Source: Omnitrophica WOR_2 bacterium RIFOXYA2_FULL_38_17
GTDB taxonomy: Bacteria > Omnitrophota > Gorgyraeia > Zapsychrales > Zapsychraceae
Reading direction: 5' to 3'
Length of the DNA: 64,000 bases
Assembly (NCBI GenBank): GCA_001805965.1
Contig: MHHG01000073.1
Span: 18,080 to 82,079, forward strand
The notes below the pieces were generated by a model. It was not told the origin of the DNA. It made no database searches and saw only the letters and a program-made list of their open reading frames with translations. The position numbers were made by a program, and so were the translations under genes. This document shows positions 1 to 64,000 of the stretch, piece by piece (within the stretch, counting starts at the first letter, position 1; every line of letters starts with the position of its first letter).

Positions 1-1536
1 GTCAAGCTGTCCCTCTAACCTATAAATTGAGCCCCTGTTATTGTACGCCTTTGCATTCTTACTATCTAATTCTATTGCTTTATTATAGTTCCTTAAAGCC
101 TGCTCATACATCCCTGTTCTTGCATAAATATTACCTCTATTATTATATGAATCAGCATTAACAGGGTTTAGCCTTAAGGACTCATTAAATGACAACAAAG
201 CCAGCTCATTTTTCTGCAAAATAGAATATTCACTTCCAAGATTATAGTGCACCCTCCATTTTTTAGGGGATTTTTTCGCAATGTCCTCCCAAAGAGACAA
301 CTCGCTGCCCCAAACAATATTCCTTTGATAAGTGAGCTTTGAATATACTATTGTTAGAATGCACAAGATCGCGATAGCGTTTCTCGGCTCTTTGATAGAC
401 CTAAAAAGCATTGTTACAATAACAATGCAAAAGCCCACAGATATCAAATACAATTTGTGCTCAAAGATCACATCAGATCTCGGGATAAAATTCGGCAAAA
501 ATGTTACAATGACCCAAAATATTCCAAAAGAGACCAAACGATCTTTATATCTATAAAATATCCCAAAGCCAAAAAGCATGATAAACGCTAAAAAGCTAAA
601 GAATGCTGCCGGCTCAAAAATGCTTTTTGACAAAGCAAAGTCATAATCCACATTTTGATTTACAGGAATAAACAGAAGCCTTATAAAAGTCATGACAACC
701 CTGAATTGCGTCACAAAATACCTGGCAAATGTTATCACATCGCCATTATGTGAATTTGATATTTTCTCTGAGAACAGCTGGCTCTTAATACTAAAATCGA
801 ACTGCTGAGGAATAATAAGCAAAAAACTAAAGATCAGCAAACAATAAATCCATCTATTGTTTCTTTTCATTGATAACAAGTGACCTTTTATGCTCATTTG
901 AGGATTTAACAGTATTATCTCAATAACCAGCAGCATGATCGGGATCGTTATAGCGATCTCCTTGGTAAACATTGATAACAATGCCGCCAGGCCACTTCCA
1001 ACAAACCAAACGATTTTACCCCTTGATCTAAAAGATCTTCCATACAAATACATACAAAGTGCCAGCAAATAGAACATTGTGGACAATGAAGCAAATCTCT
1101 GAGAGATATAAACAACCGCCTGCGTTTGGACTGGATGACAAACGAACAATAATGCGGTAAAAAACGAGATATTATGTTTATTCTTGACTATTCTCTCATC
1201 GTTAATACCTGGTGAATCGATCAACAATGCAACAAACCACCAAACGAGCAGAGAAGAGATAATGTGGATTACCAGATTTGTAACATGATATCCAAAAACA
1301 TCAAGCTTATTAAAGTGATAATTTAAAGCAAAAGTATAGAAAGCCACAAATCTTGAATGCTGCGGCAAAACGCCCTTCCAGATAGCTCCAATATCCCCAA
1401 TATCCCTTATTGTTTGATTCTCAACAATAAAGGGAAGGTCATCAAAATGAAATGGCCCGTTGAAAGAGTTTGAATACGATATGACCGCAACAAGGCATAT
1501 CGCAATTATTAAGCTAATTCTTTTTATTATAAACAT
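1..1536 (-). CDS. TPR-repeat integral membrane protein, TMTC/PMT_2-like GT-C family (partial; C-terminus lies beyond the window start); tandem paralog of 1556..3529
   Basis: Hand translation of the minus strand from ATG at 1536 gives MFIIKRISLIIAICLVAVISYSNSFNGPFHFDDLPFIVENQTIRDIGDIG...HPVQTQAVVYISQRFASL... It is open to the window edge and about 55% identical to the ORF at 1556..3529, including the PFHFDD and HPVQTQAVVY motifs and C-terminal TPR repeats (YNNRGNIY, AYNNRGSIY). Absent from the ORF track because no stop codon falls inside the window. Confidence 0.6.
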   Translation of the reverse strand, partial: MFIIKRISLIIAICLVAVISYSNSFNGPFHFDDLPFIVENQTIRDIGDIGAIWKGVLPQHSRFVAFYTFALNYHFNKLDVFGYHVTNLVIHIISSLLVWWFVALLIDSPGINDERIVKNKHNISFFTALLFVCHPVQTQAVVYISQRFASLSTMFYLLALCMYLYGRSFRSRGKIVWFVGSGLAALLSMFTKEIAITIPIMLLVIEIILLNPQMSIKGHLLSMKRNNRWIYCLLIFSFLLIIPQQFDFSIKSQLFSEKISNSHNGDVITFARYFVTQFRVVMTFIRLLFIPVNQNVDYDFALSKSIFEPAAFFSFLAFIMLFGFGIFYRYKDRLVSFGIFWVIVTFLPNFIPRSDVIFEHKLYLISVGFCIVIVTMLFRSIKEPRNAIAILCILTIVYSKLTYQRNIVWGSELSLWEDIAKKSPKKWRVHYNLGSEYSILQKNELALLSFNESLRLNPVNADSYNNRGNIYARTGMYEQALRNYNKAIELDSKNAKAYNNRGSIYRLEGQLD

Positions 1537-1555
1537 TTTCTGCAATAGGAATATT

Positions 1556-3529
1556 TTATTCTGGCCCAAGAACATTGTTTCTTAATTCTTCAATATATTC
1601 ATCACTTATTGGCTGGCCTAACTCTTTTGCTTTAATAGCATCATCCAGAGCTTCTTTGTACTGGTTCTTTACTCTATATATATAGGACCGGTTGTAGTAA
1701 GATTTTGCACGTTTTGGCTCTAGATTTATGACCTTGTTTAAATCCTTTAAAGCAAGGTCATACTGTTTTATTGCGATATAAACAGCCCCCCTATTATTGT
1801 AAGCTCGCAAAAAGCCTGGATTAAGCTCCAAAACCTTATTGTAATCCAGAACAGCGAGGTCATATTCGCTTTTAAAGCTATACACATTACCTCTATTGTT
1901 ATAAGCCAATGTGTAATTGTCTTGCAATTCAATAGCCTTTGAATAATCCTGTATCGCAAGGTCATATTTTTTTTCATCCCTGTACACATTGGCTCTATTA
2001 TAATAAGCTCTTGCAAAGCCTGGATTAAGCTCTATCGCCTTATTAAAGTCATTTAAGGCTAAGTCATTTTTATTCCATTGATGATAAACAGTCCCCCTGT
2101 TATCATAGCTCCTTACAAAAGCAGGATTATACTTAATAACCTTATTAAAATACTGAAAGGCAAGATCAAATTTCTTTTGCTTTAAAAGGGCAAATCCCAG
2201 GTTGTTAAGAGCGCGTGATTTAAATGGTGATTTTTTTGCCGCATCAGTCCAAAGCGAGACCTCACTCCTCCAAATTTGATTCCGCTGATAAGTTAATACC
2301 GAATATATGAAAATAATAATACACAGCAATATGATCCCATTTCGCTTAGATCGAAATTTTTTAAATACAATTGTTGCAGCAAGAAAACAAAATCCAAAAG
2401 ATATCAAATAAAGCTTATGTTCAAATATCACATCTGACCTAGGCACAAAATTCGGCAAGAACGTGGCATAAAACCAAAGGATCCCAAAAGAAGCCAAAAC
2501 ATTCTTTTTCCTTAACATTATCCCTGCTAAGAACATTAAAGAAAAAGCCATGAAGCTCAGCATTGTTTCTGGGTCCAATAAAGACTTTGATAATGCAAAA
2601 TCATAGTCAACATTCTGGCTAACTGGCACAAAAAGCAATTTAATAAATGTAACAGAAACCCTGAACTGGGTTAATACATATCTACCAAACGTTATTATGT
2701 CTCCATCATGCGAATTAGATTGTTTTGGTGAGAATAATTGATCCACTACAGTAAAATGAAACAGCTTAGGAATGATCAAAAAGAACGCGAGAAATATTAG
2801 CAGATAAAGCCATCTTTTGCCGCTCTTAAGATATATGAAGAAGTTTTCGTTTTTACTTCTTGAACCAAAAAACAATACTTCAATAAGCACTATTGTTATA
2901 GGTATTGTAATAGTGATCTCTTTGGTAAACATACCCATCAAAGCCGCAAGACCGCTAGCAATAAAATATCCCAGCCTTGCTTTTGTATTTTCACCAATTA
3001 GCCGGGCCTTTAAATAAAGAACAACTGACAACAAATAAAACAGTGTTGCAAGGGATGCAAACCGTTGTGTTATATAGACTACCGCCTGGGTTTGTACAGG
3101 ATGAGAAACAAAAAGCAAAGCTGCAAAAAACGCGATCAAATCTTTATTTTTAAATACTTTATCATCTTTAACCAAAGGGGCAGAAATTAGAAGCAATGCC
3201 ATCCTCCAAACCAACAATGAAGATACAATGTGAATTATAAGATTAGTGAGGTGATATCCAAAAACGTCCAGCTTATAAAAATGATAATTTAATGCAAATG
3301 AATAAAATGCAATAAACCTTGAACGCTCAGGCAATAAGCTCTTGAATATTTGGCCAATATCACCCAAGTTTCTTATCGTAGGATTATTTATAATAAATAT
3401 TTGATCATCAAAGTGAAAGGGGATCTTCAGGGAATTAGAATACACGATCATTCCCAGGATACATATTGCTAAGGCCGGAAGGATCTTTTGGATTATTCTG
3501 ATAGGATTTAAATTCTTAATATTTTTCAA
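1556..3529 (-). CDS. TPR-repeat integral membrane protein, TMTC/PMT_2-like putative GT-C glycosyltransferase (657 aa)
   Basis: N-terminal multi-TM domain with FHFDD and HPVQTQAVVY motifs. The C-terminal third is made of tandem 34-residue TPR units (AYNNRGNVY, AYYNRANVY, SYDNRGTVY). This architecture matches the eukaryotic TMTC / bacterial PMT_2-TPR family. Confidence 0.75.
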   Translation of the reverse strand: MKNIKNLNPIRIIQKILPALAICILGMIVYSNSLKIPFHFDDQIFIINNPTIRNLGDIGQIFKSLLPERSRFIAFYSFALNYHFYKLDVFGYHLTNLIIHIVSSLLVWRMALLLISAPLVKDDKVFKNKDLIAFFAALLFVSHPVQTQAVVYITQRFASLATLFYLLSVVLYLKARLIGENTKARLGYFIASGLAALMGMFTKEITITIPITIVLIEVLFFGSRSKNENFFIYLKSGKRWLYLLIFLAFFLIIPKLFHFTVVDQLFSPKQSNSHDGDIITFGRYVLTQFRVSVTFIKLLFVPVSQNVDYDFALSKSLLDPETMLSFMAFSLMFLAGIMLRKKNVLASFGILWFYATFLPNFVPRSDVIFEHKLYLISFGFCFLAATIVFKKFRSKRNGIILLCIIIFIYSVLTYQRNQIWRSEVSLWTDAAKKSPFKSRALNNLGFALLKQKKFDLAFQYFNKVIKYNPAFVRSYDNRGTVYHQWNKNDLALNDFNKAIELNPGFARAYYNRANVYRDEKKYDLAIQDYSKAIELQDNYTLAYNNRGNVYSFKSEYDLAVLDYNKVLELNPGFLRAYNNRGAVYIAIKQYDLALKDLNKVINLEPKRAKSYYNRSYIYRVKNQYKEALDDAIKAKELGQPISDEYIEELRNNVLGPE

Positions 3530-3612
3530 GATTAGAGGAAAAGCACTAATAACATAAAATAACTATAGAGCATTAAAAAAACTTTTGAATTTTAATTCTT
3601 ATTACTATAATA

Positions 3613-4119
3613 CTATTTCTCTAAATAAGTTTTCATTTCATCCCAGGTCTTTTTACCTATAATTCCATCGGCAACAAGCCCGTGGTCTTTTTGAAATTCC
3701 ATAATTGCACTTTTTGTCTTGCTTCCAAGCTTTCCATCTATTGAGCCACTATAATATCCAGCTTTTAATAAAGCTTCTTGGATAGTGTTTACCTTAACTG
3801 AAACCCTTATTATCCCGTTTTCCTTTGGAATTACTTTAGTTTTAGCGACCGGCTTCTTGACAGTTGGTTCATCTATCTTTATGTCTTCAAAATCATCACT
3901 GGTCTCATCATCCTGCATCGGATCATATCCTTCAACTAACTTAGATATCTCCTTTACTTCATACTTAAGCTTCTCAAGCTCTTGCTCTTTCTTATTCATC
4001 CTATTCTCGATCTGCGCAACCTTGACCTGCAGATTACTAACTGTTGATGCATCCTTTGTGGTCGAACATCCGATGAAGACAATTATGATCAATCCCAAAA
4101 TAAAATTTTTAACGCTCAT
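3613..4119 (-). CDS. Lipoprotein with coiled-coil and C-terminal peptidoglycan-binding (PG_binding_1-like) domain
   Basis: Lipobox FIGC near the N-terminus. Central Lys/Glu-rich coiled coil. C-terminal LLKAGYYSGSIDGKLGSKTKSAIMEFQKDHGLVADGIIGKKTWDEM matches the peptidoglycan-binding domain consensus. Confidence 0.7.
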   Translation of the reverse strand: MSVKNFILGLIIIVFIGCSTTKDASTVSNLQVKVAQIENRMNKKEQELEKLKYEVKEISKLVEGYDPMQDDETSDDFEDIKIDEPTVKKPVAKTKVIPKENGIIRVSVKVNTIQEALLKAGYYSGSIDGKLGSKTKSAIMEFQKDHGLVADGIIGKKTWDEMKTYLEK

Positions 4120-4127
4120 AACTCCTC

Positions 4128-4844
4128 CTATTTTAAATTATCAATTTTCATAAGGTCTATTCCGATCTCTCCTGAAAATTTAGGGTATCTTTGATTAAAC
4201 ATCTGAAAAGCCTCTTCTCGCTGATCAATGATCTCTGGGACATATTCAAATCCCGGCTGAATAACAGGAACGCCGCCGATCTTAATCTTGTCTTTAGTCC
4301 CAACTATTTTAAGGGTACCGACATATGTTATTGCATTGTTTTTTACATTGAGCGAGATATCAATGTTCTCTGTAGCGATTGTAGAACCTACTGGGATCGA
4401 GATCGTAGAGATCTTATATTCTCCTACTGGCAATTCAACAAAGAAATATCCGGGCTCTACTGTCTTAATATCCCAAGGAAAAACGTTTTCTGGCGTCTTT
4501 TCACCAATTAATAATTGAAAATTATTAGACAAATTCCCCTGTTCCTGAAAAAGGAACTTAACATAACTTTTTTTAAGAACCCCCTGAAAATCAGTTTTAG
4601 CAAAAATTATGCCCTTTTTTAAACTATATTGATCGAGCTCATCTTCATTAACATTCTGAAGCACGGGTGATACATCTTTTGTCTCTTGCGTAATTTCAAC
4701 TGAATCAACTGTGGGCTCAACAGCAATTGTTACTATAGGCTCCAGCTCGGAAGAAACTTCTTTAACGGCAGAAACAGTAGAACAACCATTAAGAACGAGG
4801 GCTAAAATTAAAACTATAAAAGCAGATATATTTAAATTTTTCAT
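4128..4844 (-). CDS. Hypothetical lipoprotein (238 aa)
   Basis: Signal peptide with lipobox LNGC (MKNLNISAFIVLILALVLNGCST). No recognisable catalytic motifs. Confidence 0.55.
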   Translation of the reverse strand: MKNLNISAFIVLILALVLNGCSTVSAVKEVSSELEPIVTIAVEPTVDSVEITQETKDVSPVLQNVNEDELDQYSLKKGIIFAKTDFQGVLKKSYVKFLFQEQGNLSNNFQLLIGEKTPENVFPWDIKTVEPGYFFVELPVGEYKISTISIPVGSTIATENIDISLNVKNNAITYVGTLKIVGTKDKIKIGGVPVIQPGFEYVPEIIDQREEAFQMFNQRYPKFSGEIGIDLMKIDNLK

Positions 4845-5024
4845 TGGTTGGAATTAATAAAATTAATAATATTATTAAGTTTGGTTATGTAGTCTATCAT
4901 AAATTTTTCAAGACAAACACTATTTTTTATTCAAAAACAGTATTTACAAGGATATATAATAAAAAAATAGCGCAAGGAAAAAAAACCTTACGCTACTTTT
5001 TCACTTGTGTAAAACACAAGTTTA

Positions 5025-5432
5025 TCAAGTCAGAATTTCTGACTTTTTGGGGGAGAAAATCTTATTCTTCCATTTTATATGGATAATCAATGAATGCTTA
5101 AAATCAACCCTGAACAAAACTCTATCGTGTGTGACGTAGAAGCAGCCTTCTACCTTAAACTTTAATTTCTCGATGCTTTTTTCCGAATCAAAACACTTCT
5201 TAATATAAACCTGTGGCTGCTCAATTACGGGAGCTATTTTAGCTGTATGCGAAACATTATACAAAAAACTCTTATGAACACGAGTTACACATTGTTTATC
5301 CTCATTTTTCTGAGTGATAGAAAATGTTTTAATATGATTGTTTCTGTCAGTTTTTTTCTTAAACTGTAAAATTCTCATTACCATCCTTCCAATTATTGTT
5401 CCAATGAAAGTATAACATCCATTGTTATACAA
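5025..5432 (-). CDS. Hypothetical protein (135 aa), weakly supported
   Basis: ORF only, no recognisable motifs. Its 3' end overlaps plus-strand hairpin plus T-run structures. Confidence 0.3.
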   Translation of the reverse strand: MYNNGCYTFIGTIIGRMVMRILQFKKKTDRNNHIKTFSITQKNEDKQCVTRVHKSFLYNVSHTAKIAPVIEQPQVYIKKCFDSEKSIEKLKFKVEGCFYVTHDRVLFRVDFKHSLIIHIKWKNKIFSPKKSEILT

Positions 5433-5562
5433 ACAAGGGCACCATGGATGATAAAAGAAACCGTTTTCTTTGGATTTATTGACGAGAAAATCAAGATATA
5501 AGTTTATTGGTTTTTAAGAATAGGACTAACTACTAATAGATATAATAATAAAGATGCTTAGA

Positions 5563-6183
5563 TTATTTTTTATGGAATGGGAGCTTGACTTTTGGCTCTT
5601 TGCCAGCAAGAAGTCTTTTTATGTTGGGACGATGTCTTAGTGTAACAAAAATGCAGAAAACCACACCAAGACAGATAATTTCAAAAGATTGTCCTGAAAA
5701 AACCATGATTACGGGCAGAAAAGTGCCTGCTATTATTGAGCTTAGAGAAACAATGCCGGTAATAGCGAAAGAAACAAGCCAGGATAAAACAGTCAAAATA
5801 AGTACGATCCTTATTGAAGCAATTTTAATAGTAAGGCCGATCAGTACACCTAAACTTGTCGCTATACCCTTACCACCCTTGAAGTTAAGAAATATTGTCC
5901 AATTATGCCCGCATACCGCGCATACTGCAAATAAGATGCGCTCAATAACTTGTGTTGAGCCTAAAACATCAGCAACAATAACAACAGGCAAAACACCTTT
6001 CAAAATATCTATGACTAGAACTATAATGCCCGGGATTTTGCCTAAAACACGAAACACATTTGTAGCACCAGCATTACCTGATCCATGCTCTCTGATATCT
6101 ATACCTTTGTAAAGTTTTCCATATATATATGCAGTAGGTATAGACCCGATAAAATAAGATATTATAATACCAAGAATTATCAT
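5563..6183 (-). CDS. plsY: Glycerol-3-phosphate acyltransferase PlsY
   Basis: GSGNAGATNVFRVLGK signature and 5-6 TM helices. Length 206 aa is typical. Confidence 0.85.
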   Translation of the reverse strand: MIILGIIISYFIGSIPTAYIYGKLYKGIDIREHGSGNAGATNVFRVLGKIPGIIVLVIDILKGVLPVVIVADVLGSTQVIERILFAVCAVCGHNWTIFLNFKGGKGIATSLGVLIGLTIKIASIRIVLILTVLSWLVSFAITGIVSLSSIIAGTFLPVIMVFSGQSFEIICLGVVFCIFVTLRHRPNIKRLLAGKEPKVKLPFHKK

Positions 6184-6188
6184 AAATA

Positions 6189-6743
6189 TTAGCTTTCGTT
6201 ATTTATAATTTCGATTCCCTTAATTGTATAACCAATAAGAGATATCAAAGTTAAGATCAAAGTAACAATCCAAATATACAAACCAAACTCCCAATGCAAA
6301 AATACACTAAAAACCGATGTGATCTGAAAAAATGCTGTTGCCCTTCCCCATTTTGTTGGCTCTACGCTAAATATCCCCCGTACTAAAAATATTATCATTG
6401 CCCCTAATAACAAGATAATATCCCTGCTGATCACAGCTACTACAAACCATATTGGGAGCTTCAAAGATGAAGAAGCTATTTCTGGTTTAAAATACAAGCA
6501 AGTAAAAGCACTGATCAATAACAACTTATCCGCCAATGGATCGAGAATTGCGCCAGCAGTTGTTTTCTGATTTCTTGTTCTTGCGATGTACCCATCTATT
6601 ACATCTGAAATAACAGCAAATAAAAACAATCCTAAAGCAACCCATCTTAAAAGCTCAAATTCTGGAGAATAGTATAAAACAGTAGCAATAAAGAACGGGA
6701 CAACAATTATACGGCAAATAGTGATCTTGTTTGCAAATGTCAT
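6189..6743 (-). CDS. pgsA: CDP-diacylglycerol--glycerol-3-phosphate 3-phosphatidyltransferase (CDP-alcohol phosphatidyltransferase family)
   Basis: DVIDGYIARTRNQKTTAGAILDPLADKLL is the CDP-OH phosphatidyltransferase motif D-G-x2-AR-x8-G-x3-D-x3-D. The likely start is the internal Met MTFANKITICRII at 6743. The ORF track extends to 6803. Confidence 0.8.
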   Translation of the reverse strand: MTFANKITICRIIVVPFFIATVLYYSPEFELLRWVALGLFLFAVISDVIDGYIARTRNQKTTAGAILDPLADKLLLISAFTCLYFKPEIASSSLKLPIWFVVAVISRDIILLLGAMIIFLVRGIFSVEPTKWGRATAFFQITSVFSVFLHWEFGLYIWIVTLILTLISLIGYTIKGIEIINNES

Positions 6744-6829
6744 ATTCGACAAAGAAGAGAAAACATATTCAAATGAAAAGACATTATTGTCCCCGACCTT
6801 CATATATTTCTCCCAAAAAATAAAATATA

Positions 6830-7180
6830 TTACTCAACCCACTTCAGCTCTACGTTATGCACTGGACAAATGCTTAGACTAGCAGCATATCGTTTTCCTG
6901 TCACCGGGCAATACTTGACCCTTAACTGTTTATTACTGATTGAATCGGCAACAACATTGATCGCTGATCGGGCCTCTTCATCATTCTTTATATCTTTTAC
7001 CAAATTGCGCAGGTCCTTTTCGCTCAATTCCTTATCGCTAACCGCACCAACAACCGCCAAAAGCGCTGATTCCTGATCATCCCTGCTTTCATGGGCTGTT
7101 TGTCCTAATGAAGTATCCTGCTTAATTGTTTGACACCCACAAAGAAAAACAGCAATTAAAATTAAAAATAATCTGTTCAT
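6830..7180 (-). CDS. Hypothetical small lipoprotein with C-terminal Cys/His cluster
   Basis: Internal Met start gives MNRLFLILIAVFLCGCQT with lipobox LCGC. C-terminal CPVTGK...CPVHNVELKW could be a zinc-ribbon-like motif. The ORF track starts upstream at 7240. Confidence 0.45.
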   Translation of the reverse strand: MNRLFLILIAVFLCGCQTIKQDTSLGQTAHESRDDQESALLAVVGAVSDKELSEKDLRNLVKDIKNDEEARSAINVVADSISNKQLRVKYCPVTGKRYAASLSICPVHNVELKWVE

Positions 7181-7265
7181 AAGGCAATTATGATTTTTCC
7201 AAAAACAAATATTAAGTCCTGCACAAGACCGGCCCAACAAAAAATTTATTGATTTCTAGGTCTAA

Positions 7266-7877
7266 TTACTTTATCAGCCTCATCCGGTTAAAAGGCCAAT
7301 AAATGAATTCTGCCTTTCCTATTATATTTTCCATCGGTACAAACCCCCAATAGCGGCTGTCATGGCTTGATTGGCTATTATCACCAAGAACAAACACCTG
7401 ACCTGATGGGATTTCTATGATTTGCCCAGGTTTTCCATATTGAGAATTTTCACGGTTGTAATAATATCTGTTTTTAATCAGCGGATCATCTATCATTTTG
7501 CCGTTTATATAGATATCACCCTCGCTTATCTCGAGCATTTCCCGAGGCAGGCCAATTACCCTTTTGATAAAATCCCTTTTTTTATCTTGAGGATACACAA
7601 ACACAATAACATCCCCTCTTTTAATTTTAGAAAAACCCGGAAGCCTGATTTTTGTAAATGGTATCAACGGCCCATAGCGCAACTTATTGACCATCAGCCG
7701 GTCTCTCTCTATCAATGTTGGCCTCATTGAACCGCTCGGAATCTTAAAAGCCTGGATAAAAAACGCCCGGATGAATATTGCAAGTATAAGCGCAATTATG
7801 ATCGATTCCGTCCACTCTCGGATTTCTGATTTTATTGCATTCCCGTTCTCAGGATTGTTATCAATTTTTTTTGCCAT
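7266..7877 (-). CDS. lepB: Signal peptidase I
   Basis: SGSMRPTL (catalytic Ser box), RGDVIVF, GLPRE and VLGDNSQSSHDSRYWGFVP boxes. Stop/start is adjacent to lepA, the classic lepA-lepB pair. Confidence 0.85.
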   Translation of the reverse strand: MAKKIDNNPENGNAIKSEIREWTESIIIALILAIFIRAFFIQAFKIPSGSMRPTLIERDRLMVNKLRYGPLIPFTKIRLPGFSKIKRGDVIVFVYPQDKKRDFIKRVIGLPREMLEISEGDIYINGKMIDDPLIKNRYYYNRENSQYGKPGQIIEIPSGQVFVLGDNSQSSHDSRYWGFVPMENIIGKAEFIYWPFNRMRLIK

Positions 7878-7878
7878 A

Positions 7879-9669
7879 TTAAATCTTTAAAGCTGCCATA
7901 AATGCTTCTTGCGGGATCTCAACATTCCCTATCTGCTTAAGCCGCTTTTTACCTTCCTTTTGTTTCTCCCAAAGTTTACGTTTTCTTGTTATATCTCCTC
8001 CATAACATTTAGCGGTAACATTTTTACCTGCTGCTTTGACTTTCGCGCTGGAAATAATCCTGCCATCGCATACTGCCTGGATCTTAACTTCAAAAAGCTG
8101 TTGAGGGATCAGATCCTTAAGCTTTGTAACAAGGCTTAATCCTTTTTGATAAGCATGCTCTTTATGTATAAGGCAGGAAAACGCCTCACAGTCTTTGTCA
8201 TTGATCAATATATCAAGCTTTGAGACAGTGGCAGGATAATAACCTTTGAACTTATAATCAATCGAGCCATAGCCTCGAGTAACTGATTTTATCATATCAT
8301 TGAAATCAACTATGACTTCTGAGAGGGGAATATCAAATATTATTTTCATTCGATCAGAAACATACTCACTGCTAACAAAATTACCACGCTTTCTTTTAGC
8401 CATATCCATTACTTTGTCCATGTGCTCAACGGGAGAAAAAATCGAAACAGTCAAAAAAGGCTCTTCAATACTTGAAATTAACGAGCTATCAGGCAGCTCA
8501 ACAGGGCTTTCCAGGTCTTTTACATTGCCATCCTTAAGGTTAATTTTATAGCGGACATTCGGAGTTGTTAAAATAAGATTGAGGTCATATTCCCTTTGTA
8601 ATCGTTCTTGAACAATGTCCATATGAAGAAGCCCAAGAAAGCCACAACGAAAACCGTTACCAAAAGAAACTGAACTTTCATTTTCATAGACCAAGCTAGG
8701 GTCACTCAATCTAAGCTTCTCAATTGCTTCACGAAGCACCATGAAATCTTTAGTGTTAACAGGATAGACTCCGCAAAAAACCAGTGGATTCAAATATCTA
8801 TAACCTTTTAAAGGCTTATCAACAGGGTTGTTTGCATCAGTAACAGTATCTCCTACTCTGACAAGTTTCGTATCGTGAATGCTGCAAGTCAGGTAGCCAA
8901 CCTCACCAGCAGAAAGCTGTTTAACTTTTGTAGCCTCCGGCTTGAAAACTCCCAGCTCTTCGACAGAGTGTTCCCTGTCCATATGCATCATTTTGATCCT
9001 CATATCCGGTTTCAACACGCCATCAACAACCCTCACATAAACAATAATACCTTTATAGATATCATACTTCATATCAAAGATCAGTGCTTTAAGTGGCTTT
9101 TCTGGATCACCATCTGGAGGAGGGATGAACTCGACGATCTTTTCTAAAAGCTTATCTACGCCGGTCCCCTCTTTAGCGGAAACAAGCTGGATATGCTCAT
9201 CATCAAAGCCAAGCATTTCCATTAGCTGTAATTGGGCATGTTCTATGTCCACACTTGCAACATCTATCTTATTTAAGACCGGAAGTATCTCTAAATTGTT
9301 ATCGATAGCAAGATAAAAGTTTGCCACTGTCTGAGATTCTACTCCCTGAGTAGCATCAACGACAAGTAATGCGCCTTCACCTGCTCTCAATGATTTTTCA
9401 ACTTCATAAGTAAAGTCAACATGCCCGGGAGTATCGATCAAATTAAAGGTATATGTCTTCTTGTCCTTTGCCTTATATTTGATAGTAACCGCTGAAGCCT
9501 TTATTGTTATGCCTCTTTCCCTCTCAAGGTCCATATCATCCAGCAACTGGTTCTTGAATTTCCTTTCATCAATAGCTCCGGTAGAGAGCAATAACCTGTC
9601 AGCCAAAGTAGACTTACCATGGTCAATATGTGCAATGATCGAGAAATTTCTTATTAATGCTTGGTCCAT
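7879..9669 (-). CDS. lepA: Elongation factor 4 (LepA)
   Basis: IRNFSIIAHIDHGKSTLADRLL G1 box, DTPGHVDF, NKID. Length 596 aa is typical for LepA. Confidence 0.95.
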   Translation of the reverse strand: MDQALIRNFSIIAHIDHGKSTLADRLLLSTGAIDERKFKNQLLDDMDLERERGITIKASAVTIKYKAKDKKTYTFNLIDTPGHVDFTYEVEKSLRAGEGALLVVDATQGVESQTVANFYLAIDNNLEILPVLNKIDVASVDIEHAQLQLMEMLGFDDEHIQLVSAKEGTGVDKLLEKIVEFIPPPDGDPEKPLKALIFDMKYDIYKGIIVYVRVVDGVLKPDMRIKMMHMDREHSVEELGVFKPEATKVKQLSAGEVGYLTCSIHDTKLVRVGDTVTDANNPVDKPLKGYRYLNPLVFCGVYPVNTKDFMVLREAIEKLRLSDPSLVYENESSVSFGNGFRCGFLGLLHMDIVQERLQREYDLNLILTTPNVRYKINLKDGNVKDLESPVELPDSSLISSIEEPFLTVSIFSPVEHMDKVMDMAKRKRGNFVSSEYVSDRMKIIFDIPLSEVIVDFNDMIKSVTRGYGSIDYKFKGYYPATVSKLDILINDKDCEAFSCLIHKEHAYQKGLSLVTKLKDLIPQQLFEVKIQAVCDGRIISSAKVKAAGKNVTAKCYGGDITRKRKLWEKQKEGKKRLKQIGNVEIPQEAFMAALKI

Positions 9670-9683
9670 TATAAATTGTATTT

Positions 9684-10352
9684 CTATATTCTATTTTTCA
9701 TTTCTTCGACAACTTCGTCAATTGTCATTTTTGTCGAATCTATTACCACTGCATCTTTAGCCTTTTTAAGCGGGCCGACTTTTCTTGTAAAATCCTTTTC
9801 ATCCCTTACCTTTACATCACTAAGGACATCCTTAAGATCAACTTCTTCCCCTTTGGCTATCAGCTCATCATATCTGCGCTTTGCTCTTTCTTCAACGTCC
9901 GCATCGAGATAATATTTTCTTGTTGCCTTCGGGAAGACAACAGTGCCGACATCTCTGCCTTCAATAACAACGCTTTTTCTCAAGCCCATTTCCCTTTGCC
10001 ACTCTACCATTATGGACCTTACTCCGGCCGCACGAGCTACATAAAAAGTGTTATTTGTGACCTCCACCGTCCTTATATCCTGGCTGACATCTTCCCCATC
10101 CAGCAGCACCTTGACACCGCTATCCAAGCTCTCTATATCAATAGTAGTCCTTTTAGCCAAAGCAATTAGATCGTCTTCGCTTTCCATATTGACATCTTCT
10201 CTCATGGCCTTAAGAGTAAGCGCGCGATACATCGCCCCAGTATCCAAATAAGACACCCCCAAAACTTTCGCCAATTTCTTTGCTATCGTACTTTTCCCTG
10301 CGCCTGCTGGGCCATCGATCGTCACTACCATTACTTGATCTTTTTTTACCAT
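9684..10352 (-). CDS. cmk: Cytidylate kinase
   Basis: ITIDGPAGAGKSTIAKKLAK P-loop and overall CMP kinase layout, 222 aa. Confidence 0.9.
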   Translation of the reverse strand: MVKKDQVMVVTIDGPAGAGKSTIAKKLAKVLGVSYLDTGAMYRALTLKAMREDVNMESEDDLIALAKRTTIDIESLDSGVKVLLDGEDVSQDIRTVEVTNNTFYVARAAGVRSIMVEWQREMGLRKSVVIEGRDVGTVVFPKATRKYYLDADVEERAKRRYDELIAKGEEVDLKDVLSDVKVRDEKDFTRKVGPLKKAKDAVVIDSTKMTIDEVVEEMKNRI

Positions 10353-11206
10353 TATTGAAGACCATCTCTTTTTTCTTTTGCCTTGGTAAATAAAGCGAGC
10401 AAGCCCTTATCATCACTATTAAGAATTGAGTTTCTAATTTCTCCCAAGCGTTTAATTGTTTCGTCTAATGACTTGATCACGTTCTTCGAATTTGCCAAGC
10501 AGATATCATTCCATATCTGAGGTGACGAAGAGGCTATTCTAGTTGTATCCTTCAGACCCGTCGAACCATACTCTAAAAATTCTTGTGGTATAACATCGAT
10601 CAATCCATAAGCCAGCAAGTGAGGAAGATGGCTTACATACGCTAATATCTCATCATGTTTTTCCGGTGTCACAATGCAAACTTTTGACCCGACTTTTGTC
10701 CAAAGATACTTTACTTTTTCTTTTGCGATCTGGTTAGTTGCTTCTGTGGGGGTCATTATACATGTCCCGCCTTCAAAAAGATCAGCACTTGAATAATCAG
10801 CGCCTTTTTTCTCTGAGCCCACTAAAGGATGTGCTCCAACAAAAAATCCCGGGACAGGCAAAACCTTCTCGCCTGTTTCAACGATCTCTGACTTTGTGCT
10901 ACCCACATCAGTTACAACACAACCTCTTTTTATGTGAGGTGCTATTGTCGGCAGGATCTTAATAATGGAATCAACAGGAGCTGCCAAAATAACCATGTCA
11001 GAATTCCTTACTGCTTTTTGGGGGTCTGTGAAAGCAACATCAATTGCCTTATTTTTAATAGCCTGAACTAACGATGACTGGCGATAAGCTAGCCCGACAA
11101 CTTCGCGAGCCAGACCTCTCTTCTTTAGCGCCAGCCCTAAAGAGCCACCCATCAACCCTACGCCTATGATTGTAACTCTTTTAAATGGAGTGTTTTTTAT
11201 TATCAT
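10352..11206 (-). CDS. tyrA: Prephenate/arogenate dehydrogenase
   Basis: N-terminal Rossmann IIGVGLMGGSLGLAL, conserved HxxxHL region (SHLPHLLA). Sits inside an aromatic amino-acid cluster. Confidence 0.8.
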   Translation of the reverse strand: MIIKNTPFKRVTIIGVGLMGGSLGLALKKRGLAREVVGLAYRQSSLVQAIKNKAIDVAFTDPQKAVRNSDMVILAAPVDSIIKILPTIAPHIKRGCVVTDVGSTKSEIVETGEKVLPVPGFFVGAHPLVGSEKKGADYSSADLFEGGTCIMTPTEATNQIAKEKVKYLWTKVGSKVCIVTPEKHDEILAYVSHLPHLLAYGLIDVIPQEFLEYGSTGLKDTTRIASSSPQIWNDICLANSKNVIKSLDETIKRLGEIRNSILNSDDKGLLALFTKAKEKRDGLQ

Positions 11207-11209
11207 TTT

Positions 11210-12226
11210 TTATATCTCTCTTGATACCGCCGCTGCAATATTCTTTAACATGGCCATAACAGCGCTAAACGTCTCGGGAAGAAGTGATTGAGGACCATCT
11301 GAAAAAGCATTTTCAGGGTTATCATGGACTTCTAACATCAATCCATCACATCCAGCTGCAACAGAAGCCTTTGAAGCGCTTTCAACAAGGTTCCATTTTC
11401 CTGTTGCATGACTCGGATCTACCATAATAGGAAGATGTGATAATTGCTTTACAACAGCCACTGCATTTATATCCAAAGTATTGCGTGTTGCTGTTTCATA
11501 CGTTCTTATCCCTCGCTCACATAAGATCACATTAAAATTTCCGTTTGAAAGAATATATTCAGCGGACATTAACCACTCTTTGATTGTGGCGCTCATTCCC
11601 CTCTTAAGAACGACCGGCTTTTCTATTTTTCCGACCTCTTTTAAAAGAGAGAAATTCTGCATATTACGCGCCCCTATTTGCAATATATCAACATACTTGC
11701 AAATTAATCCAATGTCCCGGGAATCCATTACTTCGGTTATAGTTGCCAACCCGAATTCTTTGCCTGCTGCAGAAAGGTATTTTAATCCTTCTTCTCCCAA
11801 TCCTTGAAATTCATACGGAGAAGTGCGCGGCTTAAAAGCCCCGCCTCTTAGGATCGTTGCCCCTGATTCCTTAACTTTTTGAGCAATTGACCTTATCCCA
11901 TCTTTACTCTCTACAGAGCATGGGCCAGCAATAATTGGTATTTTCTTACCGCCGAAAGAGATCTTTTCATTGATCTGAACAACAGAAGAATCATTTTTAA
12001 ATTCCCTTGAAACCAATTTGTAAGGTGCCAGAACAGGTATTACCTGCTCAACTCCCGGAAAAACCTCAAGAGGTGTAACACGAAGAACATCTTCAGGGCC
12101 AATAAATCCAATAACTGTTCTTTTTACACCCTTGGAAATGTGTGGCTTAAGACCCAGCTTTGCAGTCTTATCTAATAAATGATCGATCTGCTCTTGTGTA
12201 ACATCATTCTTTAAGACAACTATCAT
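11210..12226 (-). CDS. 3-deoxy-7-phosphoheptulonate (DAHP) synthase, type I-beta (KDO8PS-like) with N-terminal ferredoxin-like regulatory domain
   Basis: GGAFKPRTSPYEFQGLG and ATGKWNLV motifs of the KDPS-like DAHPS family. The ~70-aa N-terminal extension (MIVVLKNDVTQEQIDHL...) resembles the Thermotoga-type regulatory domain. Confidence 0.85.
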   Translation of the reverse strand: MIVVLKNDVTQEQIDHLLDKTAKLGLKPHISKGVKRTVIGFIGPEDVLRVTPLEVFPGVEQVIPVLAPYKLVSREFKNDSSVVQINEKISFGGKKIPIIAGPCSVESKDGIRSIAQKVKESGATILRGGAFKPRTSPYEFQGLGEEGLKYLSAAGKEFGLATITEVMDSRDIGLICKYVDILQIGARNMQNFSLLKEVGKIEKPVVLKRGMSATIKEWLMSAEYILSNGNFNVILCERGIRTYETATRNTLDINAVAVVKQLSHLPIMVDPSHATGKWNLVESASKASVAAGCDGLMLEVHDNPENAFSDGPQSLLPETFSAVMAMLKNIAAAVSREI

Positions 12227-13308
12227 AATATTTCACCTAACACTTTTATAAGTTTTCTATTCTCTTTCTGAGTCCCAATACTTACACGGATAAAATCTTT
12301 CATGCCCCAAGAACTCATATTACGAACGATAACACCTTTCTTTAATAATTCTTGAGATACCAAATTAGCGTCACTTTTTACATTGATCAAAATAAAATTT
12401 GTACAACTTTTTTTAAATTCCAATCCGAGCTTATCAAAGCTTTTATAAAGGAACTCTCTTTGATCTCTTACTTTTTTTGCAATACCCCTGAAGTATGCCT
12501 TTTCGTTCAAACATGCTAATGCTGCAGCCTGTGCTATTGAATTGACATTAAATGGTTCACGTATGCGATTCAAAATATCAATAAGCTCAAGGCTCGCTAT
12601 CCCATAGCCTATTCTAAGTCCAGCTAGGCCATACATCTTTGAAAAAGTCCTTGTAACTATCACATTCTTGTTTGCCTGAAGCAATCCGAGTGAATCAACG
12701 TAGTCGCCTTCATCAACATATTCATGATATGCTTCATCAAAAAACACCAGAATATCCTTTCTTAAACCTCTTAAGAACTTCTCCATATCCTTTTGTTTCA
12801 AATAAGTTCCTGAAGGATTGTCCGGATTTCCCAGAAATATGATCTTTGTCCTCTTGGTCACCGCCTTCTTCATAGCATCAAGGTCATAACTAAAATCTTT
12901 CAAAGGAATATTCTTGATCTTTGCACCTTCTATTTTCGATGCAATTTCATAGATAAGAAATGACGGCTTAGCTATGATCACCTCATCGCCTTTATCGACA
13001 AAGGCACGCGCTGCCATAATGATAAGCTCATCTGACCCATTTGAAAATATAAGCTGTCTTGGATTGACCTTAAGCCTTTTCGCGAGGGCACTTCTTAAAT
13101 AGAAACAATCTCCGTCAGGATAACGGTTCACTTCCTTGGCAGCTTTTGAAATAGCTTTTAAGATCTTAGGCGAAGGAGGATAAGGATTTTCATTTGAAGC
13201 CAACTTAATAACTTCTTTTAATCCTAATTCCCTTTTCACCTCAGCGATAGGCTTGCCAGGAATGTAAGGCTTAATATTAAAAATAGTTTTCTTTGCAACA
13301 CTTTTCAT
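12223..13308 (-). CDS. hisC: Histidinol-phosphate / aromatic aminotransferase (class II PLP aminotransferase)
   Basis: GSDELI, FSKMYGLAGLRIGY (PLP-lysine region). 361 aa. Overlaps the upstream gene by 4 nt. Confidence 0.8.
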   Translation of the reverse strand: MKSVAKKTIFNIKPYIPGKPIAEVKRELGLKEVIKLASNENPYPPSPKILKAISKAAKEVNRYPDGDCFYLRSALAKRLKVNPRQLIFSNGSDELIIMAARAFVDKGDEVIIAKPSFLIYEIASKIEGAKIKNIPLKDFSYDLDAMKKAVTKRTKIIFLGNPDNPSGTYLKQKDMEKFLRGLRKDILVFFDEAYHEYVDEGDYVDSLGLLQANKNVIVTRTFSKMYGLAGLRIGYGIASLELIDILNRIREPFNVNSIAQAAALACLNEKAYFRGIAKKVRDQREFLYKSFDKLGLEFKKSCTNFILINVKSDANLVSQELLKKGVIVRNMSSWGMKDFIRVSIGTQKENRKLIKVLGEIL

Positions 13309-13345
13309 TTAAAACAGATCTCTTTATTCCATACCCCATAGTTAA

Positions 13346-14404
13346 CTACAATATGGGATAAGAACCTAATACCTTTAAATATTTACACATCTTCTCGAGT
13401 TGGTCTAAAGCTATCATAACATTTTTATCCTGCCTATGCCCTTGAAAATCAACAAAAAAATAATAATCCCATGCGCGTTTCTTAGACGGTCTCGATTCGA
13501 TCCTCGTTAAATTGATCTTGTTCTTGTAAAAAGGCACTAACATGTCATGCAAGGCGCCCATTTTGTCTTTTATCGAGAACAATATTGATGTCTTATCATT
13601 TCCTGTAGGAGCTGCATCCTCCTTCGCAATTATCAGAAATCTGGTTGTATTATGTGCAATATCCTGGATATTGGATTTCAGGACCGGCAATTTGTATATC
13701 TTTGCACTTTCAATCGAGGCAATAGCTGCTGAATCTTTTTTTTCTGCTGCTATCTTAGCTGCTTCTGTAGTAGATGCCACCCAAATTGGGTCAGCTTTCG
13801 GCAAATTAACAGCCAGCCAGTTCCTGCACTGTCCGAAAACCTGAGGATTAGAGTACACTTTCTTAATGCTTTTCATCGAACCTTTTGACATTAAAGCATG
13901 CGAGATCTTAAGAAGCCTTTGCGAGCATATTTTTAATTCAGAATCAACTAAAAGATCAACAGTATACGTCACAACTCCTTCTGTCGAATTCTCGATCGGA
14001 ACAACTCCGTAATCACAATCATTGTGCTCAACCTTTTGAAAAACCTCCGAAATGCTTCCGCACGGCTGATAGTTCACTAAAGAGCCGAAATGTTTCATTG
14101 CCGCTGTATAGGTATATGATCCTTCCGTACCTAAATGGGCTACAGAGCTCATTTTCTCAATAGCAAGGGAGCTGGACATTATCTCTCTATAGATCGCCTC
14201 AAAGGCCTCAACCGAAAGAGGGCCCTTATTCAGGTCCCTTATCCTTTTTAATACCTGCTTTTCCCTTGACGGAGAATAAATACCTTTGTTGTCTTTTGCC
14301 TTTTTTTCTCCGATTTTCTTGCTGATCTTAGCTCTTTCATTAAGAATAACTACCAGCTTAGAATCAAGGGCATTTATCTTCTTCCTTAAATTTTCAAGAC
14401 TCAT
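13346..14404 (-). CDS. pheA: Bifunctional chorismate mutase / prephenate dehydratase (P-protein) with C-terminal ACT domain
   Basis: N-terminal CM helix LRKKINALDSKLVVILNERAKISKKIGEKK. PDT motifs LGTEGSYTYTAA and TRFLII. Start chosen at MSLENLRKK (14404) to avoid a 60-nt overlap with scpB. The ORF track extends to 14470. Confidence 0.8.
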   Translation of the reverse strand: MSLENLRKKINALDSKLVVILNERAKISKKIGEKKAKDNKGIYSPSREKQVLKRIRDLNKGPLSVEAFEAIYREIMSSSLAIEKMSSVAHLGTEGSYTYTAAMKHFGSLVNYQPCGSISEVFQKVEHNDCDYGVVPIENSTEGVVTYTVDLLVDSELKICSQRLLKISHALMSKGSMKSIKKVYSNPQVFGQCRNWLAVNLPKADPIWVASTTEAAKIAAEKKDSAAIASIESAKIYKLPVLKSNIQDIAHNTTRFLIIAKEDAAPTGNDKTSILFSIKDKMGALHDMLVPFYKNKINLTRIESRPSKKRAWDYYFFVDFQGHRQDKNVMIALDQLEKMCKYLKVLGSYPIL

Positions 14405-14408
14405 ATTC

Positions 14409-15512
14409 TCATCCTCGCTCTCGATCATTTTCATCCAGGGACTCAACTCTTTCTGTTTCAACTTCCTCATCTTCAGACCTTATAACAACATTATCTGCAT
14501 CCTCCATAGACTCAACATTTGCAGGATCTGCAGAAGACTCTTCACGAGGAACTGTAGCTATAACGTCTTCTTCTACTACCTTAGTGGAATTATCATCTTT
14601 TTCAGCCATCAGAGAAGGGAACTCCTCGAGTTTCGGTAATGTATCCATTGACTTAAGCCCAAAGTATTCGAGGAACTGCTTTGTAGTTCCGTAAAGATAC
14701 GGACGGCCGGGGACATCTTTTCTTCCAACTATCTTAATAAGCTCTTTATTAAAAAGATGGGCAACAACCCCATCAGAATTTACGCCTCTGATCAATTCTA
14801 TATCCGACCTTGAAACAGGCTGCTTGTATGCAATAATTGCCAAGCTTTCCAATGCCGGTTTTGACAGCTTCTCTTTATGTTTTGTCTTATAAAAACTCTT
14901 TATATATGAGGCATAAGTTGAGTTGCTGAACATTTGATACCCGCCAGCTATCTCTTTTATCGTGATCCCACTTTTTTTCTCAGCATATTCGCTTGCTAAC
15001 ATGCTGATCGCATTCTTTATTTCAGCTCCAGAAACAGTATCCAGGACTTTCTTTATCTGCTCTAAAGTGATCGGCCGTTCATTAACGAACAACAAAGCTT
15101 CAAGGACCCCTTTTATATGAGTTGTAATATCATCGCCGCAGTCAGCTATATTATGTTCCTCAAAGCTATCCTCTTCTTGAGGCTGATCCTCATCAATATC
15201 CTCTTCTTTCTCCGCTGCCTTATTTATCTCCTCTATCTCTTTAGCCTGATCCATCATTTCTTTATCAAAAGACTCCTCATCAGGTACTCCCTCATTTTCA
15301 GATATATCTCCCTTAGTTGATTGCCCGCTATCTTGCTCAGCAACAGCGCCTTCATTTCCATGTTGAAACTCTTCAACAATACCATCAAGCCCCTGGTCTT
15401 GTGCTCTCTGATCATCTTCGATCTGCTCGGATACACCTTGACCTTCATCAGCAAGGTTATCAACAGCTCCGTTCAATTGCTCTTCTTTTTTTTCAACGAA
15501 TGAATCTTCCAT
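14409..15512 (-). CDS. scpB: Segregation and condensation protein B with long acidic N- and C-terminal extensions
   Basis: The core GVLEALLFVNERPITLEQIKKVL...RPYLYGTTKQFLEYFGL matches ScpB winged-helix tandem domains. About 135 aa of Glu/Asp/Gln-rich low-complexity sequence precedes the core, and an acidic tail follows it. Confidence 0.75.
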   Translation of the reverse strand: MEDSFVEKKEEQLNGAVDNLADEGQGVSEQIEDDQRAQDQGLDGIVEEFQHGNEGAVAEQDSGQSTKGDISENEGVPDEESFDKEMMDQAKEIEEINKAAEKEEDIDEDQPQEEDSFEEHNIADCGDDITTHIKGVLEALLFVNERPITLEQIKKVLDTVSGAEIKNAISMLASEYAEKKSGITIKEIAGGYQMFSNSTYASYIKSFYKTKHKEKLSKPALESLAIIAYKQPVSRSDIELIRGVNSDGVVAHLFNKELIKIVGRKDVPGRPYLYGTTKQFLEYFGLKSMDTLPKLEEFPSLMAEKDDNSTKVVEEDVIATVPREESSADPANVESMEDADNVVIRSEDEEVETERVESLDENDRERG

Positions 15513-16141
15513 TACTTTTTCACCCTTTGCTTATAAATCTCATTTAATAGTTCTTCTGCTGTGCTAATACCATTATTTCTCTCGACAGCTTTTGATATCA
15601 TATCGATAGCTTCCTGGTTCTTGTATTGCAACTTTATCAGAACTGACAATGCCTCATCCTGCCAGTCAGGAACGGCGGCTTCCTTCTTTGCGCCTTGGTC
15701 TTTATCCTGGATCAATCCATATCTCCCGATCTTTCCCTGAAGTTTTGCTACGATCTCCTTTGCCTTCTGCAATCCGATACCTGACAAAGTTTTTAAATAC
15801 TTCACATCACCGTTCTCTATCGCAGTTGTTATTTCAGATATCGGCTTGCTCAAAGCTTTTACGGCAGCTCTTGGGCCTATGCCGGAAACTTTGATAAATT
15901 GCTGAAAAAAATCTTTTTCTATCTCATTAATAAAGCCGATAATTATCGGAATCCCACTTGATGGACCAATTTGAAAATAGTAATAGGTAAACAGATTAAC
16001 ATTACCTGCATCGTCAATCGTATCCTCAATTCTCGCTAAAACCGGAGCTGGAACCATGATCTCATAAAATAAGCCTGCAACATTTACTATAAGTGAATGT
16101 TCTTTTTTTTCTACGAGTTTTCCGGAAATTCTTGCAATCAT
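15512..16141 (-). CDS. ruvA: Holliday junction DNA helicase RuvA
   Basis: MIARISGKLVEKKEHSLIVNVAGLFYEI..., HhH motifs GIGPRAA/GIGLQKAKEI, 209 aa. Confidence 0.9.
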   Translation of the reverse strand: MIARISGKLVEKKEHSLIVNVAGLFYEIMVPAPVLARIEDTIDDAGNVNLFTYYYFQIGPSSGIPIIIGFINEIEKDFFQQFIKVSGIGPRAAVKALSKPISEITTAIENGDVKYLKTLSGIGLQKAKEIVAKLQGKIGRYGLIQDKDQGAKKEAAVPDWQDEALSVLIKLQYKNQEAIDMISKAVERNNGISTAEELLNEIYKQRVKK

Positions 16142-16244
16142 TTTAAGTTAGATCTTCCTGCTTTAATTGAGTCCTGGGCTTCACATACCGGCATCTATGC
16201 CAAAATACAGGCCTTGAACAACACATAATAAAATCAATACAGTA

Positions 16245-16721
16245 CTAACATCTATTTATATTTGCATAGCCTAAGGCTAAAGCCAGAGCATCGCTTGCAT
16301 CAAGAGTAAGTCTCTGTTCATCAACATTTAATATCTCAGCAACCAAACGTTTAACCTGGATTTTTGAGGCATTGCCATTACCGGCAACAGATTTACGTAT
16401 TCTTTTGGGACTTAGCTCAGCCAGCTCAACACTTCTTTTTGCGCAGAGTATACATATTACTCCTCGAACATGGCCAAGTATGCTTGATGTTATTGGATGG
16501 TTATGATGGGAATATAGTTTTTCCAGGACCATAACCTCAGGCTTGTGCTCTTGAATAAGTTCATCAAGAATAATATAAATCTTGTTAAGGCGATCTTGAA
16601 ACAAATCTTTTTGCTTAGGTTCAATCGTTCCTGTCTCAATAAGTCTTATCATGCCTTTATTAAATTCAATAAAACCATAGCCAGTCGCCTTTAACCCAGG
16701 ATCAATCCCTAATATCCTCAT
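16245..16721 (-). CDS. ruvC: Crossover junction endodeoxyribonuclease RuvC
   Basis: MRILGIDPGLKATGYG catalytic Asp box, 158 aa. Confidence 0.9.
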   Translation of the reverse strand: MRILGIDPGLKATGYGFIEFNKGMIRLIETGTIEPKQKDLFQDRLNKIYIILDELIQEHKPEVMVLEKLYSHHNHPITSSILGHVRGVICILCAKRSVELAELSPKRIRKSVAGNGNASKIQVKRLVAEILNVDEQRLTLDASDALALALGYANINRC

Positions 16722-16738
16722 TAAACCCCGCTATCAAT

Positions 16739-17515
16739 TTATTCTTGTGCAAGTTTTTCCATCTCTTCGTCCGAGATATCAAAATTTGCATAGACATTCT
16801 GAACATCTTCTTGTTCTTCAAGTGCTTCCATAAGAGCTAAAAGCTGCTTTGCATCATTACCAATAACCTTAACTGTTGTACTTGGAATCATTGTCATTTC
16901 AGCAGTCATAACAGGTATTTCTTTTGCTTTCAAAGCATCCGTTACAACAGCTAGATCACCAATTTCACATGTAATTTCATGATTTTCGCCTTCTGAATTA
17001 ATGTCTTCAGCGCCTGCATCCAATACAATACCCATTAAATCGTCTTCAGAAACCTTGTCTTTTGCTATGGCAACAAAACCTTTTTTAGAGAATAAAAACG
17101 CTGTGCTTCCAGGGCCAGCAAGATTACCGCTCTTTTTTGAAAGAATATTTCTGATCTCTGCAGTTGTTCTATTTCTGTTATCTGTCAATCCAGTTATCAA
17201 CATAGCAACTCCGCCGGGACCATAAGCATCGAAAGTCACTTCTTCATAAGTAACACCAGGAAGTTCACCAGTACCTTTTTTTATTGCATTCTCGATATTG
17301 CTTGATGGCATGTTGATAGCACGTGCCTTGTCAATAGCAGTCCTAAGCGATGGATTCATCTCCGGATTTCCTCCACCTGCCTTAGCAATAGACGTGATCT
17401 CTCTAATAGCCCTTGTAAAAGCTGCGCCTCTTTTTGCATCAGTTGCTGCCTTCTTATGTTTAATACTTGCCCACTTTGAATGTCCCGACATTTTAACCCC
17501 CTTCAATGGTCCCAT
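16739..17515 (-). CDS. yebC: YebC/PmpR family DNA-binding transcriptional regulator
   Basis: MSGHSKWASIKHKKAATDAKRG N-terminus is diagnostic. 258 aa. The conserved yebC-ruvC-ruvA arrangement is present. Confidence 0.9.
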   Translation of the reverse strand: MGPLKGVKMSGHSKWASIKHKKAATDAKRGAAFTRAIREITSIAKAGGGNPEMNPSLRTAIDKARAINMPSSNIENAIKKGTGELPGVTYEEVTFDAYGPGGVAMLITGLTDNRNRTTAEIRNILSKKSGNLAGPGSTAFLFSKKGFVAIAKDKVSEDDLMGIVLDAGAEDINSEGENHEITCEIGDLAVVTDALKAKEIPVMTAEMTMIPSTTVKVIGNDAKQLLALMEALEEQEDVQNVYANFDISDEEMEKLAQE

Positions 17516-17598
17516 TCAGATAACAAATAAATAAATTGTGCTCTAATGGGATTATTTCAATAATTTTGTCTAGATGTAATTTATTAAATATTATAAAA

Positions 17599-18107
17599 GC
17601 AAACCGATAAGCCGAGTTCTGTAAGTATCACATGAGCATTCATATATTTAGCTTGTCCATGTTTTAACACTTAAGGTAAAAATACAAAATGCTCTTTAGA
17701 AACCTATGGTTATTCAACTCACTTTGAAGATTACTCTTTCAAACTCTTGCAGCCTACCCGAAGATTCAAACGAACCGGATCGATTCGCATTCCATGCAAT
17801 AAGCACTAAGTACCTATTGCACATCAATTCTCTTCCTATTTGGCATTGCTCCATGCAGAGATTGCTCGTTTCACTTAAGCATAAACGATCACAGATCGTT
17901 TATGCCTACATCGTCACTGTAGCTCTGATCATCCTCCAGAAAATAGGGCATAGCATTTAGCGGATAGTTTATATTCTCATTACTAAACGCTATTCGCCAT
18001 ACGCTAGATCACTGAAGAATTCCCGCATTACCGGGATGCATTATCCTTTGGAGCTCGGACTTTCCTCCTCGCTGTATTCAAACAGTGAGGCAACCATATC
18101 GGTTTGC
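17599..18107 (-). ncRNA. rnpB: RNase P RNA (bacterial type A), unusually long (~509 nt)
   Basis: The reverse complement contains GGAGGAAAGUCCGAGCUCC (P4 5' strand), GCAAUGCCAAAUAGG, GGGUAGGCUGCAAGAG (P15 region) and ACAGAACUCGGCUUAUCGG (P4 3' strand). P1 pairing is GCAAACCGAUA/UAUCGGUUUGC. Confidence 0.85.
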
Positions 18108-18511
18108 TTTTCTTTCGTTTCCTTTAATGCTTCAGATGCCAATCTATCAGCATCTTTGTTCTTTTCTCTAGGAACATGACTGATCTTAAAACTCTTAAAA
18201 CCCCGGGCCAATGACTTGACCTGGTCATTAAGAAACTTTAGTTTCGCATTTTTAATTTTATAAGCTCCGATAACTTGCTTATAAACTAATTCACTGTCTG
18301 TGTAGACATTGACGTCATCGGCTCTTAACACAAGCAATTCCTGCAATCCAAAAACAAGTGCCGAATACTCAGCGATATTATTTGTCGCTTCTCCAATTGG
18401 CTTTGATATTTCGCCAACACACTTTCCATCACAATTTATAACAACACCTATCGCAGCCTCCCCAGGATTACCTTTACACGCGCCATCAGTATATATTTCA
18501 AATTTTTTCAT
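18041..18511 (-). CDS. rnhA: Ribonuclease HI
   Basis: YTDGACKGNPGEAAIGVV (catalytic Asp box), ISHVPREKNKDADRLA. The non-conserved ~25-aa C-terminal tail (KQTDMVASLFEYSEEESPSSKG) is encoded by the first ~67 nt of rnpB. Confidence 0.85.
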   Translation of the reverse strand: MKKFEIYTDGACKGNPGEAAIGVVINCDGKCVGEISKPIGEATNNIAEYSALVFGLQELLVLRADDVNVYTDSELVYKQVIGAYKIKNAKLKFLNDQVKSLARGFKSFKISHVPREKNKDADRLASEALKETKEKQTDMVASLFEYSEEESPSSKG

Positions 18512-18513
18512 TA

Positions 18514-19239
18514 TTACAGATATTCTTCAAGATAAAGGATCCTGTTGCACTTTTCACAAAAAACCAATTCATGCTTCTTTTTTAAATTATTTATTTCCTG
18601 CGGCAACACGTTCAAATTGCAACCACCACAAATATTGCCATTTAAAGGAACAATGGCTAATCCATTTTTACGCACTAATATCTTTTCATACATATCCAAA
18701 CAAGCAGGATCGACCTCTGACCCTACCTTAGATTTTTGGGATTTCAAAACTTTGATGCGATCTTTAATGATATTGATCTCATCATCAATTTTTGATTTCT
18801 GCAACAAATATTTTTTTTCTTCTTCTGCAACATTAGCCTTTTCTTTTGCCACTTCTGCATTAACCTTGTCAAACTCTTCATAAGAAATCAATATCTTATC
18901 TTCAATCACGGACATATCGGCTTTAATGCTTTCAATCTCTGAAATCTTTGCTGTATATTCTTTATTCGTTTTTATTGCAGATAACTGTGCATTAGCTTTT
19001 GAAACGCCTTCTTCCTTGACTTTCAGTTCTAATTCCTGCTCTTTTCTGCTTAACTGAATAGTTTTTAATTTTTCCTCTAATACGTGAAGATTTGCCTTCT
19101 TTCCCTCGAACAATTCTTTTATTTCTTCTAGCATGGCTGGTTTTTCTTCTAGCTGGCCATTCAAATCATAAACTTCATAATCAATCTTTTGCAATTCAAC
19201 AAGTTTCGCTATTTGAACATTAACAGAAGTATCTGACAC
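18514..19239 (-). CDS. Coiled-coil protein with C-terminal C4 zinc ribbon (COG1579/DUF164-like)
   Basis: Long heptad-repeat coiled coil followed by CGGCNLNV...FCEKCNRILY (C-x2-C...C-x2-C zinc ribbon). Confidence 0.7.
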   Translation of the reverse strand: MSDTSVNVQIAKLVELQKIDYEVYDLNGQLEEKPAMLEEIKELFEGKKANLHVLEEKLKTIQLSRKEQELELKVKEEGVSKANAQLSAIKTNKEYTAKISEIESIKADMSVIEDKILISYEEFDKVNAEVAKEKANVAEEEKKYLLQKSKIDDEINIIKDRIKVLKSQKSKVGSEVDPACLDMYEKILVRKNGLAIVPLNGNICGGCNLNVLPQEINNLKKKHELVFCEKCNRILYLEEYL

Positions 19240-19353
19240 TATGATCCATCTCCTTTAATCTGATTAGAACGCTAAAACAAGAATAGACAAACAATACATA
19301 AAAATAATTTAACTTCACAGGGCTATATTAATATATTCAAACGTAAATTTTTC

Positions 19354-19427
19354 TGGGCCCGCAGGGACTTGAACCCCGGACCAATTGATTATGAGTCAAC
19401 TGCTCTAACCGGCTGAGCTACGGGCCC
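19354..19427 (-). tRNA. tRNA with anticodon CAT (elongator Met or Ile2-lysidine type); CCA not encoded
   Basis: The reverse complement GGGCCCGTAGCTCAGCCGGTTAGAGCAGTTGACTCATAATCAATTGGTCCGGGGTTCAAGTCCCTGCGGGCCCA folds as a cloverleaf: 7-bp acceptor, GCTC/GAGC D-stem, anticodon loop CTCATAA, GTTCAAGTCC T-arm. G1:C72 is paired, so it is not an initiator. Confidence 0.85.
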
Positions 19428-19570
19428 GAAAAATATTAGACAAAATCCTCAAATTTTGGATTTAAGCATATCACAATAGCAATCTGTTTTCAACTGATTT
19501 CCTTTAACTTAAACAAATTCCTATATATAATATAAATAGTAATATTAAAGAGGGATAACCACCTCAACAG

Positions 19571-20404
19571 CTAATCATCTGATACGATAATGCTCATTAT
19601 TGTGGAAGGCCTAACACCTTTGTAGGACATTACATAAGAACAAAATACATTGAATTCCCTTGGGAAAGAATATCCATTGCTCATAAAACGCTTTTCTATA
19701 GACTCACCCTCTCTCAGAGTAATTTGTTTTACTTTCTTATAACTTTTACGATCAATCTCGCTTGCCCCCCATTCTTTATTATTGTAAACAAAGAACAGTG
19801 TATCCTTATTTAGATCTTTAACTGTCATGATCTTATTTGTAACATTCTTTAAAGTAACTTTAAAAAATATATTTTCTTTTGTTTTAAAAACCTTTTTTTC
19901 TGCCTCAACGGTCAACTTAAAAGGCAAATAAGTGACCTGCCTCTCCCTGATCAACTCACTAAAAGGCTCTGTAACTGATTGAAGCTCAAACTGGCTTCTC
20001 CGCGGAGTATAATTTTGATACCCCTGCAATTTCACTCCTAATATTGGAAATCTTAATTCAAAGATGCCGCCTTTTGACTTCTTAAAGAATTCATCATTTA
20101 ATCCTACGATTGTTACTCCAAAGGAATTCTTGCGATTCTTATAACTGTATTCATATTCTATTGCCTTAAAACCATAGTCATTTACAGATACATTCCTCTC
20201 AGTAAAACCTTCCAATTCTTCATATTTAACTTTTAGCCTAAAAATCTCTTCTATAATCTCATCCATGACCCTGGCACACAATTCCTCCGTAGCCTTCTCT
20301 ATAACAATTTCATTCTGCGCAAAAGCCGAAAAACATATAAACAGCAAAACATGTAATATTAAAATCTTTTTCATAGATTTAACCTTATAAAAATTGTTAA
20401 ACAA
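19571..20404 (-). CDS. Hypothetical secreted protein (277 aa)
   Basis: Signal peptide MKKILILHVLLFICFSAFAQ. No recognisable domain. Lys-rich. Confidence 0.5.
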   Translation of the reverse strand: MFNNFYKVKSMKKILILHVLLFICFSAFAQNEIVIEKATEELCARVMDEIIEEIFRLKVKYEELEGFTERNVSVNDYGFKAIEYEYSYKNRKNSFGVTIVGLNDEFFKKSKGGIFELRFPILGVKLQGYQNYTPRRSQFELQSVTEPFSELIRERQVTYLPFKLTVEAEKKVFKTKENIFFKVTLKNVTNKIMTVKDLNKDTLFFVYNNKEWGASEIDRKSYKKVKQITLREGESIEKRFMSNGYSFPREFNVFCSYVMSYKGVRPSTIMSIIVSDD

Positions 20405-20462
20405 AGAACTGTAAACCTAAAAAGGATTATACCCCAATAAAATCCCTAAACAAATGTAATAA

Positions 20463-20529
20463 GCAAAAAAAACAAGGGGTGACATTTTTTCAACTGACCT
20501 GCTCAGTCGACAAAAAACATCACCCCTTT
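20463..20529 (-). terminator. Rho-independent terminator downstream of rpoD
   Basis: Inverted repeat AAGGGGTGACATTTTTT ... AAAAAACATCACCCCTT around a 21-nt loop. On the minus strand it is followed by an 8-nt T-run. Confidence 0.6.
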
Positions 20530-20545
20530 ATTATCCAGCAATAAA

Positions 20546-22156
20546 CTATATGATCTCGTCTTCTTTTCCAGACATATTATCAATAAACTGCTTGACCCTT
20601 CTTGACCTTGTCGGGTGACGTAACTTCCTCAATGCTTTAGATTCGATCTGGCGCACACGTTCTCTTGTAACATTAAACTCCGTCCCAACTTCCTCAAGAG
20701 TCCTTGTTGTCCCGTCAATTATACCAAACCTGAGCTCCAGGATCTTTCTTTCCCTGTCATCAAGAGTGTTAAGAACATTAGTGATTTCATCTTTCAACAT
20801 CGATTGAAGTGTTGCATTAGCTGGTGAAATAGCCTTTTTATCCTCTATAAAATCACCAAAATGAGTATCGCCTTCATCCCCGATGGGTGTCTGCAATGAA
20901 ATTGGCACCTGTGATATCTTCAGGATCTCTTTAACTTTTGCAATAGGAATCCTCATTTGCTTCGCGATCTCCTGAGCTGTTGGCTCTCGCCCATATTCTT
21001 GCACAAAAAGTCGGGAAATACGGATGATCTTGTTAATAGTCTCTGTCATATGGACAGGTATCCTTATCGTTCTCGCTTGATCTGCTATCGAACGTGTGAT
21101 CGCTTGCCTGATCCACCATGTTGCATAAGTTGAAAACTTGTAACCTCTTTTATATTCAAATTTCTCAACTGCTCTTATAAGGCCCATATTACCTTCCTGA
21201 ATAAGATCCAAGAAAGATAACCCGCGATTGATATACTTTTTAGCAATACTGACAACTAATCTTAAGTTTGCCTCAACTAAAAGCTTTTTAGCTGTGTTAA
21301 ATTTTGATTGCCTTATTTTAATGACCCTCAGCTGCTCTTTAATAGCCTCAACAGGTTGACCTAATTCCAACAGGATCTTTGCTTTTTCTTTTTTCAATTC
21401 AGCGGCATTATCAACTTGCTTTTTCCCACTCAGCATTTTTTCGATTTTCTCAACTCTTACTATCATTTTTACAATTCTGTCAATAACACCTTCATTGAAA
21501 GCAGCTGTAAGCTTGAATTCAGCAAGAGCTATAGCCCCTTTTTCCGTACCCACTCTAGTGTGGCCGACATCAGACTTGATCCTTTTTAATTCACGGATAA
21601 GTTTAGGCCTTCTATCAAGCTCATCCTTAATTACGTCTTCCACATTGATCTCTTCATTAAGGACTCTATTGATGTTAAACAACGCTTCTTTTCTAGCATA
21701 AGCAGTTTTATACAGAGACTCTGCGAACTTGATCTCAGCTTCTTCAATTCTTTTTGCCAGATTGATCTCTTTTTCTCTAGAGAGCAAAGGAATAGATCCC
21801 ATCTGCTTTAAATACATTTTAACAGGGTCGTCTAGCGGAATGAATTTATCGGAATAAATCTCATCTTCTTTGTTCTTACTTCTGATCCTACGAATTTCCT
21901 GCTCTCTTGATTCCTCGTCTTTTTCCTCCGCCTCTTCCTCACCCTCACCCTCCTCAACACTGTCTTCACTCTCGATAATTTTTATATCTTTACCGTCAAG
22001 TATATCAAAAACCTTATCGATTTCTTCAGAAGTATCAACAGATTCAGAAAGCTTTTCGTTCACTTCAGAAAAGGTCAAAAAACCTTTCTTTTTCCCGAGC
22101 AAAACCAGCTTTTCAATATCCTGCCTAATATCATTTTTTTTGTTAGCTTGTTTCAT
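20546..22156 (-). CDS. rpoD: RNA polymerase sigma factor RpoD (sigma-70)
   Basis: [38 protein letters not shown] (region 2), region 4 [23 protein letters not shown], acidic region 1.1. 536 aa. Confidence 0.95.
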
Positions 22157-22170
22157 TTTCTCTCCCTATA

Positions 22171-23943
22171 TCACTTCTTGATTAACTGATTAAATTCCTT
22201 AACAAGGCCTTCAAGCTTTTCATGGTCACCTTGGCTCTCAGCCTCAGTTATTTTTCTTATTAAATCTTCCCTTCTTGTTTTATCACGCCGCTTTTTGATC
22301 ACCGACATATAATCACTGTGCATCTTCTTCTTGTCACCTGCAATCGTATGATCTTCAATTACCAATGAAGATATCATTTGCTGCATTTTCTGGTCTTCGA
22401 AGCTGCTTATTAGGCTACCGACATCTATCCCTTTCCCTTGGTCGAACATGCCGAATATTTTTGTAACGACATCCCTTATACCTTTATCTTGAAAGTCTGC
22501 GGGTAGCATTTCTTTTTTTGTCGCTTCGATAAACTCTTTTTCTTCCAACAGCAACTTTAAAATACCTCTTTCTACAGTAACTCTCTGAGCTTCACCTAAA
22601 GTTTTTTGTTTTTTCTCCTCATTAAAATAATTTTTTACAGAACCTTTTCCCCCTTTTTGTAATTCTGCCAATAATGCCTGCTCTGAAACATGCAGCCTGT
22701 GAGCCAAAAGCTTTATATAATCCGATTTAATTACCTCACTACGAAACTTGCCAATAGTTACAAGCATTTCACTTGTTATTTTTTCTTTTCCTTCAGCTGT
22801 TTTACTATCGTACTTCTTCTTGAGAGAACTTAATTTATAATCAATCATCAATTGCGCATTCTTTATCCTATCAAGAAATACCTCTTGTCCCTTCATGCGT
22901 ATAAAAGAATCAGGGTCCTCTCCTTCGTCAAGAATTGCAACTTTAACATTCATTTCTTCTTCAACCAAGGTGTCAAGGCTTCGCAACATTGCAGCTTCAC
23001 CGGCCTTGTCCATATCAAACAACAATATAACATTCCTTGAATACCTTCGGATTAAGCGAATCTGCTCAACAGTTAAAGCAGTACCTAAAGAAGCAACTAT
23101 GTTCTGCACGCCAAACTGATAAGGCATTATGCAATCCAAGTATCCCTCAACAACAATAACAGCATCCTCCTGAGTGATAGAATTCTTGGCCAAATGAAAA
23201 CCATACAAATGGTTGCCTTTGGTATAAACTATTGTCTCGGGCGAATTCAAATATTTTGCCTGATTATCCTCCAGGGCACGGGCGCCAAATGCTCTGCAGT
23301 TACCTCTTGTATCAAAGATCGGAAAAATTATCCTATTTCTAAAACGGTCGTAGAAGCCTCGCCCGTTGTCTCTAGGTATTATCAGCCCAGCTTTTTCCAT
23401 CAAACCCAGGCTAACGCCTTTATTCTTCAAATGCTCCAATAGGCCATCCCACTTGTCCACTGCCAAGCCTACCTTAAAATTCTTTACTGTTTCAAAATCA
23501 ACATTTCTCTCTTTAAGATACTTGCGCGCATCACTCGCCATCTTCGTTCTTGTTGAAAGCAAGTTCTCCTGAAAATAATTAGCAGCCAGCTCATTTAATT
23601 TAAAGATCAAGAGCCTCTCATTAGTTGACCTTCTTGTCGGCTCATCTACTTCTTCAATAACCACATTAACTTTTTGCGCCAGCACCCTGATCGCTTCTGG
23701 AAAATCCATATTATCTTGCTTCATGACAAAAGAGACCACGTTGCCGCCAACGCCACACCCAAAGCAATGAAATATCTGCTTATCAGGGTTAACCACAAAA
23801 GACGGGGTCTTTTCATTATGAAAAGGACAAGCAGCTTTAAAATTCCTTCCCGCCCGCTTTAATGGTATATATGACGATATGATCTCAACAATATCAGATC
23901 GATCAATTACTTGAGAAACAATTTCTTCAGGAATTAGCACCAT
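22171..23943 (-). CDS. dnaG: DNA primase DnaG
   Basis: CPFHNEKTPSFVVNPDKQIFHCFGCGVGGNVVSFVM zinc-binding domain, TOPRIM EGYLDCIMPYQFG...DMDKAGE. Classic dnaG-rpoD pair. Confidence 0.95.
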   Translation of the reverse strand: MVLIPEEIVSQVIDRSDIVEIISSYIPLKRAGRNFKAACPFHNEKTPSFVVNPDKQIFHCFGCGVGGNVVSFVMKQDNMDFPEAIRVLAQKVNVVIEEVDEPTRRSTNERLLIFKLNELAANYFQENLLSTRTKMASDARKYLKERNVDFETVKNFKVGLAVDKWDGLLEHLKNKGVSLGLMEKAGLIIPRDNGRGFYDRFRNRIIFPIFDTRGNCRAFGARALEDNQAKYLNSPETIVYTKGNHLYGFHLAKNSITQEDAVIVVEGYLDCIMPYQFGVQNIVASLGTALTVEQIRLIRRYSRNVILLFDMDKAGEAAMLRSLDTLVEEEMNVKVAILDEGEDPDSFIRMKGQEVFLDRIKNAQLMIDYKLSSLKKKYDSKTAEGKEKITSEMLVTIGKFRSEVIKSDYIKLLAHRLHVSEQALLAELQKGGKGSVKNYFNEEKKQKTLGEAQRVTVERGILKLLLEEKEFIEATKKEMLPADFQDKGIRDVVTKIFGMFDQGKGIDVGSLISSFEDQKMQQMISSLVIEDHTIAGDKKKMHSDYMSVIKKRRDKTRREDLIRKITEAESQGDHEKLEGLVKEFNQLIKK

Positions 23944-24911
23944 TAACGTTTGACTCTCCTAAAGCCTGAACATTCGTAAATTCTTAATTTTGTTTTCTTA
24001 TTCAGCTTATCCAGTAAAAGATTGATGCCCAAATTATCACTTGCAATATGCCCGGCAACAACAACATCAATATGATCATTCTTCATTTTTTTACGGCTTG
24101 CTTCTGAAACATGCATACAAAGGGTAGTCTTTATTCCTAACTGCGACATTCTCCCATAGATCTCACTTGACCCCTGGGTTCCGCCTGTCATATCAACAAA
24201 GACCCTGCCAGCCTTATTTTTTTCTTTTCCAGAAAATATTTTTGGCCCTGACTTGTTTAAAAATGCTTCTCTGTACTCAGGTTCCTTCAATAAAAGGTCA
24301 ATTACATTCTTAAGAGTTGCCGGTTTATTTTTATCCATCAGTTTCTGCAAATAATTTGCAACATGGTTATCCGCAGGCGTATGACAACTCATAAGAGGAA
24401 CGCCTAAAAGCCTTGCAGCATCAACTGCCTTCTCATGATTAGCTCCATGTATTTTACGCTCAACCTCTCCTATACGTTTTTCCATAAAACTCTCAGCAAT
24501 ATCCTTATCAATGCCAATATTACATAGAATATCAGCCTGAAGATGCATCACGTCATACAATCCTGCGTAAGCATGCCCTTCAGGATGATGGCTAATGACT
24601 AGATCTATTTTATTTCCATTCTTTGAAAGCTGGTCTGCCAATAGGACTTCTTCTACCCCAATATCTATACCTATCATCACACTATTTACATCTACATCAG
24701 GATCACCAAACAAAATCCTCGTATCAGAATAGGGATTCTTAAAAGACTCCTTATCAAAATACTTTTTTAAGCCTTGCGGTAATTTTCTATATTCTTTTTT
24801 CTTTTCTTGAAGCCTGGCTTCTATTTGCTTATTAGTGCGCAAATCTGATTTTATGCCTTCCTTTATGAAAAAAGCGTATATATCTTTTAACTTCAAATTA
24901 AACTCCCCCAA
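23943..24911 (-). CDS. Nif3-like dinuclear metal centre protein (YqfO/YbgI family)
   Basis: ISHHPEGH, TPADNH and VAGHIASD His clusters typical of the NIF3/DUF34 family. Position downstream of rpoD mirrors the Bacillus yqfO context. Start overlaps the dnaG stop. Confidence 0.65.
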   Translation of the reverse strand: MGEFNLKLKDIYAFFIKEGIKSDLRTNKQIEARLQEKKKEYRKLPQGLKKYFDKESFKNPYSDTRILFGDPDVDVNSVMIGIDIGVEEVLLADQLSKNGNKIDLVISHHPEGHAYAGLYDVMHLQADILCNIGIDKDIAESFMEKRIGEVERKIHGANHEKAVDAARLLGVPLMSCHTPADNHVANYLQKLMDKNKPATLKNVIDLLLKEPEYREAFLNKSGPKIFSGKEKNKAGRVFVDMTGGTQGSSEIYGRMSQLGIKTTLCMHVSEASRKKMKNDHIDVVVAGHIASDNLGINLLLDKLNKKTKLRIYECSGFRRVKR

Positions 24912-24927
24912 ATAAAGCTTAAAATCT

Positions 24928-25485
24928 CTACTGATTGTTTCTTCTTGATAAAAGTTTAAAGACCCTCTTGTTCATGGTCTCATTAGGAAAAAACTTCTTA
25001 ACGATCCTTGAATAACAAGCGCCATAGATATTAACCGATGTATTGGTCATAATCAAACTGGACAAAGATTTTCTTGTATTGTATCTGGCTATTTCATTCC
25101 CAGATATTATTAATGATAAAAACAACAAACTACAAAGCAGATAACCTTTAACCCCCGCAACAAAAATCCCACCATATTTATTGATGAAAGACATTGTTTC
25201 TATCTTTAATAATATCAACCATGCTTTCCTTACAACCCAAAAAACACCCATAATTACAATTGCAATCACAGAAAAAGTAACAAATTGAAATAACGGCTCT
25301 GACAATTTAACATATTCTTGCAATCTTGCACTTACTGTCAAATAATAATGAATAGAGAAAACCGTTGCAAACAAGACGCCTATCAAATTAATAAATTCTG
25401 GAAACAAGCCTGATTTCCGTCCTTTAAAAATGCATGCAGCGCAAATACACGTCATCAATAAATCAATAAGATTGTAGCGTACCAT
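24928..25485 (-). CDS. cvpA: CvpA family membrane protein
   Basis: Four TM helices. The N-terminus MVRYNLIDLLMTCICAACIFKGRKSGLFPEF resembles CvpA (colicin V production protein family). Confidence 0.6.
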   Translation of the reverse strand: MVRYNLIDLLMTCICAACIFKGRKSGLFPEFINLIGVLFATVFSIHYYLTVSARLQEYVKLSEPLFQFVTFSVIAIVIMGVFWVVRKAWLILLKIETMSFINKYGGIFVAGVKGYLLCSLLFLSLIISGNEIARYNTRKSLSSLIMTNTSVNIYGACYSRIVKKFFPNETMNKRVFKLLSRRNNQ

Positions 25486-25754
25486 TATAATAGTAATAAT
25501 AAATAGATTGGGTTAAAGTGCGTAAAGTATATCACATGGAATTACTACTGTCAAGGTCACCGGGAACATCAAAATTATTTACAATAAGGCTGTAAATCGC
25601 TGTTAGTTAACAACTTACGTTATTCATCAAAACCAGCTTAGAAGTATTTCATCTTGACATTCATTGCATATAGTGCTATCTTTCATTAAATATAATTTTT
25701 CTTAAATTTCCATAAAAAGTACAATGGTTTTTATTTGTACCTTATTGAAAAATC

Positions 25755-27023
25755 TTGATGAACAATGAATCTATAAATAATGAACACGGGCTTCCAGCGC
25801 AATCTGAAGTGCCTAACAGAATACCGACCGCTGAAGAATTGCTTCAAAAAGCTAACGCTGAAATTCAGAAGCTTAATGAAAATCTTAGCTATTCAAAAAA
25901 AGAGCTCGGAATTCTTTACGAAGTAAGTAATGCAATGCGGTCCTTTTTGGAACTTAATCCCATTCTCCATACCATTCTAACTGGCGTCACTGCACATTCT
26001 GGCCTGGGATTTAACAGAGCAATCCTTTTCCTTGTCAATACTACTGATAGATGCCTCGAGCCTAGAACAGCAATTGGCCCGGAATCAGGGGAACATGCCC
26101 AGAAAATATGGGAATATATTTCATTATCAAACCAGCATATCGACGATCTTATCAAAAAAGACAAAATAGACCAAAACATTAAATCTCAATCTTCACTATT
26201 TGATTCAATAAAAGACTTAAAGATACCGTTAAAAGACAATGATAACCTTTTATCAAATGCTTATCACGATGGCTCGCCTACACACATAACCCCTGATCAG
26301 ATATCAAAATACTCCAACGATATTTTTTTAAAACATTTTCATACAAATGAGCTTGTAATCGTACCATTGAAAGCGAAAGATAAAGTAAACGGGATTATCA
26401 TTGCTGATAATATTTACACTCAAAAGGTAATTTCCGATGAAGACCTGAAGATGTTCATAATGCTTGCAAATCAAGCTGGTTTAGCTATAGAAAATTCCCG
26501 TCTTTACGAAATGGTAATGCATAAAAGCCATACTGACTCTCTGACATCATTATGGAACCATGGTTTTTTTCAAGACAAACTAGCTGAAGAAGTGGATAAA
26601 GCAAAAACAAACAAGAAACCTCTATCCCTGCTCATAATGGACCTTGATAATTTCAAAATATTAAATGATAGCTGCGGCCATCAGAACGGAGATATAATCC
26701 TCAAAGAAGTCTCAAACCTTTTGAAAGACTCATCCAGAGACATTGATTATGTATGCAGATACGGCGGTGAAGAATTTTCAATCATCCTGACCCAAACAAA
26801 TAAAGAATCTGGATATTCTATTGCCGAAAGAATCAGGCAAAAAATAGAACAATATTCATTTCCTGCTTTTTCACTTTATCATGAACAAAAAGTTACAATA
26901 AGTATCGGCCTTGCCACTTTTCCCGATGACGCGGATAATAATAATGACCTGATTAAGCAGGCTGACAGGGCTATGTATAAAGCAAAGTTCAGCGGCAAAA
27001 ACCAAACCTACGTTTCAGAGTAA
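25755..27023 (+). CDS. Diguanylate cyclase with N-terminal GAF-like sensor domain (GAF-GGDEF)
   Basis: C-terminal LSLLIMDLDNFKILNDSCGHQNGD...RYGGEEFSIIL (intact GGEEF active site). N-terminal ~230 aa with GAF-like features. Confidence 0.85.
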   Translation: MMNNESINNEHGLPAQSEVPNRIPTAEELLQKANAEIQKLNENLSYSKKELGILYEVSNAMRSFLELNPILHTILTGVTAHSGLGFNRAILFLVNTTDRCLEPRTAIGPESGEHAQKIWEYISLSNQHIDDLIKKDKIDQNIKSQSSLFDSIKDLKIPLKDNDNLLSNAYHDGSPTHITPDQISKYSNDIFLKHFHTNELVIVPLKAKDKVNGIIIADNIYTQKVISDEDLKMFIMLANQAGLAIENSRLYEMVMHKSHTDSLTSLWNHGFFQDKLAEEVDKAKTNKKPLSLLIMDLDNFKILNDSCGHQNGDIILKEVSNLLKDSSRDIDYVCRYGGEEFSIILTQTNKESGYSIAERIRQKIEQYSFPAFSLYHEQKVTISIGLATFPDDADNNNDLIKQADRAMYKAKFSGKNQTYVSE

Positions 27024-27100
27024 AAAACGAAAATATCCCTAGCCTGTATATTCCAGACTAGCACTGTTATAAAATCCAGCAATGATCCCTGTTGCAGGAA

Positions 27101-30100
27101 TTAAACACCCGCCGTAAGGACCTCTTCCTGCTTTTCTTCGCTTGAAAACTTAACAGATACCACACGGGAACATCCTGTCTCGGGCATGGTAATGCCGTAC
27201 ATTATATTTGCATTTGCAATTGTCTTTTTATTATGAGTAATAACAATGAACTGGGCGATTTTTGCAAAATCTTTTAGAAGGAACCCAAACCTTCCGACAT
27301 TAGATTCGTCCAGGGCAGCATCGATCTCATCCAAAACGCAGAAAGGACTTGGATTAACCTTAAACACGCCAAAGATCAAAGCAATAGCTGTTAGCGTTTT
27401 TTCTCCACCTGAAAGCAAACTGATGCTTTGCAGTTTCTTTCCCGGAGGCCTTGCAATTATCTCAATACCGGACTCCAAAACATTATCAGGTTCAAGAAGA
27501 ACCAGCTGGGCTTCTCCCCCGCCGAACAACATTCTGAAATATATCCTGAACTGCTCGCTTACTTTTGTGAACGTTTCCATGAACATTTGACGGGTTGAAC
27601 GATTAATCTTGTTGATCGTGCTCATCAATTGCGATTTTGCCTCAAAAAGATCTGATTGTTGTTTTGTCAGGAATTCAAATCTTTCCTTAAGCTGCTCATA
27701 CTCCTCAATAGCAACTAGGTTTACAGAGCCAAATGAGTCGCATTGTTTTCTTAGTTTTTCAATCTCCAAAGCCAGCTCATTCATATCAATCTGTTCAGCT
27801 TGTTCTTCAACTTCCTCAAAAGCCTTTTCAGCTTTCAGTTCTTTAACTTCAAGAACCTTACCGAATATTTCTGCTTCCAATTGAATCAAAGGACACTGGG
27901 TTGCATCTTTTTCACTAAAAGAAGTATTCATATCACGCTCTGGAGCATCTAGATCTATTTTATAAGTCTGGCTCATCCTGTCTTTGATAGCCCTAATACT
28001 AAAGGAGATCTCCTGCTCTTTAAGCTGCTTTTCATGAACTTTTTGTTTAATATCGTCGATCTCGAGCTCTAAAGCATTCATATTTGCCCTTGAGCTATTT
28101 ATTCTTTGAGCAATATCCTCTTTCTGGACAATATAATCATTCAGAACATTCTTAAACGACTCCCTCTCGCTTCTAACTTCTTCAATCCTTCGCTCTAATC
28201 CTTCTATCTCTCTCTCATATAGGCTCTTCTTATCTTCTTGCCCAATAGCCTCGTTATCAATCTTGTTAATATCTTCAAGCCATCCGTCTAGAGTCTCGGA
28301 AAACATTGATTGGTTCTTTTTGTAGCTCGTGAGCTTGTCACTATCTGCTGCAATTTCCGTTTCAAGTTGCGCAATAGACACAATAACATTTTCTTTCTCC
28401 TTTGATTTTGAAGCTATTGCTTCGCGTTTATCATGAATATCATTTTGACACCATTCAATATCCTGAGTTATAGTTTCCAGCTCATAGCTTATCCTCTCTT
28501 CATTCTTTTTTGTCTCAGCCATGAACTCTTTTACCTCTTCTATTTCAGAGCAAACAAGCTCCATCTCACCTTGCAATTTTTGCTCTTCAGCTAAAATATC
28601 ATTCCTTTGAGATTCAAGGATAGAATGCTTTTTCTCCTTATCTTGGATCTTATAAATAACCTCTTTAAATAATTCTCTGTGTTCGACTATTTGCCCAGAG
28701 ACAAAATCCCTTCTTGCCACATACTCAGAAATTTGCAGATTGATCTCATTGATCTTTAAAGATATCTGCTGCGGATCTAATTCAACAAATTTTGTTTCAC
28801 AAACGATTTCATACAATTGCAATGACTGCTCCAGACCATTTCCGACAGACTGATTGAACCTTTGCTTTAACTGCTGAAGCTGGTCATCAGCTAATGCATT
28901 AACTTCCTTTACCTTTCCAATAATGCCAGTATGATGATCCATTGGGGCTGCACTTGCATAATAACGGCCCTCGACGACAGGGTCAGGCATGTCCTGATAT
29001 TGGGCATGCAGCTTCTCAATAAACTCTTTTTGAGATTTCAAGAACAGCGTCTTCTTTTCGAGATCTTCAATAGTGCTTTTCAATTGCTCAAATTCAGCCT
29101 CATAACTTCTAAGCTTTTCTCCACGACTATCTTTGATCTGTTTAAATTCATTGATCTCAAGGTCAAGGCTATTGATTTGACCGTTGACTTCATCAAGCCT
29201 TTCATTAACCTGCTGTTTTTCAATAAGCACTTTTTCAGTTTCCAGTTCTAAACGACGCTTTCTCGCCAAATAACCCTGCATTTCCTTCATCACATCTGTA
29301 AGATCATTTCTTGTATTTGCCTGCTTTGCGCTCAAGCTCAATATGTTCTCTTCATTGCCTTTTATTTTATCTTTTGCCTCTTTAACCAATCTCTCTAATA
29401 TTGCAAGAACATCTCTTTTCTCTTTAAGCGATCTTTCATTGTGGATCTTTGCTTCCTCAAGCGTTATAAGGGCCTGCTCAAGCTCCTCGATCTTTTCCTG
29501 CTGAATTTTACATTTTTCTATCAGCTGACCTTTTTGCTCCTTTAGCTTTCGGTCATTCTGCATCAAATTCTCGATTCTCTCCTGGTTAAAACCAACCTGC
29601 CTATTATCCAGGTCGATCTGACCATCCAGTTTAATTCCCTGTGAATTAAGTTCATTTATCTTATGCTCGACTTCCCCTAAATAATTAATCTCATTAGTTA
29701 AATGCTCGGAAGCTTCCTCTAGCTCCTGATTTAAGGAATTGATCTTTTCTGTAACTTCTTTGACATGAACATCCATACTGCTTTTTTCATCTTCCAGCTC
29801 TTTAATTTGACACCTTGAATATTTTGTCTCCTGCTTTTTTAAAAATTCAAATTTCTCTTTATATTTACTTGCTTTCTTAGCCTGCCGTTCGATAGATGCA
29901 ATCTGTCTTTTAACTTCAATAGTAATATCATTGACCCTAAGCAAATTATTCTCAGTATCCTTAAGCCTGTTCAGCGCCTCTTTTTTCTTTGCTTTATATT
30001 TTGTGATTCCAGAAGCCTCATCCAAGATCATTCTTCTTTCTTCCGGTTTTGCACTGACGACCATATCAACTTTTCCCTGAGGAAGAAGCGAATAAGCTTC

Positions 30101-30505
30101 CGCCCCGATACCTGTTCCCATAAGAAGTTCTTGGATATCTTTTAATCTAACAGGGGTCTTATTCAAAAGATATTCACTCTCGCCGGAACGGAACAATCTT
30201 CTTGTTATAGTCACCTCATCGTAATCTATCGGGAGCATTTTAGATTCGTTAGAAAAGGTCAAGCTGACCTCAGCAAATCCCAAAGATGCTTTCTTTTCAG
30301 TTCCGTTAAAAATAACATCTCCCATCGCCGAGCCTCTTAACTCTTTAGCGCTTTGCTCACCTAAAACCCATCGGATAGAATCAAAGACATTACTCTTTCC
30401 GCATCCATTAGGACCGACAACAGCCGTTATTCCTGGCTCAAAATTTAAAACTGTTTTATCTGCGAAAGACTTGAACCCAAAAATTTCCAATCTTTTTAAA
30501 TACAT
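27101..30505 (-). CDS. smc: Chromosome partition protein Smc
   Basis: N-terminal Walker A FEPGITAVVGPNGCGKSNVFDSIRWVLGEQ. Long coiled coils with a central hinge. C-terminal LSGGEKTLTAIALIFGVF...CVLDEIDAALD signature/Walker B. 1134 aa. Confidence 0.95.
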   Translation of the reverse strand: MYLKRLEIFGFKSFADKTVLNFEPGITAVVGPNGCGKSNVFDSIRWVLGEQSAKELRGSAMGDVIFNGTEKKASLGFAEVSLTFSNESKMLPIDYDEVTITRRLFRSGESEYLLNKTPVRLKDIQELLMGTGIGAEAYSLLPQGKVDMVVSAKPEERRMILDEASGITKYKAKKKEALNRLKDTENNLLRVNDITIEVKRQIASIERQAKKASKYKEKFEFLKKQETKYSRCQIKELEDEKSSMDVHVKEVTEKINSLNQELEEASEHLTNEINYLGEVEHKINELNSQGIKLDGQIDLDNRQVGFNQERIENLMQNDRKLKEQKGQLIEKCKIQQEKIEELEQALITLEEAKIHNERSLKEKRDVLAILERLVKEAKDKIKGNEENILSLSAKQANTRNDLTDVMKEMQGYLARKRRLELETEKVLIEKQQVNERLDEVNGQINSLDLEINEFKQIKDSRGEKLRSYEAEFEQLKSTIEDLEKKTLFLKSQKEFIEKLHAQYQDMPDPVVEGRYYASAAPMDHHTGIIGKVKEVNALADDQLQQLKQRFNQSVGNGLEQSLQLYEIVCETKFVELDPQQISLKINEINLQISEYVARRDFVSGQIVEHRELFKEVIYKIQDKEKKHSILESQRNDILAEEQKLQGEMELVCSEIEEVKEFMAETKKNEERISYELETITQDIEWCQNDIHDKREAIASKSKEKENVIVSIAQLETEIAADSDKLTSYKKNQSMFSETLDGWLEDINKIDNEAIGQEDKKSLYEREIEGLERRIEEVRSERESFKNVLNDYIVQKEDIAQRINSSRANMNALELEIDDIKQKVHEKQLKEQEISFSIRAIKDRMSQTYKIDLDAPERDMNTSFSEKDATQCPLIQLEAEIFGKVLEVKELKAEKAFEEVEEQAEQIDMNELALEIEKLRKQCDSFGSVNLVAIEEYEQLKERFEFLTKQQSDLFEAKSQLMSTINKINRSTRQMFMETFTKVSEQFRIYFRMLFGGGEAQLVLLEPDNVLESGIEIIARPPGKKLQSISLLSGGEKTLTAIALIFGVFKVNPSPFCVLDEIDAALDESNVGRFGFLLKDFAKIAQFIVITHNKKTIANANIMYGITMPETGCSRVVSVKFSSEEKQEEVLTAGV

Positions 30506-30573
30506 AAGTTGCTCCCCTGTTTAAGCTGTTTTTGGATATTATTTTTGTATATAGAATTTATCATTATACTTAT

Positions 30574-30744
30574 TTACTGCTGACTTTCAAGCCAAGCGTC
30601 AATTTTTTCTTTCTTAAATCTCCACTGTCCTACAGTCTTAACCGCAGGTATCTTTCTGGTTTTTAACCATTCATAGATAGTTCTTTTCTTAACACGAAGA
30701 TAATCAGCGACTTCCTCTATTGTCATCAACGATTCATAAATCAT
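30574..30744 (-). CDS. Excisionase-family (MerR-superfamily) helix-turn-helix DNA-binding protein, 56 aa
   Basis: Hand-translated: MIYESLMTIEEVADYLRVKKRTIYEWLKTRKIPAVKTVGQWRFKKEKIDAWLESQQ. The TIEEVADYLRV..RTIYEW...IPAVK.G..WRF pattern matches the excisionase/HTH_17 DNA-binding domain. Below the ORF-track length cutoff. Confidence 0.6.
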   Translation of the reverse strand: MIYESLMTIEEVADYLRVKKRTIYEWLKTRKIPAVKTVGQWRFKKEKIDAWLESQQ

Positions 30745-31386
30745 GCTTTAGAATAACTCCCTCATAAATTAGTCTCGCTGTATATCTTTAATAGCTCGCA
30801 ACTAAATTATGTCCGTGTTAAGGCTTTCTTATAAATGGTTTTGAAATTTATATATTGATTTGAAAAATTTTATTTAATACTCATTAGCAATCTATTACAT
30901 TAAATTACACTTGTCAATATTTTTATATTTTTTTTTACATATTAAGTCATTGTTATACTATATACTCATAATATATGCCTTACATTCTATAAAATTCATT
31001 ATAATAGCATATTTATTTTTTTAATTACATTTTTTAACATTTCATAGTGTTTATATACATTTAGCTCATTTTTTAACAATTTTATACATATTCAATTTTA
31101 TTCAATAAATTTCTCCATGAAAAACAACATAATAACCATAAACTTTAAAATATCACTCATTATTCCATAATGTCTATAAAGAACCTTTGCGTAGAAATTA
31201 GTATTAGTAAAATAAAAAATGGTTTCCATAATTTAAACAATTATGGTAATATGTGACCACTTATCAGAAGTCATATTCATGCTTTTTAAAAATCAAAGAT
31301 TATTGTTGAAATTTAATTGGTTTTACTATATATAAATAAGTACTATTTTTTATTAAATATATATTAAGACGCTTACAGGAGGCAAA
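30745..31386. promoter_or_regulatory. Unusually long (~640 bp) extremely AT-rich divergent intergenic region between the HTH gene and bcd
   Basis: GC roughly 20%. Many reiterated TTTTTAACA(T/A)TT, TTATACAT and ATAATA motifs. Ends with the strong RBS AGGAGG 8 nt before the bcd ATG. Confidence 0.4.
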
Positions 31387-32547
31387 ATGATCAATTATTT
31401 ACTCACAGAAGAACAAGAAATGATACGAGATCTATGCAGGCAAATAACTGATGAAAAAATCAGGCCTGTTGCTGCAGAGCTTGACAAAACCGAAGAATTC
31501 CCTTGGGAAATCATGAAAGTCATGGCAAAGTCTGATCTTTTCGGCCTATATATAGATGAAAAATATGGCGGAATGGGCGGCGGTATACTTGAGCTATCTA
31601 TAGCTACAGAAGAATTCTCTAAAGGCTGTGGCGGAATCGCAATTTGTTACGCAGCCTCAGCATTAGGCACCCTTCCAATTCTTATCTTAGGATCAGAAGA
31701 GCAAAAACAGAAGTATATCCCAGATTTAGCTGCCGGTAAACATCTTGCTGCATTTGGCATCACTGAACCAGCTGCCGGTTCTGATGCAAGTGCAATGCAA
31801 ACAACCGCAGTTAAAAAAGGCGACAAATATATCCTTAACGGAACAAAACATTTTATCACTAATGGCGGGGAAGCAGAGATTTATACAGTTGTTGCCATGA
31901 CAGATAAATCCAAAGGTTCTAGGGGCGCGAGTATTTTTATAGTAGAGAAAGGAACGCCTGGTTTTACATTCGGAAAAAAAGAGGACAAATTAGGTATCAG
32001 GGCATCTGCAACTAACGAGCTTAATTTCGTTGATTGCGAGATCCCTGCAGAGAACCTTCTTGGAAAAGAGGGCCAAGGCTTTATCGGAGCAATGAGAGTC
32101 TTTGATAAATCGCGCCCAGGAATCGGCGCGCAAGCAGTGGGCATCGCACAAGGCGCATTAGATCATGCAATTAGATATGCCAGAGAAAGAAAACAATTTG
32201 GAAAATCCATTTCAAGCTTTCAGGGAATTCAATTTATGTTAGCTGATATGGCAACACAGGTCGAAGCAGCACGCGCGCTTGTTTATGCATCAGCAAGAGA
32301 AGTAGACAGCGGCGTTACAAAAAATTATGGAATGCATTCTGCAATGTCAAAACTCTACGCATCTGATGTCGCGATGAAAGTCACGACTGATGCAGTGCAG
32401 ATATTCGGCGGATACGGCTACATGAAAGAATATCCGGTAGAAAAATATATGCGCGATGCAAAGATCACCCAAATATACGAAGGAACCAACCAGATACAGC
32501 GAAGCATCATCGCTCTTGGTTTAATAAAGGAAGCCGCAGGAAGCTAA
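31387..32547 (+). CDS. Acyl-CoA dehydrogenase, short-chain (butyryl-CoA dehydrogenase-like)
   Basis: ACAD motifs GxTEPxAGSD (AFGITEPAAGSDA), QIFGGYGY, YEGTNQIQR. 386 aa. Confidence 0.9.
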   Translation: MINYLLTEEQEMIRDLCRQITDEKIRPVAAELDKTEEFPWEIMKVMAKSDLFGLYIDEKYGGMGGGILELSIATEEFSKGCGGIAICYAASALGTLPILILGSEEQKQKYIPDLAAGKHLAAFGITEPAAGSDASAMQTTAVKKGDKYILNGTKHFITNGGEAEIYTVVAMTDKSKGSRGASIFIVEKGTPGFTFGKKEDKLGIRASATNELNFVDCEIPAENLLGKEGQGFIGAMRVFDKSRPGIGAQAVGIAQGALDHAIRYARERKQFGKSISSFQGIQFMLADMATQVEAARALVYASAREVDSGVTKNYGMHSAMSKLYASDVAMKVTTDAVQIFGGYGYMKEYPVEKYMRDAKITQIYEGTNQIQRSIIALGLIKEAAGS

Positions 32548-33329
32548 TGAACATAATAGTATGCATAAAACAAGTACCTGACACAACCCAGGTAAAAATA
32601 GACCCAAAAACAAACACCTTGATTAGAGAAGGTGTCGAGTCCATCATAAACCCTTTTGACATGTACGCCATTGAAGAAGGCGTAAGGCTAAAAGAAAAGT
32701 TCGGCGGAAAAGTTATTGCGATAACAATGGGGCCGCCTCAAGCAGAAGCAGCATTACGTGAAGCAATTTCTCTGGGATGCGATGATGGCATTTTGGTAAG
32801 TGACAGGGCTTTTGCAGGATCAGATACTCTTGCAACAAGCTACACCCTAGCAATGGCAGTTAAAAAAATTGAAACTTTTGATATTATTATTTGCGGAAAA
32901 CAAGCATCAGATGGAGACACTGCTCAGGTCGGGCCTGGTATCGCAGCACATCTCAACATCCCACAAGTCACATACGTCAAACATATCAAAGAAGCAGACG
33001 AAGAAGCGATCACAGTTGAAAGAATGACCGAAGAGGGTTCAGAGATTTTAAGATCACCTTTACCTTGCTTAATAACAGTTGTCAAGGAAATCAACGAGCC
33101 GAGGATCCCTTCATTAAAAGGGAAGATGAAAGCCAAAAAAGCTGAGCTTACATGCTGGAAAGCTATTGACATTGATTGTGATGATGAACGCCTGGGCTTA
33201 AATGGTTCACCAACTCAGGTCGTTAGGATATTTACACCGCCGCCAAGGGCGCAAGGCGAAATACTTGAAGGTGACCCCCAGGAAACGACAAGCAAACTAG
33301 TTGAAATGTTAAAGGATAGCATACAATAA
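32547..33329 (+). CDS. etfB: Electron transfer flavoprotein beta subunit
   Basis: MNIIVCIKQVPDT start and EtfB fold motifs. 260 aa. Translationally coupled to bcd. Confidence 0.9.
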   Translation: MNIIVCIKQVPDTTQVKIDPKTNTLIREGVESIINPFDMYAIEEGVRLKEKFGGKVIAITMGPPQAEAALREAISLGCDDGILVSDRAFAGSDTLATSYTLAMAVKKIETFDIIICGKQASDGDTAQVGPGIAAHLNIPQVTYVKHIKEADEEAITVERMTEEGSEILRSPLPCLITVVKEINEPRIPSLKGKMKAKKAELTCWKAIDIDCDDERLGLNGSPTQVVRIFTPPPRAQGEILEGDPQETTSKLVEMLKDSIQ

Positions 33330-33330
33330 A

Positions 33331-34527
33331 ATGAGTATAAAAGTAATCAAAGATAAATGTACTGGATGTATGATCTGCACAAGGGTTTGCCCTTTTGCTG
33401 CCATAAAAGTAATTGAAAAATTAGCGGTTATTGACCTAGATAAATGTACTATTTGCGGAGCCTGCAAGGAAGTCTGCAACTTTGCCGCAATAGATATACA
33501 AAAAAATCCCAAAAAAACCCAGGATATTGAAAAGTATAAAGGCGTCTGGATCTTTGCCGAGCAGAAGCGAGGAAACATACAATCTATCTCTTATGAACTT
33601 CTTGGCAAGGCAACAGAGCTTGCACAAAAATTAGGGGTCGAAGTTTCTTGCATGCTATTAGGGCACAATATAACTGACAAAGCCCAGGAACTGATATCCA
33701 GAGGCGCTGATAATGTTTATGTAGTTGATTCCCCCGAACTCGAACACTTCCTTGATGAACCATACTCAAAGATACTTATAAATTTAATAAGAAAATATCG
33801 TCCCGAGATAGTTCTTTGCGGTGCATCAGCAATTGGCAGAGCACTGGTTTCGCGAGTCGCAGTAAACATTCACGCTGGCCTTACTGCAGATTGTACTGAA
33901 CTGGATATTGATGAAACTGAAAAGATCCTGCTTCAAACAAGGCCGGCATTTGGCGGGAATATTATGGCAACGATCATTTCAAAGAATCACCGCCCTCAAA
34001 TGGCCACTGTAAGGCATAAAGTCTTCAAGGAAGCTGAAGTAGACCCATCAAGAACCGGGAAAGTAATTATTGAAAATTTTGATAAATCTTTCTTCAAGTC
34101 AAGGACCAAGATGCTTGACGTGATAGAAGAAGTCACGTCAATGATCAACATTGCAGAAGCTGATATAATCGTTTCAGGCGGACGCGCAATGAAAGGCCCA
34201 GAAAATTTCGCGATACTTGAAGAACTTGCCAAAGTTTTAGGCGGTGCCGTTGGAGCATCTAGGGCTGCAGTTGATAGCGATTGGATGCCCTACTCTCACC
34301 AAGTCGGACAGACCGGAAAAACAGTCTGCCCTAAAATGTATATCGCTTGCGGGATTTCAGGACAGATCCAGCATTTAGTCGGAATGTCCTCATCAGATAT
34401 AATTATTGCGATCAACAGGGATGCTTCCGCACCGATTTTCCAGGTAGCTGATTACGGAATTGTTGGCGACCTGTTTGAGATCGTCCCGCTTTTAACAAAA
34501 AAATTCAAAGAAGCATTAAATAAATAA
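33331..34527 (+). CDS. etfA: Electron transfer flavoprotein alpha subunit with N-terminal 2x[4Fe-4S] ferredoxin domain
   Basis: The N-terminus has two CxxCxxCxxxCP motifs (CTGCMICTRVCP and CTICGACKEVCN). EtfA FAD-binding C-terminal region follows (IACGISGQIQHLVGM). Confidence 0.9.
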   Translation: MSIKVIKDKCTGCMICTRVCPFAAIKVIEKLAVIDLDKCTICGACKEVCNFAAIDIQKNPKKTQDIEKYKGVWIFAEQKRGNIQSISYELLGKATELAQKLGVEVSCMLLGHNITDKAQELISRGADNVYVVDSPELEHFLDEPYSKILINLIRKYRPEIVLCGASAIGRALVSRVAVNIHAGLTADCTELDIDETEKILLQTRPAFGGNIMATIISKNHRPQMATVRHKVFKEAEVDPSRTGKVIIENFDKSFFKSRTKMLDVIEEVTSMINIAEADIIVSGGRAMKGPENFAILEELAKVLGGAVGASRAAVDSDWMPYSHQVGQTGKTVCPKMYIACGISGQIQHLVGMSSSDIIIAINRDASAPIFQVADYGIVGDLFEIVPLLTKKFKEALNK

Positions 34528-34582
34528 AAAAAGGCAGACCCTTTTAGCCCAAAATAAGTCTGTCCCTAATTTATTTCACCTA

Positions 34583-37531
34583 TCAGGCACTGTTTCGAAT
34601 CAACTCTTTACGATTATTCCCAAGCAACATCAGAATGTTCGACACAGGAGTAACATTTATTATAACAGGTACGAAGCCTTCAATATTCAGGTCATAAATT
34701 GGCTGTTCATCCAGCGGAAGAGGGATACCCGCGCTATTTCTTTTTATCTGAAGGTCAAGCATGTCAGAATTAAAATCAATACCACCGACATTCTCCGATC
34801 CTTTTTCATTTGTAACGCCACCTTCATTAACTGTTGATGTTTCATTGTTCAATAATACTGCCTTTTCGATCCCTTCAAGGTCACCGGCAGCAATCTGATC
34901 AAAATACGCATCGATCTTAGCCAAATGCTTATCAATGTTCCCTTGCGCGTCCTGTTTCAGCTTAATAAGTGTTGCCAACAAATATCCGGCTTCCTCACGT
35001 TCAAAATCATCTTCGCTCATTCCCTCATAAACAGCTCTTACGACCTCAATATCGGAAGAGAGATCTCTTAATTCACCCGAAAAACCTTTTTCTTCAACCA
35101 AGTCAATCCTTTGGGAAAGATCTAAAACTCTGCGCTGGATATCATCTGTTCTCCCGATCTCATAAGAAGATTGAAGCCTAACAACATTTTCGATATTTTT
35201 CATGACATCTTGCCCTTCTGCCCCTAAACCTTCTGCCATCTTCCTAGCAGTTTCTATCGCATAATTCGCTTCCCCTTTGACAAAGTCACTTGACCTTTCA
35301 AAAATACGTCGCAATGTAAAAGGCTCAGCAGGATCACTAAAATTTGTTACCACGAGTCCATACTTTTTGAAGATCTCCCCATCTGAATACTCCACATTCT
35401 CCCCTTCAGCCTTAAAATCAACCATGCGTCTTGCTGGAGTAATGCGGTCCAAAGCATATCCAAAAGATATCAGCTCACTTGCCTCAATCTTTGAAATATT
35501 AAGCAAATTAACCACATAATCACGCACCTTGATCCTTAAAGAGTCTGGATTGGTTATTTTTCCTTCACTATTAATATCTGTAATAAGAAGCACCGGCAAT
35601 AGATTGTTAGGTATGTTTATCCCTATATTTGGCAATACAATCGTAGCCACAAAATCAATTGGATTTCCGGGATGATGAGCAGCAATGATCAAAGCAAGAC
35701 CCAAAGCCTCATCAGGCTCAAAGCCCGCCTCCTCCAGACGTTCTATTGTAGCTATCATGCTCAAAGTACCATGCATAATAACTTTTTCCACCAGAGGATT
35801 ACCCTTATTTGCCAGCATAAAAGCATAGATAGCCTCAGCCCTTTCTACTGCGTCTTCATGGGAAAGCCCTAAAATCCGTTCCCCTATCTTAATCCACAAG
35901 TCAATAAACTTGATTTTAAATGCAGGGTCTGAAACATCCATTGCATAGGCAAGGTCATGGGTTTCGGCAAATAGTTCGCCAAAGGACGCCATTTCATCAG
36001 ATATCAAACCACGCTCATGAAGGGATTCAATAAGAGCCCTGTGGGAATTAATATGGGCAGCCACTGGCGGCGAATAATTCTCAGGCCTTCTGTTGGATGC
36101 AATTGCAGCCGCATTTAATAATTTATCTTTATATGCTACGAGAACCGGCCTGCCCTTACCCTGCAGGTCCTCAAGCCTTACTTCCGGATTATCAATTAAA
36201 CCAAGCATTGACCGGTCCGGCCCTTTCAAAGAAACAGGATTTTCGGCTAAATATTTTTCATTATTAGGATTCGCTTCCAACATATTTACATCAACTTCAA
36301 ATTTCTTGGAAAGCATTGAACTATCGCCAAGATTCTTCTCAACATATGCTTTTTGTTCAGATCCGAGGTTCTCAACTGGGCCCTTAACCGTCTCAATAAT
36401 TTCCGGAAGAGTTTCACCGAACTGATTCTGAGAAATAAAACCTCCGGAAAAATATTTCCTTGGGATGATCTCCTGGCTTATCGGATCATAATCTTCCTTT
36501 ATATAATTAAAAACCCCCTGCTTAAAAGCCTCAATATATTGGCGATAGATCTTTTTGCTCACATCTTTATCCTCGAGATCTATACCTTTCACCTTATTCT
36601 TATCAACATAGACCTGGCCCATCAAAGATTGTTTTAAGTTGCTCTTATACCAAGCGGCAAGTATCATGGAATTATACATCTGCCTTAACTTAATAAATGT
36701 TCTGCCATGATTTATCTCGCGCTCGATCTCAGGGATAAGGATCTCTTTAATGACCTCTTTGATCTCATCCAACTGCTGTGGATTCTCAGCCCTCTCTTCT
36801 TCAGCGCCTAAAATATCTGACATTTCAGAATCTTCAAATGTGCTCCTAAAAGCCATATAGTCTGATTCAAGCATAACCTTAAGATTGCTTTCAAGAACAA
36901 AAACCATTCCTTGGTCCTCATATAACACGGCTTTATCCGGAACGATCCAAACCTTATTAAATGTATCCATGGGTATATCCGTGATCCCGTATCTCTCATA
37001 AGCTATCTTATAAACTCTTGCCCAGAATTCTTCTCCCAATTCATCCTCCGGATACATAAGGGATGCTGTTAACTGCTTCAACAAATAATCCTGAGCCAGA
37101 AGGTCCCTTCCCATTTCCGTATGCCCAAAATTCTCTGGAATGATCCTGTTATTTTCATAAGGGGATAAATTGACCCACATATCTTCTTCAGGAGTAGTCA
37201 ATGATGCCAAGAAATACTTTATAAGCTTTTCAGATTCATATTTAAGCTCTTCATCCTCAATTTGAGAATCTCCGGTATCAATTATGAATTTAAAGCGTAA
37301 TGGATTTTCAGGAAATGTTTGTATGCCTTTAATTACAGCAGGGTAAAAAGCTGGGGTTACTGTTACTATTGTTCCTACTTGCGGCAGCGAGAAAATACTT
37401 TGAGCATAAACATTTGCCGGCAATATAAAATTAGAGGTCACAAATGCTAAAACTATTATAAAAACCGATAATTTGTATACAAAATTGTCAGATTTTTTTC
37501 TTAAGTAAATTGCCATCTCATACCTCAACAT
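34583..37531 (-). CDS. Large exported multidomain protein (982 aa); paralog of 51738..55277 over the N-terminal ~330-aa domain and the C-terminal ~70-aa module
   Basis: Sec-type signal peptide with VYA/Q cleavage site. The N-terminal domain is highly similar to that of the 1179-aa protein. The central region has His/Asp motifs (AAHINSHRA...ETHDLAY...IMHG...AAHHPG) suggesting an HD-like hydrolase. The C-terminal conserved module is NVGGIDFN...IKR...IP.P...GFVPVIINVTPV followed by a short charged tail. Confidence 0.7.
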   Translation of the reverse strand: MLRYEMAIYLRKKSDNFVYKLSVFIIVLAFVTSNFILPANVYAQSIFSLPQVGTIVTVTPAFYPAVIKGIQTFPENPLRFKFIIDTGDSQIEDEELKYESEKLIKYFLASLTTPEEDMWVNLSPYENNRIIPENFGHTEMGRDLLAQDYLLKQLTASLMYPEDELGEEFWARVYKIAYERYGITDIPMDTFNKVWIVPDKAVLYEDQGMVFVLESNLKVMLESDYMAFRSTFEDSEMSDILGAEEERAENPQQLDEIKEVIKEILIPEIEREINHGRTFIKLRQMYNSMILAAWYKSNLKQSLMGQVYVDKNKVKGIDLEDKDVSKKIYRQYIEAFKQGVFNYIKEDYDPISQEIIPRKYFSGGFISQNQFGETLPEIIETVKGPVENLGSEQKAYVEKNLGDSSMLSKKFEVDVNMLEANPNNEKYLAENPVSLKGPDRSMLGLIDNPEVRLEDLQGKGRPVLVAYKDKLLNAAAIASNRRPENYSPPVAAHINSHRALIESLHERGLISDEMASFGELFAETHDLAYAMDVSDPAFKIKFIDLWIKIGERILGLSHEDAVERAEAIYAFMLANKGNPLVEKVIMHGTLSMIATIERLEEAGFEPDEALGLALIIAAHHPGNPIDFVATIVLPNIGINIPNNLLPVLLITDINSEGKITNPDSLRIKVRDYVVNLLNISKIEASELISFGYALDRITPARRMVDFKAEGENVEYSDGEIFKKYGLVVTNFSDPAEPFTLRRIFERSSDFVKGEANYAIETARKMAEGLGAEGQDVMKNIENVVRLQSSYEIGRTDDIQRRVLDLSQRIDLVEEKGFSGELRDLSSDIEVVRAVYEGMSEDDFEREEAGYLLATLIKLKQDAQGNIDKHLAKIDAYFDQIAAGDLEGIEKAVLLNNETSTVNEGGVTNEKGSENVGGIDFNSDMLDLQIKRNSAGIPLPLDEQPIYDLNIEGFVPVIINVTPVSNILMLLGNNRKELIRNSA

Positions 37532-37628
37532 TTTTAAACAGTATCATCTTAATAATACTATTTATTGCAATTAAAGTATAAAATGCAATAGCTACACAAA
37601 CAAGGGTATGAAAAAAATACTATGTTTA

Positions 37629-37667
37629 TAAAAAAAAGCCATGAATAAGTCTTCATGGCTTTTTTAT
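37629..37667 (-). terminator. Rho-independent (bidirectional-type) terminator downstream of glgC
   Basis: AAAAAAAAGCCATGA-ataagtct-TCATGGCTTTTTT. 8-bp perfect stem flanked by an A-run and a T-run. Confidence 0.65.
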
Positions 37668-37685
37668 AATTAAAAAACAGCTCTG

Positions 37686-38903
37686 CTATTTAATAGAAAC
37701 GTCTGTTTTCTTTGGAACAATAACAATACCGGATGTCGTAAGAACAAAACGTTTTTTATCAAGCTCCAGATCGTACCCTATCTCAGTATTCGCAGGAATT
37801 ATAACCTCTTTGTCAATAATAGCATTCCTGACCTTGGCATTCTCGCCTATCTGAACGCCTTCCATTATTATTGAATTCTTGACGTGGGCACCTTCTTTGA
37901 TTGTTACATTTGGAGAAAGGATTGAATTATCAACCTCCCCGCCTTCAATTATACATCCTCCTGATATCATTGAATTATATATAGCCCCTGAACCAGAAGG
38001 TTTTGTGATCATTCTGATCGGAGGATACTGCTCGTGGTAAGTCCTAACCCTCCAATCTTCATCGTAAAGGTCAAAATCAGAATTTGGCTTCAAAAGGTCC
38101 ATATTTGCCTGATAATATGCATCTCTTGTCCCAATATCCCTCCAATACACAGGCTTGCCTCCGGCATTTTGCGCAAAATCATAAACATACACTTTCTTTT
38201 TGCTTTTCAACATCTGTGGAATAATATTCTTTCCAAAATCATGGCTTGAAGTAACATTTTTAGAATCAATTTCCAGTTCTTTTAACAGAACATCCTTTTT
38301 AAAAAGATATATCCCCATTGAAGCAAATATCTCGGATTTCTTTGAAGGTATTACTTTTGGGTGCACAGGCTTTTCCTGAAATCCAAGGACCCGGTTCTCA
38401 GCATTAACTTCAACAACACCAAAATCCTTAGACATTTTTTTGGGCATATTAACACAGGCAACAGTAACATCAGCATCCTTTTCTTCATGGAACTTAACCA
38501 TATCCCTATAGTTCATCTTATAAATATGGTCACCGGCAAGGATCAAAACCCTGTCCGGAGCACAATCATTGATCGCATATATATTCTGATAAATAGCGTC
38601 AGCCGTTCCTTTATACCAATCAGAGCTTATCCTTTGCTGTGCAGGGATAACATCAATAAACTCGCCTAATTGGCTTGAGAATACATTCCATCCCGCCAAC
38701 AAATGTTTTTGCAGGGAAAAAGATTTATACTGGGTAAGAACATAGATCCTCCTTAACCCGGAGTTAACACAATTACTCAAAGTATAATCAATGATCCTAT
38801 ATATCCCGGCAAATGGGACAGCAGGCTTTGCCCGGTCCCTGGTTAAGGGATCAAGCCTTTCACCACGCCCACCGGCTAAAATAAAAGTTAAGGTTTTACG
38901 CAT
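37686..38903 (-). CDS. glgC: Glucose-1-phosphate adenylyltransferase
   Basis: FILAGGRGERLDPLTRDRAKPAVPFAGIYRIIDYTLSNCVNSG N-terminal signature and C-terminal left-handed beta-helix. 405 aa. Confidence 0.9.
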   Translation of the reverse strand: MRKTLTFILAGGRGERLDPLTRDRAKPAVPFAGIYRIIDYTLSNCVNSGLRRIYVLTQYKSFSLQKHLLAGWNVFSSQLGEFIDVIPAQQRISSDWYKGTADAIYQNIYAINDCAPDRVLILAGDHIYKMNYRDMVKFHEEKDADVTVACVNMPKKMSKDFGVVEVNAENRVLGFQEKPVHPKVIPSKKSEIFASMGIYLFKKDVLLKELEIDSKNVTSSHDFGKNIIPQMLKSKKKVYVYDFAQNAGGKPVYWRDIGTRDAYYQANMDLLKPNSDFDLYDEDWRVRTYHEQYPPIRMITKPSGSGAIYNSMISGGCIIEGGEVDNSILSPNVTIKEGAHVKNSIIMEGVQIGENAKVRNAIIDKEVIIPANTEIGYDLELDKKRFVLTTSGIVIVPKKTDVSIK

Positions 38904-38959
38904 TTATTACTCCTGTTTTATATTATAAGTATACCTTAAATCGTATACTGTCAAAATTC

Positions 38960-41299
38960 TTAATTTATATCAACTCCCTGCCCAATCAATTTCAAATTCT
39001 CCAGCTCTTTTTTTACCGCTTCATCTTTCGGGTCTTGATTCAGGGCCTTTTGCAATTCTAACTTTGCATTTTCAATATCCCCTAAAGCTTTATAAGATAA
39101 CCCGATATTTTTGTATGCCTCAGCAAGATTTTTACCCGTGTTTAAAACCACTTTATAAGTATTCAAAGCTTCTTTTAATGCACCCTGCTCATAACAAATA
39201 TCCCCTATCTTTAAAATATCGATGGAACTGTTACGGTCCATGTTATGTGCTATCTTTAAATATTTATAAGAATCCGTGTATTGTTTGTTCTGCGCATAAG
39301 TCTTCGAAAGAAGAAAATACCACTTCGGGTCTTTTGGCCACAATTTTATCATTTCCTCATATTGCTTTATTGCCCCCTCATACTGTTTCAAGTCCACGTA
39401 TACTAAAGCAAAATTCTCCCTGAAACTTTGATCATTAGGAGAGAATATTGCCGCTTTCCTTAAATACTTAAAAGCAGCCTCAAATTTCTTATTCTTTGCA
39501 TATATTTTTCCGGTCAGGGCCAAAGCATCTGCATAATCAGGAGTGATCTCTACCGCCCTGTTAACTTCCTTCAACGCTGCCTTTCTGAAGCCTAAAGTGT
39601 CAAGCGTATAAGCCTTATAATAATTCCTGTATCCGTTCACTCTATCGTTAGCCAATTTAAAGAAATCAATATCTTCCACTTGCCACCTGCTTAGATCCAA
39701 CTCGTGTTTTTCTATAACCGCCCTGTTCTGAGGCACATCCTTTAAGAAGATAACCGCGTCATAATTCAAATAAACAAGCTTCCAATCCTTATGGTCATAT
39801 AAATAATTCAATAATTTAGGACGTATATGCTGTTTGACAGACCCTAAAAATACACCAGTTAAATTATACTGTTTTACGACCTTTTCAAAGGCCTCAAGGT
39901 CTTCACCTTTCCATATCCTGTGGTATTCCTTAAAAAACGCCCCACCATACACTTCAGTTCTTCCATCAATAAAAACCTTAATATCAGGAAAACATCTGCC
40001 AAGAAGATATGCCCCGGAATTAAAGTCATTAAAGAAATTCCCTTTTACTTTATTTTCAACAAGAAAATCAGCGCCCTTATCAGAAAAACTTCTCAGCCCT
40101 ATCCCTCCAAACTCACTCTTCCTTTCATATTTATCAAAATCATAATAACCTCTTGGCGCAACCCCGGCACAATATTGAAATATCCACGCTAAAAGAAGAA
40201 GGTTGCAAAATATCATTGTTATATACTGAAATTTCTTCTGGGTAAATCTCAGCGGAATAATTTCTTCAAATGAAAGACTGAACATATTCGTCACTAAAAC
40301 CAAATATGCAGCAAAGGCAAAATACACTGTGTTTCTTAACGCCTTGAGTGAGAAGATCAAAAAAATAATCCAAAACAGCAATGCGCTAACATCTATTCTT
40401 TTGCGGTTCAAGAAAAATGAGATGGCGGAAAAAAGCATTATGATCTTATAGAATATAAATTGACCGCCGATAAAAAGAGTATCACTTGTAATAGGTTTGG
40501 CAAGCTCCTGGATATAATCAAAGAAAACTTTATTCTCTCCCCCCAGAGAAAAGAACACGCCTATAGGATAAAAGGCTCCTTTAATAAATCCCGGATTTAT
40601 AAGACAAGCCAATAGCACAAAAACAAATATCTTCTTTAATCTGCCGAACTCATCATCAGTTAACCTTCCTGACTCATTCCACTCATATGGTAAAGGCACA
40701 TGCCTCTTTAACAGTTCTGCTGTGATTCCCAACAGAACAAATAACGGCCCGAAGAAAAAATAACCGTGCATGTTCGACCAAAGGACCTGAGCAATGAATA
40801 AAGTAAATACCGACCATCTCTTATCGATATGCAAAGCAAGAACATAAATATAGTAAACAAAGAAAAACAGGCTAAAAATATCAGGCCTTATCGTAAAGCG
40901 CTGCTGAAAAGTTAAATATGCAAGCAGAAGGAAAAATGTCGAGAATAACTGCTTATCCCTGTTGTACCCTATCAACACAAGCATGCCTAAGGTCAAGCCG
41001 GTAACTACGATCTGCATTTTTAAAAGCCCATCCGGCCCGAAATTATTGAAGAGATTATAAAGTATGACCTGAAAGAGCCATTCATGGTTCACCCAGGGTG
41101 CGCCGGCAATTGAACATGAAAGAAAATCCACGTTAGGAACATAACCGTGCTGGACAATATATTTTCCTGTCGCTAAATGCAGCCAAAGATCAAGGTCCTT
41201 AATCTCTATATTCGCGACATAAACTAAAAGCCCGAATAACGCGCCTACCGGCAATAAGCCTGCAATAAAGTGGGCTTTCTTCAATAATGAATCTCTCAT
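38960..41299 (-). CDS. Multi-TM (GT-C-like) membrane protein with central soluble domain and C-terminal TPR repeats (779 aa)
   Basis: About 11 predicted TM helices in the N-terminal 380 aa, with a first-loop acidic motif EIKDLDLW and NHEWLFQ. C-terminal TPR units (ALALTGKIYAKNKKFEAA, YKNIGLSYKALGD). Confidence 0.7.
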   Translation of the reverse strand: MRDSLLKKAHFIAGLLPVGALFGLLVYVANIEIKDLDLWLHLATGKYIVQHGYVPNVDFLSCSIAGAPWVNHEWLFQVILYNLFNNFGPDGLLKMQIVVTGLTLGMLVLIGYNRDKQLFSTFFLLLAYLTFQQRFTIRPDIFSLFFFVYYIYVLALHIDKRWSVFTLFIAQVLWSNMHGYFFFGPLFVLLGITAELLKRHVPLPYEWNESGRLTDDEFGRLKKIFVFVLLACLINPGFIKGAFYPIGVFFSLGGENKVFFDYIQELAKPITSDTLFIGGQFIFYKIIMLFSAISFFLNRKRIDVSALLFWIIFLIFSLKALRNTVYFAFAAYLVLVTNMFSLSFEEIIPLRFTQKKFQYITMIFCNLLLLAWIFQYCAGVAPRGYYDFDKYERKSEFGGIGLRSFSDKGADFLVENKVKGNFFNDFNSGAYLLGRCFPDIKVFIDGRTEVYGGAFFKEYHRIWKGEDLEAFEKVVKQYNLTGVFLGSVKQHIRPKLLNYLYDHKDWKLVYLNYDAVIFLKDVPQNRAVIEKHELDLSRWQVEDIDFFKLANDRVNGYRNYYKAYTLDTLGFRKAALKEVNRAVEITPDYADALALTGKIYAKNKKFEAAFKYLRKAAIFSPNDQSFRENFALVYVDLKQYEGAIKQYEEMIKLWPKDPKWYFLLSKTYAQNKQYTDSYKYLKIAHNMDRNSSIDILKIGDICYEQGALKEALNTYKVVLNTGKNLAEAYKNIGLSYKALGDIENAKLELQKALNQDPKDEAVKKELENLKLIGQGVDIN

Positions 41300-41341
41300 T
41301 CGCCGACCTCTCTACGATTAATTCTTATCATTAATAAGATC

Positions 41342-43366
41342 TTATTTTCCAAGCGCAGAAAGCTTGCCTTCTAATTCAACAACCTCAGGAATGCTCCTTA
41401 GCTTCCCCTGAACCATTGATAATTGCTGCCTGGATTTATCAATCTCTCCGAGGTTAAAATATGTAAGCGCCAGTAAATATCTGGTCTCAGGGTCTTTCTG
41501 GTCTAAAAGTTTTGCTACTCTGAGTTTCTTGAACGCGTTTTCAAAATCACCGTTCTCAATATCAGCTTTTCCCAAGATCACATACAAATGTGAATAATAA
41601 GGAAAATACTTCAGGGCTTCTAACGCCTCTTCTTTAGCTTTCTCAACTTCACCCATATTTAACAGAGCATATGCTCTATTGGCATACCTGTAAGGAGTTA
41701 TGTTCTTCAGTCCCAACTTTGCGATATCAAGCCTTTGAGGCTCATAATCCTTAAGATCGATCCTGAATTTATCTATTACCTGCCGATTTTTTTCAACGTC
41801 CTTAAGAAAGACCACTGCATCATAATCGAAATATACCAATACCCATTCGGGTGATCTATAAATATGTTTTACTATCTTTGCATAGGAAGGGTCATAAAGT
41901 AAATTAAGAAAGGCGCCTGTCAGATCGAATTTCTTCTGAAATCTATCAAAGGTCTCGCTATCACCCTCAATCGTCTTTCTATACAGCTGAAAGAACGTTG
42001 AACCATATACTTCAGTTCTTCCATCTATAAAGACCTTAATATTAGGGAACGTGCGCCCGATCAAATAAGCCCCTGAATTAAAATCATTAAAGATCCCGCC
42101 TTTAATATTATTCTCAACAATAAAATCTACTGCTTTCTCGGGAAAATTATGTTTTGAAACTCCTCCATATTCGCTCTTTCGTTCATACTTATCAAAATCA
42201 AAATACCCCTGCAAAGAAAATGCATCAATAGTTTTGATCATATGATTGATCATCAGCAGATTTATCAAGATCATGCAAACCAGTTTCATACGTTTACCAG
42301 AAACCACAGGCGGTATCAATTTATCATAATCAACATACTGCATATTGATGACCACAACAAAAAAAGCGACAAAGCTAAAGAAAACCATATTTCTGACAGC
42401 ATTTAGCGAAAAAAACAAAAATATCAACCATACAAACAACACGCTCAGGTCTATCTTTTTTATATTGAACAAAAAGCTTAAAGCAGAAATAACGATCAAT
42501 ATCTTGTAGTAAGGATATTCACCCGGCGAAAAAATCGTATTAAGGCTGATAGGCTTTGCTAGCTCAGTGATGTGTTCAAAAAATACTTTTGAATCCCCTG
42601 ATAAAGAGAACATAACCTTTAAAGGATAGATGAAGCCCACGATAGAATGCGGATTGACAAGGCACGATGCTGTTACTACCCAAAAAGCCAACTTAATATT
42701 TCCATATTCCTCATTATCAAGACGGCCTATATTGTTCCATTCAAAACATAGCGGGACTTTTCTCTTTATTATCTCAGACAGGATTCCTATCAAAAGCACG
42801 GCTGGCCCAAGGATGAAATACCCGTGAATATTACACCAGGCAATTTGAATGATAGCCAAAAGCCATATTGTGCTTTTCTTTTGCATTCTCGATGACAAAA
42901 AAAAGAAAAATACAGATAGAAATAAAAGGCTGAATATCTCGGGGCGGATCGTCATTCTGTTCTGAGCAACCATCAGGACCAAATACAATAAGAGCACGGG
43001 CAAAGTCAGCCGCTCGATATCAAAAACAGCAAAGAGAAAGACAAAAAATATCAAAGTAAACAAAACCACCCTTAGCATTATCAAGCCTTCAATGCCGCCA
43101 AGCTTATAAACATTGAACACTGTTATCTGGAACAGCCACTCGTGGTTACTCCACGACTTATCCTTTAATGTAGATGACAGAATGTCAACATTTGGGACTG
43201 ACCCGGTTTCGCTGATATATTTACCCACGCCTAAATGCAGCCAAAGGTCATGGTCCTTGATCTCAAGGTTTGCAGAGAATATTATCAGTCCGAACAGGAC
43301 AAGAAGCGCTATCAAGCCTGTTGAAGTATTTATTTTTTCATAAAACCATTCAGACATTTTATACAT
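41342..43366 (-). CDS. Multi-TM (GT-C-like) membrane protein with C-terminal TPR repeats; tandem paralog of 38960..41299
   Basis: Shares LEIKDHDLWLHLGVGKY...NHEWLFQ and GYFDFDKYERKSEYGG...IKVFIDGRTEVYG with its neighbour. Start moved to ATG 43366 (MYKMSEW). The ORF-track start at 43375 is a TTG inside a GC-rich hairpin repeat. Confidence 0.7.
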   Translation of the reverse strand: MYKMSEWFYEKINTSTGLIALLVLFGLIIFSANLEIKDHDLWLHLGVGKYISETGSVPNVDILSSTLKDKSWSNHEWLFQITVFNVYKLGGIEGLIMLRVVLFTLIFFVFLFAVFDIERLTLPVLLLYLVLMVAQNRMTIRPEIFSLLFLSVFFFFLSSRMQKKSTIWLLAIIQIAWCNIHGYFILGPAVLLIGILSEIIKRKVPLCFEWNNIGRLDNEEYGNIKLAFWVVTASCLVNPHSIVGFIYPLKVMFSLSGDSKVFFEHITELAKPISLNTIFSPGEYPYYKILIVISALSFLFNIKKIDLSVLFVWLIFLFFSLNAVRNMVFFSFVAFFVVVINMQYVDYDKLIPPVVSGKRMKLVCMILINLLMINHMIKTIDAFSLQGYFDFDKYERKSEYGGVSKHNFPEKAVDFIVENNIKGGIFNDFNSGAYLIGRTFPNIKVFIDGRTEVYGSTFFQLYRKTIEGDSETFDRFQKKFDLTGAFLNLLYDPSYAKIVKHIYRSPEWVLVYFDYDAVVFLKDVEKNRQVIDKFRIDLKDYEPQRLDIAKLGLKNITPYRYANRAYALLNMGEVEKAKEEALEALKYFPYYSHLYVILGKADIENGDFENAFKKLRVAKLLDQKDPETRYLLALTYFNLGEIDKSRQQLSMVQGKLRSIPEVVELEGKLSALGK

Positions 43367-43367
43367 A

Positions 43368-43390
43368 GGGGCCAAGTCTCGACTTGCCCC
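43368..43390. repeat. GC-rich hairpin repeat GGGGCCAAGTCTCGACTTGCCCC (copy 1 of 3)
   Basis: Imperfect palindrome with a CAAGTC/GACTTG stem and GGGG/CCCC clamp, between the oppF stop and the next gene start. Copies 2 and 3 are near-identical at 49138 and 49250. Confidence 0.5.
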
Positions 43391-43400
43391 ACCCCCAATA

Positions 43401-44270
43401 TTATTTTAGAAGAAAATGATTCCTGCCCATATCAACAAGACGCATTTCATCATTAAACTCTATCTTGGCACTACCCTTTACCGATCTATACTCAACAGAA
43501 GCAGCCAGCAGTTCTTTTGTATAAGGATGAAGCGGATCTTTAAAAATATCATCAGCTGATGCCAGTTCAACTATTTTTCCTTTATACATAACAGCGATCT
43601 TCTGACATATCTTCTGCACTACCTTCAAGTTATGGGATATAAACAAATATGTCAGATCATACCTCTTTCTAAGGTCCGCCAGAAGATCTACGATCTGCTT
43701 TTGTATTATAACATCCAGGGAAGAAACAGCCTCATCAAGAATCAATAATTTTGGATTAAGGACCAGCGATCTTGCAATTGCGATTCTTTGCCTTTCCCCC
43801 CCGCTAAATTCATGAGGATAACGCTCCAATATATCTCTATTCAGGTTTACTGCTGCGAACGTTTCAAATATTCTCTCTCTTCTGGTACTTTTTGAACACC
43901 ACTCTCCCTTGCCCAGGGTAAAACCCTCTTCCATAATATTCTCAATAGTGAATCGGGGATCCAGGCTGCTGTAAGGGTCCTGAAAAACCATCTGCATATT
44001 ACGGCGGGCGTGCTTTAATTTTGCAGAAGATCCCTTCGTTATATCAACGCCATTAAACAAAATACTTCCTGAATCAGATTTAAGAAGCCTCAACACAATT
44101 CGCGCCAGTGTTGTCTTACCGCATCCGGACTCACCGACAAGCCCTATGTTCTCTCCCTGATTTATGACAAGGTCCACATTATCAACAGCCTTGACACATG
44201 ACCTGTTCTCGCCAAAGACCCCTGTCTTTTGATAAAAACTCTTTTTTATGTTCTTGATCTCTAATAGCAT
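43401..44270 (-). CDS. oppF: Oligopeptide/dipeptide ABC transporter ATP-binding protein
   Basis: Walker A GESGCGKTT, signature LSGGERQR, Walker B LLILDEA, C-terminal oligopeptide-type extension. Confidence 0.85.
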   Translation of the reverse strand: MLLEIKNIKKSFYQKTGVFGENRSCVKAVDNVDLVINQGENIGLVGESGCGKTTLARIVLRLLKSDSGSILFNGVDITKGSSAKLKHARRNMQMVFQDPYSSLDPRFTIENIMEEGFTLGKGEWCSKSTRRERIFETFAAVNLNRDILERYPHEFSGGERQRIAIARSLVLNPKLLILDEAVSSLDVIIQKQIVDLLADLRKRYDLTYLFISHNLKVVQKICQKIAVMYKGKIVELASADDIFKDPLHPYTKELLAASVEYRSVKGSAKIEFNDEMRLVDMGRNHFLLK

Positions 44271-44277
44271 AATATTA

Positions 44278-45057
44278 TTAAGAACAGCTCAGTAACGCCT
44301 CGGTATATTTATCCTTGGGTGACCTCATAACTTCATCGGTTTTTCCAGTTTCAACTATTTTGCCGTTCGTCATGACGGCAATAGAATCGCAAAGATGGCT
44401 GACAACACCAAGGTCATGTGTTATTAATAAAATTGACAAGTTAAGTTTTTTATTAAGATCCTGAAACAATTCAATTATCTTTGCCTGAACAGTAACATCC
44501 AGATTGCTTGTAGGCTCGTCAGCAATTAACAGCTTTGGCTCTGTGGCTATCGCCTGAGCTATCATTGCACGCTGTCGCATACCACCGCTTAATTGGTGCG
44601 GGTAATTCTCATATATTTTATCCGGATAAGGCAAGCCAACCATATCAATAAGCTCGAGCACTTTCGCTTTTCTCTTATTAACATCTAGCCTGGTATGAAA
44701 TCTTAAAACTTCATTTATTTGCTCTCCGACCCTAAAAACAGGATTAAAAGCATACAAAGGCTCCTGAAAGACCATTCCTATCTTCTTGCCTCTTATCTCA
44801 CGCATTTTAGACCCTGAATATGTCAACAAATTGTAGCCTTCAAACAATATTTCCCCGCCATCTATTTTTAAAGCAGCTGCCAACAACCTGATGATCGACA
44901 AGCCGATCGTGGTTTTCCCGCTGCCTGACCCGCCGACAAGGCCAACAATACTGTTCTCAGCAATAGATAGGCTGACTTTATCTACAATGTTCTTGGACTG
45001 CTCTCCCTGTTTTACGCTGACTATCAGGTTCTGGATTTTTATTATTTTAGGCACCAT
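44278..45057 (-). CDS. oppD: Oligopeptide/dipeptide ABC transporter ATP-binding protein
   Basis: Walker A GGSGSGKTT, LSGGMRQR, LLIADEPTSNLD. Confidence 0.85.
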   Translation of the reverse strand: MVPKIIKIQNLIVSVKQGEQSKNIVDKVSLSIAENSIVGLVGGSGSGKTTIGLSIIRLLAAALKIDGGEILFEGYNLLTYSGSKMREIRGKKIGMVFQEPLYAFNPVFRVGEQINEVLRFHTRLDVNKRKAKVLELIDMVGLPYPDKIYENYPHQLSGGMRQRAMIAQAIATEPKLLIADEPTSNLDVTVQAKIIELFQDLNKKLNLSILLITHDLGVVSHLCDSIAVMTNGKIVETGKTDEVMRSPKDKYTEALLSCS

Positions 45058-46150
45058 CTACTTCACCCCTTAATAGCGGATCCAGGCAATCCCTTAATGT
45101 ATCGCCAACAACGTTAAAACAAATAACCGTCAGGAAGATCATAAAACCCGGCATCAATATCCATGGATGCATCTGAATGTGAGCTATCGCCATTGCATCG
45201 CTCAGCATATTTCCCCAACTTGCTATCGGGTCCTGTATGCCTAATCCTATCAAACTAAGCGCAGCCTCACCTAAAATATATCCCGGAATCGAAAGCATAA
45301 TAGCTACGATTGAATAGCTGACCGTATGTGGCAGAATATGTCGTATAATGATTTTAAGGTCAGATACACCAGCAGCTTTTGCAGCCAGCACATATTCACG
45401 CTCACGAAGTGTGATGCTCATGCCTCTTATGATCCTTGCTAAAGATGCCCACCCTATAAATGACAAAATAACAACTATTGCAAGATAAACCTGGAACGAG
45501 TTAAAGCTGTCAGGAACTGCCGAACGAAGCGCAAGCATCAAATAAAATCCCGGGACCATCATGAACATTTCGCACAGACGCATAATAATATTATCAATCT
45601 TACCCCCGTAATATCCGGCAACACCTCCGATAAGCAAACCTAAAGTAAAAGAGATCGATACGCCAATAAGCCCTATTGATAATGAAATACGTGCCCCGTA
45701 GATCAACCTGGAAAATATATCGCGCCCGCGTACATCCGCTCCCATAATGTATAAACGTCCCGGAGAATCAACTCCAAAAAGATGCCTGTCTGTTTTCAAC
45801 AGTCCTAATAATTTATATGCATCACCCTTATTGAATAGATGGAAATAACATTTAGTATTATCTTTCTCCACATAGGTCCTTTTATGATATTCATCGAAGT
45901 TAAAAGATAATTCCCTCACAAATGGCCAGCTAAATCTTCCATTCTCATCAACAAAATGCACTTTTGATAATGAAGCATAAGAATAATCCCTCGCTTCACT
46001 GTCATAAGTATACGGCGCAATAAAATCCGCGAATATCGCCCCAAAATATAAGATCCCAAGTATCGCAAGACATACTATCCCGCGCCTTGACCTTTTAAAC
46101 TCCGACAAAGCAAGAGCAAATTGACTTTTTGATTTAAATTGTTTGTTCAT
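45047..46150 (-). CDS. oppC: Oligopeptide ABC transporter permease
   Basis: Six TM helices and the ABC permease EAA-like region (AAKAAGVSDLKIIIRHILP). 367 aa with N-terminal extension, as in OppC/DppC. Confidence 0.85.
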   Translation of the reverse strand: MNKQFKSKSQFALALSEFKRSRRGIVCLAILGILYFGAIFADFIAPYTYDSEARDYSYASLSKVHFVDENGRFSWPFVRELSFNFDEYHKRTYVEKDNTKCYFHLFNKGDAYKLLGLLKTDRHLFGVDSPGRLYIMGADVRGRDIFSRLIYGARISLSIGLIGVSISFTLGLLIGGVAGYYGGKIDNIIMRLCEMFMMVPGFYLMLALRSAVPDSFNSFQVYLAIVVILSFIGWASLARIIRGMSITLREREYVLAAKAAGVSDLKIIIRHILPHTVSYSIVAIMLSIPGYILGEAALSLIGLGIQDPIASWGNMLSDAMAIAHIQMHPWILMPGFMIFLTVICFNVVGDTLRDCLDPLLRGEVDGA

Positions 46151-46163
46151 AGTGACATATAAT

Positions 46164-46268
46164 TGTTGTCTTAAGTTCGCTAATGTTAGCTAAAGTTCGC
46201 TGAGGTTAATTGTTCTTATTAAGTAAATTTTTTAACTTAAGACAACCTTTGCTAACATTAGCCAACCT
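46164..46268. repeat. Intercistronic element of 10-bp periodic repeats arranged as inverted blocks (oppC-oppB spacer)
   Basis: Forward decamers CGCTAATGTT, AGCTAAAGTT, CGCTGAGGTT. After a ~30-nt AT-rich spacer, reverse-strand units AACTTAAGAC, AACCTTTGCT, AACATTAGCC. Includes a perfect 13-nt inverted repeat GTTGTCTTAAGTT / AACTTAAGACAAC. Confidence 0.6.
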
Positions 46269-47237
46269 CTATTTATCATACCTAATTCTCGGATCACTCC
46301 AAGCCAATAAAATATCTGCGATCAAATTTCCTAATAAAAGTAAAACTCCACCCATTAACATACTCGACATAACCAAATAAACATCCTTAGCCCTTACTGC
46401 GGTAAGCATCAGCGAACCCAGTCCGGGCCAATTACAAATGATCTCAATAAGCGCCGCCCCGCCTAGTAAGCTTGATAGCTCATATCCGAACAATGTGATC
46501 AAAGGATTAATGGCATTTCTCAATGCATGGACATAAATAACCCTGTTTTCAGGCAGACCCTTCGCCCTTGCGGTCAAAATATATTGCTGCCTCAAAGTCT
46601 CTAAAAAGTTACCTCTCATGATCCTCTGAAGACTGGCAATAGAACCCAAAGATATCACAACCGTTGGGATGATCAAGTGCCTCAGAAGATCTATTATTTT
46701 TCCCATAAAAGTCAGATCATCAAAATTAGCGCTGTACATCCCTCCCAACGGGAAAATGCCGCTTCGGCTTGCAAAGAAAAGCAGCAACATAGCAAGGAAA
46801 AAACTGGGGATAGATAGGCAGATAAATGAAACCATCGATAATGTTTTATCAATAATACGATTACGATTCACTGCAGCTAAAATACCCAATGGTATCGCAA
46901 CTGCCCATGTCAAGACCATGCTGGCAAAGGATAAAATAAAAGTATTAAATAACCGTCCTGAAAGTATCTTTGAAACCGGCACATTGTAAAAGAATGAATA
47001 CCCGAATTCCAGATGAACGATATTTTTTAGCCAATGCAAATACTGCTGAAGCAAAGGCTTATCGAGCTGATACAGCTCTTCGTACCTAGCCAGAGTCTCT
47101 TCAGATATCTGCGGGTCCATTCTCAATGTATCAAAAAAGTTGCCTGGAGTTATATGCATCAAATAAAATGTAAGCAGGCTCATCACAAGCAGCAATGGAA
47201 TAGAAACTAAGATTCTTTTAATAATGTATTTAAACAT
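46269..47237 (-). CDS. oppB: Oligopeptide ABC transporter permease
   Basis: ABC permease with 6 TM helices and the conserved loop TARAKGLPENRVIYVHALRNA. 322 aa. Confidence 0.85.
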   Translation of the reverse strand: MFKYIIKRILVSIPLLLVMSLLTFYLMHITPGNFFDTLRMDPQISEETLARYEELYQLDKPLLQQYLHWLKNIVHLEFGYSFFYNVPVSKILSGRLFNTFILSFASMVLTWAVAIPLGILAAVNRNRIIDKTLSMVSFICLSIPSFFLAMLLLFFASRSGIFPLGGMYSANFDDLTFMGKIIDLLRHLIIPTVVISLGSIASLQRIMRGNFLETLRQQYILTARAKGLPENRVIYVHALRNAINPLITLFGYELSSLLGGAALIEIICNWPGLGSLMLTAVRAKDVYLVMSSMLMGGVLLLLGNLIADILLAWSDPRIRYDK

Positions 47238-47265
47238 AATTTATTGATCTAAAAATAAACTTATA

Positions 47266-47382
47266 ATGTTAGCAGAGGTTAGCTAAGGTTTGCTTATGTT
47301 CGCTTAGGTTAATTAGTCATGTTTAAGCAAATCTTTAACCTAAGCCAACCTTTTCCAACTTTAGCCAACATAAGCCAACCTG
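47266..47382. repeat. Second copy of the 10-bp periodic inverted repeat-block element (oppB-oppA spacer)
   Basis: Four tandem forward decamers AGCAGAGGTT, AGCTAAGGTT, TGCTTATGTT, CGCTTAGGTT. After a 30-nt spacer, four reverse-strand decamers AACCTAAGCC, AACCTTTTCC, AACTTTAGCC, AACATAAGCC. Same unit consensus nGCTnAnGTT as the 46164 element. Confidence 0.6.
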
Positions 47383-49131
47383 TTACCTGTATTCTTCCCT
47401 AATTATCAATTCATCCAAATTATGGAACAATCCGCCAAACTTGGTCGGGTTTAGATTTTCAAACTTATTCCTTACCGAATATAACCGAGATGATAATACT
47501 GTATAGATCATAGGAAGCTTTTGTGAAATGATCCTCTGGAACTCATCATACAACTGCTTCCTTTTATTCTCATCCAATTCCTGCACTCCTTGATTGAATA
47601 TCTCATCTATCCTGGCTTCCCAGTCTGTTGCCGGTGATTCCTGACGAGGGTACCACATATGAAGGTTTCCTTTGGAATCCCAGACATTCTTTCCAAAATG
47701 AGGCTCTATGCCTCCTGTTAGCCCTAATACCACCGCCTCCCACTCATAAGTGGATGTCAATTTACTCACTATATTATTAAACTCTAATACGAGAAAGTTC
47801 ACCTTCATTCCAATAGCCTGCAGATCGGAACGAATTATAGAAGCTATTAAAACCCTCGGATCACCCATACCGCCGTTTGTATACAGATTAAATTCAAGAA
47901 CATTTCCTTTTGTATCCTCTAAATAACCATCACCATCTCTATCAATAAATCCCTGGGATCTCAAAATGGCTCTTGCCTTATCAAGATCATAATCATATTC
48001 CGTAACATCAGGATTATAATAAAATCCCGCGCTGGGGCTCATTGAGGAATATTGGGGATAGCCGAATCCGTTCATTACCATTTCAACGATCCTCTGTTTA
48101 TCAATAGCATGCGCGACAGCTTTCCTAAACTCAACGTTGGTAAACCATTCCAGTTTATAATCTTCAACATACGGTTTATTAGTTTGAGCATTTGTCCCTC
48201 TGTTCTGGTTAAAGAAAATAAAATTTGAACCAAATGCGGGCCCAATGTCCAAGACTTCATAATCGCCCCTCTTTTCATTAGGCTTCACAAGAGGATAATC
48301 CTGCGCACGTATTGCTACAGCGTCAAGCTCACCATCAAGGAACTTTAACAACTCAACATCCTGGCTCTGCACGATCAAATAAACGACCTTTTCAATGTAT
48401 GGAAGTCGGTCACCAGAATCCGATCTTTTCCAGTAATTCGGATTTCTTCTATACATGAGCCTTTGCCCAGGCTTATAATCAGTCAAAATATATGCACCCG
48501 TGCCGATGATCTCTTTCGGATCCGTATCTATACCCCATGTAAAATTGAATTTTCCGGCATCAACAGCGTTTTTAAGCCTATGCTTTGGCAGGATCGACTG
48601 CCCCATGCTTCTTAAAAAGGGCGCAAACTTAACAGGCAGGGTAAATCTGACCGTCAGGTCATCCACTTTTTCCACGTTGAATTTATTTCCGTCAACTGAG
48701 AAAATATCGCTGGCCGAGTTAGGGACTGTTTCATTGTATATCAGGTCGTTGAATGTGAAGACAACATCATCCGCGGTGAATTGCTTTCCGTCAAACCAAA
48801 GAACATCATCACGAAGATGAAAGGTCCAAATCAGCCCGTCACTTGATACATCCCAGCTTTGCGCCAAGTTAGGCTCAACCTCGCCTGTAATGCCATTGGT
48901 CCTGGTTAAACCTTCGAACAACATATTAGTTACATCCGTCGTTGAGGTTTCCTTGGCTAGAATATCATTGAATGACTTTGGATCGCTCGTTGTTGACAGG
49001 ACAAGAGTCCCGCCATATTTATCATTAGGAACATCAGCGAAAACATTTGAAGAGATAATTGAACCAAGAATGGAAAAGAATGCGAACAAGCAGATCGAAG
49101 AGAGAAAATTCTTTTTCTTATTTTTGTGCAT
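47383..49131 (-). CDS. oppA: Oligopeptide ABC transporter substrate-binding protein (SBP family 5)
   Basis: Start set at MHKNKKKNFLSSICLFAFFSILGSIISSNVFA (signal peptide) at 49131. The ORF-track start at 49248 reads through an upstream hairpin-repeat region. SBP_bac_5 fold motifs throughout. Confidence 0.8.
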   Translation of the reverse strand: MHKNKKKNFLSSICLFAFFSILGSIISSNVFADVPNDKYGGTLVLSTTSDPKSFNDILAKETSTTDVTNMLFEGLTRTNGITGEVEPNLAQSWDVSSDGLIWTFHLRDDVLWFDGKQFTADDVVFTFNDLIYNETVPNSASDIFSVDGNKFNVEKVDDLTVRFTLPVKFAPFLRSMGQSILPKHRLKNAVDAGKFNFTWGIDTDPKEIIGTGAYILTDYKPGQRLMYRRNPNYWKRSDSGDRLPYIEKVVYLIVQSQDVELLKFLDGELDAVAIRAQDYPLVKPNEKRGDYEVLDIGPAFGSNFIFFNQNRGTNAQTNKPYVEDYKLEWFTNVEFRKAVAHAIDKQRIVEMVMNGFGYPQYSSMSPSAGFYYNPDVTEYDYDLDKARAILRSQGFIDRDGDGYLEDTKGNVLEFNLYTNGGMGDPRVLIASIIRSDLQAIGMKVNFLVLEFNNIVSKLTSTYEWEAVVLGLTGGIEPHFGKNVWDSKGNLHMWYPRQESPATDWEARIDEIFNQGVQELDENKRKQLYDEFQRIISQKLPMIYTVLSSRLYSVRNKFENLNPTKFGGLFHNLDELIIREEYR

Positions 49132-49137
49132 AGTATA

Positions 49138-49274
49138 GGGGTCAAGTCTCGACTTGACTACACCTTTATTATTTTCGTAAAATAAAAGTACACATGAGCG
49201 CAAACAACAAAACACTTCATTGCGAGGAATAAAAAAAGCATCTTGCATAGGGAAGCAAGTCGAGACTTGCCCCC
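49138..49274. repeat. Pair of inverted GC-rich hairpin repeats (copies 2 and 3) flanking a 91-bp AT-rich segment in the secG-oppA spacer
   Basis: GGGGTCAAGTCTCGACTTGAC at 49138..49158 and its reverse-complement form GGGAAGCAAGTCGAGACTTGCCCCC at 49250..49274. Same family as 43368..43390. Confidence 0.5.
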
Positions 49275-49280
49275 TATTCT

Positions 49281-49583
49281 TTATTCTTGTGTATTTGCAA
49301 TAGTTTTGACAGTCTTATCTGCAAGGTTCTGGGCATTTCTTTTTGCCATAACAGAAACTTCTTTTTTAGCTGAAAGCACAGCCAATGTTAAAGAAGTAAC
49401 CAGAAAGACCCCTGCCAGAACTGTTGTAGCCTTGATCATGAACTCATTTGTTTGCGCGCCAAACATCGATTCGGCAGATGCAAAACCTTCAGTTAACCCC
49501 CCGCCTCTTCCTGACTGCATCAAAATAACTGCGATGATCAAAACACATGTAATAACATGTACAAAAAACATTAATCCTTCCAT
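49281..49583 (-). CDS. secG: Preprotein translocase subunit SecG
   Basis: Two TM helices with the SecG motif LMQSGRGGGL. 100 aa. Confidence 0.85.
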   Translation of the reverse strand: MEGLMFFVHVITCVLIIAVILMQSGRGGGLTEGFASAESMFGAQTNEFMIKATTVLAGVFLVTSLTLAVLSAKKEVSVMAKRNAQNLADKTVKTIANTQE

Positions 49584-49621
49584 AATACGATTCCTTATCC
49601 TTTATTCAAACACTTAAGTGA

Positions 49622-50377
49622 TTATAAGGCACCCTTAACCAGAGCAATAAACGAATCCGGCTTCAAACTTGCTCCGCCGACAAGCGCACCATCAATATCT
49701 TCTTGAGACATTAATTCTTTTATATTATCAGGCTTAACACTTCCTCCATACTGAATTCTCAAAGCAGCAGCGATTTCATCATTCCCGATCTCAGCGATAA
49801 TTCCACGGATGAATTTATGGACTTCTTGTGCCTGTTGTGGAGTTGCTGTCTTCCCGGTCCCAATAGCCCAAACCGGTTCATAAGCAATAATAAATTTTGA
49901 TAGTTCGTCAGGTGTAAATCCTGCCAATGATTGAGTTACTTGTGTTTTAACAACATCGAATGTCTTTCCTGTTTCTCTTTCCTCTAATACCTCGCCGACA
50001 CAAACAATAGGCAATAGGCCCGATGCTAATGCTGCTTTGATCTTTTTGTTGACTGTCTGGTTTGTTTCACCAAAAAATTGCCTTCGTTCAGAATGGCCAA
50101 TAATTACATATTTACAACCGGCATCTTTGATCAATGGCGCAGAAACTTCACCTGTAAAAGCGCCTGAATCTTCCCAATACAGGTTTTGTGCACCCATATC
50201 GATATTTGATTCCAATATAACATCATTGATCGCAGAAAGTGATGTAAACACAGGACAAACCACTATATCAACCTCATCAACATCGCTAAGTTCCCTTTTT
50301 AACAATGTTACAAGTTCAATAGACGCATCTATCGTTTTATTTAACTTCCAATTCCCGGCAATAATTGGTTTTCTCAT
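49622..50377 (-). CDS. tpiA: Triosephosphate isomerase
   Basis: IAGNWKLN, GHSERR and AYEPVWAIGTGKTAT active-site motifs. Confidence 0.95.
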   Translation of the reverse strand: MRKPIIAGNWKLNKTIDASIELVTLLKRELSDVDEVDIVVCPVFTSLSAINDVILESNIDMGAQNLYWEDSGAFTGEVSAPLIKDAGCKYVIIGHSERRQFFGETNQTVNKKIKAALASGLLPIVCVGEVLEERETGKTFDVVKTQVTQSLAGFTPDELSKFIIAYEPVWAIGTGKTATPQQAQEVHKFIRGIIAEIGNDEIAAALRIQYGGSVKPDNIKELMSQEDIDGALVGGASLKPDSFIALVKGAL

Positions 50378-50402
50378 TATTATACTCTTCTCCTTTACTA
50401 AT

Positions 50403-51584
50403 TTATTTGTCTGTAAGCGCCGCTATTCCAGGCAAGACCTTACCTTCTAAATATTCTAATGATGCCCCGCCACCTGTTGAGATGTGAGTCATCTTATCGT
50501 CAACGCCAAATTTGCTTACTGCAGCTGCAGAATCACCGCCGCCAACGATCGTTGTAACACCTTTAAGCGTTGCAAGATATTCAGCGATTTCTTTTGTTCC
50601 TTTAGCGTATTCATCAATTTCAAAAACACCAACTGGCCCATTCCATACAACTGTCTTGGCTCTTGCAAGCACTGCCTTGAACTTCGCTATTGTTGCCGGA
50701 CCTATATCCAATCCTTCCCATCCATCTTCGATATCTGTCACTAACTTCAGGCTATCTTTGTTATCAAAATTATCAACAACCATAAAATCAGATGATAAAA
50801 CGATATTAACGCCAACTTTTTTTGCTTTAGCCAGAAGGTCTTTTGCAATACCGATCTTATCCGCTTCAAGAAGTGAGTTACCGACATTCTTTCCTTGTGC
50901 CTTGAGAAACGTATAAGCCATTCCACCGCCAATAAGAATTGAATCAGCTTTCTTCAGAAGGTTCTCTATCAACAGGATCTTATCCGAAACCTTTGCCCCG
51001 CCTAATATAACCACAAATGGCTTGTCAGGATTTTCAACGGCCTTACCTAAATAACTTACTTCTTTTTCTAAAAGAAAACCGGCAGCTGACTTTAAGTATT
51101 TTGTAATGCCTTCTGTTGAAGCATGTGCACGGTGCGCTGTTCCGAATGCATCATTTACATATACATCAGCTAATGAGGCTAATTGCTTGGCAAATGCAGG
51201 ATCATTTTTTGTTTCTTCTTTATGAAAGCGCAGATTCTCAAGAACTATAACTCTCGCTGAACTCTTGGCAATAGCAGCTTTTACATCATCACCAATACAA
51301 TCTTTAAGCATCAAAACATCTTCACCTAACAATTCTTTAAGCCTTTTTGCAACAGGGGTAAGCCTCATGTTTTCAACAACCTTGCCTTCTGGGCGTCCAA
51401 AATGGCTCATTAGGATCATTTTTGCCGCCCCCTGCGCTAAAACATATTTCAATGTCGGAAGCGCTCCCTGGATTCTCATATCATCAGTAATGTTCAGATC
51501 ATCATCCAGCGGAACATTAAAATCACAGCGAATTATTACTTTTTTCCCTTTTAATTCCAAATCTTTTACATTTAGTTTAGCCAT
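50403..51584 (-). CDS. pgk: Phosphoglycerate kinase
   Basis: [18 protein letters not shown] and GGGASLE motifs. 393 aa. Confidence 0.95.
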
Positions 51585-51737
51585 TTCTCCCCCATATATT
51601 AAATACTATTAATAATATACTTTTTTCAGATGGGATGTATTATATCTAATAATCTTGATTTGTCAAATAGGTAAATAAATAGCTAATAAAATGATGGCAG
51701 GCATCACATATTTGTTGTTTTGATCTTAACGTATAGG

Positions 51738-54700
51738 CTAATTTAAGCTAACTTCAAGAACCTCTTTAGATCCGGTATTTTTTCCAAACAAGATCGGCAG
51801 GATCGTTACTGGAGTGATATTGATTATTACAGGTGTGAATCCGCGTATATCGAGGTTTTCAATATCCTGAAATTCAATTGGAAACGGGATATTATGATCA
51901 TCCCGCTTTATCTTAAAATTAATATTCAAAGGATTCAAATCGATACCACCAACATTCTGTTCCCTTGTGGCTAAATTTTCATCATCGGTCTGATCTATCC
52001 TGTTTAAACCGAGAATAGCAGCATCTGCATATGTAAATTCAGCATTAAGCTGTAATATTTCTTGAGGATTAAGGTCTTCTTTCGCAAGCTGGTAAATAAC
52101 CTTATGGTTCTTTACTCCTTCTTTCCACCCGACATCTTCATTCATAGCATTTTCAACGATTTGTTTCCAAAGCCCTGAATTTTCATTATAAACCCTGTTA
52201 GCCCGCATTATTGTATTGAAAAATTCCTGCGCATTATGATCACGTCGATAATTATCTTCCCATGGATTTGCAAATGTCCTATCTGCCCCGTAAAATCCAA
52301 AACCTGTCTGCTGTGGTGACCCTTCGCCAATTACACTGTCTATCAATCCACCTGTCCATCTTACTATCGGGATAGCCCCGTATAACAAAGCTTTTAATTG
52401 CCCAAGACCAGACGGCTCAAAATCAGAAGGCATCAAAAGAGCATCAATACCAGAAAGAAGCATTCTTTCTATATCCACGTCAAAAGGAGAATAAACAACA
52501 TTTATGTCAATTGATACATCATCTGAAGTCTCTTGCGCCAATCTTTTGATCTCATCAACTATCCATTTCTCATTATCTTCTCCATCCCCTAAAACCACCA
52601 GGTCAATCGGAAGCTTGGTTTCTTTTGCCTTTTGAATCACCTGCGGCAGAATATCCATTTGTTTCTGCTTTACCAGGCGGGCATTCGTACCTAAAAGCAT
52701 TCTTTGAGAACCGACCTCTAAATTTCCATAATAAGATCCATCATTCTTCTTATTTGAAAAATATTCCTGAATAGATCTTTTATTTTGCGATCGCGCTTCT
52801 AACACACTGTCAATTCCATCATTTATCGAATAATTTACATGAATTTTGTTATCCGTTTTTGGATTCCAAAGCTCAACGCTTACGCCATTCATAATTCCTA
52901 AAAAATACTTTCCCGCTGCTTTAAGACGTGTATCTGAAGTAAAACCAAAAGGCGTATTAATAACCTGCTGTGCATATGTAGGGCTCACGGTAGTTGCATA
53001 ATTACCTGGGCCTAAAATGCCGACTGCACCGGCAAGAAGCTGGATCTCCCTTTTGTACTCTTTATTAGGGATATAAAGCAACTCTTCAATTTCCGGAAAT
53101 TCTTGCAAGCCCAATTCTTCAGCCAGATCAGTATTGTAATCTCCAGGATAACCAATATTGTTTATTGCAAATACACTGGCAACATCCTTAAAATCGTCCT
53201 TAAATATGCTTCTCATATAAAGCGAGACCAAGGCTGTATGATGATCATGAGCTTCAACAACATCCAGTTGCTCGTTTAGTCCTAGCTTTTTCAATAGCAT
53301 TAAGCCAGCTTTAGATAAAATAACCGACTCGTAAAACTCATTATCTTTATTCTGATAAAGATCATTGAACAAACTTACATCATCGACATTTAAAGCATAA
53401 ACTTCCACGCCATCAATAATTGTTTTCTGCGCAGTAACAGTGACATTCGCTCTTTTTTTAAACCCAACTATTTCTTCAAAACCCTCAACATCCGTCCAAA
53501 TGTATTTATCATAGTTCAATTGTTTTGATCTTCCCTTAAACCTGGGGACAACAACAACCGGCCTGGTTGATTCATCAGTTGATTTTGCTAACTCAACAAA
53601 TTTTTCATAAACAGCATCACCAAGTCCGGCCCTCTTGGCAACAGCAGAGAACTCCATTGAGATTGCGGCTGCGCGCCCTTCAAAACGAGGAGCAACTCTG
53701 ACAATACCATCTGTTTCCACATATTGTCTTTCACCGCGAGGATCATTAATCCACATCATGCTGCCATCATTTTGCTCAATCGCAAATGTGTAGGCAAATT
53801 CATAAGCAGCATCTGTTTCTATTCTTAATTTAACCTGATATTCATTTTTACCATCTCTATACCCCAGCTTTTCAACAACCCCTTTTTTTGAAACCCATGC
53901 CCCACCCAGATTAGAATGAAGAATTATACTTTCAGAAATATCTTTATCTTCACCTTCAATGCTTATTTTTAACGAAAATTCCTCACCTGAGAGAGCATTT
54001 ATATTCTTGGTAACATTCGGGATATAAATATTACCCAGCATAGAAGTGTCTACTGGATCTTTTTTATCATTTACGGGGCTAAGATCATCATTTAAGATCA
54101 CCTTTGTATTATCAAGATTGGAACTGTTAAGCTCCCCCCTAATGCCAGCAAAATATTCTTCAGGTATCCTCTGACGATCCTTTGTTACTTCAGTAATACG
54201 TTCATAATCATTCCCGTTCCACCCTCCGCTAAAATATTTTCTAGGTATGATCTGCTGAGTTGAAGGGTCATATTCTTCTTTAATATAGTTAAAAACACCA
54301 TTCTTAAAACTTTCAACATACTGGTTGTAAATCTTTTCTTTTATTGTTTTATCTTCGATATCTATTCCATCAACCTTTGCCTTATCGACATAAACTTTAC
54401 CCAACAGACTTTCCTTTAAGGTCTTTTTATACCAAGTCGCAAGGATCAATGAATTTGTAATTTGTCTTAAAAGGGCGAAATGCTTGCCGTGATTTACTTC
54501 TTTTTCTAGCTCCGGGATAATAATTTCCCTGATTATTGATTTAGCATTCTCCTGTTTATCTATCGCTAACAAATCCTCATCTGAAGACAATCGTTCTTTC
54601 TGATTATTTTGCTGTGATAAATAATCTTCCTCTAACATGACCTTCAAATGGCTTTTGACCAAATATGCGACATTACCTTCCTCGTAAACAAGCGCCTCAT

Positions 54701-55277
54701 CCGGAACGATCCATACTTTGTTAAAAGTATCAATGGGAATATCCTCAGTGCCATACTTTTCGTAAGCCAGATCATATATCCTGTCCCAAAAACTACGGCC
54801 TATTTTTTCATCAGGATTCAGCAAGGACGCCGTTATCTGTTTAAGCAGGTAATCCTGAGCAAGAAGGTCGCGGCCCATCTCGGTATAACTGAATTTTTCC
54901 GGAATAATACGATCATTTTCATACGGGGATAAATTAACCCACATCTGATCTTCGGGAATAGTTAAAGATGCAAGAAAATACTTGATCAATTTATTATATT
55001 TTACCTGCTTTTCATCATCATCAAGGACCTCATCACCCTTGCTAATAATAAAATTAAACTCTAACGGGTTACTGGGATTGATCTCAACTGCCTTTATAGA
55101 GGCGGGTTCAAAAAGATCACTCAATCCAACAAGGGTGCCAACACTTGGAAGCCCTAATAAACTTTGAGCTTGATAAAGTGCAACCTGAGCATATGCCGCA
55201 GGTAAAATTTGAACAGATAAAAACGCAAATACTATCAAAACTGATACAAATTTTCTAAAATGTGTTGATATCTTCAT
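51738..55277 (-). CDS. Large exported multidomain protein (1179 aa): shared N-terminal domain, putative carbohydrate-binding middle region, glycogen/starch-synthase-like GT5 domain and conserved C-terminal module
   Basis: Sec signal peptide with AYA/Q cleavage site. N-terminal ~330 aa paralogous to 34583..37531 (WVNLSPYENxRIIPE, TEMGRDLLAQDYLLKQ, DTFNKVWIVPD, IIPRKYFSGG). The central region matches GlgA: EFSAVAKRAGLGDA (KTGGL box variant), EAHDHHTAL, TTVSPTYAQQV, GIMNGVSVELWNPKTD, SDFEPSGLGQLKALLYGAIPIVRWTGGLIDSV. C-terminal NVGGIDLN...IKR..IPFP...GFTPVIINITPV module plus a charged tail. Confidence 0.75.
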   Translation of the reverse strand: MKISTHFRKFVSVLIVFAFLSVQILPAAYAQVALYQAQSLLGLPSVGTLVGLSDLFEPASIKAVEINPSNPLEFNFIISKGDEVLDDDEKQVKYNKLIKYFLASLTIPEDQMWVNLSPYENDRIIPEKFSYTEMGRDLLAQDYLLKQITASLLNPDEKIGRSFWDRIYDLAYEKYGTEDIPIDTFNKVWIVPDEALVYEEGNVAYLVKSHLKVMLEEDYLSQQNNQKERLSSDEDLLAIDKQENAKSIIREIIIPELEKEVNHGKHFALLRQITNSLILATWYKKTLKESLLGKVYVDKAKVDGIDIEDKTIKEKIYNQYVESFKNGVFNYIKEEYDPSTQQIIPRKYFSGGWNGNDYERITEVTKDRQRIPEEYFAGIRGELNSSNLDNTKVILNDDLSPVNDKKDPVDTSMLGNIYIPNVTKNINALSGEEFSLKISIEGEDKDISESIILHSNLGGAWVSKKGVVEKLGYRDGKNEYQVKLRIETDAAYEFAYTFAIEQNDGSMMWINDPRGERQYVETDGIVRVAPRFEGRAAAISMEFSAVAKRAGLGDAVYEKFVELAKSTDESTRPVVVVPRFKGRSKQLNYDKYIWTDVEGFEEIVGFKKRANVTVTAQKTIIDGVEVYALNVDDVSLFNDLYQNKDNEFYESVILSKAGLMLLKKLGLNEQLDVVEAHDHHTALVSLYMRSIFKDDFKDVASVFAINNIGYPGDYNTDLAEELGLQEFPEIEELLYIPNKEYKREIQLLAGAVGILGPGNYATTVSPTYAQQVINTPFGFTSDTRLKAAGKYFLGIMNGVSVELWNPKTDNKIHVNYSINDGIDSVLEARSQNKRSIQEYFSNKKNDGSYYGNLEVGSQRMLLGTNARLVKQKQMDILPQVIQKAKETKLPIDLVVLGDGEDNEKWIVDEIKRLAQETSDDVSIDINVVYSPFDVDIERMLLSGIDALLMPSDFEPSGLGQLKALLYGAIPIVRWTGGLIDSVIGEGSPQQTGFGFYGADRTFANPWEDNYRRDHNAQEFFNTIMRANRVYNENSGLWKQIVENAMNEDVGWKEGVKNHKVIYQLAKEDLNPQEILQLNAEFTYADAAILGLNRIDQTDDENLATREQNVGGIDLNPLNINFKIKRDDHNIPFPIEFQDIENLDIRGFTPVIINITPVTILPILFGKNTGSKEVLEVSLN

Positions 55278-55357
55278 AATAAAACCATATTTCTACTAAT
55301 AGTTAACATATTTATATGCTGAAGGTATAACACAACTAGGAAGGAAAGACAAATGCA

Positions 55358-55391
55358 GGTAAATAGGTGGCAAATGTGTCACCTATTTACC
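55358..55391 (-). terminator. Perfect 12-bp inverted repeat hairpin immediately after the stop codon of the 55394..55813 gene (putative terminator/attenuator)
   Basis: GGTAAATAGGTG-gcaaatgtgt-CACCTATTTACC. On the minus strand it is followed by a weak U-tract (GCAUUUGUCUUU). Confidence 0.45.
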
Positions 55392-55393
55392 TA

Positions 55394-55813
55394 TTACTTT
55401 TTCACATAGAGTATTAAAAGAACCAGGCAGGCGCCATATGGAGTGATATCCCAGGTAAATCCCCTATAAACCAGCTTTTCACCTAAAACAATTAAAATAA
55501 TAATCCAGGATATACTAAGAATTACTTTTCCGATAAGCTTAAAAACATTGCAAACACTTCCACTACTGCTGCATTCTGACCCTTGTGCTTGAACGGTCTT
55601 ATTTCCCATCTTTAAAAAAGACTGAACAATTGCGACAATAGTCCTTACGAACAAATAAAAAATATAAAGGATCGGGACCAACTGTACCGCTAAGGCAGGA
55701 AGAAAATAAATGCGGCCTATTATTCCGACAAAGAACAGAACAATCGCAACAGAAAGAAAAACAGCAAATATCAATAACTCACGCAATATCCAATTCCTTG
55801 GCATTAGCGACAT
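55394..55813 (-). CDS. Hypothetical integral membrane protein (139 aa, 4 TM)
   Basis: Four hydrophobic helices. Central loop with CSSSGSVC. No recognisable family. Confidence 0.45.
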   Translation of the reverse strand: MSLMPRNWILRELLIFAVFLSVAIVLFFVGIIGRIYFLPALAVQLVPILYIFYLFVRTIVAIVQSFLKMGNKTVQAQGSECSSSGSVCNVFKLIGKVILSISWIIILIVLGEKLVYRGFTWDITPYGACLVLLILYVKK

Positions 55814-55840
55814 AGCTTTTATCCCCTTAGAACATAAATC

Positions 55841-56089
55841 CTATGATTTATCTTTATTGCATTTACAAAATTTATCAAATTTACAAGGCATAAAGCCGAA
55901 AATAAATATAACAAGGCCAACAATAATAACTGCACCTTGCTTTAATCCGACTCCCATACCGCCACCAATACCTATGTGATCAGCGGTAATACCAAGTAAA
56001 GCGATAACAAAACCAAGCAGTAAACAACATTTACAATTTTTTTTGCTCTCTTTTGCATCTGTCATATTATCCTCCTGGTTAAAAAACAA
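55841..56089 (-). CDS. Small Cys-rich two-TM membrane protein (82 aa)
   Basis: N-terminal CKCC and C-terminal CKFDKFCKC clusters flank two TM helices joined by a Gly-rich GIGGGMGVG loop. Confidence 0.4.
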   Translation of the reverse strand: MFFNQEDNMTDAKESKKNCKCCLLLGFVIALLGITADHIGIGGGMGVGLKQGAVIIVGLVIFIFGFMPCKFDKFCKCNKDKS

Positions 56090-56131
56090 CTTCCATTAAG
56101 TTTTCCTTATTATAACAAAACTAAGGAATTT

Positions 56132-57748
56132 TTAAGAATATAAATCTTTTAGTTGTTCTTTGATATTTGTATTGGATAAGTATTCATCATAAGTCGTGTG
56201 GGCACGATCAATATAACCTTTTGGAGCCAGCTCAATGATCCTCGTTGCTACTGTATCAACAAGAGTGTGATCATGAGACGAGAAAAGGATCGTTCCTTTG
56301 AACTTTTCCAGGCCTTTGTTCAATGCAGTGATCGATTCCAGGTCAAGGTGATTGGTAGGCTCATCTAGAATAAGAATGTTTGGTTGGGCAAGCATCATCC
56401 TGGAAAGCATACATCTGACCCTTTCACCACCCGATAGCACATTAACAGGTTTTAATGACTCTTCTCCGGTAAAAAGCATGCGTCCTAAAAATCCGCGTAT
56501 AAAATTTTCATCATTGCTTTTTGTATACTGGCTAAGCCAATCTACGATACTGTAATCAACATTAAAATACTCGGTGTTATCTTTCGGATAATAGGAAAAT
56601 CTCGTGGATGCCCCCCATTTGAATGACCCGTGATCAGCCTTAATCTTGCCTGCCAAGACTTCAAACAAAGTGGTCTTTGCTTTATCATTAGGGCCTACAA
56701 AAGCTATCTTGTCACCTTTCTCCACATTTATATTTAAATTATCGAACATGACCTGGCCTTCTATCTTTTTAGAAAGATAATCAATATGGAGGATATCGTT
56801 GCCTGCTTCACGCTCCTGCTCAAAGCCAATGTATGGATATTTTCTTGACGAAGGCTTGATATCTTCCATGGTCAATTTTTCAAGTATCTTTTTCCTGCTT
56901 GTCGCCTGCCTTGACTTAGATGCATTCGCGCTGAATCTTGCGATAAATTCTTTAAGCTCATTTTGCTTTTCTTCTATCTTCTTATTAGCCTCAGAACGCT
57001 GTCTTGATGCAAGCTGGCTTGATTCCGACCAAAAGCTGTAATTGCCTGAATATAATTTTATTTTACTATAATCAATATCCGCGATATGAGTACAAACCTT
57101 ATCGAGAAAATGGCGGTCATGAGAGACAACAATTGCAGTATTTTCAAAATTGCACAAAAACTCCTCTAGCCACATACAAGTTTCAACATCAAGATGGTTC
57201 GTAGGCTCATCTAATAAAAGAACGTCCGGATTAGCGAACAATGCCTGAGCCAGCAGGACGCGCACCTTCTGTGAAGCCTCAAGCTTGCTCATTTGAGTAT
57301 CATGAGCTGATTCAGTCAATCCAAGGTCGCTTAGAAGCTTACTTGCTTCTGACTGCGCATTCCAGCCATCCAGCTCTGTGAACTCATGTTCCAACTCTGA
57401 AACACGAATTCCGTCCTCATCATTAAAATCAGGTTTTTCATAAAGTGCATCTTTCTCACTCATGATCTTGTATAGCTTTTCATGCCCCATAATGACTGTT
57501 TGCAGGGCCGTATATTGATCAAAGGCAAATTGATCCTGCTTTAGCACAGAAATACGCTTGCCAGGAGGAACAGAAACACTGCCCGTTGTTGAATCTATTT
57601 CGCCCGAAAGGATCTTCAAGAACGTAGACTTCCCTGAACCATTAGCACCAATTAGCCCATAACAATTGCCTGTCGTAAAAACAATATTTACATTTGAAAA
57701 AAGAACCCTCTTTCCAAATTGCAATGATACATCATTTACCGAAAGCAT
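56132..57748 (-). CDS. ABC-F family ATPase (tandem ABC domains, no TMD)
   Basis: Two Walker A sites (GANGSGKST, GPNDKAKTT), two signatures (LSGGE...), Walker B LLLDEPTNHLD / LILDEPTNHLD, with an inter-domain linker. Start chosen at MLSVNDVSLQFG. The ORF track extends to 57781. Confidence 0.85.
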   Translation of the reverse strand: MLSVNDVSLQFGKRVLFSNVNIVFTTGNCYGLIGANGSGKSTFLKILSGEIDSTTGSVSVPPGKRISVLKQDQFAFDQYTALQTVIMGHEKLYKIMSEKDALYEKPDFNDEDGIRVSELEHEFTELDGWNAQSEASKLLSDLGLTESAHDTQMSKLEASQKVRVLLAQALFANPDVLLLDEPTNHLDVETCMWLEEFLCNFENTAIVVSHDRHFLDKVCTHIADIDYSKIKLYSGNYSFWSESSQLASRQRSEANKKIEEKQNELKEFIARFSANASKSRQATSRKKILEKLTMEDIKPSSRKYPYIGFEQEREAGNDILHIDYLSKKIEGQVMFDNLNINVEKGDKIAFVGPNDKAKTTLFEVLAGKIKADHGSFKWGASTRFSYYPKDNTEYFNVDYSIVDWLSQYTKSNDENFIRGFLGRMLFTGEESLKPVNVLSGGERVRCMLSRMMLAQPNILILDEPTNHLDLESITALNKGLEKFKGTILFSSHDHTLVDTVATRIIELAPKGYIDRAHTTYDEYLSNTNIKEQLKDLYS

Positions 57749-57929
57749 AAAACACCAACTCTCCTTATTAGAATTACACAAATAAAAAAATTTATACTAT
57801 TTTCTGCGATAAAATATTTATTGATTTAAGCGAACTTGAGCCCCAAAAGGCTCGTGTGAGCGTAATCAATAAATATTTTATGTGAATTAGACACAGAGCA
57901 TACACAAGACTAAGCAATTTGTAAAGCAT

Positions 57930-57962
57930 AAAAAAAGGCCAATCCTCAAACACCTGAGGATC
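57930..57962 (-). terminator. Putative terminator downstream of fcl
   Basis: On the minus strand, a 7-bp hairpin ATCCTCA-ggtgtt-TGAGGAT is followed by tggcc and a 7-nt T-run. Confidence 0.4.
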
Positions 57963-57986
57963 AACCACTTAAGAAATAGAAGTTCT

Positions 57987-60702
<2,716 letters not shown>

Positions 60703-60706
<4 letters not shown>

Positions 60707-61722
60707 GCCTTTACCCCTTTTTCACCGTAAAGTTCTTTTTCAACCAGCTTCATATCAGAATCAACCATCATCTTAACCAAGCCTTTGAAGTCAACCTTAG
60801 GCTTCCATTTAAGTATCTTTCTCGCCTTCGTACTGTCTCCCAGCAAATAATTGACTTCTGTCGGCCGAAAATATCTTTTGTCTATCTCAACATACTTATT
60901 CCAATCCAGCCCGGCATATCCAAAAGCCTCTTCTAAAAATTGACGGACAGAGTATGTCTTTCCGGTGGCAATAACAAAATCTTGTGGCTTATCTGCCTGC
61001 AGCATTAACCACATTGCCTCGACATAATCACCGGCAAATCCCCAATCCCTTTTTGCATCCAGATTTCCTAAATATAATTTTTCCTGAACCCCGTGTTTGA
61101 TCCTCGCCAATGCCATAGTGATCTTTCTTGTAACAAAGGTTTCCCCTCGCCTCGGAGATTCATGATTGAACAATATGCCGTTACAGGCAAACATATTGTA
61201 AGCCTCTCTGTAGTTTACTGTCATCCAATAAGCATATATCTTTGCTGCAGCATACGGGCTGCGCGGATAAAAAGGAGTTTTCTCGCTTTGCATTTTATCA
61301 TCGGTCATTCCATACATTTCAGAACTTGATGCCTGATAGAACTTAGTTTTGATACCTGAATCACGGATAGCTTCAAGTAACCTTGTCGTCCCAAGAGCAA
61401 CAATTTCTCCGGTGTACTCCGGAACATCAAAACTGACCCTGACATGGCTTTGCGCGCCAAGATTATAGATCTCATGAGGGCTTACTGTCTTGATGATCCT
61501 GTTCAATGAACTTGCATCATTAAGATCCCCATAAACCAGCTTAAGCCTTACATTTTTCTCATGAGGGTCCTGGTAGATATGATCAATTCTATTCGTATTG
61601 AAGGATGAAGATCTTCGAATAAGGCCATAAACCTCATAGTCCTTTTTAAGCAGGAACTCTGTCAAGTATGAACCATCCTGGCCTGTTATTCCTGTAATTA
61701 ATGCGCGTTTTCTTTTTGCCAT
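60703..61722 (-). CDS. gmd: GDP-mannose 4,6-dehydratase
   Basis: [26 protein letters not shown]-terminus, [19 protein letters not shown] (YxxxK), HESPRRG. Start at 61722. The ORF track extends upstream through a hairpin. Confidence 0.9.
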
Positions 61723-61734
61723 TATTATCTCCCA

Positions 61735-61815
61735 GGTGATTAGCAAAGCTAATCACCGATAAGGTGCTGATGTGCCAACTTAACGGCAATGGCAGTTAAG
61801 CTTATTATCAGCACC
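61735..61815 (-). promoter_or_regulatory. Highly structured leader region upstream of gmd (three nested/adjacent perfect inverted repeats)
   Basis: GGTGATTAGC-aaa-GCTAATCACC (10-bp stem) lies 5-6 nt upstream of the GGGAG RBS. Next to it is GGTGCTGAT...ATCAGCACC (9 bp), which encloses AACTTAAC-ggcaatggca-GTTAAG. There are no U-tracts. Confidence 0.4.
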
Positions 61816-61832
61816 GCGTAATTAATTGATCA

Positions 61833-63155
61833 TCATTTCGTAGTAATACTAGATATATCTCTTTTATCTTTTTCGTCTTTTATTAAAATATTACAAATTG
61901 CCATTTCAAGCGCTATCATCGACCATAAGAACATTGATAATTGAAGTGAATAAAGATCCGTATCAAAGAAACTGTGAAAAAGTAATCCGAATATTCCAGC
62001 AGCTATCCCAACACTGACTATCCTTAAGTTATTGCTACCCATCAAACGCACAGATATTGAATGAGTAATTTTTTTAAATATGCTAATAATGATCCACAAA
62101 AAACAGATCAAACCCAATAATCCGGTTTCTGCTGCTATTTGAATGTAACAGTTATGAGCATAAGTAGGATTTGCCGATGGAATCTTTCTAAATTTCTGAA
62201 ATTCATTTGCAAATGTATTTATCCCATATCCCAAAAACGGCTTATTCTTTATCATCTCAATACTTTCCTTCCAAACACCAACTCTCCATGCAACAGTATT
62301 TGCCCTATTCAATTCTTTTGAGCCAAAATTCTTTTTCATCCTTAATCCTACAAATAAACTGATTACCAGAATTGCAATAACAAACAACAAACCAACACTG
62401 ACCAACTTCTTATTTTTGATAACAGAAAATAAGACAAAGAACAAAACAGCAACCGAAGCCGCCACCCACGCACCTCGCGAATAAGTAATCAACAACGACC
62501 AACACATGCAGAAAACTATTATCATTAATAATAATCTGAATAAAAATTTCTTAGATCTCTGGAAAGCCATTGAAAGAACAACTGGAATAGCAACAACAAG
62601 ATATGCACCTAGACTGTTAGCAGTTTTAAATGCAGCAGTCGCCCTGTCGTTATTAAACGCTTCCTGTCCATTAAAAATATCCCTAAATGTAATATAATGC
62701 TGAATAAAACTGTCAATTACTGTTGAGAAAGCAGTAAATGTCAATACCCCCAGAGCAATAAAAACCTGCTTTTTATCCGTGAAAACCTCGACTATTACAA
62801 AAAATATCAGGTAAACTTCTAATGTTTTTGCAAAAAAACTAAATGCAGAGATTGCAGGAGAAACACTCCAAAGCGCAGAAAAGACACAAGCAAGTAAAAA
62901 ATAATAAATGGGCCTATTTATCCCGCTACAAATTGGTTTAAAAGCTTTAAGAAACATTAATGCCTTACAACCAAGATTCATGCCAGTCTTGTCACTTTTG
63001 ACAAAGATCAAGACCCTTTTTATCATCCAAAAGAAAAAGCAAAAACCAAAGCTGCTTTCTATCGCAGCGTTGCTGTAAGGTATCCAAAATATCAGCACGT
63101 AAAAGAAGAACCTTATCGCCACATCTAATTTTTCAATAAAATAATCTATTTTCAT
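61833..63155 (-). CDS. O-antigen ligase / polymerase family (Wzy_C domain) membrane protein
   Basis: About 12 TM helices with the periplasmic loop YAHNCYIQIAAETGLLGL (H-N-x-Y-[LI]-Q motif of Wzy_C/WaaL-type proteins). Confidence 0.7.
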   Translation of the reverse strand: MKIDYFIEKLDVAIRFFFYVLIFWIPYSNAAIESSFGFCFFFWMIKRVLIFVKSDKTGMNLGCKALMFLKAFKPICSGINRPIYYFLLACVFSALWSVSPAISAFSFFAKTLEVYLIFFVIVEVFTDKKQVFIALGVLTFTAFSTVIDSFIQHYITFRDIFNGQEAFNNDRATAAFKTANSLGAYLVVAIPVVLSMAFQRSKKFLFRLLLMIIVFCMCWSLLITYSRGAWVAASVAVLFFVLFSVIKNKKLVSVGLLFVIAILVISLFVGLRMKKNFGSKELNRANTVAWRVGVWKESIEMIKNKPFLGYGINTFANEFQKFRKIPSANPTYAHNCYIQIAAETGLLGLICFLWIIISIFKKITHSISVRLMGSNNLRIVSVGIAAGIFGLLFHSFFDTDLYSLQLSMFLWSMIALEMAICNILIKDEKDKRDISSITTK

Positions 63156-63181
63156 AAAAATAATAAATCTTAAGAAGGCTC

Positions 63182-64000
63182 TTAATAAGCACCCTTACCT
63201 TTAAGAACCACAGGTATTGTTTGTAAAAGAATATTGAAGTCCAGCCAGAATGACCAATTATTAATGTACCACATATCCCATTTAACCAGTCGGGCAAATG
63301 AAATGTCACTTCGTCCCCTGATCTGCCAAAGGCCTGTTATTCCAGGCCTGACTTCTAGCCGCATTAATTGCCTCAAATCTTCCTTCCTGATCTGCTCAAT
63401 TGGAAGCGGGCGCGGCCCAACTAGGCTCATGTCACCTTTGATCACATTAATGATCTGAGGCAGTTCATCTAAACTGTAGCGCCTTAAAATAACTCCGAGC
63501 TTTGTTATTCTGGGATCCTTTTTGATTTTGAAGATCGGCCCATCTGCTTCATTCTGATCCAAATAATCACTTAATTTTGCATCCGCATCACTTACCATGC
63601 TCCTGAATTTCAGCATATTAAACTTCTTTCCACCTCTGCCAAAACGCTTTGAGAGATAAAATACCGGACCTGGCGTATCCATTTTGATCATAACTGCCAA
63701 GAAAATAAAAACAGGCGACATCAAAAGCAACAAAATAGATGCCAAAACAAAATCAAACAGCCTTTTCCCAAACTGCCTGTGAAATCTTTCCCCGTTAGAA
63801 TATTCAAGTATCGGCACTATTCCTATATTATATTTAAAGAACTCACCGCTCATCAATTCAAAGCCCTGAGGTACAACTCGAACAGCAATCCCCATATCAT
63901 TGGCCTGCTTCAATAACTTCATAAATATTTTGCCTTCACTGTGTGTAGCAATATAGATCTTACTGACAAACTCACGCCTTGCGATCTTAACAAAATCCGC
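63182..64000 (-). CDS. Polyprenyl-phosphate sugar phosphotransferase (WbaP/bacterial sugar transferase family), 3' two-thirds only; N-terminus outside the window
   Basis: The reading frame is open to the window edge. C-terminal catalytic domain KRLFDFVLASILLLLMSPVFIFLAV...FYLSKRFGRGGKKFNMLKFRSM...PGITGLWQIRGRS matches the Bac_transf domain. Confidence 0.8.
   Translation of the reverse strand, partial: ADFVKIARREFVSKIYIATHSEGKIFMKLLKQANDMGIAVRVVPQGFELMSGEFFKYNIGIVPILEYSNGERFHRQFGKRLFDFVLASILLLLMSPVFIFLAVMIKMDTPGPVFYLSKRFGRGGKKFNMLKFRSMVSDADAKLSDYLDQNEADGPIFKIKKDPRITKLGVILRRYSLDELPQIINVIKGDMSLVGPRPLPIEQIRKEDLRQLMRLEVRPGITGLWQIRGRSDISFARLVKWDMWYINNWSFWLDFNILLQTIPVVLKGKGAY

Follow-up and report, generated by a model that had tools for sequence, protein, structure and literature searches.

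How a protein and a ribozyme come to share the same nucleotides on the same strand, and which of the two dictates their sequence, is the question raised by a 64,000-nucleotide stretch of Omnitrophota DNA (the window). Within it, an open reading frame for an RNase H, rnhA, runs into rnpB, the gene for RNase P RNA. Few ribozymes are universal, and RNase P RNA is among them; its gene is usually regarded as free-standing, with a 5' end that coincides with the start of transcription. A sequence-only reading had proposed that rnpB lies on the minus strand and that rnhA, on the same strand, overlaps its 5' region. Two explanations had been offered, with no choice made between them: a single transcript that is both translated and processed into RNase P RNA, or a promoter for rnpB positioned inside rnhA with the resulting protein tail simply tolerated. 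The features of the locus are listed in Table 1.

Table 1. Features of the rnhA/rnpB locus, in window coordinates.
Feature	Coordinates	Strand	Remarks
Promoter-like site TTGAAA-17-TATGCT	19465..19493	(-)	TG before the -10 hexamer; 38 nt upstream of the tRNA
tRNA-Met (anticodon CAU)	19354..19427	(-)	Rfam tRNA 72 bits and ARAGORN; first gene of the cluster
CT398/CdsZ-like coiled-coil protein with C4 zinc ribbon	18514..19239	(-)	Pfam Zn_ribbon_9 and CT398_CC
RNase HI-family ORF (rnhA)	18041..18511	(-)	156 aa; TAA stop at 18043..18041
rnpB, bacterial class A RNase P RNA	17592..18110	(-)	Rfam RF00010 (RNaseP_bact_a), full-length alignment
rnhA/rnpB overlap	18041..18110	(-)	22 tail codons and TAA; RNase P RNA nt 1-70
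P1 5' strand (AAAGCAAACCGA)	18099..18110	(-)	Encodes (E)KQTD; partner 17607..17596
P2 5' strand (UAUGGUU)	18092..18098	(-)	Within the D-M-V codons; partner 17711..17705
P3 hairpin	18067..18090	(-)	Both strands translated (ASLFEYSEE)
CR-I / P4 5' strand (GAGGAAAGUCC)	18057..18067	(-)	Universally conserved catalytic core; read as EES(P); invariant columns
rnhA stop UAA	18041..18043	(-)	After P4, in ...CUCCAAAGGAUAAUGC
P1 3' strand (UCGGUUUGCUUU)	17596..17607	(-)	Followed by a U/A-rich trailer
YebC/TACO1-family gene	16739..17515	(-)	Next gene downstream of rnpB

The match to RF00010, at 130.5 bits (E=1e-39), exceeds the gathering score of 100 and extends without truncation over model positions 1-367, and on this basis the RNA is assigned to class A. 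It is 519 nt in length and carries three large insertions that the Rfam model lacks; the RNase P RNAs of the relatives score 115-322 bits. Both CR-I and CR-V (ACAGAAC.CGGCUUA) are present and are invariant across 12 loci. The covariance-model match and the open reading frame coordinates uphold the overlapping, same-strand arrangement that had been proposed for the minus strand. A leader-trailer processing stem was considered for the window and rejected, as P1 is lengthened by one pair only. Stems of this type, extending P1, are present in two relatives with a spacer between the genes (L084 and L008).

The genes are arranged head-to-tail with a spacer of zero, such that the rnhA frame enters rnpB at its first nucleotide. 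The shared 70 nt consist of one nucleotide of the Glu 133 codon, 22 sense codons (KQTDMVASLFEYSEEESPSSKG), and the first in-frame stop. They encompass the 5' strands of P1 and P2, P3, and the 5' strand of P4. The overlap of 67 nt initially described is the identical stretch counted without the stop codon, and the placement of the last ~22 RNase HI codons and the TAA within the 5' region of the RNase P RNA was correct with respect to both boundaries and translation. Likewise, inspection of the codons bore out the translation of the conserved P4 block, GAG GAG GAA AGU CCG AGC UCC, as EEESPSS. The covariance model positions the 5' end of rnpB 70 nt ahead of where the rnhA stop codon ends rather than downstream of it, and a mature RNA starting downstream of position 18041 would seem very unlikely because P1-P3 covary. 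In the relatives, TAA, TAG, or TGA is found at the position of the rnhA stop. The tail exists because no stop intervenes. A run of 22 open codons is, by itself, not improbable, with a chance of ~(61/64)^22 = 0.35; rather, it is the zero-spacer arrangement and its conservation that go beyond chance.

The catalytic domain of the rnhA product comprises residues 1-130 (18511..18122); a short linker leads from it to the tail. Residues 2-129 match the Pfam families RVT_3 (PF13456; 5e-24, 85 bits, cut-off 21.6) and RNase_H (PF00075; 1.2e-16, 61.6 bits, cut-off 25.8), both above the gathering score. Asp 9, Glu 48, Asp 72, and Asp 122 show no variation in either of two alignments (25 and 69 sequences) and, by homology with solved structures, would constitute the DEDD catalytic tetrad. 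The best matches are the N-terminal domain of Rv2228c and the RNase HI from Halobacterium. When compared with the NCBIfam equivalogs (Halobacterium type, Thermoproteota type, and PRK07238 bifunctional), the best scores of 100-122 bits do not reach the cut-offs of 140-326; the protein is a member of the RNase HI family that belongs to none of these three. The gene name rnhA thus holds as far as the family is concerned, but the protein is, as judged by its sequence, of the archaeal/actinobacterial type and is not an orthologue of E. coli rnhA. Relatives in the Protein Data Bank align to residues 1-131 only and end at residue 130-131. The AlphaFold model shows pLDDT values of at least 95 for residues 1-130 and of 43-59 for residues 131-156, and the tail of 22-26 residues is accordingly predicted to be unstructured. 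Nature has also provided variants. In locus L170, the Gln codon CAG is replaced by TAG with the P1 pairing retained as U·G, in L168 and L169 the rnhA stop falls inside an expanded P3, and in L171 P4 is read in a different frame. Truncated or frameshifted in several lineages as it is, the tail appears to be dispensable. The tail of protein P0078 (GKVQS) was considered as a frameshifted P4 and rejected, as the DNA shows a stop within an expanded P3.

Comparison of the C-termini among relatives revealed no earlier shared stop. Indeed, a tail of the form KQAKMVAxLF….EESPSSxG, followed by the stop, is found in at least 97 (97-99) of the 120 nearest protein clusters at 90% identity. According to the Rfam matches, the overlap measures 61-105 nt in 13 independent Omnitrophota assemblies, the loci of which include L001, L003, L082, L083, and L161-L168, and is about 47 nt in L169. 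The rnhA stop lies 1-13 nt inside P1 in L002, L004, L086, L087, L098, and L131, and 3-7 nt before P1 in L089, L091, L094, L095, and L110. The arrangement is stable across a large Omnitrophota clade, with the stops of sister lineages lying a few nucleotides at most from where rnpB begins, and rnpB directly follows rnhA in every Omnitrophota locus of testable length. A scan of contigs returned at least five Omnitrophota loci among the matches listed; the remaining DNA was gathered protein by protein. Among the 150 best representatives at 50% identity, 10 display EESPSS tails. Some of these enter P1 in another frame, and some run four codons longer, ending in EESPSSAGQRSG and the stop, which is the exact translation of rnpB of the L098 type. 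The linkage is not a general one: among related loci, 109 for which 400 nt or more of downstream DNA is available lack the P4 motif, and the loci from Solirubrobacterales, Melainabacteria, and Vicinamibacterales show no RNase P match. Outside Omnitrophota-type sequences, the linkage occurs in only a few others, such as an Ignavibacteriae metagenome-assembled genome (L008).

Selection within the overlap was assessed with a mini-alignment of the 5' and 3' segments from 12 loci, assembled by hand; three of its P1 rows are out of register, the effect of which is to lower the score rather than raise it. Double-sided changes are observed in 20 of the 28 pairs of P1-P3, namely 7 of 12 in P1, all seven in P2 (where 97.6% of the cells are paired), and six of nine in P3. 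Overall, 93.7% of the cells are paired versus 33-53% when the partners are slid, and none of 500 shuffles reaches the observed values. The tail residues encoded by P3 covary as its base pair predicts (P-G 58, S-G 18, S-E 4, and T-V 4). In the 12 genes, the entropies at codon positions 1, 2, and 3 are 0.89, 0.60, and 0.65 in the tail versus 0.68, 0.41, and 1.37 in the RNase H domain, and thus the third positions are not the most variable ones within the tail. Taken together, the covariation of P1-P3, the third-position pattern, the low AlphaFold confidence, and the natural variants indicate that selection in the overlap acts on the RNA and that the tail is mostly a passenger of its structure. 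Of the two properties that define a dual-function RNA, selection on the RNA part was observed, and selection on the translated part as protein was not, as judged from codon positions, variants, and low pLDDT values, with the V-A-x-L-F segment as a possible exception. That portion of the original proposal in which the tail is tolerated therefore stands, and its support holds wherever the promoter lies.

With respect to transcription, the order of the cluster is tRNA–Zn-ribbon–rnhA–rnpB. One or two tRNAs occupy the head of the cluster in all relatives. In the window, the Zn-ribbon gene ends 2 nt ahead of the rnhA start codon; it is kept upstream of rnhA in L161-L169, in most of which the two genes overlap by 4 nt (ATGA). 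The YebC/TACO1-family gene, the true start of which is likely the ATG at 17491 (MSGHSKW), is followed by ruvC and ruvA, and this synteny is kept in L161-L170. The promoter-like site ahead of the tRNA recurs ahead of the first tRNA with identical hexamers and spacing in 6 of 12 loci of the tail-bearing clade, is near-identical in two more, and is a candidate for the promoter of the whole cluster. Scans with the E. coli consensus, from which Omnitrophota promoters may differ, revealed no promoter-like site between 18586 and 18110 on the minus strand of the window, no site matching at 9 or more of 12 positions on that strand within 470 nt upstream of rnpB, and no consistently placed site in 36 loci. 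For the final 260 nt of rnhA, a conserved promoter of the sigma-70 type was considered and rejected, since none is consistently placed. A weak -10 element could be concealed in the Lys-rich, A/T-rich stretch ahead of P1, a point that runs counter to co-transcription. The third-position entropy stays level at 1.1-1.7 bits along rnhA and does not dip ahead of rnpB, and the variability of its synonymous sites disclosed no hidden conserved nucleotide element. A terminator scan from the tRNA to rnpB found no intrinsic terminator in L161 and only a weak 5-bp stem, located inside rnhA, in the window.

The best explanation of the locus as a whole, and one that we consider probable, combines a passenger tail with co-transcription and the cutting of RNase P RNA out of an mRNA. 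Transcription of the tRNA or tRNAs, the Zn-ribbon gene, rnhA, and rnpB would start at a single conserved promoter of the sigma-70 type ahead of the tRNA, and an endonuclease cutting at the A-rich junction that precedes P1 would free the RNase P RNA from the 3' end of the mRNA. A transcript so cleaved would lose the last 22 codons of rnhA together with the stop, and thus each transcript would give either a complete RNase H or a mature ribozyme. Of the two transcript architectures originally put forward, the comparative evidence leans toward the single transcript driven from upstream rather than toward a promoter inside rnhA.

That the overlap might be an artefact, due either to a sequencing frameshift that deleted the true stop or to an assembly chimera, deserves mention in that one chimera is known here. 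Contig L172 (P0001, 165 aa), with a coverage of 1.07x, matches the window up to GAGCUCCAA and then continues into an unrelated, GC-rich RNase P RNA, the two having been joined at the conserved P4 sequence. The same frame and stop position, however, occur in at least 12 independent assemblies from different samples, with protein identities of 54-94%, and in at least 97 protein clusters, and the window is collinear with L001 throughout. An artefact is given virtually no credence, and for the window itself it is ruled out by the conservation across independent assemblies. Of greater weight, albeit rather unlikely, is a promoter for rnpB that lies within the Zn-ribbon gene or the 3' portion of rnhA, which would generate separate, overlapping transcripts with the tail as tolerated read-through and would make the rnpB 5' end a primary transcription start or close to one. 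An rnpB with its own promoter is the textbook arrangement, as in E. coli and B. subtilis, and counts in its favor; in the model bacteria that have been studied, as for E. coli M1 RNA, transcription begins at the rnpB 5' end. In the spacer-containing locus L133, TTGACA-17-TAAAAT matches the consensus at 11 of 12 positions and is suitably placed, ending 11 nt before rnpB. TATAGT or TATAAT ends 3-4 nt before the estimated P1 start in L089, L094, and L095 (in the latter two, TATAAT at 3 nt). The sites in L133, L094, and L095 demonstrate that intragenic or junctional promoters do occur in the family. Weak matches at 8 of 12 positions also recur ~125-145 nt upstream of rnpB, in the F/Y-K-Q…Y-K-[IV] codons, but these are missing in the more GC-rich loci L161, L162, L164, L166, and L167, and the recurrence near ~130 nt arises because A/T-rich codons encode the invariant Tyr 84-Lys (Y-K-[IV]). 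The window has no stronger site within 470 nt upstream of rnpB, the tail-bearing clade has none that is consistently placed, and rnhA harbors no conserved nucleotide element, all of which argue against an embedded promoter.

A different challenge is directed at the passenger nature of the tail. The M-V-A-x-L-F segment could be a functional protein element that replaces the L-A-x-L-F motif at the very C-terminus of the sister proteins, a motif that could be sliding-clamp-binding-like or anchoring, in which case P2 and P3 would be truly dual-coding. At the C-terminus of the sister proteins, AINL[AGS][GSD]L[FL] is encoded with many synonymous differences, which indicates protein-level selection there. 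Q-x-[ST]-L-F is the C-terminal sequence in many of the more remote family members, L-F is retained in most of 99 tails, P2 (GAUGGUUGCC) is much less variable in the tail-bearing clade than in the sister lineages, and the segment bears what we take to be a likeness to the clamp-binding consensus QL[SD]LF. Given the resemblance of V-A-x-L-F to the sister C-terminus, part of the tail may not be purely passenger. Yet synonymous variation is nearly absent from the codons for Val, Ala, and Phe, which fits RNA constraint and not protein-only constraint, and L170 keeps CUGUUU although it lies downstream of its own rnhA stop. Moreover, L-F is missing in L168, L169, L170, P0094, and several divergent representatives with EESPSS tails, and AlphaFold does not dock the segment. 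On this evidence a functional element is improbable. Marginally less probable still is a joint reading in which the overlap is a molecular switch and, in addition, P2 and P3 encode a V-A-x-L-F clamp-binding-like motif in the ribozyme core. If such a switch were true, full translation would have ribosomes unwinding P1-P4 to yield full-length RNase HI, and cleavage at the P1 junction would yield mature RNase P RNA together with a non-stop rnhA mRNA and a tmRNA-tagged product. The output of RNase HI would then be inversely coupled to ribozyme maturation.

A search of the literature revealed no description of the rnhA/rnpB overlap, nor of a bacterial RNase P RNA that is 5'-matured out of an mRNA headed by its own substrate. 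Because the last 22 codons of rnhA are the start of rnpB, the ribozyme lacks a separate upstream region, and RNA structure dictates the sequence of the tail. This is so for a whole bacterial lineage, in which ribosomes must traverse a strand of the catalytic core. If co-transcription is true, the 5' end of RNase P RNA would be matured from an mRNA that starts with its own substrate. The locus also offers a clean natural example of a protein segment, including its correlated residue changes, that is written by RNA base-pairing and not by protein function, and it is relevant to interpreting conserved C-terminal extensions. For annotation, such tails and chimeric contigs joined at P4 are already in the protein databases. 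The practical consequences are modest, and there is no sign of new chemistry.

The solved structures of RNases HI from Halobacterium (4e19/4nyn), the metagenomic LC11-RNase H1 (3u3g), the N-terminal domain of Rv2228c (3hst), and the S. tokodaii enzyme (2ehg) contain the same catalytic domain as the Omnitrophota protein, with E-values of 1e-24 to 1e-14; in all, the DEDD residues are kept and there is no basic protrusion. Unlike the Omnitrophota protein, they end at the equivalent of residue 130-131, and none carries an RNA-encoded tail. In M. tuberculosis, a COG1579-type Zn-ribbon gene, Rv2229c, adjoins Rv2228c, a pairing like that of the Zn-ribbon gene and rnhA. With the canonical rnpB locus (E. 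coli M1 RNA; RF00010), the RNA shares its family and core, namely CR-I and CR-V together with P1-P4, the helices being supported by covariation. E. coli rnpB is a stand-alone gene, the 5' end of which is the transcription start and the 3' end of which alone is processed, whereas in Omnitrophota the first 70 nt lie inside a protein frame with no 5' flank and no conserved promoter found. An overlap involving an RNase P component within a compact operon is also known from Thermus thermophilus, where the RNase P protein gene, rnpA, overlaps the L34 gene, rpmH; there it is protein versus protein in different frames, and here it is protein versus ribozyme RNA. Small RNAs are cut from the 3' ends of mRNAs (CpxQ and SroC) or arise from a promoter inside a coding sequence (MicL), and SgrS/SgrT and RNAIII/hld are dual-function RNAs. 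As in these cases, one strand specifies both codons and a structured RNA, and release from an mRNA by an endonuclease is proposed. The Omnitrophota RNA differs from them in being an essential ribozyme of ~500 nt, the translated part of which holds a strand of the catalytic core. With no protein-type selection on the tail, it is thus an overlap and not a demonstrated dual function. Finally, mixed operons of stable RNAs and mRNAs with a tRNA at the head are represented in E. coli by metY-rimP-nusA-infB and thrU-tyrU-glyT-thrT-tufB. The Omnitrophota cluster resembles these in having a promoter before the tRNA, same-strand protein genes, and no detected terminators, and processing would split its RNAs. 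Unlike them, it is closed by a second stable RNA, a ribozyme that overlaps the last open reading frame, and, if the genes are co-transcribed as proposed, the tRNA at the head of the cluster would be a substrate of this closing ribozyme.

The RNA gene in the window matches the Rfam model for bacterial class A RNase P RNA from end to end (130.5 bits with a gathering score of 100, E = 1e-39), and every conserved block of the family is present. It is an ordinary member of RF00010. The open reading frame of rnhA is the only long one on the same strand to enter the rnpB interval. In the segment common to both genes, a single base of the Glu133 codon is followed by 22 sense codons (KQTDMVASLFEYSEEESPSSKG) and then by the stop, which is located directly after P4. 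The sequence-only reading held that rnhA runs into rnpB on the same strand. That description is accurate given that the 5' elements of P1 to P4 sit in the overlap with the stop just past P4; indeed, the Rfam boundaries place the 5' end of rnpB before the rnhA stop.

Features of the rnhA-rnpB region in window coordinates
Feature	Coordinates	Strand	Remark
Promoter-like TTGAAA-17-TATGCT	19493..19465	-	promoter scan
tRNA-Met(CAU)	19427..19354	-	
CT398/CdsZ-like zinc-ribbon gene	19239..18514	-	stop 2 nt ahead of rnhA ATG
rnhA	18511..18041	-	156 aa, TAA stop
Weak hairpin	18360-18373	-	5-bp stem, then T-rich run
rnpB	18110..17592	-	Rfam boundaries
rnhA/rnpB overlap	18110..18041	-	70 nt
P1 5' strand	18110..18099	-	within rnhA/rnpB overlap
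P2 5' strand	18098..18092	-	within rnhA/rnpB overlap
P3 hairpin, whole	18090..18067	-	within rnhA/rnpB overlap
CR-I = P4 5' strand, GAGGAAAGUCC	18067..18057	-	within rnhA/rnpB overlap
yebC, ruvC, ruvA	yebC about 80-100 nt past rnpB	-	same-strand order after rnhA, rnpB

The 519-nt window RNA departs from the Rfam model by three large insertions. After P5, 87 nt take the place of 12 model positions; the P15-P17 region has about 43 extra nt, and about 66 nt are added ahead of the conserved block CR-V. RNase P RNAs of the group are unusually long and variable, ranging from 346 to 813 nt (for example, relatives' loci L105 2922-3734 and L167 3396-3954).

The rnhA product is an ordinary RNase HI-family protein of the archaeal/actinobacterial type. 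Residues 2-129 match Pfam RVT_3 and RNase_H, and in NCBIfam the protein best matches two models without reaching their equivalog cut-offs, namely the RNase H half of the Rv2228c-type bifunctional enzyme and the Halobacterium RNase HI. The catalytic carboxylates Asp 9, Glu 48, Asp 72, and Asp 122 are invariant among the relatives. The closest solved structures (4e19, 3u3g, 3hst, and 2ehg) all align to residues 1-131 only. On the evidence of these structures and the domain limit, the RNase H domain stops near residue 130, so that the part encoded by rnpB is an appendage. In three metagenome loci (L109, L111, and L119) related RNase H domains are fused to what was judged by eye to be a PurN-like formyltransferase C-terminal region, giving reading frames of about 350 aa. 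In L092 (764-1664) the partner, again judged by eye, is a GNAT-like acetyltransferase region, and rnpB lies about 220 nt downstream.

Far from being a local oddity, the overlap is conserved lineage-wide. The comparison of rnhA C-termini proposed in the sequence-only reading revealed the same tail (...KQAKMVAxLF....EESPSSxG) with the same end position in 97-99 of the 120 closest protein clusters (clustered at 90% identity). DNA from independent assemblies was collected and scanned with Rfam. The rnhA stop lies 61-105 nt past the rnpB start in L001, L003, L082, L083, and L161-L168, and the full synteny of tRNAs, zinc-ribbon gene, rnhA, rnpB, yebC, ruvC, ruvA, and scpB is retained. The overlap in L169 is about 47 nt, with the Rfam 5' boundary displaced by an insertion and the P1 strand that complements the 3' end sitting upstream. 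In sister lineages, with RNase H 45-56% identical, the two genes still adjoin: the stop falls 1-13 nt into P1 (L002, L004, L086, L087, L098, and L131) or 3-7 nt ahead of it (L089, L091, L094, L095, and L110), and a minority of relatives have spacers of 21-68 nt.

A search of about 15 billion proteins yielded ten further EESPSS tails among the best 150 50%-identity representatives. Some of these enter P1 in another frame (...KAGQDG...), and some are four codons longer, terminating in EESPSSAGQRSG, the exact translation of an L098-type rnpB through GGGUAA. Two others translate P4 in a different frame. Read-through into rnpB has thus arisen or persisted several times, the expected outcome of a zero-spacer junction. 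The RNase P motif is absent in 109 related RNase H loci with enough downstream sequence, and therefore the linkage is not general to the RNase H family.

A 165-aa RNase H entry (P0001) was rejected as a genuine variant; it is the spurious product of L172 (contig NODE_45433, 1.07x coverage; 1215-1404), which matches the window exactly as far as GAGCUCCAA in P4, where it passes into an unrelated GC-rich RNase P RNA. L172 is an assembly chimera in which the join falls at the universally conserved P4 sequence. The relative at L081 (1240-1426) is 89% identical over 132 aa, but its last ~15 residues diverge (...KLADSLANQAMDAT), and the next 150 nt, AT-rich and bounded by an 11-nt inverted repeat (TCCTCCTTCGC ... 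GCGAAGGAGGA), contain no RNase P motif. This junction may reflect insertion or recombination.

Selection on the shared segment was assessed in an alignment of 12 sequences that combined the 5' segment with the corresponding 3' strands. Pairing in P1, P2, and P3 is 93.7% versus 33-53% with slid partners, and changes on both sides occur in 20 of 28 pairs, values reached by none of 500 shuffles; therefore, the RNA helices inside the reading frame are functional. Variability at codon positions 1, 2, and 3 is 0.68, 0.41, and 1.37 bit in the RNase H domain versus 0.89, 0.60, and 0.65 bit in the 14 tail codons spanning P1-P3 of the same genes. By this measure the domain has the pattern typical of purifying selection on a protein, whereas the tail does not. 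The residue before L-F covaries with that before EESP, following one P3 base pair: P-G with C-G (58 cases), S-G with U·G (18), S-E with U-A (4), T-V with A-U (4), A-A with G-C (1), and mismatched combinations (11), the counts being phylogenetically non-independent. In the AlphaFold model (69-sequence alignment), pLDDT is 95 or higher over residues 1-130 and falls to 43-59 over residues 131-156. Natural variants also occur. In L170 a CAG codon for Gln has become UAG, the P1 pair being retained as a U·G wobble and the overlap reduced to about 10 nt; the stops of L168 and L169 lie within expanded P3 hairpins; and a frame-shifting P3 insertion in L171 causes P4 to be translated as RKVRAP. On the basis of the covariation, codon-position pattern, low pLDDT, and tail-less or altered variants, the tail is largely the RNA's passenger. 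The suggestion that the protein tail is simply tolerated is thereby supported.

One small reservation concerns the pentapeptide V-A-x-L-F, which could be under dual constraint as RNA and protein. In the Omnitrophota sharing the tail it is internal and encoded by P2/P3, and P2 is unusually uniform. Sister proteins terminate in a similar motif, AINL[AGS][GSD]L[FL], with ample synonymous variation (L084-L096, L110, and L138), and so that motif is selected as protein. The V-A-x-L-F codons, however, show nearly no synonymous change, L170 keeps the same nucleotides although they are 3' of its own stop, and L-F is missing altogether in several lineages. In many distant family members, a low-complexity linker precedes a C-terminal Q-x-[ST]-L-F. 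A conserved hydrophobic C-terminal motif is frequent in this RNase HI family, further examples being P0150, P0166, P0192, P0223, P0257, P0265, and P0268. Presumably, the Q-x-[ST]-L-F and AINL-type ends resemble the bacterial sliding-clamp (beta-clamp)-binding consensus QL[SD]LF.

The gene order rpoD ... tRNA(s)-CT398/CdsZ-like zinc ribbon-rnhA-rnpB-yebC-ruvC-ruvA-scpB is strongly kept across Omnitrophota (window 16739-19493, minus strand; L161-L170). The closest genome among the matches listed is an Omnitrophota MAG with 94% protein identity. The zinc-ribbon and rnhA genes either adjoin or share 4 nt, an arrangement suggestive of translational coupling and of a functional relationship between their products.

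As for the production of the ribozyme, the simplest reading would be a single transcript covering tRNA(s), zinc-ribbon gene, rnhA, and rnpB. The TTGAAA-17-TATGCT element recurs 5' of the first tRNA, with hexamers identical in 6 of 12 loci and near-identical in 2 more, usually with an extended -10 TG. Scanning L161 from the tRNA to the end of rnpB revealed no terminator and no further promoter, and the corresponding scan of the window gave only the weak hairpin inside rnhA, which lies in codons of the conserved AEYSAL motif and probably matches by chance. Cutting in the A-rich run (Lys codons) immediately 5' of P1 would free the RNase P RNA. The cut rnhA mRNA would lose its last 22 codons and stop, such that each transcript would serve one purpose only.

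That an intragenic promoter drives rnpB seems to us less likely. No sigma-70-like site was found on the minus strand from 18586 to 18110, and a relaxed scan of 36 loci gave no consistently positioned site ahead of rnpB in the overlap clade, although atypical promoters would evade such scans. A weak match that recurs about 130 nt upstream of rnpB was discarded: it is due to the A/T-rich codons of F/Y-K-Q...Y-K-[IV] and is missing in more GC-rich members. Along the RNase H domain, third-position entropy stays level at 1.1-1.7 bits, and nothing in it points to a conserved element embedded there. In favor of such a promoter, the spacer-containing L133 has an almost perfect one immediately ahead of rnpB, and L094 and L095 have TATAAT at the rnhA/rnpB junction. 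Because of these three loci, both polycistronic and own-promoter modes may be present in the RNase H/rnpB family. We lean toward an overall account in which a conserved overlap with a tolerated tail is expressed from a polycistronic transcript with 5' processing.

In two relatives that retain a spacer, the 3' trailer is complementary to the sequence 5' of the Rfam P1. This pairing adds about 19 bp to P1 in L084 (about 1138-1160 with about 1670-1690); in L008 (about 3467-3481 with about 3965-3980) the gain is about 9 bp. The extended P1 looks like a processing stalk; if so, transcription in these loci would start upstream of the mature 5' end.

What sets the locus apart is its gene architecture, the RNA and the enzyme both being ordinary family members. 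A search of full-text literature, with most subscription journals outside its range, returned nothing on an rnhA/rnpB overlap, a zinc-ribbon/RNase P linkage, or RNase P in Omnitrophota. Since its translated part shows no protein-type selection, the overlap does not qualify as a dual-function RNA. With the co-transcription that we infer, the cluster resembles mixed stable-RNA/mRNA operons headed by a tRNA, and it also recalls sRNAs carved from mRNA 3' ends. Unlike in both of these, however, the RNA is an essential ribozyme of about 500 nt, and a strand of its catalytic core lies inside translated codons.

What the first reader, a model, noticed from the sequence alone, without database searches (positions are those of the whole stretch)
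34583..34800. Candidate C-terminal sorting/anchoring signal of a new type (GF-x-PVIIN-x-TPV + hydrophobic stretch + charged tail)
Both large exported paralogs end with a conserved GxDxN...IKR...IPxP motif region. This leads into a proline-punctuated hydrophobic segment (GFVPVIINVTPVSNILMLLG / GFTPVIINITPVTILPILFG) and a short Lys/Arg/Glu tail at the very C-terminus. The tripartite layout (signature motif, hydrophobic span, charged tail) is that of sortase/exosortase/archaeosortase-type sorting signals. The motif does not match the LPXTG, PEP-CTERM, GlyGly-CTERM or PGF-CTERM families I know. It could equally be a terminal beta-strand secretion or attachment domain.
Basis: inference. Interest (0 to 1): 0.7.

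Follow-up and report, generated by a model that had tools for sequence, protein, structure and literature searches.

The report
Shared end-cap of exported Omnitrophota enzymes
The flagged segment is a real, undescribed C-terminal module that, always together with one fixed N-terminal domain, brackets thousands of different exported enzyme proteins in the uncultured phylum Omnitrophota; it is not a sortase-type membrane anchor signal.

Summary
Two paralogs, at 34583-37531(-) and 51738-55277(-), end in the same ~60-residue module: GGIDxN..LxLQIKR..G.PxP...Q.I....I.GF.PVIIN.TPV...L..LG plus a short tail.

The sortase/exosortase reading does not hold.
- The hydrophobic stretch carries about three prolines and is modelled as a beta-strand.
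- Across the family the tail varies in length and is mostly acidic.
- No known sorting-signal model matches.

Between these constant ends sit unrelated passengers. They include whole glycogen synthase (here), phosphoglucomutase, hexokinase, PGK, enolase, response regulators and radical-SAM domains.

The family has ten times less cysteine than neighbouring genes. The window's other exported proteins show the same depletion, so the whole protein probably leaves the cytoplasm.

Best reading: a new C-terminal docking or secretion domain that works with the N-domain. The mechanism and any partner machinery are unknown. All identifiable carriers are Omnitrophota.

The parts
34583..37531 (-). protA: 982-aa family member (signal peptide, N-domain, helical passenger without Pfam match, C-module). 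It has no cysteine.
   Evidence: An identical protein (P0195/P0315) is named 'hypothetical protein' in Omnitrophica WOR_2 MAGs.
37403..37531 (-). protA Sec-type signal peptide, aa 1-43: basic n-region, hydrophobic core, VYA|Q cleavage-like site. Some databases call the start at Met6.
   Evidence: Sequence reading. Family statistics: a hydrophobic N-terminus in 86% of members, net positive charge before it in 91%, and a small-x-small|Q/E site (mostly (A/V/S/G)xA|Q) in ~80%.
36257..37402 (-). protA conserved N-domain, aa 44 to ~425. It includes a semi-conserved extra strand at aa 410-419 (FEVDVNMLEA).
34796..34885 (-). protA disordered, variable linker before the module (aa 883-912).
   Evidence: AF2 pLDDT <50 for 883-912. 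High column entropy.
34619..34795 (-). protA C-module core, aa 913-971: ENVGGIDFNSDMLDLQIKRNSAGIPLPLDEQPIYDLNIEGFVPVIINVTPVSNILMLLG. This is the finding.
   Evidence: AF2 strands at 917-919, 926-931 and 953-963; block-mean pLDDT 88 (residues 921-930) and 87 (951-960). Invariant or near-invariant G916, G917, I918, G952, P955, I957, P962, G971.
34586..34618 (-). protA variable C-terminal tail (NNRKELIRNSA). The stop codon is 34583-34585.
51738..55277 (-). protB: 1179-aa family member whose passenger is a complete glycogen/starch synthase. It has no cysteine.
   Evidence: Some NCBI records name it 'glycogen/starch synthase'.
55188..55277 (-). protB signal peptide, aa 1-30 (AYA|Q).
   Evidence: Sequence reading.
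54063..55187 (-). protB N-domain, aa 31 to ~405.
52080..53666 (-). protB GlgA passenger, aa 538-1066.
   Evidence: PF08323 at 2.5e-25 and TIGR02095 at 2.2e-80, covering profile positions 5-475 of 477. Recognisable motif variants: KRAGL548, HDHH677, NGVSVELWNP797, RLVKQK867, PSDFEPSGL950.
51783..51956 (-). protB C-module core, aa 1108-1165.
51741..51782 (-). protB tail KNTGSKEVLEVSLN, ending in the recurrent hydrophobic-S-x-L-N terminus.

Best explanation
The flagged segment encodes a ~60-residue, beta-structured C-terminal domain plus a variable tail. It is one of the two constant ends of a very large protein family that, where carriers can be identified, belongs to Omnitrophota.

Every complete member has this layout:
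1. a Sec-type signal peptide;
2. a conserved ~380-aa N-domain;
3. a freely exchangeable passenger of 265-4,500 aa, often an entire enzyme of a normally cytoplasmic type (here glycogen synthase in protB);
4. a disordered linker;
5. the C-module;
6. a tail.

Proposed mechanism:
1. The Sec system exports the protein and signal peptidase I cleaves the signal peptide (inferred from sequence).
2. The whole mature, cysteine-free chain is extracytoplasmic (inferred from cysteine exclusion, which it shares with the window's other exported proteins).
3. The C-module is neither a membrane span nor a sortase substrate. It is a docking or secretion domain. Its fully hydrophobic strand GF.PVIIN.TPV is too exposed to be buried by the module's own two short strands, so it probably inserts into a partner surface. 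The partner could be the N-domain of the same or a neighbouring molecule, or an unidentified envelope receptor or translocon (inferred).
4. In this way the N-domain and C-module together act as a common chassis that delivers or displays diverse cargo on or beyond the outer envelope. In logic this resembles a T9SS C-terminal domain or the paired ends of LapA-type adhesins, but it is unrelated in sequence.

The anatomy and distribution are shown. The extracytoplasmic location is strongly inferred. The docking or secretion role, and the partner, are hypothesis.
For: Distribution and position:
- 6,162 clusters carry the module, always at the extreme C-terminus, in proteins of 80-4,969 aa (shorter ones are mostly fragments).
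- In a GTDB species-representative scan, 66 loci have the module at the end of long ORFs. All identifiable carriers are Omnitrophota; one locus sits in a Desulfuromonadaceae-named bin.

Obligate pairing with the N-domain:
- Nearly all full-length module proteins start with the N-domain at E 1e-113 to 1e-142.
- Only 3 of 159 N-domain proteins lack the module, all three on contigs of 2.8-4.8 kb.
- None of the 142 'C-only' proteins has a signal peptide. One that was checked is the downstream half of a gene split by a single in-frame TAG.

Passenger diversity:
- Only 89 of 11,026 passenger pairs share a segment of >=100 aa; 149 proteins give 97 passenger clusters.
- Pfam content includes GlgA, PGM, UDPGP, hexokinase, PGK, enolase, FBPase, PGI, response-regulator receiver, GGDEF, sigma-54 activator and radical SAM.

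Export:
- The N-termini look like signal peptides.
- The family has 0.096% Cys against 0.98% in 43 other ORFs of the window. protA and protB have none. Several of the remaining cysteines lie in the signal peptide. Other residues are unchanged.
- The window's recognisable exported proteins (OppA-like binding protein, two lipoproteins, LepB) are also Cys-free in their mature parts.
- Low cysteine content is a known trait of proteins that cross the outer membrane unfolded (PMC8151025).

Not a membrane span:
- Three prolines in the hydrophobic window and a median hydropathy of 1.55.
- Modelled as a beta-strand with pLDDT 87.
- Acidic, variable tails.

Weak hints of N-C coupling:
- 31 of the top 60 covarying N x C column pairs fall in N residues 280-339, which are 18% of the columns.
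- That region and residues 111-140 lose AF2 confidence when everything after residue 372 is removed.

Precedents:
- Chlamydia, a related PVC bacterium, secretes GlgA and phosphoglucomutase (PMC4829429 and PMC9251005).
- Omnitrophota giant proteins carry the same Pfam repertoire together with signal peptides (10.64898/2026.06.07.730766).
Against: - No receptor, translocon or processing enzyme was identified. No gene is conserved next to family members.
- Model coordinates and PAE were not available, so the module's contacts are unknown.
- The AF2 confidence drop in the N-only model could equally come from losing the conserved linker strand at 410-419.
- The covariation test is not corrected for phylogeny and rests on 163 sequences.
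- Many passengers need ATP, GTP, SAM or an Fe-S cluster, none of which is available in a normal periplasm. Their site of action is therefore unexplained unless they reach another cell's cytoplasm.
- The signal peptide was judged by heuristics, not by a trained predictor.
- Cysteine exclusion shows an extracytoplasmic fate but does not distinguish periplasm, cell surface and secretion.
Confidence: 0.5

Rival explanations
1. Split carrier domain. The N-domain and the C-module are two pieces of one globular scaffold, or they polymerise head to tail by strand donation. The passenger is in effect a giant loop insertion. On this view the module is a structural element, not a signal.
For: - Co-occurrence is strict in both directions.
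- The all-hydrophobic 11-residue strand needs a partner sheet or groove.
- Covariation concentrates on N residues 280-339, and AF2 confidence falls there in the N-only model.
Against: - A variable, disordered linker of ~30 residues precedes the module. This is typical of autonomous terminal domains.
- No protein with the N-domain directly followed by the C-module was seen; the shortest passenger is 265 aa.
- The confidence drop has an alternative cause, the missing strand at 410-419.
- Contacts could not be inspected.
Confidence: 0.25
2. T1SS-like arrangement, as in LapA/RTX adhesins. The C-module would be an uncleaved C-terminal secretion signal beginning with a single RTX-like GGxxD element. 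The N-domain would be a retention or plug module that keeps the protein at the cell surface.
For: - Both ends are constant and the middle is variable.
- An acidic, variable extreme C-terminus.
- An invariant GGID motif.
- Cysteine-poor cargo.
- Cytoplasmic-type enzymes would be exported without passing through the periplasm.
- C39 peptidase domains of the T1SS type are reported in Omnitrophota giant proteins (10.1101/2023.11.21.568195).
Against: - Family members carry a classical Sec-type signal peptide with a small-x-small|Q/E site (mostly (A/V/S/G)xA|Q), which T1SS substrates lack.
- There is only one GG-x-x-D element and no nonapeptide repeats.
- No RTX or HlyA-type model matches.
- No T1SS ABC/MFP/TolC genes lie in the window or next to other family genes.
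Confidence: 0.1
3. Membrane tail-anchor. The proline-rich hydrophobic stretch inserts into the inner or outer membrane, possibly as an oligomeric beta-barrel like the ~70-aa anchor of trimeric autotransporters, and tethers the protein.
For: - The hydropathy of the best 19-residue window reaches 1.8 in protA and is >=1.6 in 41% of members.
- The passenger is Sec-exported and Cys-poor, as in type 5 secretion.
- The module has a similar size to a YadA-type anchor.
Against: - Three prolines in the window and only ~17 hydrophobic residues.
- The strands are uniformly hydrophobic rather than alternating.
- There is no terminal aromatic beta-signal; instead an acidic tail of roughly 1-85 residues follows.
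- No autotransporter or YadA-anchor Pfam match.
Confidence: 0.08
4. One reading: a sortase-, exosortase- or archaeosortase-type tripartite sorting signal that a dedicated transpeptidase cleaves.
For: - Strictly C-terminal position, a conserved signature followed by a hydrophobic stretch, and many paralogs per genome.
- A second mini-motif at the very end could be a recognition site.
Against: - No hit to any LPXTG, PEP-CTERM, GlyGly-CTERM or other NCBIfam sorting model at E<=1.
- The hydrophobic stretch is proline-rich and modelled as a strand.
- The tail is acidic and of variable length, not a basic cluster.
- The conserved region spans ~60 residues rather than a short motif.
- No candidate enzyme lies nearby.
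Confidence: 0.04

Closest known systems
T9SS C-terminal domain (Por_Secre_tail, PF18962 / TIGR04183) of Bacteroidota
   Same: A folded, beta-rich domain of ~60-90 residues at the extreme C-terminus of Sec-exported, otherwise unrelated cargo proteins. It is present in many paralogs per genome and sits behind a flexible linker.
   Different: No sequence match: Pfam and NCBIfam find nothing on the module. The one PF18962 hit in the family is internal to a passenger (P0181 residues 1068-1139). Only three strands are predicted instead of a seven-strand sandwich. It is obligatorily paired with a constant N-domain, which T9SS cargo lacks. No T9SS genes were seen.
LapA / MpIBP-type giant RTX adhesins (T1SS substrate with an N-terminal retention module)
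   Same: Constant N-terminal and C-terminal functional ends bracket a variable middle. The C-terminal end is uncleaved, acidic and loosely structured. The proteins are cysteine-poor.
   Different: Those proteins have no Sec signal peptide and carry many RTX nonapeptide repeats. Here there is a Sec-type signal peptide and a single GGID element. The ends are not homologous.
Type 5 secretion (classical and trimeric autotransporters, TpsA proteins)
   Same: A Sec signal, a long cysteine-poor passenger and a conserved terminal element needed for outer-membrane transit (PMC8151025).
   Different: No beta-barrel, YadA-anchor or TPS domain was detected. The module is not amphipathic and is followed by a tail. 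The N-domain is alpha/beta, not a beta-helix.
Sortase/exosortase-class C-terminal sorting signals (LPXTG, PEP-CTERM, GlyGly-CTERM, PGF-CTERM)
   Same: C-terminal position, many paralogs, and a signature followed by hydrophobic residues.
   Different: No transmembrane helix, no basic cluster, no matching model and no cognate enzyme.
Secreted glycogen-metabolism enzymes of Chlamydia (GlgA, and the phosphoglucomutase CT295)
   Same: A bacterium of the PVC superphylum exports otherwise cytoplasmic GlgA and phosphoglucomutase to act outside its own cytoplasm (PMC4829429 and PMC9251005). The same enzymes are passengers here.
   Different: Chlamydia uses N-terminal type 3 secretion signals on otherwise ordinary enzymes. 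Here the enzymes are embedded between a Sec signal plus N-domain and the C-module.
Omnitrophota giant proteins ('Archaeovorins' and the long-protein catalogue)
   Same: Same phylum and the same Pfam repertoire: starch synthase, GT1, PGM, receiver, radical SAM, ROK, HATPase, GNAT, HAD and HEAT. Signal peptides are common. The module occurs in proteins of up to 4,969 aa.
   Different: Term searches of those papers turned up no mention of a shared N-domain or C-terminal module. Whether the proteins above 10,000 aa carry these ends was not tested.

Membership tests
Sortase LPXTG signal | LPXTG-like pentapeptide directly before the hydrophobic segment | tested here: not met
   No LPXTG in either tail. 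No NCBIfam or Pfam hit.
Sortase / exosortase / rhombosortase signals in general | A transmembrane helix of ~20 residues followed by a cluster of basic residues at the C-terminus | tested here: not met
   Median of 3 prolines in the best 19-residue window and median hydropathy 1.55. Modelled as a beta-strand. Tails are net negative in 145 of 190 sequences; roughly 1-85 residues follow the hydrophobic stretch (18-104 counted from PVIIN to the end).
PEP-CTERM / GlyGly-CTERM / PGF-CTERM and related NCBIfam sorting domains | A match to the curated HMM of the signal | tested here: not met
   0 families at E<=1 for both isolated modules and both full proteins.
Sortase / exosortase systems | A cognate processing enzyme encoded in the genome, often nearby | tested here: inconclusive
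   None among 46 ORFs scanned against Pfam in the window, including protA and protB. No neighbour is conserved in 66 loci. The rest of the genome could not be searched.
T9SS C-terminal domain | A match to PF18962 / TIGR04183 at the C-terminus | tested here: not met
   No hit on protA or protB. The only family hit is internal to a passenger.
T9SS C-terminal domain | Extreme C-terminal folded beta domain on Sec-exported, heterogeneous cargo | tested here: met
   This is a likeness in how it works, not evidence of homology.
Autotransporters (T5a / T5c) | A C-terminal beta-barrel or YadA-type anchor domain ending in an aromatic beta-signal | tested here: not met
   No Pfam match. Only three short strands. 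An acidic tail follows.
Autotransporters / T5SS | A Sec signal and a cysteine-poor passenger | tested here: met
   Literature trait in PMC8151025.
T1SS RTX substrates (LapA-like) | No N-terminal Sec signal; tandem GGxGxDxUx repeats upstream of the C-terminal signal | tested here: not met
   A Sec-like signal in ~86-91% of members. A single GGID element.
Glycogen/starch synthase GlgA (protB passenger only) | GT5 catalytic domain plus GT1 domain, full length, with the catalytic motifs | tested here: met
   TIGR02095 covers profile positions 5-475 of 477 at E 2.2e-80, although below the curated cut-off (270.6 against 328.45 bits). PF08323 is above its cut-off. Motif variants are present. Enzyme activity was not tested.

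The most novel reading that the evidence does not exclude
Omnitrophota export, on one common two-ended chassis, dozens of complete glycolytic, glycogen, nucleotide-sugar, signalling and radical-SAM enzymes per genome. These proteins are effectors delivered into the cytoplasm of host or prey cells, or into an unrecognised ATP-containing compartment. The C-module would be the translocation signal of a secretion pathway that has not been described, and the N-domain would be a new fold that serves as its adaptor.
Probability: 0.25. Interest if true: 0.92.

Novelty: new variant of a known kind. Interest (0 to 1): 0.8.

Why it matters
Omnitrophota are uncultured, ultra-small, probably host-dependent bacteria whose biology is inferred almost wholly from genomes. 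This work defines a family of thousands of proteins, with many copies per genome and two in this window.

A signal peptide, a constant N-domain of unknown fold and a constant C-module bracket swappable enzymes that normally work only in a cytoplasm. The tenfold cysteine depletion argues that these enzymes really leave the cell's cytoplasm.

Three consequences follow:
- Genome-based metabolic reconstructions of the phylum may be counting exported enzymes as housekeeping ones.
- The two ends give a concrete handle (HMMs) for cataloguing the phylum's exported proteins and for finding the machinery that recognises them.
- The question of how these bacteria exploit their hosts becomes testable by proteomics on existing enrichment cultures.

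Tried and rejected
Searches that found nothing:
- Pfam, NCBIfam and PHROGs on protA, protB and the isolated modules. Only GlgA in protB was found.
- phmmer and hmmsearch against PDB sequences. Only coiled-coil noise in passenger columns.
- Foldseek with the full model against PDB. Nothing at E<=1e-3.
- Literature searches for the motif and for Omnitrophota protein ends found no description.

- afdb50 was not available.
- The search for related loci rejected the module alignment as too variable, so I used a degenerate DNA pattern. About half of its 118 matches were chance hits in unrelated taxa and were filtered out with the module HMM.
- The first word-index search returned only fragments of <=131 aa, which was misleading until the exhaustive profile search.

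Analyses with negative or ambiguous results:
- Neighbour clustering produced only antisense shadow ORFs.
- Plain MI over all columns gave phylogenetic noise. Restricting it to conserved core columns gave a weak regional signal.
- I first took the pLDDT difference between the full-length and N-only models as evidence that the C-module docks on the N-domain. I then found that a conserved linker strand at 410-419 had also been removed, so I downgraded it.

Readings considered and rejected:
- A T9SS C-terminal domain: P0181's PF18962 hit is internal to the passenger.
- Genuine stand-alone 'C-only' proteins: they are fragments or split genes.
Full report
**What is at the coordinates**

The segment 34583-34800 is the 3' end of a minus-strand ORF, 34583..37531, which encodes 982 aa (protA). 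Its last 70 residues read NVGGIDFNSDMLDLQIKRNSAGIPLPLDEQPIYDLNIEGFVPVIINVTPVSNILMLLGNNRKELIRNSA.

A second ORF, 51738..55277(-), encodes 1179 aa (protB) and ends in a 45%-identical version of the same stretch. The two proteins also share their first ~430 residues at 50% identity (E 4e-128), but their middles are unrelated.
- protB's middle is a complete glycogen/starch synthase: PF08323 at 2.5e-25, and TIGR02095 at 2.2e-80 over profile positions 5-475 of 477.
- protA's middle is helical and matches nothing.

A six-frame scan finds no third copy in the window.

**The module is a large family feature, always C-terminal**

A word-index search with the module returned only fragments of <=131 aa from Omnitrophica. 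An exhaustive profile search of 1.84 billion representatives found 6,162 clusters at E<=1e-3 and 3,541 at E<=1e-10. In proteins of 80 to 4,969 aa (the shorter ones mostly fragments), the match always ended within a few dozen residues of the C-terminus.

The consensus is GGIDxNP..LDLQIKRDG.G.PLP...QP.....I.GF.PVIIN.TPV.NLPLLLG. G916, G917, I918, G952, P955, I957, P962 and G971 (protA numbering) are invariant or nearly so. A variable linker precedes the module, and AlphaFold models that linker as disordered.

**It is not a sortase-type tripartite signal**
- The hydrophobic stretch has a median of three prolines in its best 19-residue window and a median Kyte-Doolittle score of 1.55.
- In the AlphaFold model of protA it is an 11-residue beta-strand (953-963, pLDDT ~87). 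Two short strands precede it, at 917-919 and 926-931.
- From PVIIN to the protein's end there are 18 to 104 residues, which leaves a tail of roughly 1-85 residues. The tail is net negative in 145 of 190 sequences.
- About half of the tails carry a hydrophobic-S-x(1,2)-hydrophobic motif, usually within two residues of the C-terminus. 57 of 367 end in LN, as protB does with ...EVSLN.
- NCBIfam, which holds the curated LPXTG, PEP-CTERM, GlyGly-CTERM and related models, gives no hit at E<=1 even for the isolated modules. Pfam gives none either.
- No sortase, exosortase, rhombosortase or CPBP gene is among the 46 window ORFs scanned.

**The module is obligatorily paired with a conserved N-terminal unit**

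Almost every full-length protein found through the C-module begins with the same ~360-residue N-domain, at phmmer E 1e-113 to 1e-142.

The reverse also holds. A search with full-length protA gave 4,042 hits, and only 3 of the 159 retrieved proteins with the N-domain lack the module. All three sit on contigs of 2.8-4.8 kb.

None of the 142 'C-only' proteins has a hydrophobic N-terminus. I examined one of them, P0190 (1708 aa). It is the downstream half of a gene whose upstream 771-aa half carries the N-domain; the two halves are in the same frame and are separated by a single TAG.

**The middle is freely exchangeable**

Passengers range from 265 to 4,509 aa, with a median of 855. Only 89 of 11,026 passenger pairs share a homologous segment of >=100 aa, and 149 proteins give 97 passenger clusters.

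Precomputed and re-run Pfam assignments show whole enzymes and regulatory domains of normally cytoplasmic types: starch synthase, phosphoglucomutase, UDP-glucose pyrophosphorylase, hexokinase, phosphoglycerate kinase, enolase, FBPase, PGI, ROK, NDK, receiver domains, GGDEF, sigma-54 activator, HATPase, GNAT, HAD, HEAT and radical SAM. The radical-SAM members keep the CxxxCxxC motif.

Many paralogs occur per genome. At least nine from one hydrothermal-vent MAG are among the top 120 hits. Tandem runs of two or three family genes are common.

All identifiable carriers are Omnitrophota (Omnitrophota MAGs, Ca. Aceula, Ca. Zapsychrus). The others are loosely labelled MAGs, plus one locus in a Desulfuromonadaceae-named bin. 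The window itself matches Omnitrophica WOR_2 MAGs, where protA is annotated as hypothetical and protB as hypothetical or 'glycogen/starch synthase'.

**Where the proteins go**

The N-termini look like Sec signal peptides. There is a hydrophobic core in 86% of members, net positive charge before it in 91%, and a small-x-small|Q/E site (mostly (A/V/S/G)xA|Q) in about 80%. 144 of 155 members have no further transmembrane-like segment. A signal peptidase I gene lies in the window at 7266-7877.

The strongest evidence is composition.
- The family contains 224 cysteines in 234,525 residues (0.096%). The 43 other ORFs of the window contain 0.98%. All other amino acids are similar between the two sets.
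- protA and protB have no cysteine. 58 of 163 members have none and 133 have two or fewer.
- In the members I inspected, several of the remaining cysteines lie in the signal peptide.
- The stand-alone PGK, TIM and GlgC in the window have 2-4 cysteines each. The two PGK-fusion members have none.
- The window's recognisable exported proteins follow the same rule in their mature parts. These are an OppA-like binding protein, two lipoproteins whose only cysteine is the lipobox one, and LepB.

By the organism's own compositional rule, then, the whole mature chain belongs to the extracytoplasmic class, enzymes included. Low cysteine content is also a recognised trait of proteins that cross the outer membrane unfolded (PMC8151025).

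**How the module most likely works**

A 60-residue unit with two short strands cannot bury an 11-residue strand made almost entirely of V, I, P and T. I therefore infer that the strand docks into a partner. The partner could be the N-domain of the same or a neighbouring molecule, or an envelope receptor or translocon.

Two weak observations point to the N-domain.
- Covariation between conserved C-module columns and N-domain columns concentrates in N residues 280-339: 31 of the top 60 pairs for 18% of the columns.
- That region and residues 111-140 lose AlphaFold confidence when everything after residue 372 is removed.

Neither observation is decisive. The truncation also removed the conserved strand at 410-419. 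The covariation is not corrected for phylogeny. I had no access to model coordinates or PAE.

I commit to this reading: the module is a C-terminal docking or secretion domain that acts together with the N-domain as a common chassis for exported cargo. My confidence is about 0.5. The main rival, that the N-domain and C-module form one split scaffold or polymerise, stands at about 0.25.

**Open problem**

Many passengers need ATP, GTP, SAM or an Fe-S cluster. A normal periplasm supplies none of these. Either the enzymes act in another cell's cytoplasm or in an unrecognised compartment, or they have non-catalytic roles.

There are precedents. Chlamydia, in the same PVC superphylum, secretes GlgA and phosphoglucomutase to run glycogen metabolism outside its own cytoplasm (PMC4829429 and PMC9251005). 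Omnitrophota are thought to be host-dependent or predatory (PMC10066038; 10.1101/2023.11.21.568195). Their giant proteins carry the same Pfam repertoire together with signal peptides (10.64898/2026.06.07.730766). Term searches of those papers turned up no mention of the shared ends.

**Comparison and novelty**

In logic, the module is closest to a T9SS C-terminal domain, and the pair of ends is closest to LapA-type adhesins. The defining sequence and structure features of both were tested and not met. The same is true for autotransporter anchors and for sortase-class signals.

I rate it a new variant of a known kind, namely a C-terminal export or attachment domain. It has an unusual obligatory N-terminal partner of unknown fold and an unprecedented cargo set.

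Noticed in passing
window-wide; for example 47383-49248, 3613-4119, 4128-4844, 7266-7877: The recognisable exported proteins of this organism are free of cysteine in their mature parts: an OppA-like binding protein, two lipoproteins whose only cysteine is the lipobox one, and LepB. Cytoplasmic ORFs average ~1% Cys. This is a genome-wide 'cysteine exclusion' rule that could be used to predict localisation in Omnitrophota.
   Followed up: partly
L121 3767-3769: A family gene in an Omnitrophota MAG is split into a 771-aa ORF carrying the N-domain and a 1708-aa ORF carrying the C-module by a single in-frame TAG. This could be a sequencing error, a pseudogene or programmed read-through; I did not resolve which.
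   Followed up: partly
family-wide; window 51741-51758 (protB ...EVSLN): A second mini-motif lies at the very C-terminus. About half of the tails have hydrophobic-S-x(1,2)-hydrophobic, usually within two residues of the end, often as E-E-(I/V)-S-x-L-N-COOH (57 of 367 end in LN). protB has it and protA does not. It might be a C-terminus-recognition site of the PDZ or tail-specific-protease kind.
   Followed up: partly
window 36274-36303 (protA aa 410-419); family-wide: A semi-conserved extra strand, hydrophobic-x-V-x-hydrophobic-x-L-hydrophobic-(E/D)-x-G-P, lies 30-55 residues after the YFSGG end of the N-domain and is modelled at pLDDT ~90. The conserved N-terminal unit therefore extends further than the sequence alignment suggests.
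   Followed up: partly
window 38960-41299 and 41342-43375 (-): Two tandem paralogous proteins of 779 and 677 aa lie directly upstream of glgC and protA. Each has a multi-span N-terminal membrane region without any Pfam match and C-terminal TPR repeats. Function unknown. They are not conserved next to other family members.
   Followed up: partly
window 37686-38903 (-): An ORF of 405 aa whose sequence reads like glucose-1-phosphate adenylyltransferase (GlgC) sits directly upstream of protA, and stand-alone PGK and TIM genes sit directly downstream of protB. The GlgC assignment rests on reading the translation; this ORF was not scanned against Pfam. Exported family members lie next to ordinary cytoplasmic sugar-metabolism genes.
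   Followed up: no
L072, L025 (three in a row); L022, L031, L046, L050, L075, L066 (pairs): Family genes often occur in head-to-tail tandem arrays in Omnitrophota genomes.
   Followed up: partly
window 17592-18110 (-) and 19354-19427 (-): A bacterial class A RNase P RNA (130.5 bits) is ~519 nt long against a 367-position model, so it probably carries insertions. It overlaps the mechanically listed ORF 18041-18511. A tRNA-Met(CAT) lies nearby.
   Followed up: no
window 58928-60706 (-): A 592-aa ORF has no Pfam match and 8 cysteines. It is embedded in a polysaccharide gene cluster with GDP-mannose dehydratase, an epimerase, a Wzy_C ligase-like protein and a Bac_transf sugar transferase.
   Followed up: no
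P0025 (126 aa, on a 593-bp contig): An acyl-CoA dehydrogenase N-terminal segment runs straight into the C-module at a shared '...EEYGGID...' junction. It is probably a chimeric assembly or a recombination at the GGID motif.
   Followed up: no

What the first reader, a model, noticed from the sequence alone, without database searches (positions are those of the whole stretch)
38960..43366. Tandem paralogous GT-C-like multi-TM/TPR membrane proteins immediately downstream of glgC and a giant exported protein
ORFs 41342..43366 and 38960..41299 are recent duplicates, with conserved EIKDxDLWLHL, NHEWLFQ and GYxDFDKYERKSE(F/Y)GG...IKVFIDGRTEVYG blocks. Each has an N-terminal ~11-TM domain carrying an acidic D-x-D loop motif, as in GT-C glycosyltransferases such as PglB, ArnT and PMT. 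A soluble middle domain and C-terminal TPR repeats follow. The window also holds two TMTC/PMT-like GT-C-TPR paralogs at 1..3529 and a further GT-C-like protein inside the gmd/fcl locus. TPR-fused GT-C enzymes such as eukaryotic TMTC glycosylate protein substrates recognised by the TPR domain. The giant exported proteins transcribed just downstream are obvious candidate substrates. Together this looks like an expanded protein- or glycan-glycosylation machinery.
Basis: inference. Interest (0 to 1): 0.65.

Follow-up and report, generated by a model that had tools for sequence, protein, structure and literature searches.

The report
Paired membrane glycosyltransferases of unannotated family
Two neighbouring genes in an Omnitrophota genome encode membrane enzymes whose predicted fold, though not their sequence, is that of enzymes that attach sugars to targets outside the cytoplasm; they belong to a very large family that the domain libraries searched here do not recognise, and relatives in other bacteria sit at the head of pilus operons.

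Summary
Two minus-strand ORFs, A (38960..41299, 779 aa) and B (41342..43375, about 674 aa), are paralogs with 11 TM helices, a periplasmic alpha/beta domain and C-terminal TPRs. They are not recent duplicates: identity is 43-44%, and the same B-then-A pair occurs in 20 of 78 Omnitrophota species.

Pfam, NCBIfam and PDB sequence searches find only the TPRs. An AlphaFold model (pLDDT 84.5) matches GT-C glycosyltransferases exclusively: STT3, DPY19, AglB and PglB best, then AftA and ArnT, with PMT only weakly. The periplasmic domain alone best matches the AglB C-terminal domain. There is no WWDYG motif.

The family is very large (15,403 50%-identity clusters at E<=1e-10).

In Omnitrophota the gene sits in a fixed oppF-X-glgC slot (69/72 and 60/65 loci). 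The "giant exported proteins" are not conserved partners: one is SMC, and homologs of the other lie nearby in only 8/78 loci.

TPR-less relatives head Tad/Flp pilus operons (30/49 loci). One TPR-bearing relative lies between pilR and pilA. Some relatives adjoin polyprenyl-phosphate-sugar synthases.

Best reading: periplasmic GT-C enzymes that glycosylate envelope proteins, possibly pilins. The acceptor of A and B is unproven.

The parts
38960..41299 (-). Gene A: 779-aa protein made of a GT-C-fold membrane domain, a periplasmic alpha/beta domain and TPR repeats. It is the conserved 'A-type' ortholog.
   Evidence: ORF and translation. There are 786 homologs, and the top 120 are full-length Omnitrophota proteins at 55-100% identity. 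AF2 model and Foldseek search.
41342..43375 (-). Gene B: upstream paralog of about 671-677 aa with the same architecture and fewer TPRs. The start may be TTG 43375, ATG 43366 or ATG 43357.
   Evidence: 99.8% identical to P0320, a hypothetical protein of Omnitrophica WOR_2 bacterium RIFOXYC2_FULL_38_12. All candidate catalytic residues are retained.
40151..41299 (-). A residues 1-383: GT-C-fold transmembrane domain with 11 TM helices, N-terminus cytoplasmic.
   Evidence: AF2 pLDDT 84.5, pTM 0.83. Foldseek matches STT3, DPY19, AglB, PglB, AftA, ArnT and AftD. Hydropathy and charge bias. No Pfam or PDB sequence hit.
41027..41212 (-). A residues 30-91: first periplasmic loop (EL1), carrying E32, D35, D37, W39, H41, D58 and N71-H72-E73-W74. 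D37 is the putative catalytic Asp.
   Evidence: D37, G45 and W74 are invariant, and H41 nearly so, down to 22% identity. The position, a few residues after TM1, is that of the catalytic acid in GT-C enzymes (established knowledge; inference here).
39644..40150 (-). A residues 384-552: periplasmic alpha/beta domain with the conserved motifs N424-D-F-N-x-G429-A-Y and D445-G-R-T-E449.
   Evidence: Separate AF2 model, pLDDT 88.6. The best Foldseek hit is the AglB-S2 C-terminal globular domain, 3vu0 (E 4e-3, prob 1.0, TM about 0.5), followed by the lumenal parts of DPY19 and STT3. There is no WWDYG.
39005..39622 (-). A residues 560-765: about six TPR repeats. They are periplasmic by topology.
   Evidence: Pfam TPR_11, TPR_2, TPR_14, TPR_16 and others. 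No TM segment follows TM11.
42209..43366 (-). B residues 1-386: GT-C-type transmembrane domain.
   Evidence: Aligns with A with a single one-residue gap. Family HMM score 880 bits.
41705..42208 (-). B residues 387-554: periplasmic alpha/beta domain.
   Evidence: Alignment to A. The FNDFNSGAYL and FIDGRTEVYG motifs are conserved.
41372..41704 (-). B residues 555-665: about three TPR repeats.
   Evidence: Pfam TPR_2, TPR_19 and TPR_8.
43401..49248 (-). Context: Opp/Dpp-type ABC importer operon (SBP_bac_5, two permeases, OppD, OppF) directly upstream. The gap from oppF to B is 25 nt.
   Evidence: Pfam. OppF lies directly upstream of the family gene in 69 of 72 Omnitrophota loci. No intergenic terminator-like site lies between oppF, B, A and glgC.
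37686..38903 (-). Context: glgC (glucose-1-phosphate adenylyltransferase) directly downstream of A, 56 nt away.
   Evidence: NF001947 at 551 bits, above the 470 cut-off. glgC lies directly downstream in 60 of 65 loci.

Best explanation
A and B are two anciently diverged members of a large GT-C family for which Pfam and NCBIfam have no model.

Proposed mechanism:
- An 11-TM domain places a catalytic site on the periplasmic face. The candidate residues are D37 in loop EL1, R134/R138 in EL2, N176/H178 in EL3, E265 in the long loop after TM7, and R322 at the TM9/10 turn.
- This site takes a sugar from a polyprenyl-phosphate-linked donor.
- The sugar is transferred to an acceptor held by the OST-like periplasmic alpha/beta domain (N424..G429, D445-G-R-T-E) and, in A and B, by the periplasmic TPR array.
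- The acceptor is most likely a periplasm-exposed protein. Type IV pilins or other envelope proteins are the leading candidates.

What is shown: the fold, the topology, the residue conservation, the size of the family, the synteny, and the pilin and GT2 neighbourhoods of relatives.

What is inferred: catalysis, the donor class, a protein acceptor, and the transfer of the relatives' context to A and B.

Sub-confidences: GT-C glycosyltransferase about 0.8; protein acceptor about 0.5; pilin acceptor for A and B themselves about 0.2.

A is the core copy, present in every locus sampled. B is an accessory paralog present in about a quarter of species. B either has a different acceptor range or pairs with A.
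For: Fold.
- AF2 model: pLDDT 84.5, pTM 0.83.
- All top 24 Foldseek PDB hits are GT-C enzymes. STT3 and DPY19 score E about 2-3e-7 with TM 0.55-0.59, followed by AglB, PglB, AftA, ArnT and AftD.
- The periplasmic domain alone best matches the AglB C-terminal domain, then DPY19 and STT3.

Active-site-like conservation.
- D37, W74, W174, N176, G184 and G429 are invariant, and H41, R138, P139, E265, R322, N424, D445 and R447 nearly so, down to 22% identity.
- In the 53 sequences examined, nearly all of these residues are invariant in 16 A-type, 14 B-type and 23 other sequences.
- All of these residues lie in predicted periplasmic loops or in the periplasmic domain.

Donor. GT2 genes lie next to relatives in L089, L111, L120, L112 and L113. 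Their best matches are PgfS (230 bits, full length), ArnC, AglJ, Dol-P-hexose transferase and PpgS, which are polyprenyl-monophosphate-sugar synthases.

Acceptor.
- Relatives that hhalign ties to A (probability 99.4%, E 3.5e-21) sit beside Flp pilins and the Tad machinery (L089, L095).
- In a scan of 80 metagenome loci, 30 of the 49 with enough downstream DNA read FAM then Flp then RcpC then secretin.
- The Flp tails are Ser-rich, for example ...NNVFSSVASSIQ. Pfam confirms Flp_Fap.
- A TPR-bearing relative lies between pilR and pilA (L096). Beside it is a homolog of the window's other TPR membrane proteins, T1 and T2.

Precedents. TfpW is an 11-TM GT-C with a periplasmic TPR next to pilA, and it glycosylates pilin (bioRxiv 10.1101/2020.04.19.049825). 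TMTC has 11 TM helices and a lumenal TPR (PMC7801869).
Against: - No sequence-level link to any characterised GT-C family.
- In Omnitrophota the neighbours are opp and glgC, not pilins or a GT2. The window has no Flp or N-methyl pilin ORF.
- Only 6 of 78 Omnitrophota loci have a pilin-like ORF within 10 kb.
- The pilin association was measured in one TPR-less clade, sampled as the 80 closest relatives of a protein already known to sit by Flp. The loci are therefore not independent.
- Three other distant relatives showed no informative context (L004, L006, L091).
- TPR domains also scaffold polysaccharide export.
- The C. crescentus Tad pilus shows no glycan density (PMC10710030).
Confidence: 0.55

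Rival explanations
1. A and B are GT-C glycosyltransferases that decorate a glycan or lipid rather than a protein. Candidates are LPS or lipid A, O-antigen, exopolysaccharide or another envelope polymer, as with ArnT, AftA/Emb or the GT-C component of three-component systems. The TPR would then act as a scaffold towards the outer membrane or export machinery.
For: AftA, ArnT and AftD are also significant fold matches. GT2 polyprenyl-P-sugar synthase neighbours fit the three-component glycan-modification systems equally well (PMC11127046, listed). The window carries an O-antigen-type locus with Wzy_C, Bac_transf, gmd and fcl. An Anaerolineae relative is followed by a PMT_2/DUF8201 GT-C. The gene's fixed housekeeping position suggests a general envelope role.
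Against: The best fold matches are the protein-modifying OST and DPY19 enzymes, including their acceptor-binding C-terminal domain. Relatives are tightly coupled to pilin genes rather than to polysaccharide loci. No glycan-assembly genes flank the gene in 78 Omnitrophota loci.
Confidence: 0.25
2. A and B are true oligosaccharyltransferases of the STT3/PglB/AglB kind. They would transfer a preassembled oligosaccharide from undecaprenyl-pyrophosphate to Asn in N-x-S/T sequons.
For: The highest Foldseek scores go to STT3, AglB and PglB. The periplasmic domain resembles the AglB C-terminal domain. A D-x-D lies in EL1 and a conserved Glu in a long external loop.
Against: There is no Pfam STT3 hit at E<=10. 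There is no WWDYG or WWD anywhere. The protein has 11 TM helices, not 13. The adjacent GT2s of relatives are of the monophosphate-sugar synthase type. The Flp pilins next to relatives carry no N-x-S/T sequon in their exposed tails (by inspection).
Confidence: 0.05
3. One reading: the pair glycosylates the large exported proteins encoded just downstream, which the TPRs recognise.
For: The 982-aa ORF 34583..37531 has a signal-peptide-like N-terminus. Homologs, some longer than 2,200 aa, lie within 10 kb of the family gene in 8 of 78 Omnitrophota loci, twice directly upstream (L012, L073).
Against: The association holds in only 10% of loci, with variable position and strand. The usual gene at that position is FabV. 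The protein is not Ser/Thr-rich. The second 'giant' is SMC. glgC lies between A and the 982-aa ORF.
Confidence: 0.05
4. The proteins are not enzymes. They would be membrane accessory or scaffold components of the adjacent Opp-type ABC importer, or of pilus assembly in relatives, and the GT-C fold would be a relic.
For: Near-universal adjacency and probable co-transcription with oppABCDF (69/72 loci). Five loci carry an extra TPR-less copy between oppC and oppD.
Against: The whole region, more than 20 kb from pgk-tpi-secG to smc, is collinear across the phylum, so adjacency is weak evidence of coupling. Outside Omnitrophota the family is not next to opp. Strict conservation of polar and charged loop residues down to 22% identity is typical of an active site.
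Confidence: 0.05

Closest known systems
STT3 / AglB / PglB oligosaccharyltransferases (CAZy GT66; Pfam PF02516)
   Same: Best overall fold match (E 2e-7 to 7e-6, TM 0.5-0.59). An N-terminal GT-C membrane domain is followed by a periplasmic or lumenal alpha/beta domain, which on its own best matches the AglB-S2 C-terminal domain. There is an acidic motif in EL1 and a conserved Glu in a long external loop.
   Different: No detectable sequence similarity. No WWDYG or DK/MI motif. About 11 TM helices rather than 13. An added C-terminal TPR array. The GT2 neighbours of relatives point to a monophosphate-linked monosaccharide donor, not a pyrophosphate-linked oligosaccharide.
DPY19 tryptophan C-mannosyltransferase (GT98)
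   Same: Fold match as good as STT3 (7zli, E 2.8e-7, TM 0.55, rmsd 8.8-9.4), and its lumenal part matches the periplasmic domain. It modifies peptides using a polyprenyl-monophosphate sugar.
   Different: No Pfam Dpy19 hit. DPY19 is eukaryotic, has 13 TM helices and has no TPR.
TMTC1-4 (GT105) and PMT (GT39) protein O-mannosyltransferases
   Different: No PMT, PMT_2 or DUF1736 HMM hit. No DD/DE motif. PMT structures match only weakly (E 0.012-0.17, TM 0.2-0.3). TMTC has no alpha/beta domain between TM11 and the TPRs.
TfpW, the Pseudomonas aeruginosa pilin D-arabinofuranosyltransferase
   Same: A bacterial GT-C with 11 TM helices and a periplasmic TPR domain, encoded next to its pilin substrate (bioRxiv 10.1101/2020.04.19.049825). 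Relatives of A and B are likewise encoded next to Flp or PilA pilins.
   Different: TfpW carries a DDx motif and an Emb-like proline motif, whereas A and B have D-x-W-x-H. Homology to TfpW could not be tested because no sequence was available. A and B themselves are not next to a pilin gene. The window's other pair, T1 and T2 (PFHFDD motif), looks more TfpW- or TMTC-like.
GT-C components of three-component systems (ArnT with ArnC; PgfM with PgfS; GtrC with GtrB)
   Same: ArnT is a significant fold match (E 1e-3, TM 0.5). Relatives are adjacent to GT2 enzymes that best match PgfS and ArnC.
   Different: No PMT_2 hit in our scans, although UniRef names one distant member 'RgtA/B/C/D-like domain-containing'. 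No GT2 or GtrA-like gene lies next to A or B.

Membership tests
GT-C glycosyltransferase superfamily | Polytopic membrane domain with the GT-C fold | tested here: met
   AF2 pLDDT 84.5. All top 24 Foldseek PDB hits are GT-C enzymes at prob 0.95-1.00. Transporters score prob <=0.15.
GT-C glycosyltransferase superfamily | Conserved acidic residue in the first extracytoplasmic loop, just after TM1 | tested here: met
   D37 is invariant in every alignment examined, down to 22% identity. D35 is conserved only among closer relatives.
GT-C glycosyltransferase superfamily | Use of a polyprenyl-phosphate-linked sugar donor, and measurable transferase activity | not testable with these tools
   Indirect evidence only: polyprenyl-P-sugar-synthase-type GT2 genes lie next to relatives. 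None lies next to A or B.
Oligosaccharyltransferase STT3/AglB/PglB (GT66) | Match to the STT3 sequence model (PF02516) | tested here: not met
   No Pfam hit on residues 1-550 even at E<=10. Family profiles against PDB sequences find no OST.
Oligosaccharyltransferase STT3/AglB/PglB (GT66) | WWDYG motif in the C-terminal domain | tested here: not met
   No WW or WWD in A or B. From the order of secondary-structure elements, the conserved motif that appears to occupy the corresponding strand-to-helix position reads FNDFNSGAY; this is an inference, since no structural alignment was available.
Oligosaccharyltransferase STT3/AglB/PglB (GT66) | C-terminal periplasmic or lumenal alpha/beta domain of the OST type | tested here: inconclusive
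   The best Foldseek hit of the isolated domain is AglB-S2, 3vu0 (E 4e-3, prob 1.0), but TM is only about 0.5 and Rossmann-like methyltransferases follow closely.
Oligosaccharyltransferase STT3/AglB/PglB (GT66) | 13 transmembrane helices | tested here: not met
   About 11 TM helices from hydropathy and the AF2 helices. This is a hand assignment, not a dedicated predictor.
PMT / TMTC protein O-mannosyltransferases (GT39/GT105) | Match to the PMT, PMT_2, PMT_4TMC or DUF1736 models | tested here: not met
   no such hit in A, in B or in 38 relatives.
PMT / TMTC protein O-mannosyltransferases (GT39/GT105) | DD or DE motif in EL1 | tested here: not met
   EL1 reads EIKD-L/H-D-LWLHL. The family consensus is D-[IL]-W-x-H.
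PMT / TMTC protein O-mannosyltransferases (GT39/GT105) | 11 TM helices followed by an extracytoplasmic TPR array (TMTC architecture) | tested here: met
   A 170-aa alpha/beta domain, absent from TMTC, is inserted between TM11 and the TPRs.
TfpW-like pilin glycosyltransferases | Gene adjacent to its pilin substrate | tested here: not met
   The window has no Flp or N-methyl pilin ORF. The feature is met in relatives: L089, L095, L096 and 30 of 49 metagenome loci.
TfpW-like pilin glycosyltransferases | Sequence homology to TfpW, and its DDx motif | not tested
A and B have no DD motif.

The most novel reading that the evidence does not exclude
The family is a dedicated glycosyltransferase lineage for type IV filament subunits, with an AglB/OST-like build: a GT-C membrane domain followed by an OST-type periplasmic domain. 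On this reading it heads Tad/Flp operons in soil bacteria, and it may have entered bacteria together with the archaeal-derived Tad system, in whose archaeal relatives AglB glycosylates pilins. In Omnitrophota it acquired a TPR array and became a core, sometimes duplicated, gene that glycosylates pilins or a broader set of envelope proteins. This would be a previously unrecognised bacterial protein-glycosylation pathway, present in thousands of lineages.
Probability: 0.2. Interest if true: 0.8.

Novelty: new variant of a known kind. Interest (0 to 1): 0.6.

Why it matters
The GT-C fold, and TPR-guided GT-C enzymes, are known. This family is not: Pfam, NCBIfam and the PDB sequence set recognise nothing in its 550-residue catalytic part (the IMG and NCBI names seen here likewise reflect only the TPRs), and NCBI and IMG label members only as 'tetratricopeptide repeat protein' or 'PilF'. 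Yet it comprises about 15,000 clusters at 50% identity (E<=1e-10).

It appears to be a core gene of Omnitrophota: it was found in all 78 species loci retrieved, in a fixed genomic slot. Whether species lack it was not tested.

It combines an OST-like periplasmic domain with TPRs, a domain combination I did not find described.

Its TPR-less relatives sit as the first gene of Tad/Flp pilus operons. That makes a concrete and cheap prediction: Flp pilins in those organisms carry a sugar that depends on this gene and on a neighbouring polyprenyl-phosphate-sugar synthase. A cultured host, Aromatoleum evansii, is available for the test.

If confirmed, a new bacterial protein-glycosylation family would be defined, and thousands of 'TPR proteins' would be re-annotated.

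Tried and rejected
- Pfam and NCBIfam on A, B, their N-terminal 550 residues and 38+10 relatives returned only TPR hits.

PDB sequence searches.
- Searches with the single sequence and with two family profiles returned nothing relevant.

Unavailable resources.
- Model coordinates are not exposed, so the spatial clustering of the conserved residues could not be checked.

Failed tool runs.
- The first tree script timed out.

Context look-ups that gave nothing informative.
- Nitrospinota (L004), L006 and L091.

Ideas considered and rejected.
- Functional coupling to Opp or GlgC. The whole pgk-to-smc block is collinear across the phylum, and the link disappears outside it.
- Transporter fold. Foldseek probability is <=0.15.
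- Recent tandem duplication. Identity is 44%, and the pair is conserved across species.
- SMC as an exported giant protein.

Literature.
- Searches found no description of this family or of a GT-C at the head of tad loci.
- The library covers only open-access papers, so this is not proof of absence.

Full report
WHAT IS THERE

Two ORFs lie head to tail on the minus strand.
- B is 41342..43375 if the TTG start is used. ATG starts are also possible at 43366 and 43357.
- A is 38960..41299, with an ATG start preceded by GAGAGG.
- BLASTP of A against B gives 43% identity over 646 residues with a single gap, E 8e-177.
- A family HMM finds only these two members in the window.
- B is 99.8% identical to a hypothetical protein of Omnitrophica WOR_2 bacterium RIFOXYC2_FULL_38_12. 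This identifies the source organism.

Neighbours, all on the minus strand, in order of transcription:
- pgk, tpi;
- an Opp/Dpp-type ABC importer (SBP_bac_5, two permeases, two ATPases);
- B, then A;
- glgC (NF001947, 551 bits);
- a 982-aa ORF with no family hit.

The 1134-aa ORF further on is SMC (TIGR02168, 848 bits). No terminator-like site lies in the short gaps between oppF, B, A and glgC (25, 42 and 56 nt).

SEQUENCE-LEVEL IDENTITY

Pfam and NCBIfam see only TPR repeats, at A 560-765 and B 555-665. Nothing is found in the first 550 residues, even at E<=10. The same holds for 38 relatives at 22-36% identity and for 10 more distant relatives. Neither the single sequence nor two family profiles match any PDB chain.

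FOLD

- An AlphaFold2 model of A residues 1-560, built from 30 homologs, is confident (pLDDT 84.5, pTM 0.83).
- In a Foldseek search of the PDB, the top 24 hits are all GT-C glycosyltransferases.
- STT3 (E 2.1e-7 to 9e-7, TM 0.56-0.59) and DPY19 (2.8e-7, TM 0.55) lead. AglB, PglB, AftA, ArnT and AftD follow.
- PMT structures match only weakly (E 0.012-0.17, TM 0.2-0.3). Transporters appear only at probability <=0.15.
- The 170-residue soluble domain was modelled separately (pLDDT 88.6). Its best match is the C-terminal globular domain of AglB-S2 (3vu0; E 4e-3, probability 1.0, TM about 0.5). The lumenal parts of DPY19 and STT3 follow, with Rossmann-like methyltransferases close behind.
- The GT-C assignment is therefore supported by structure. 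The nearest architecture is OST/DPY19-like rather than PMT/TMTC-like.

TOPOLOGY AND CONSERVED RESIDUES

Hydropathy, charge bias and the model's helices give 11 TM helices, a cytoplasmic N-terminus, and a periplasmic alpha/beta domain and TPR array. This is a hand assignment.

Residues that are invariant or nearly so, down to 22% identity, all fall in periplasmic loops or the periplasmic domain:
- D37, H41, G45 and W74 in EL1;
- R138 and P139 in EL2;
- Q171, W174 and N176 in and around EL3;
- P236;
- E265 in the long loop after TM7;
- R322 at the TM9/10 turn;
- N424, G429, D445 and R447 in the soluble domain.

D35, the first Asp of the 'DxD', is conserved only among closer relatives. There is no WWDYG.

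By position, D37 corresponds to the catalytic acid of GT-C enzymes, and the Arg residues to phosphate ligands. That is an inference, because no structural superposition was available.

FAMILY SIZE AND SPREAD

- A profile search of 1.84 billion cluster representatives finds 25,308 proteins at E<=1e-3, 15,403 at E<=1e-10 and 2,698 at E<=1e-30.
- Named members come from Omnitrophota, Nitrospinota, Nitrospirae, Acidobacteria, Chloroflexi/Anaerolineae, Deltaproteobacteria, Polyangia, NC10 and Eisenbacteria. Cultured members include Aromatoleum evansii and Azoarcus.
- Sources call them 'tetratricopeptide repeat protein', 'PilF', 'TadD' or 'hypothetical'.
- One UniRef name, 'Glycosyltransferase RgtA/B/C/D-like domain-containing protein', is attached to the Aromatoleum member. 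Our Pfam scan finds nothing in that protein.
- Many distant members lack the TPRs (about 480-550 aa). They keep the motifs and align to the Omnitrophota profile at hhalign probability 99.4%, E 3.5e-21.

THE PAIR IS OLD, NOT RECENT

- A close relative (87% identity) has the same B-then-A pair. So do genomes at about 58% identity.
- A scan of one genome per GTDB species returned 78 loci, all Omnitrophota by content, although some are titled 'Planctomycetales'.
- Six-frame ORFs in these loci were scored with HMMs built from the window's proteins. The results:
  - oppF lies directly upstream in 69 of 72 loci with enough DNA;
  - glgC lies directly downstream in 60 of 65;
  - a tandem pair is present in 20 of 78;
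  - an extra TPR-less copy lies between oppC and oppD in 5 of 78.
- In neighbour-joining trees the A-type copies form a tight clade. The upstream copies are more divergent and basal: B is only 43-46% identical to its positional counterparts.
- Both types keep every candidate catalytic residue, so both are probably active.
- The entire pgk-tpi-secG-opp-X-glgC-fabV-acp-smc block is collinear across the phylum. Adjacency to opp and glgC is therefore weak evidence of a shared function.

THE 'GIANT EXPORTED SUBSTRATE' IDEA

- The 982-aa ORF has a signal-peptide-like N-terminus (by eye).
- It is not Ser/Thr-rich (9.3% against a 10.4% baseline).
- Homologs lie within 10 kb in only 8 of 78 loci, with changing position and strand.
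- The other 'giant' is SMC.

CONTEXT OF RELATIVES

- In Aromatoleum evansii the 518-aa member is followed 81 nt downstream by a 308-aa GT2. That GT2 aligns end to end with PgfS (230 bits) and ArnC. The member faces a Tad locus with two Flp pilin genes.
- On a 408-kb metagenome contig the order is: sigma-54 activator, family gene, three Flp genes, prepilin peptidase, RcpC, secretin, Tad.
- In a deltaproteobacterium a 762-aa TPR-bearing member lies between pilB-pilT-pilC-pilS-pilR and a PilA-type pilin.
- Beside that member is a 584-aa DD-motif TPR protein. It is 34-36% identical (E about 1e-62) to the window's other TPR membrane proteins at 1..3529.
- A metagenome scan around the TPR-less clade returned 80 loci at 34-49% identity. 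Thirty-nine carry an Flp ORF.
- Of the 49 loci with at least 1.2 kb of downstream DNA, 30 have Flp and/or RcpC, secretin or prepilin peptidase directly downstream on the same strand.
- The Flp ORFs show the G/xxxxEY flp motif and Ser-rich tails. Pfam calls Flp_Fap in 10 of 32 at E<=1e-3.
- GT2 neighbours in four further loci best match AglJ, Dol-P-hexose transferase and PpgS.
- Caveats:
  - the sample is the set closest to a protein already known to sit by Flp;
  - three other distant contexts were uninformative;
  - an Anaerolineae member is followed by a PMT_2/DUF8201 protein instead;
  - the window has no pilin ORF;
  - only 6 of 78 Omnitrophota loci have an N-methyl pilin-like ORF within 10 kb.

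MECHANISM PROPOSED

A and B are periplasm-facing GT-C glycosyltransferases. They take a sugar from a polyprenyl-phosphate carrier and transfer it to an acceptor positioned by the OST-like domain and the TPR array. A protein acceptor is the most likely, and pilins are the leading candidates by analogy with relatives and with TfpW.

The fold, topology, conservation and contexts are shown. Catalysis, donor and acceptor are inferred.

The main rival is a glycan or lipid acceptor, as for ArnT and AftA. A PglB-type N-OST is unlikely: there is no WWDYG, there are 11 TM helices, and the relatives' partners are monophosphate-type synthases.

COMPARISON AND NOVELTY

It works like the OST, DPY19, TMTC and TfpW enzymes. 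It fails the sequence-defined membership tests of each. It is best described as a new GT-C family with a new domain combination: GT-C, an OST-type domain and TPR.

No paper on it was found in the open-access library searched. Tad pili are thought to derive from archaea, and the C. crescentus Tad pilus shows no glycan density (PMC10710030). An AglB-like enzyme at the head of tad operons would therefore be of real interest, but that link is speculative.

Noticed in passing
window 1..1575 (runs off the window start) and 1556..3529, minus strand: Two further TPR-tailed polytopic membrane proteins, T1 and T2, whose TM domains are 57% identical. Each has a PFHFDD motif just after TM1, which resembles the TMTC/TfpW DD motif. 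They have no Pfam or NCBIfam hit outside the TPRs and no sequence similarity to A or B. A homolog (34-36% identity, E about 1e-62) sits right next to a member of the A/B family, between pilR and pilA, in Deltaproteobacteria bacterium GWB2_55_19 (L096:8279-10033). Their fold was not modelled.
   Followed up: partly
window 34583..37531, minus strand; homologs in L012, L033, L036, L039, L042, L045, L054 and L073: 982-aa ORF with a signal-peptide-like N-terminus and no Pfam or NCBIfam hit. Homologs in other Omnitrophota share an N-terminal domain of about 360 aa and a C-terminal module of about 60 aa (residues about 915-975), around a variable middle. Some exceed 2,200 aa. The conserved C-terminal module could be a sorting or anchoring signal.
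   Followed up: partly
L033:6926-8524, L068:2576-4552, L071:6948-8534, L072:5184-6683, L078:6966-8495: In five Omnitrophota species an extra copy of the family lies just upstream of oppD, in four of them between the permease genes and oppD. Four of the five copies are TPR-less ORFs of about 500-530 aa, and the L068 copy is 659 aa. All keep most of the conserved residues (D37, H41, W74, R134, R138, N176, H178, E265, N424, G429, D445, R447). Four of these loci also have N-methyl pilin-like ORFs a few kb away.
   Followed up: partly
window 51738..55277, minus strand: 1179-aa protein whose C-terminal half is a GlgA-type glycogen synthase (TIGR02095, 271 bits, below the cut-off). Its N-terminal 536 residues or so have no Pfam hit. 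This is an unusual fusion, sitting between the pgk/tpi block and an ABC-F gene.
   Followed up: no
window 58928..60706, minus strand: 592-aa multi-TM ORF between fcl-like (57987..58925) and gmd (60703..61746), next to Wzy_C (61833..63155) and Bac_transf (63182..63922). It has no Pfam or NCBIfam hit at all.
   Followed up: no
window 31387..34527, plus strand, compared with L001, L002, L009 and L010: In other Omnitrophota, FabV, an HTH gene and ACP follow glgC. This genome instead has the 982-aa ORF and, on the opposite strand, an acyl-CoA dehydrogenase with EtfB and EtfA-ferredoxin genes. This is a local replacement inside an otherwise collinear block.
   Followed up: no
L092:7451-9448 (also L093, L094): In an Anaerolineae lineage a 486-aa TPR-less family member overlaps by 11 nt a downstream 665-aa protein with PMT_2 (weak) and DUF8201. 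Two different GT-C-type proteins are thus in tandem, next to rpoD and mreB.
   Followed up: no
loci L011, L013, L018, L019, L023 and others: Many genome records that carry the Omnitrophota-type opp-X-glgC block and 50-62% identical orthologs are titled 'uncultured Planctomycetales bacterium'. This is probably a naming artefact of the TPA assemblies.
   Followed up: no
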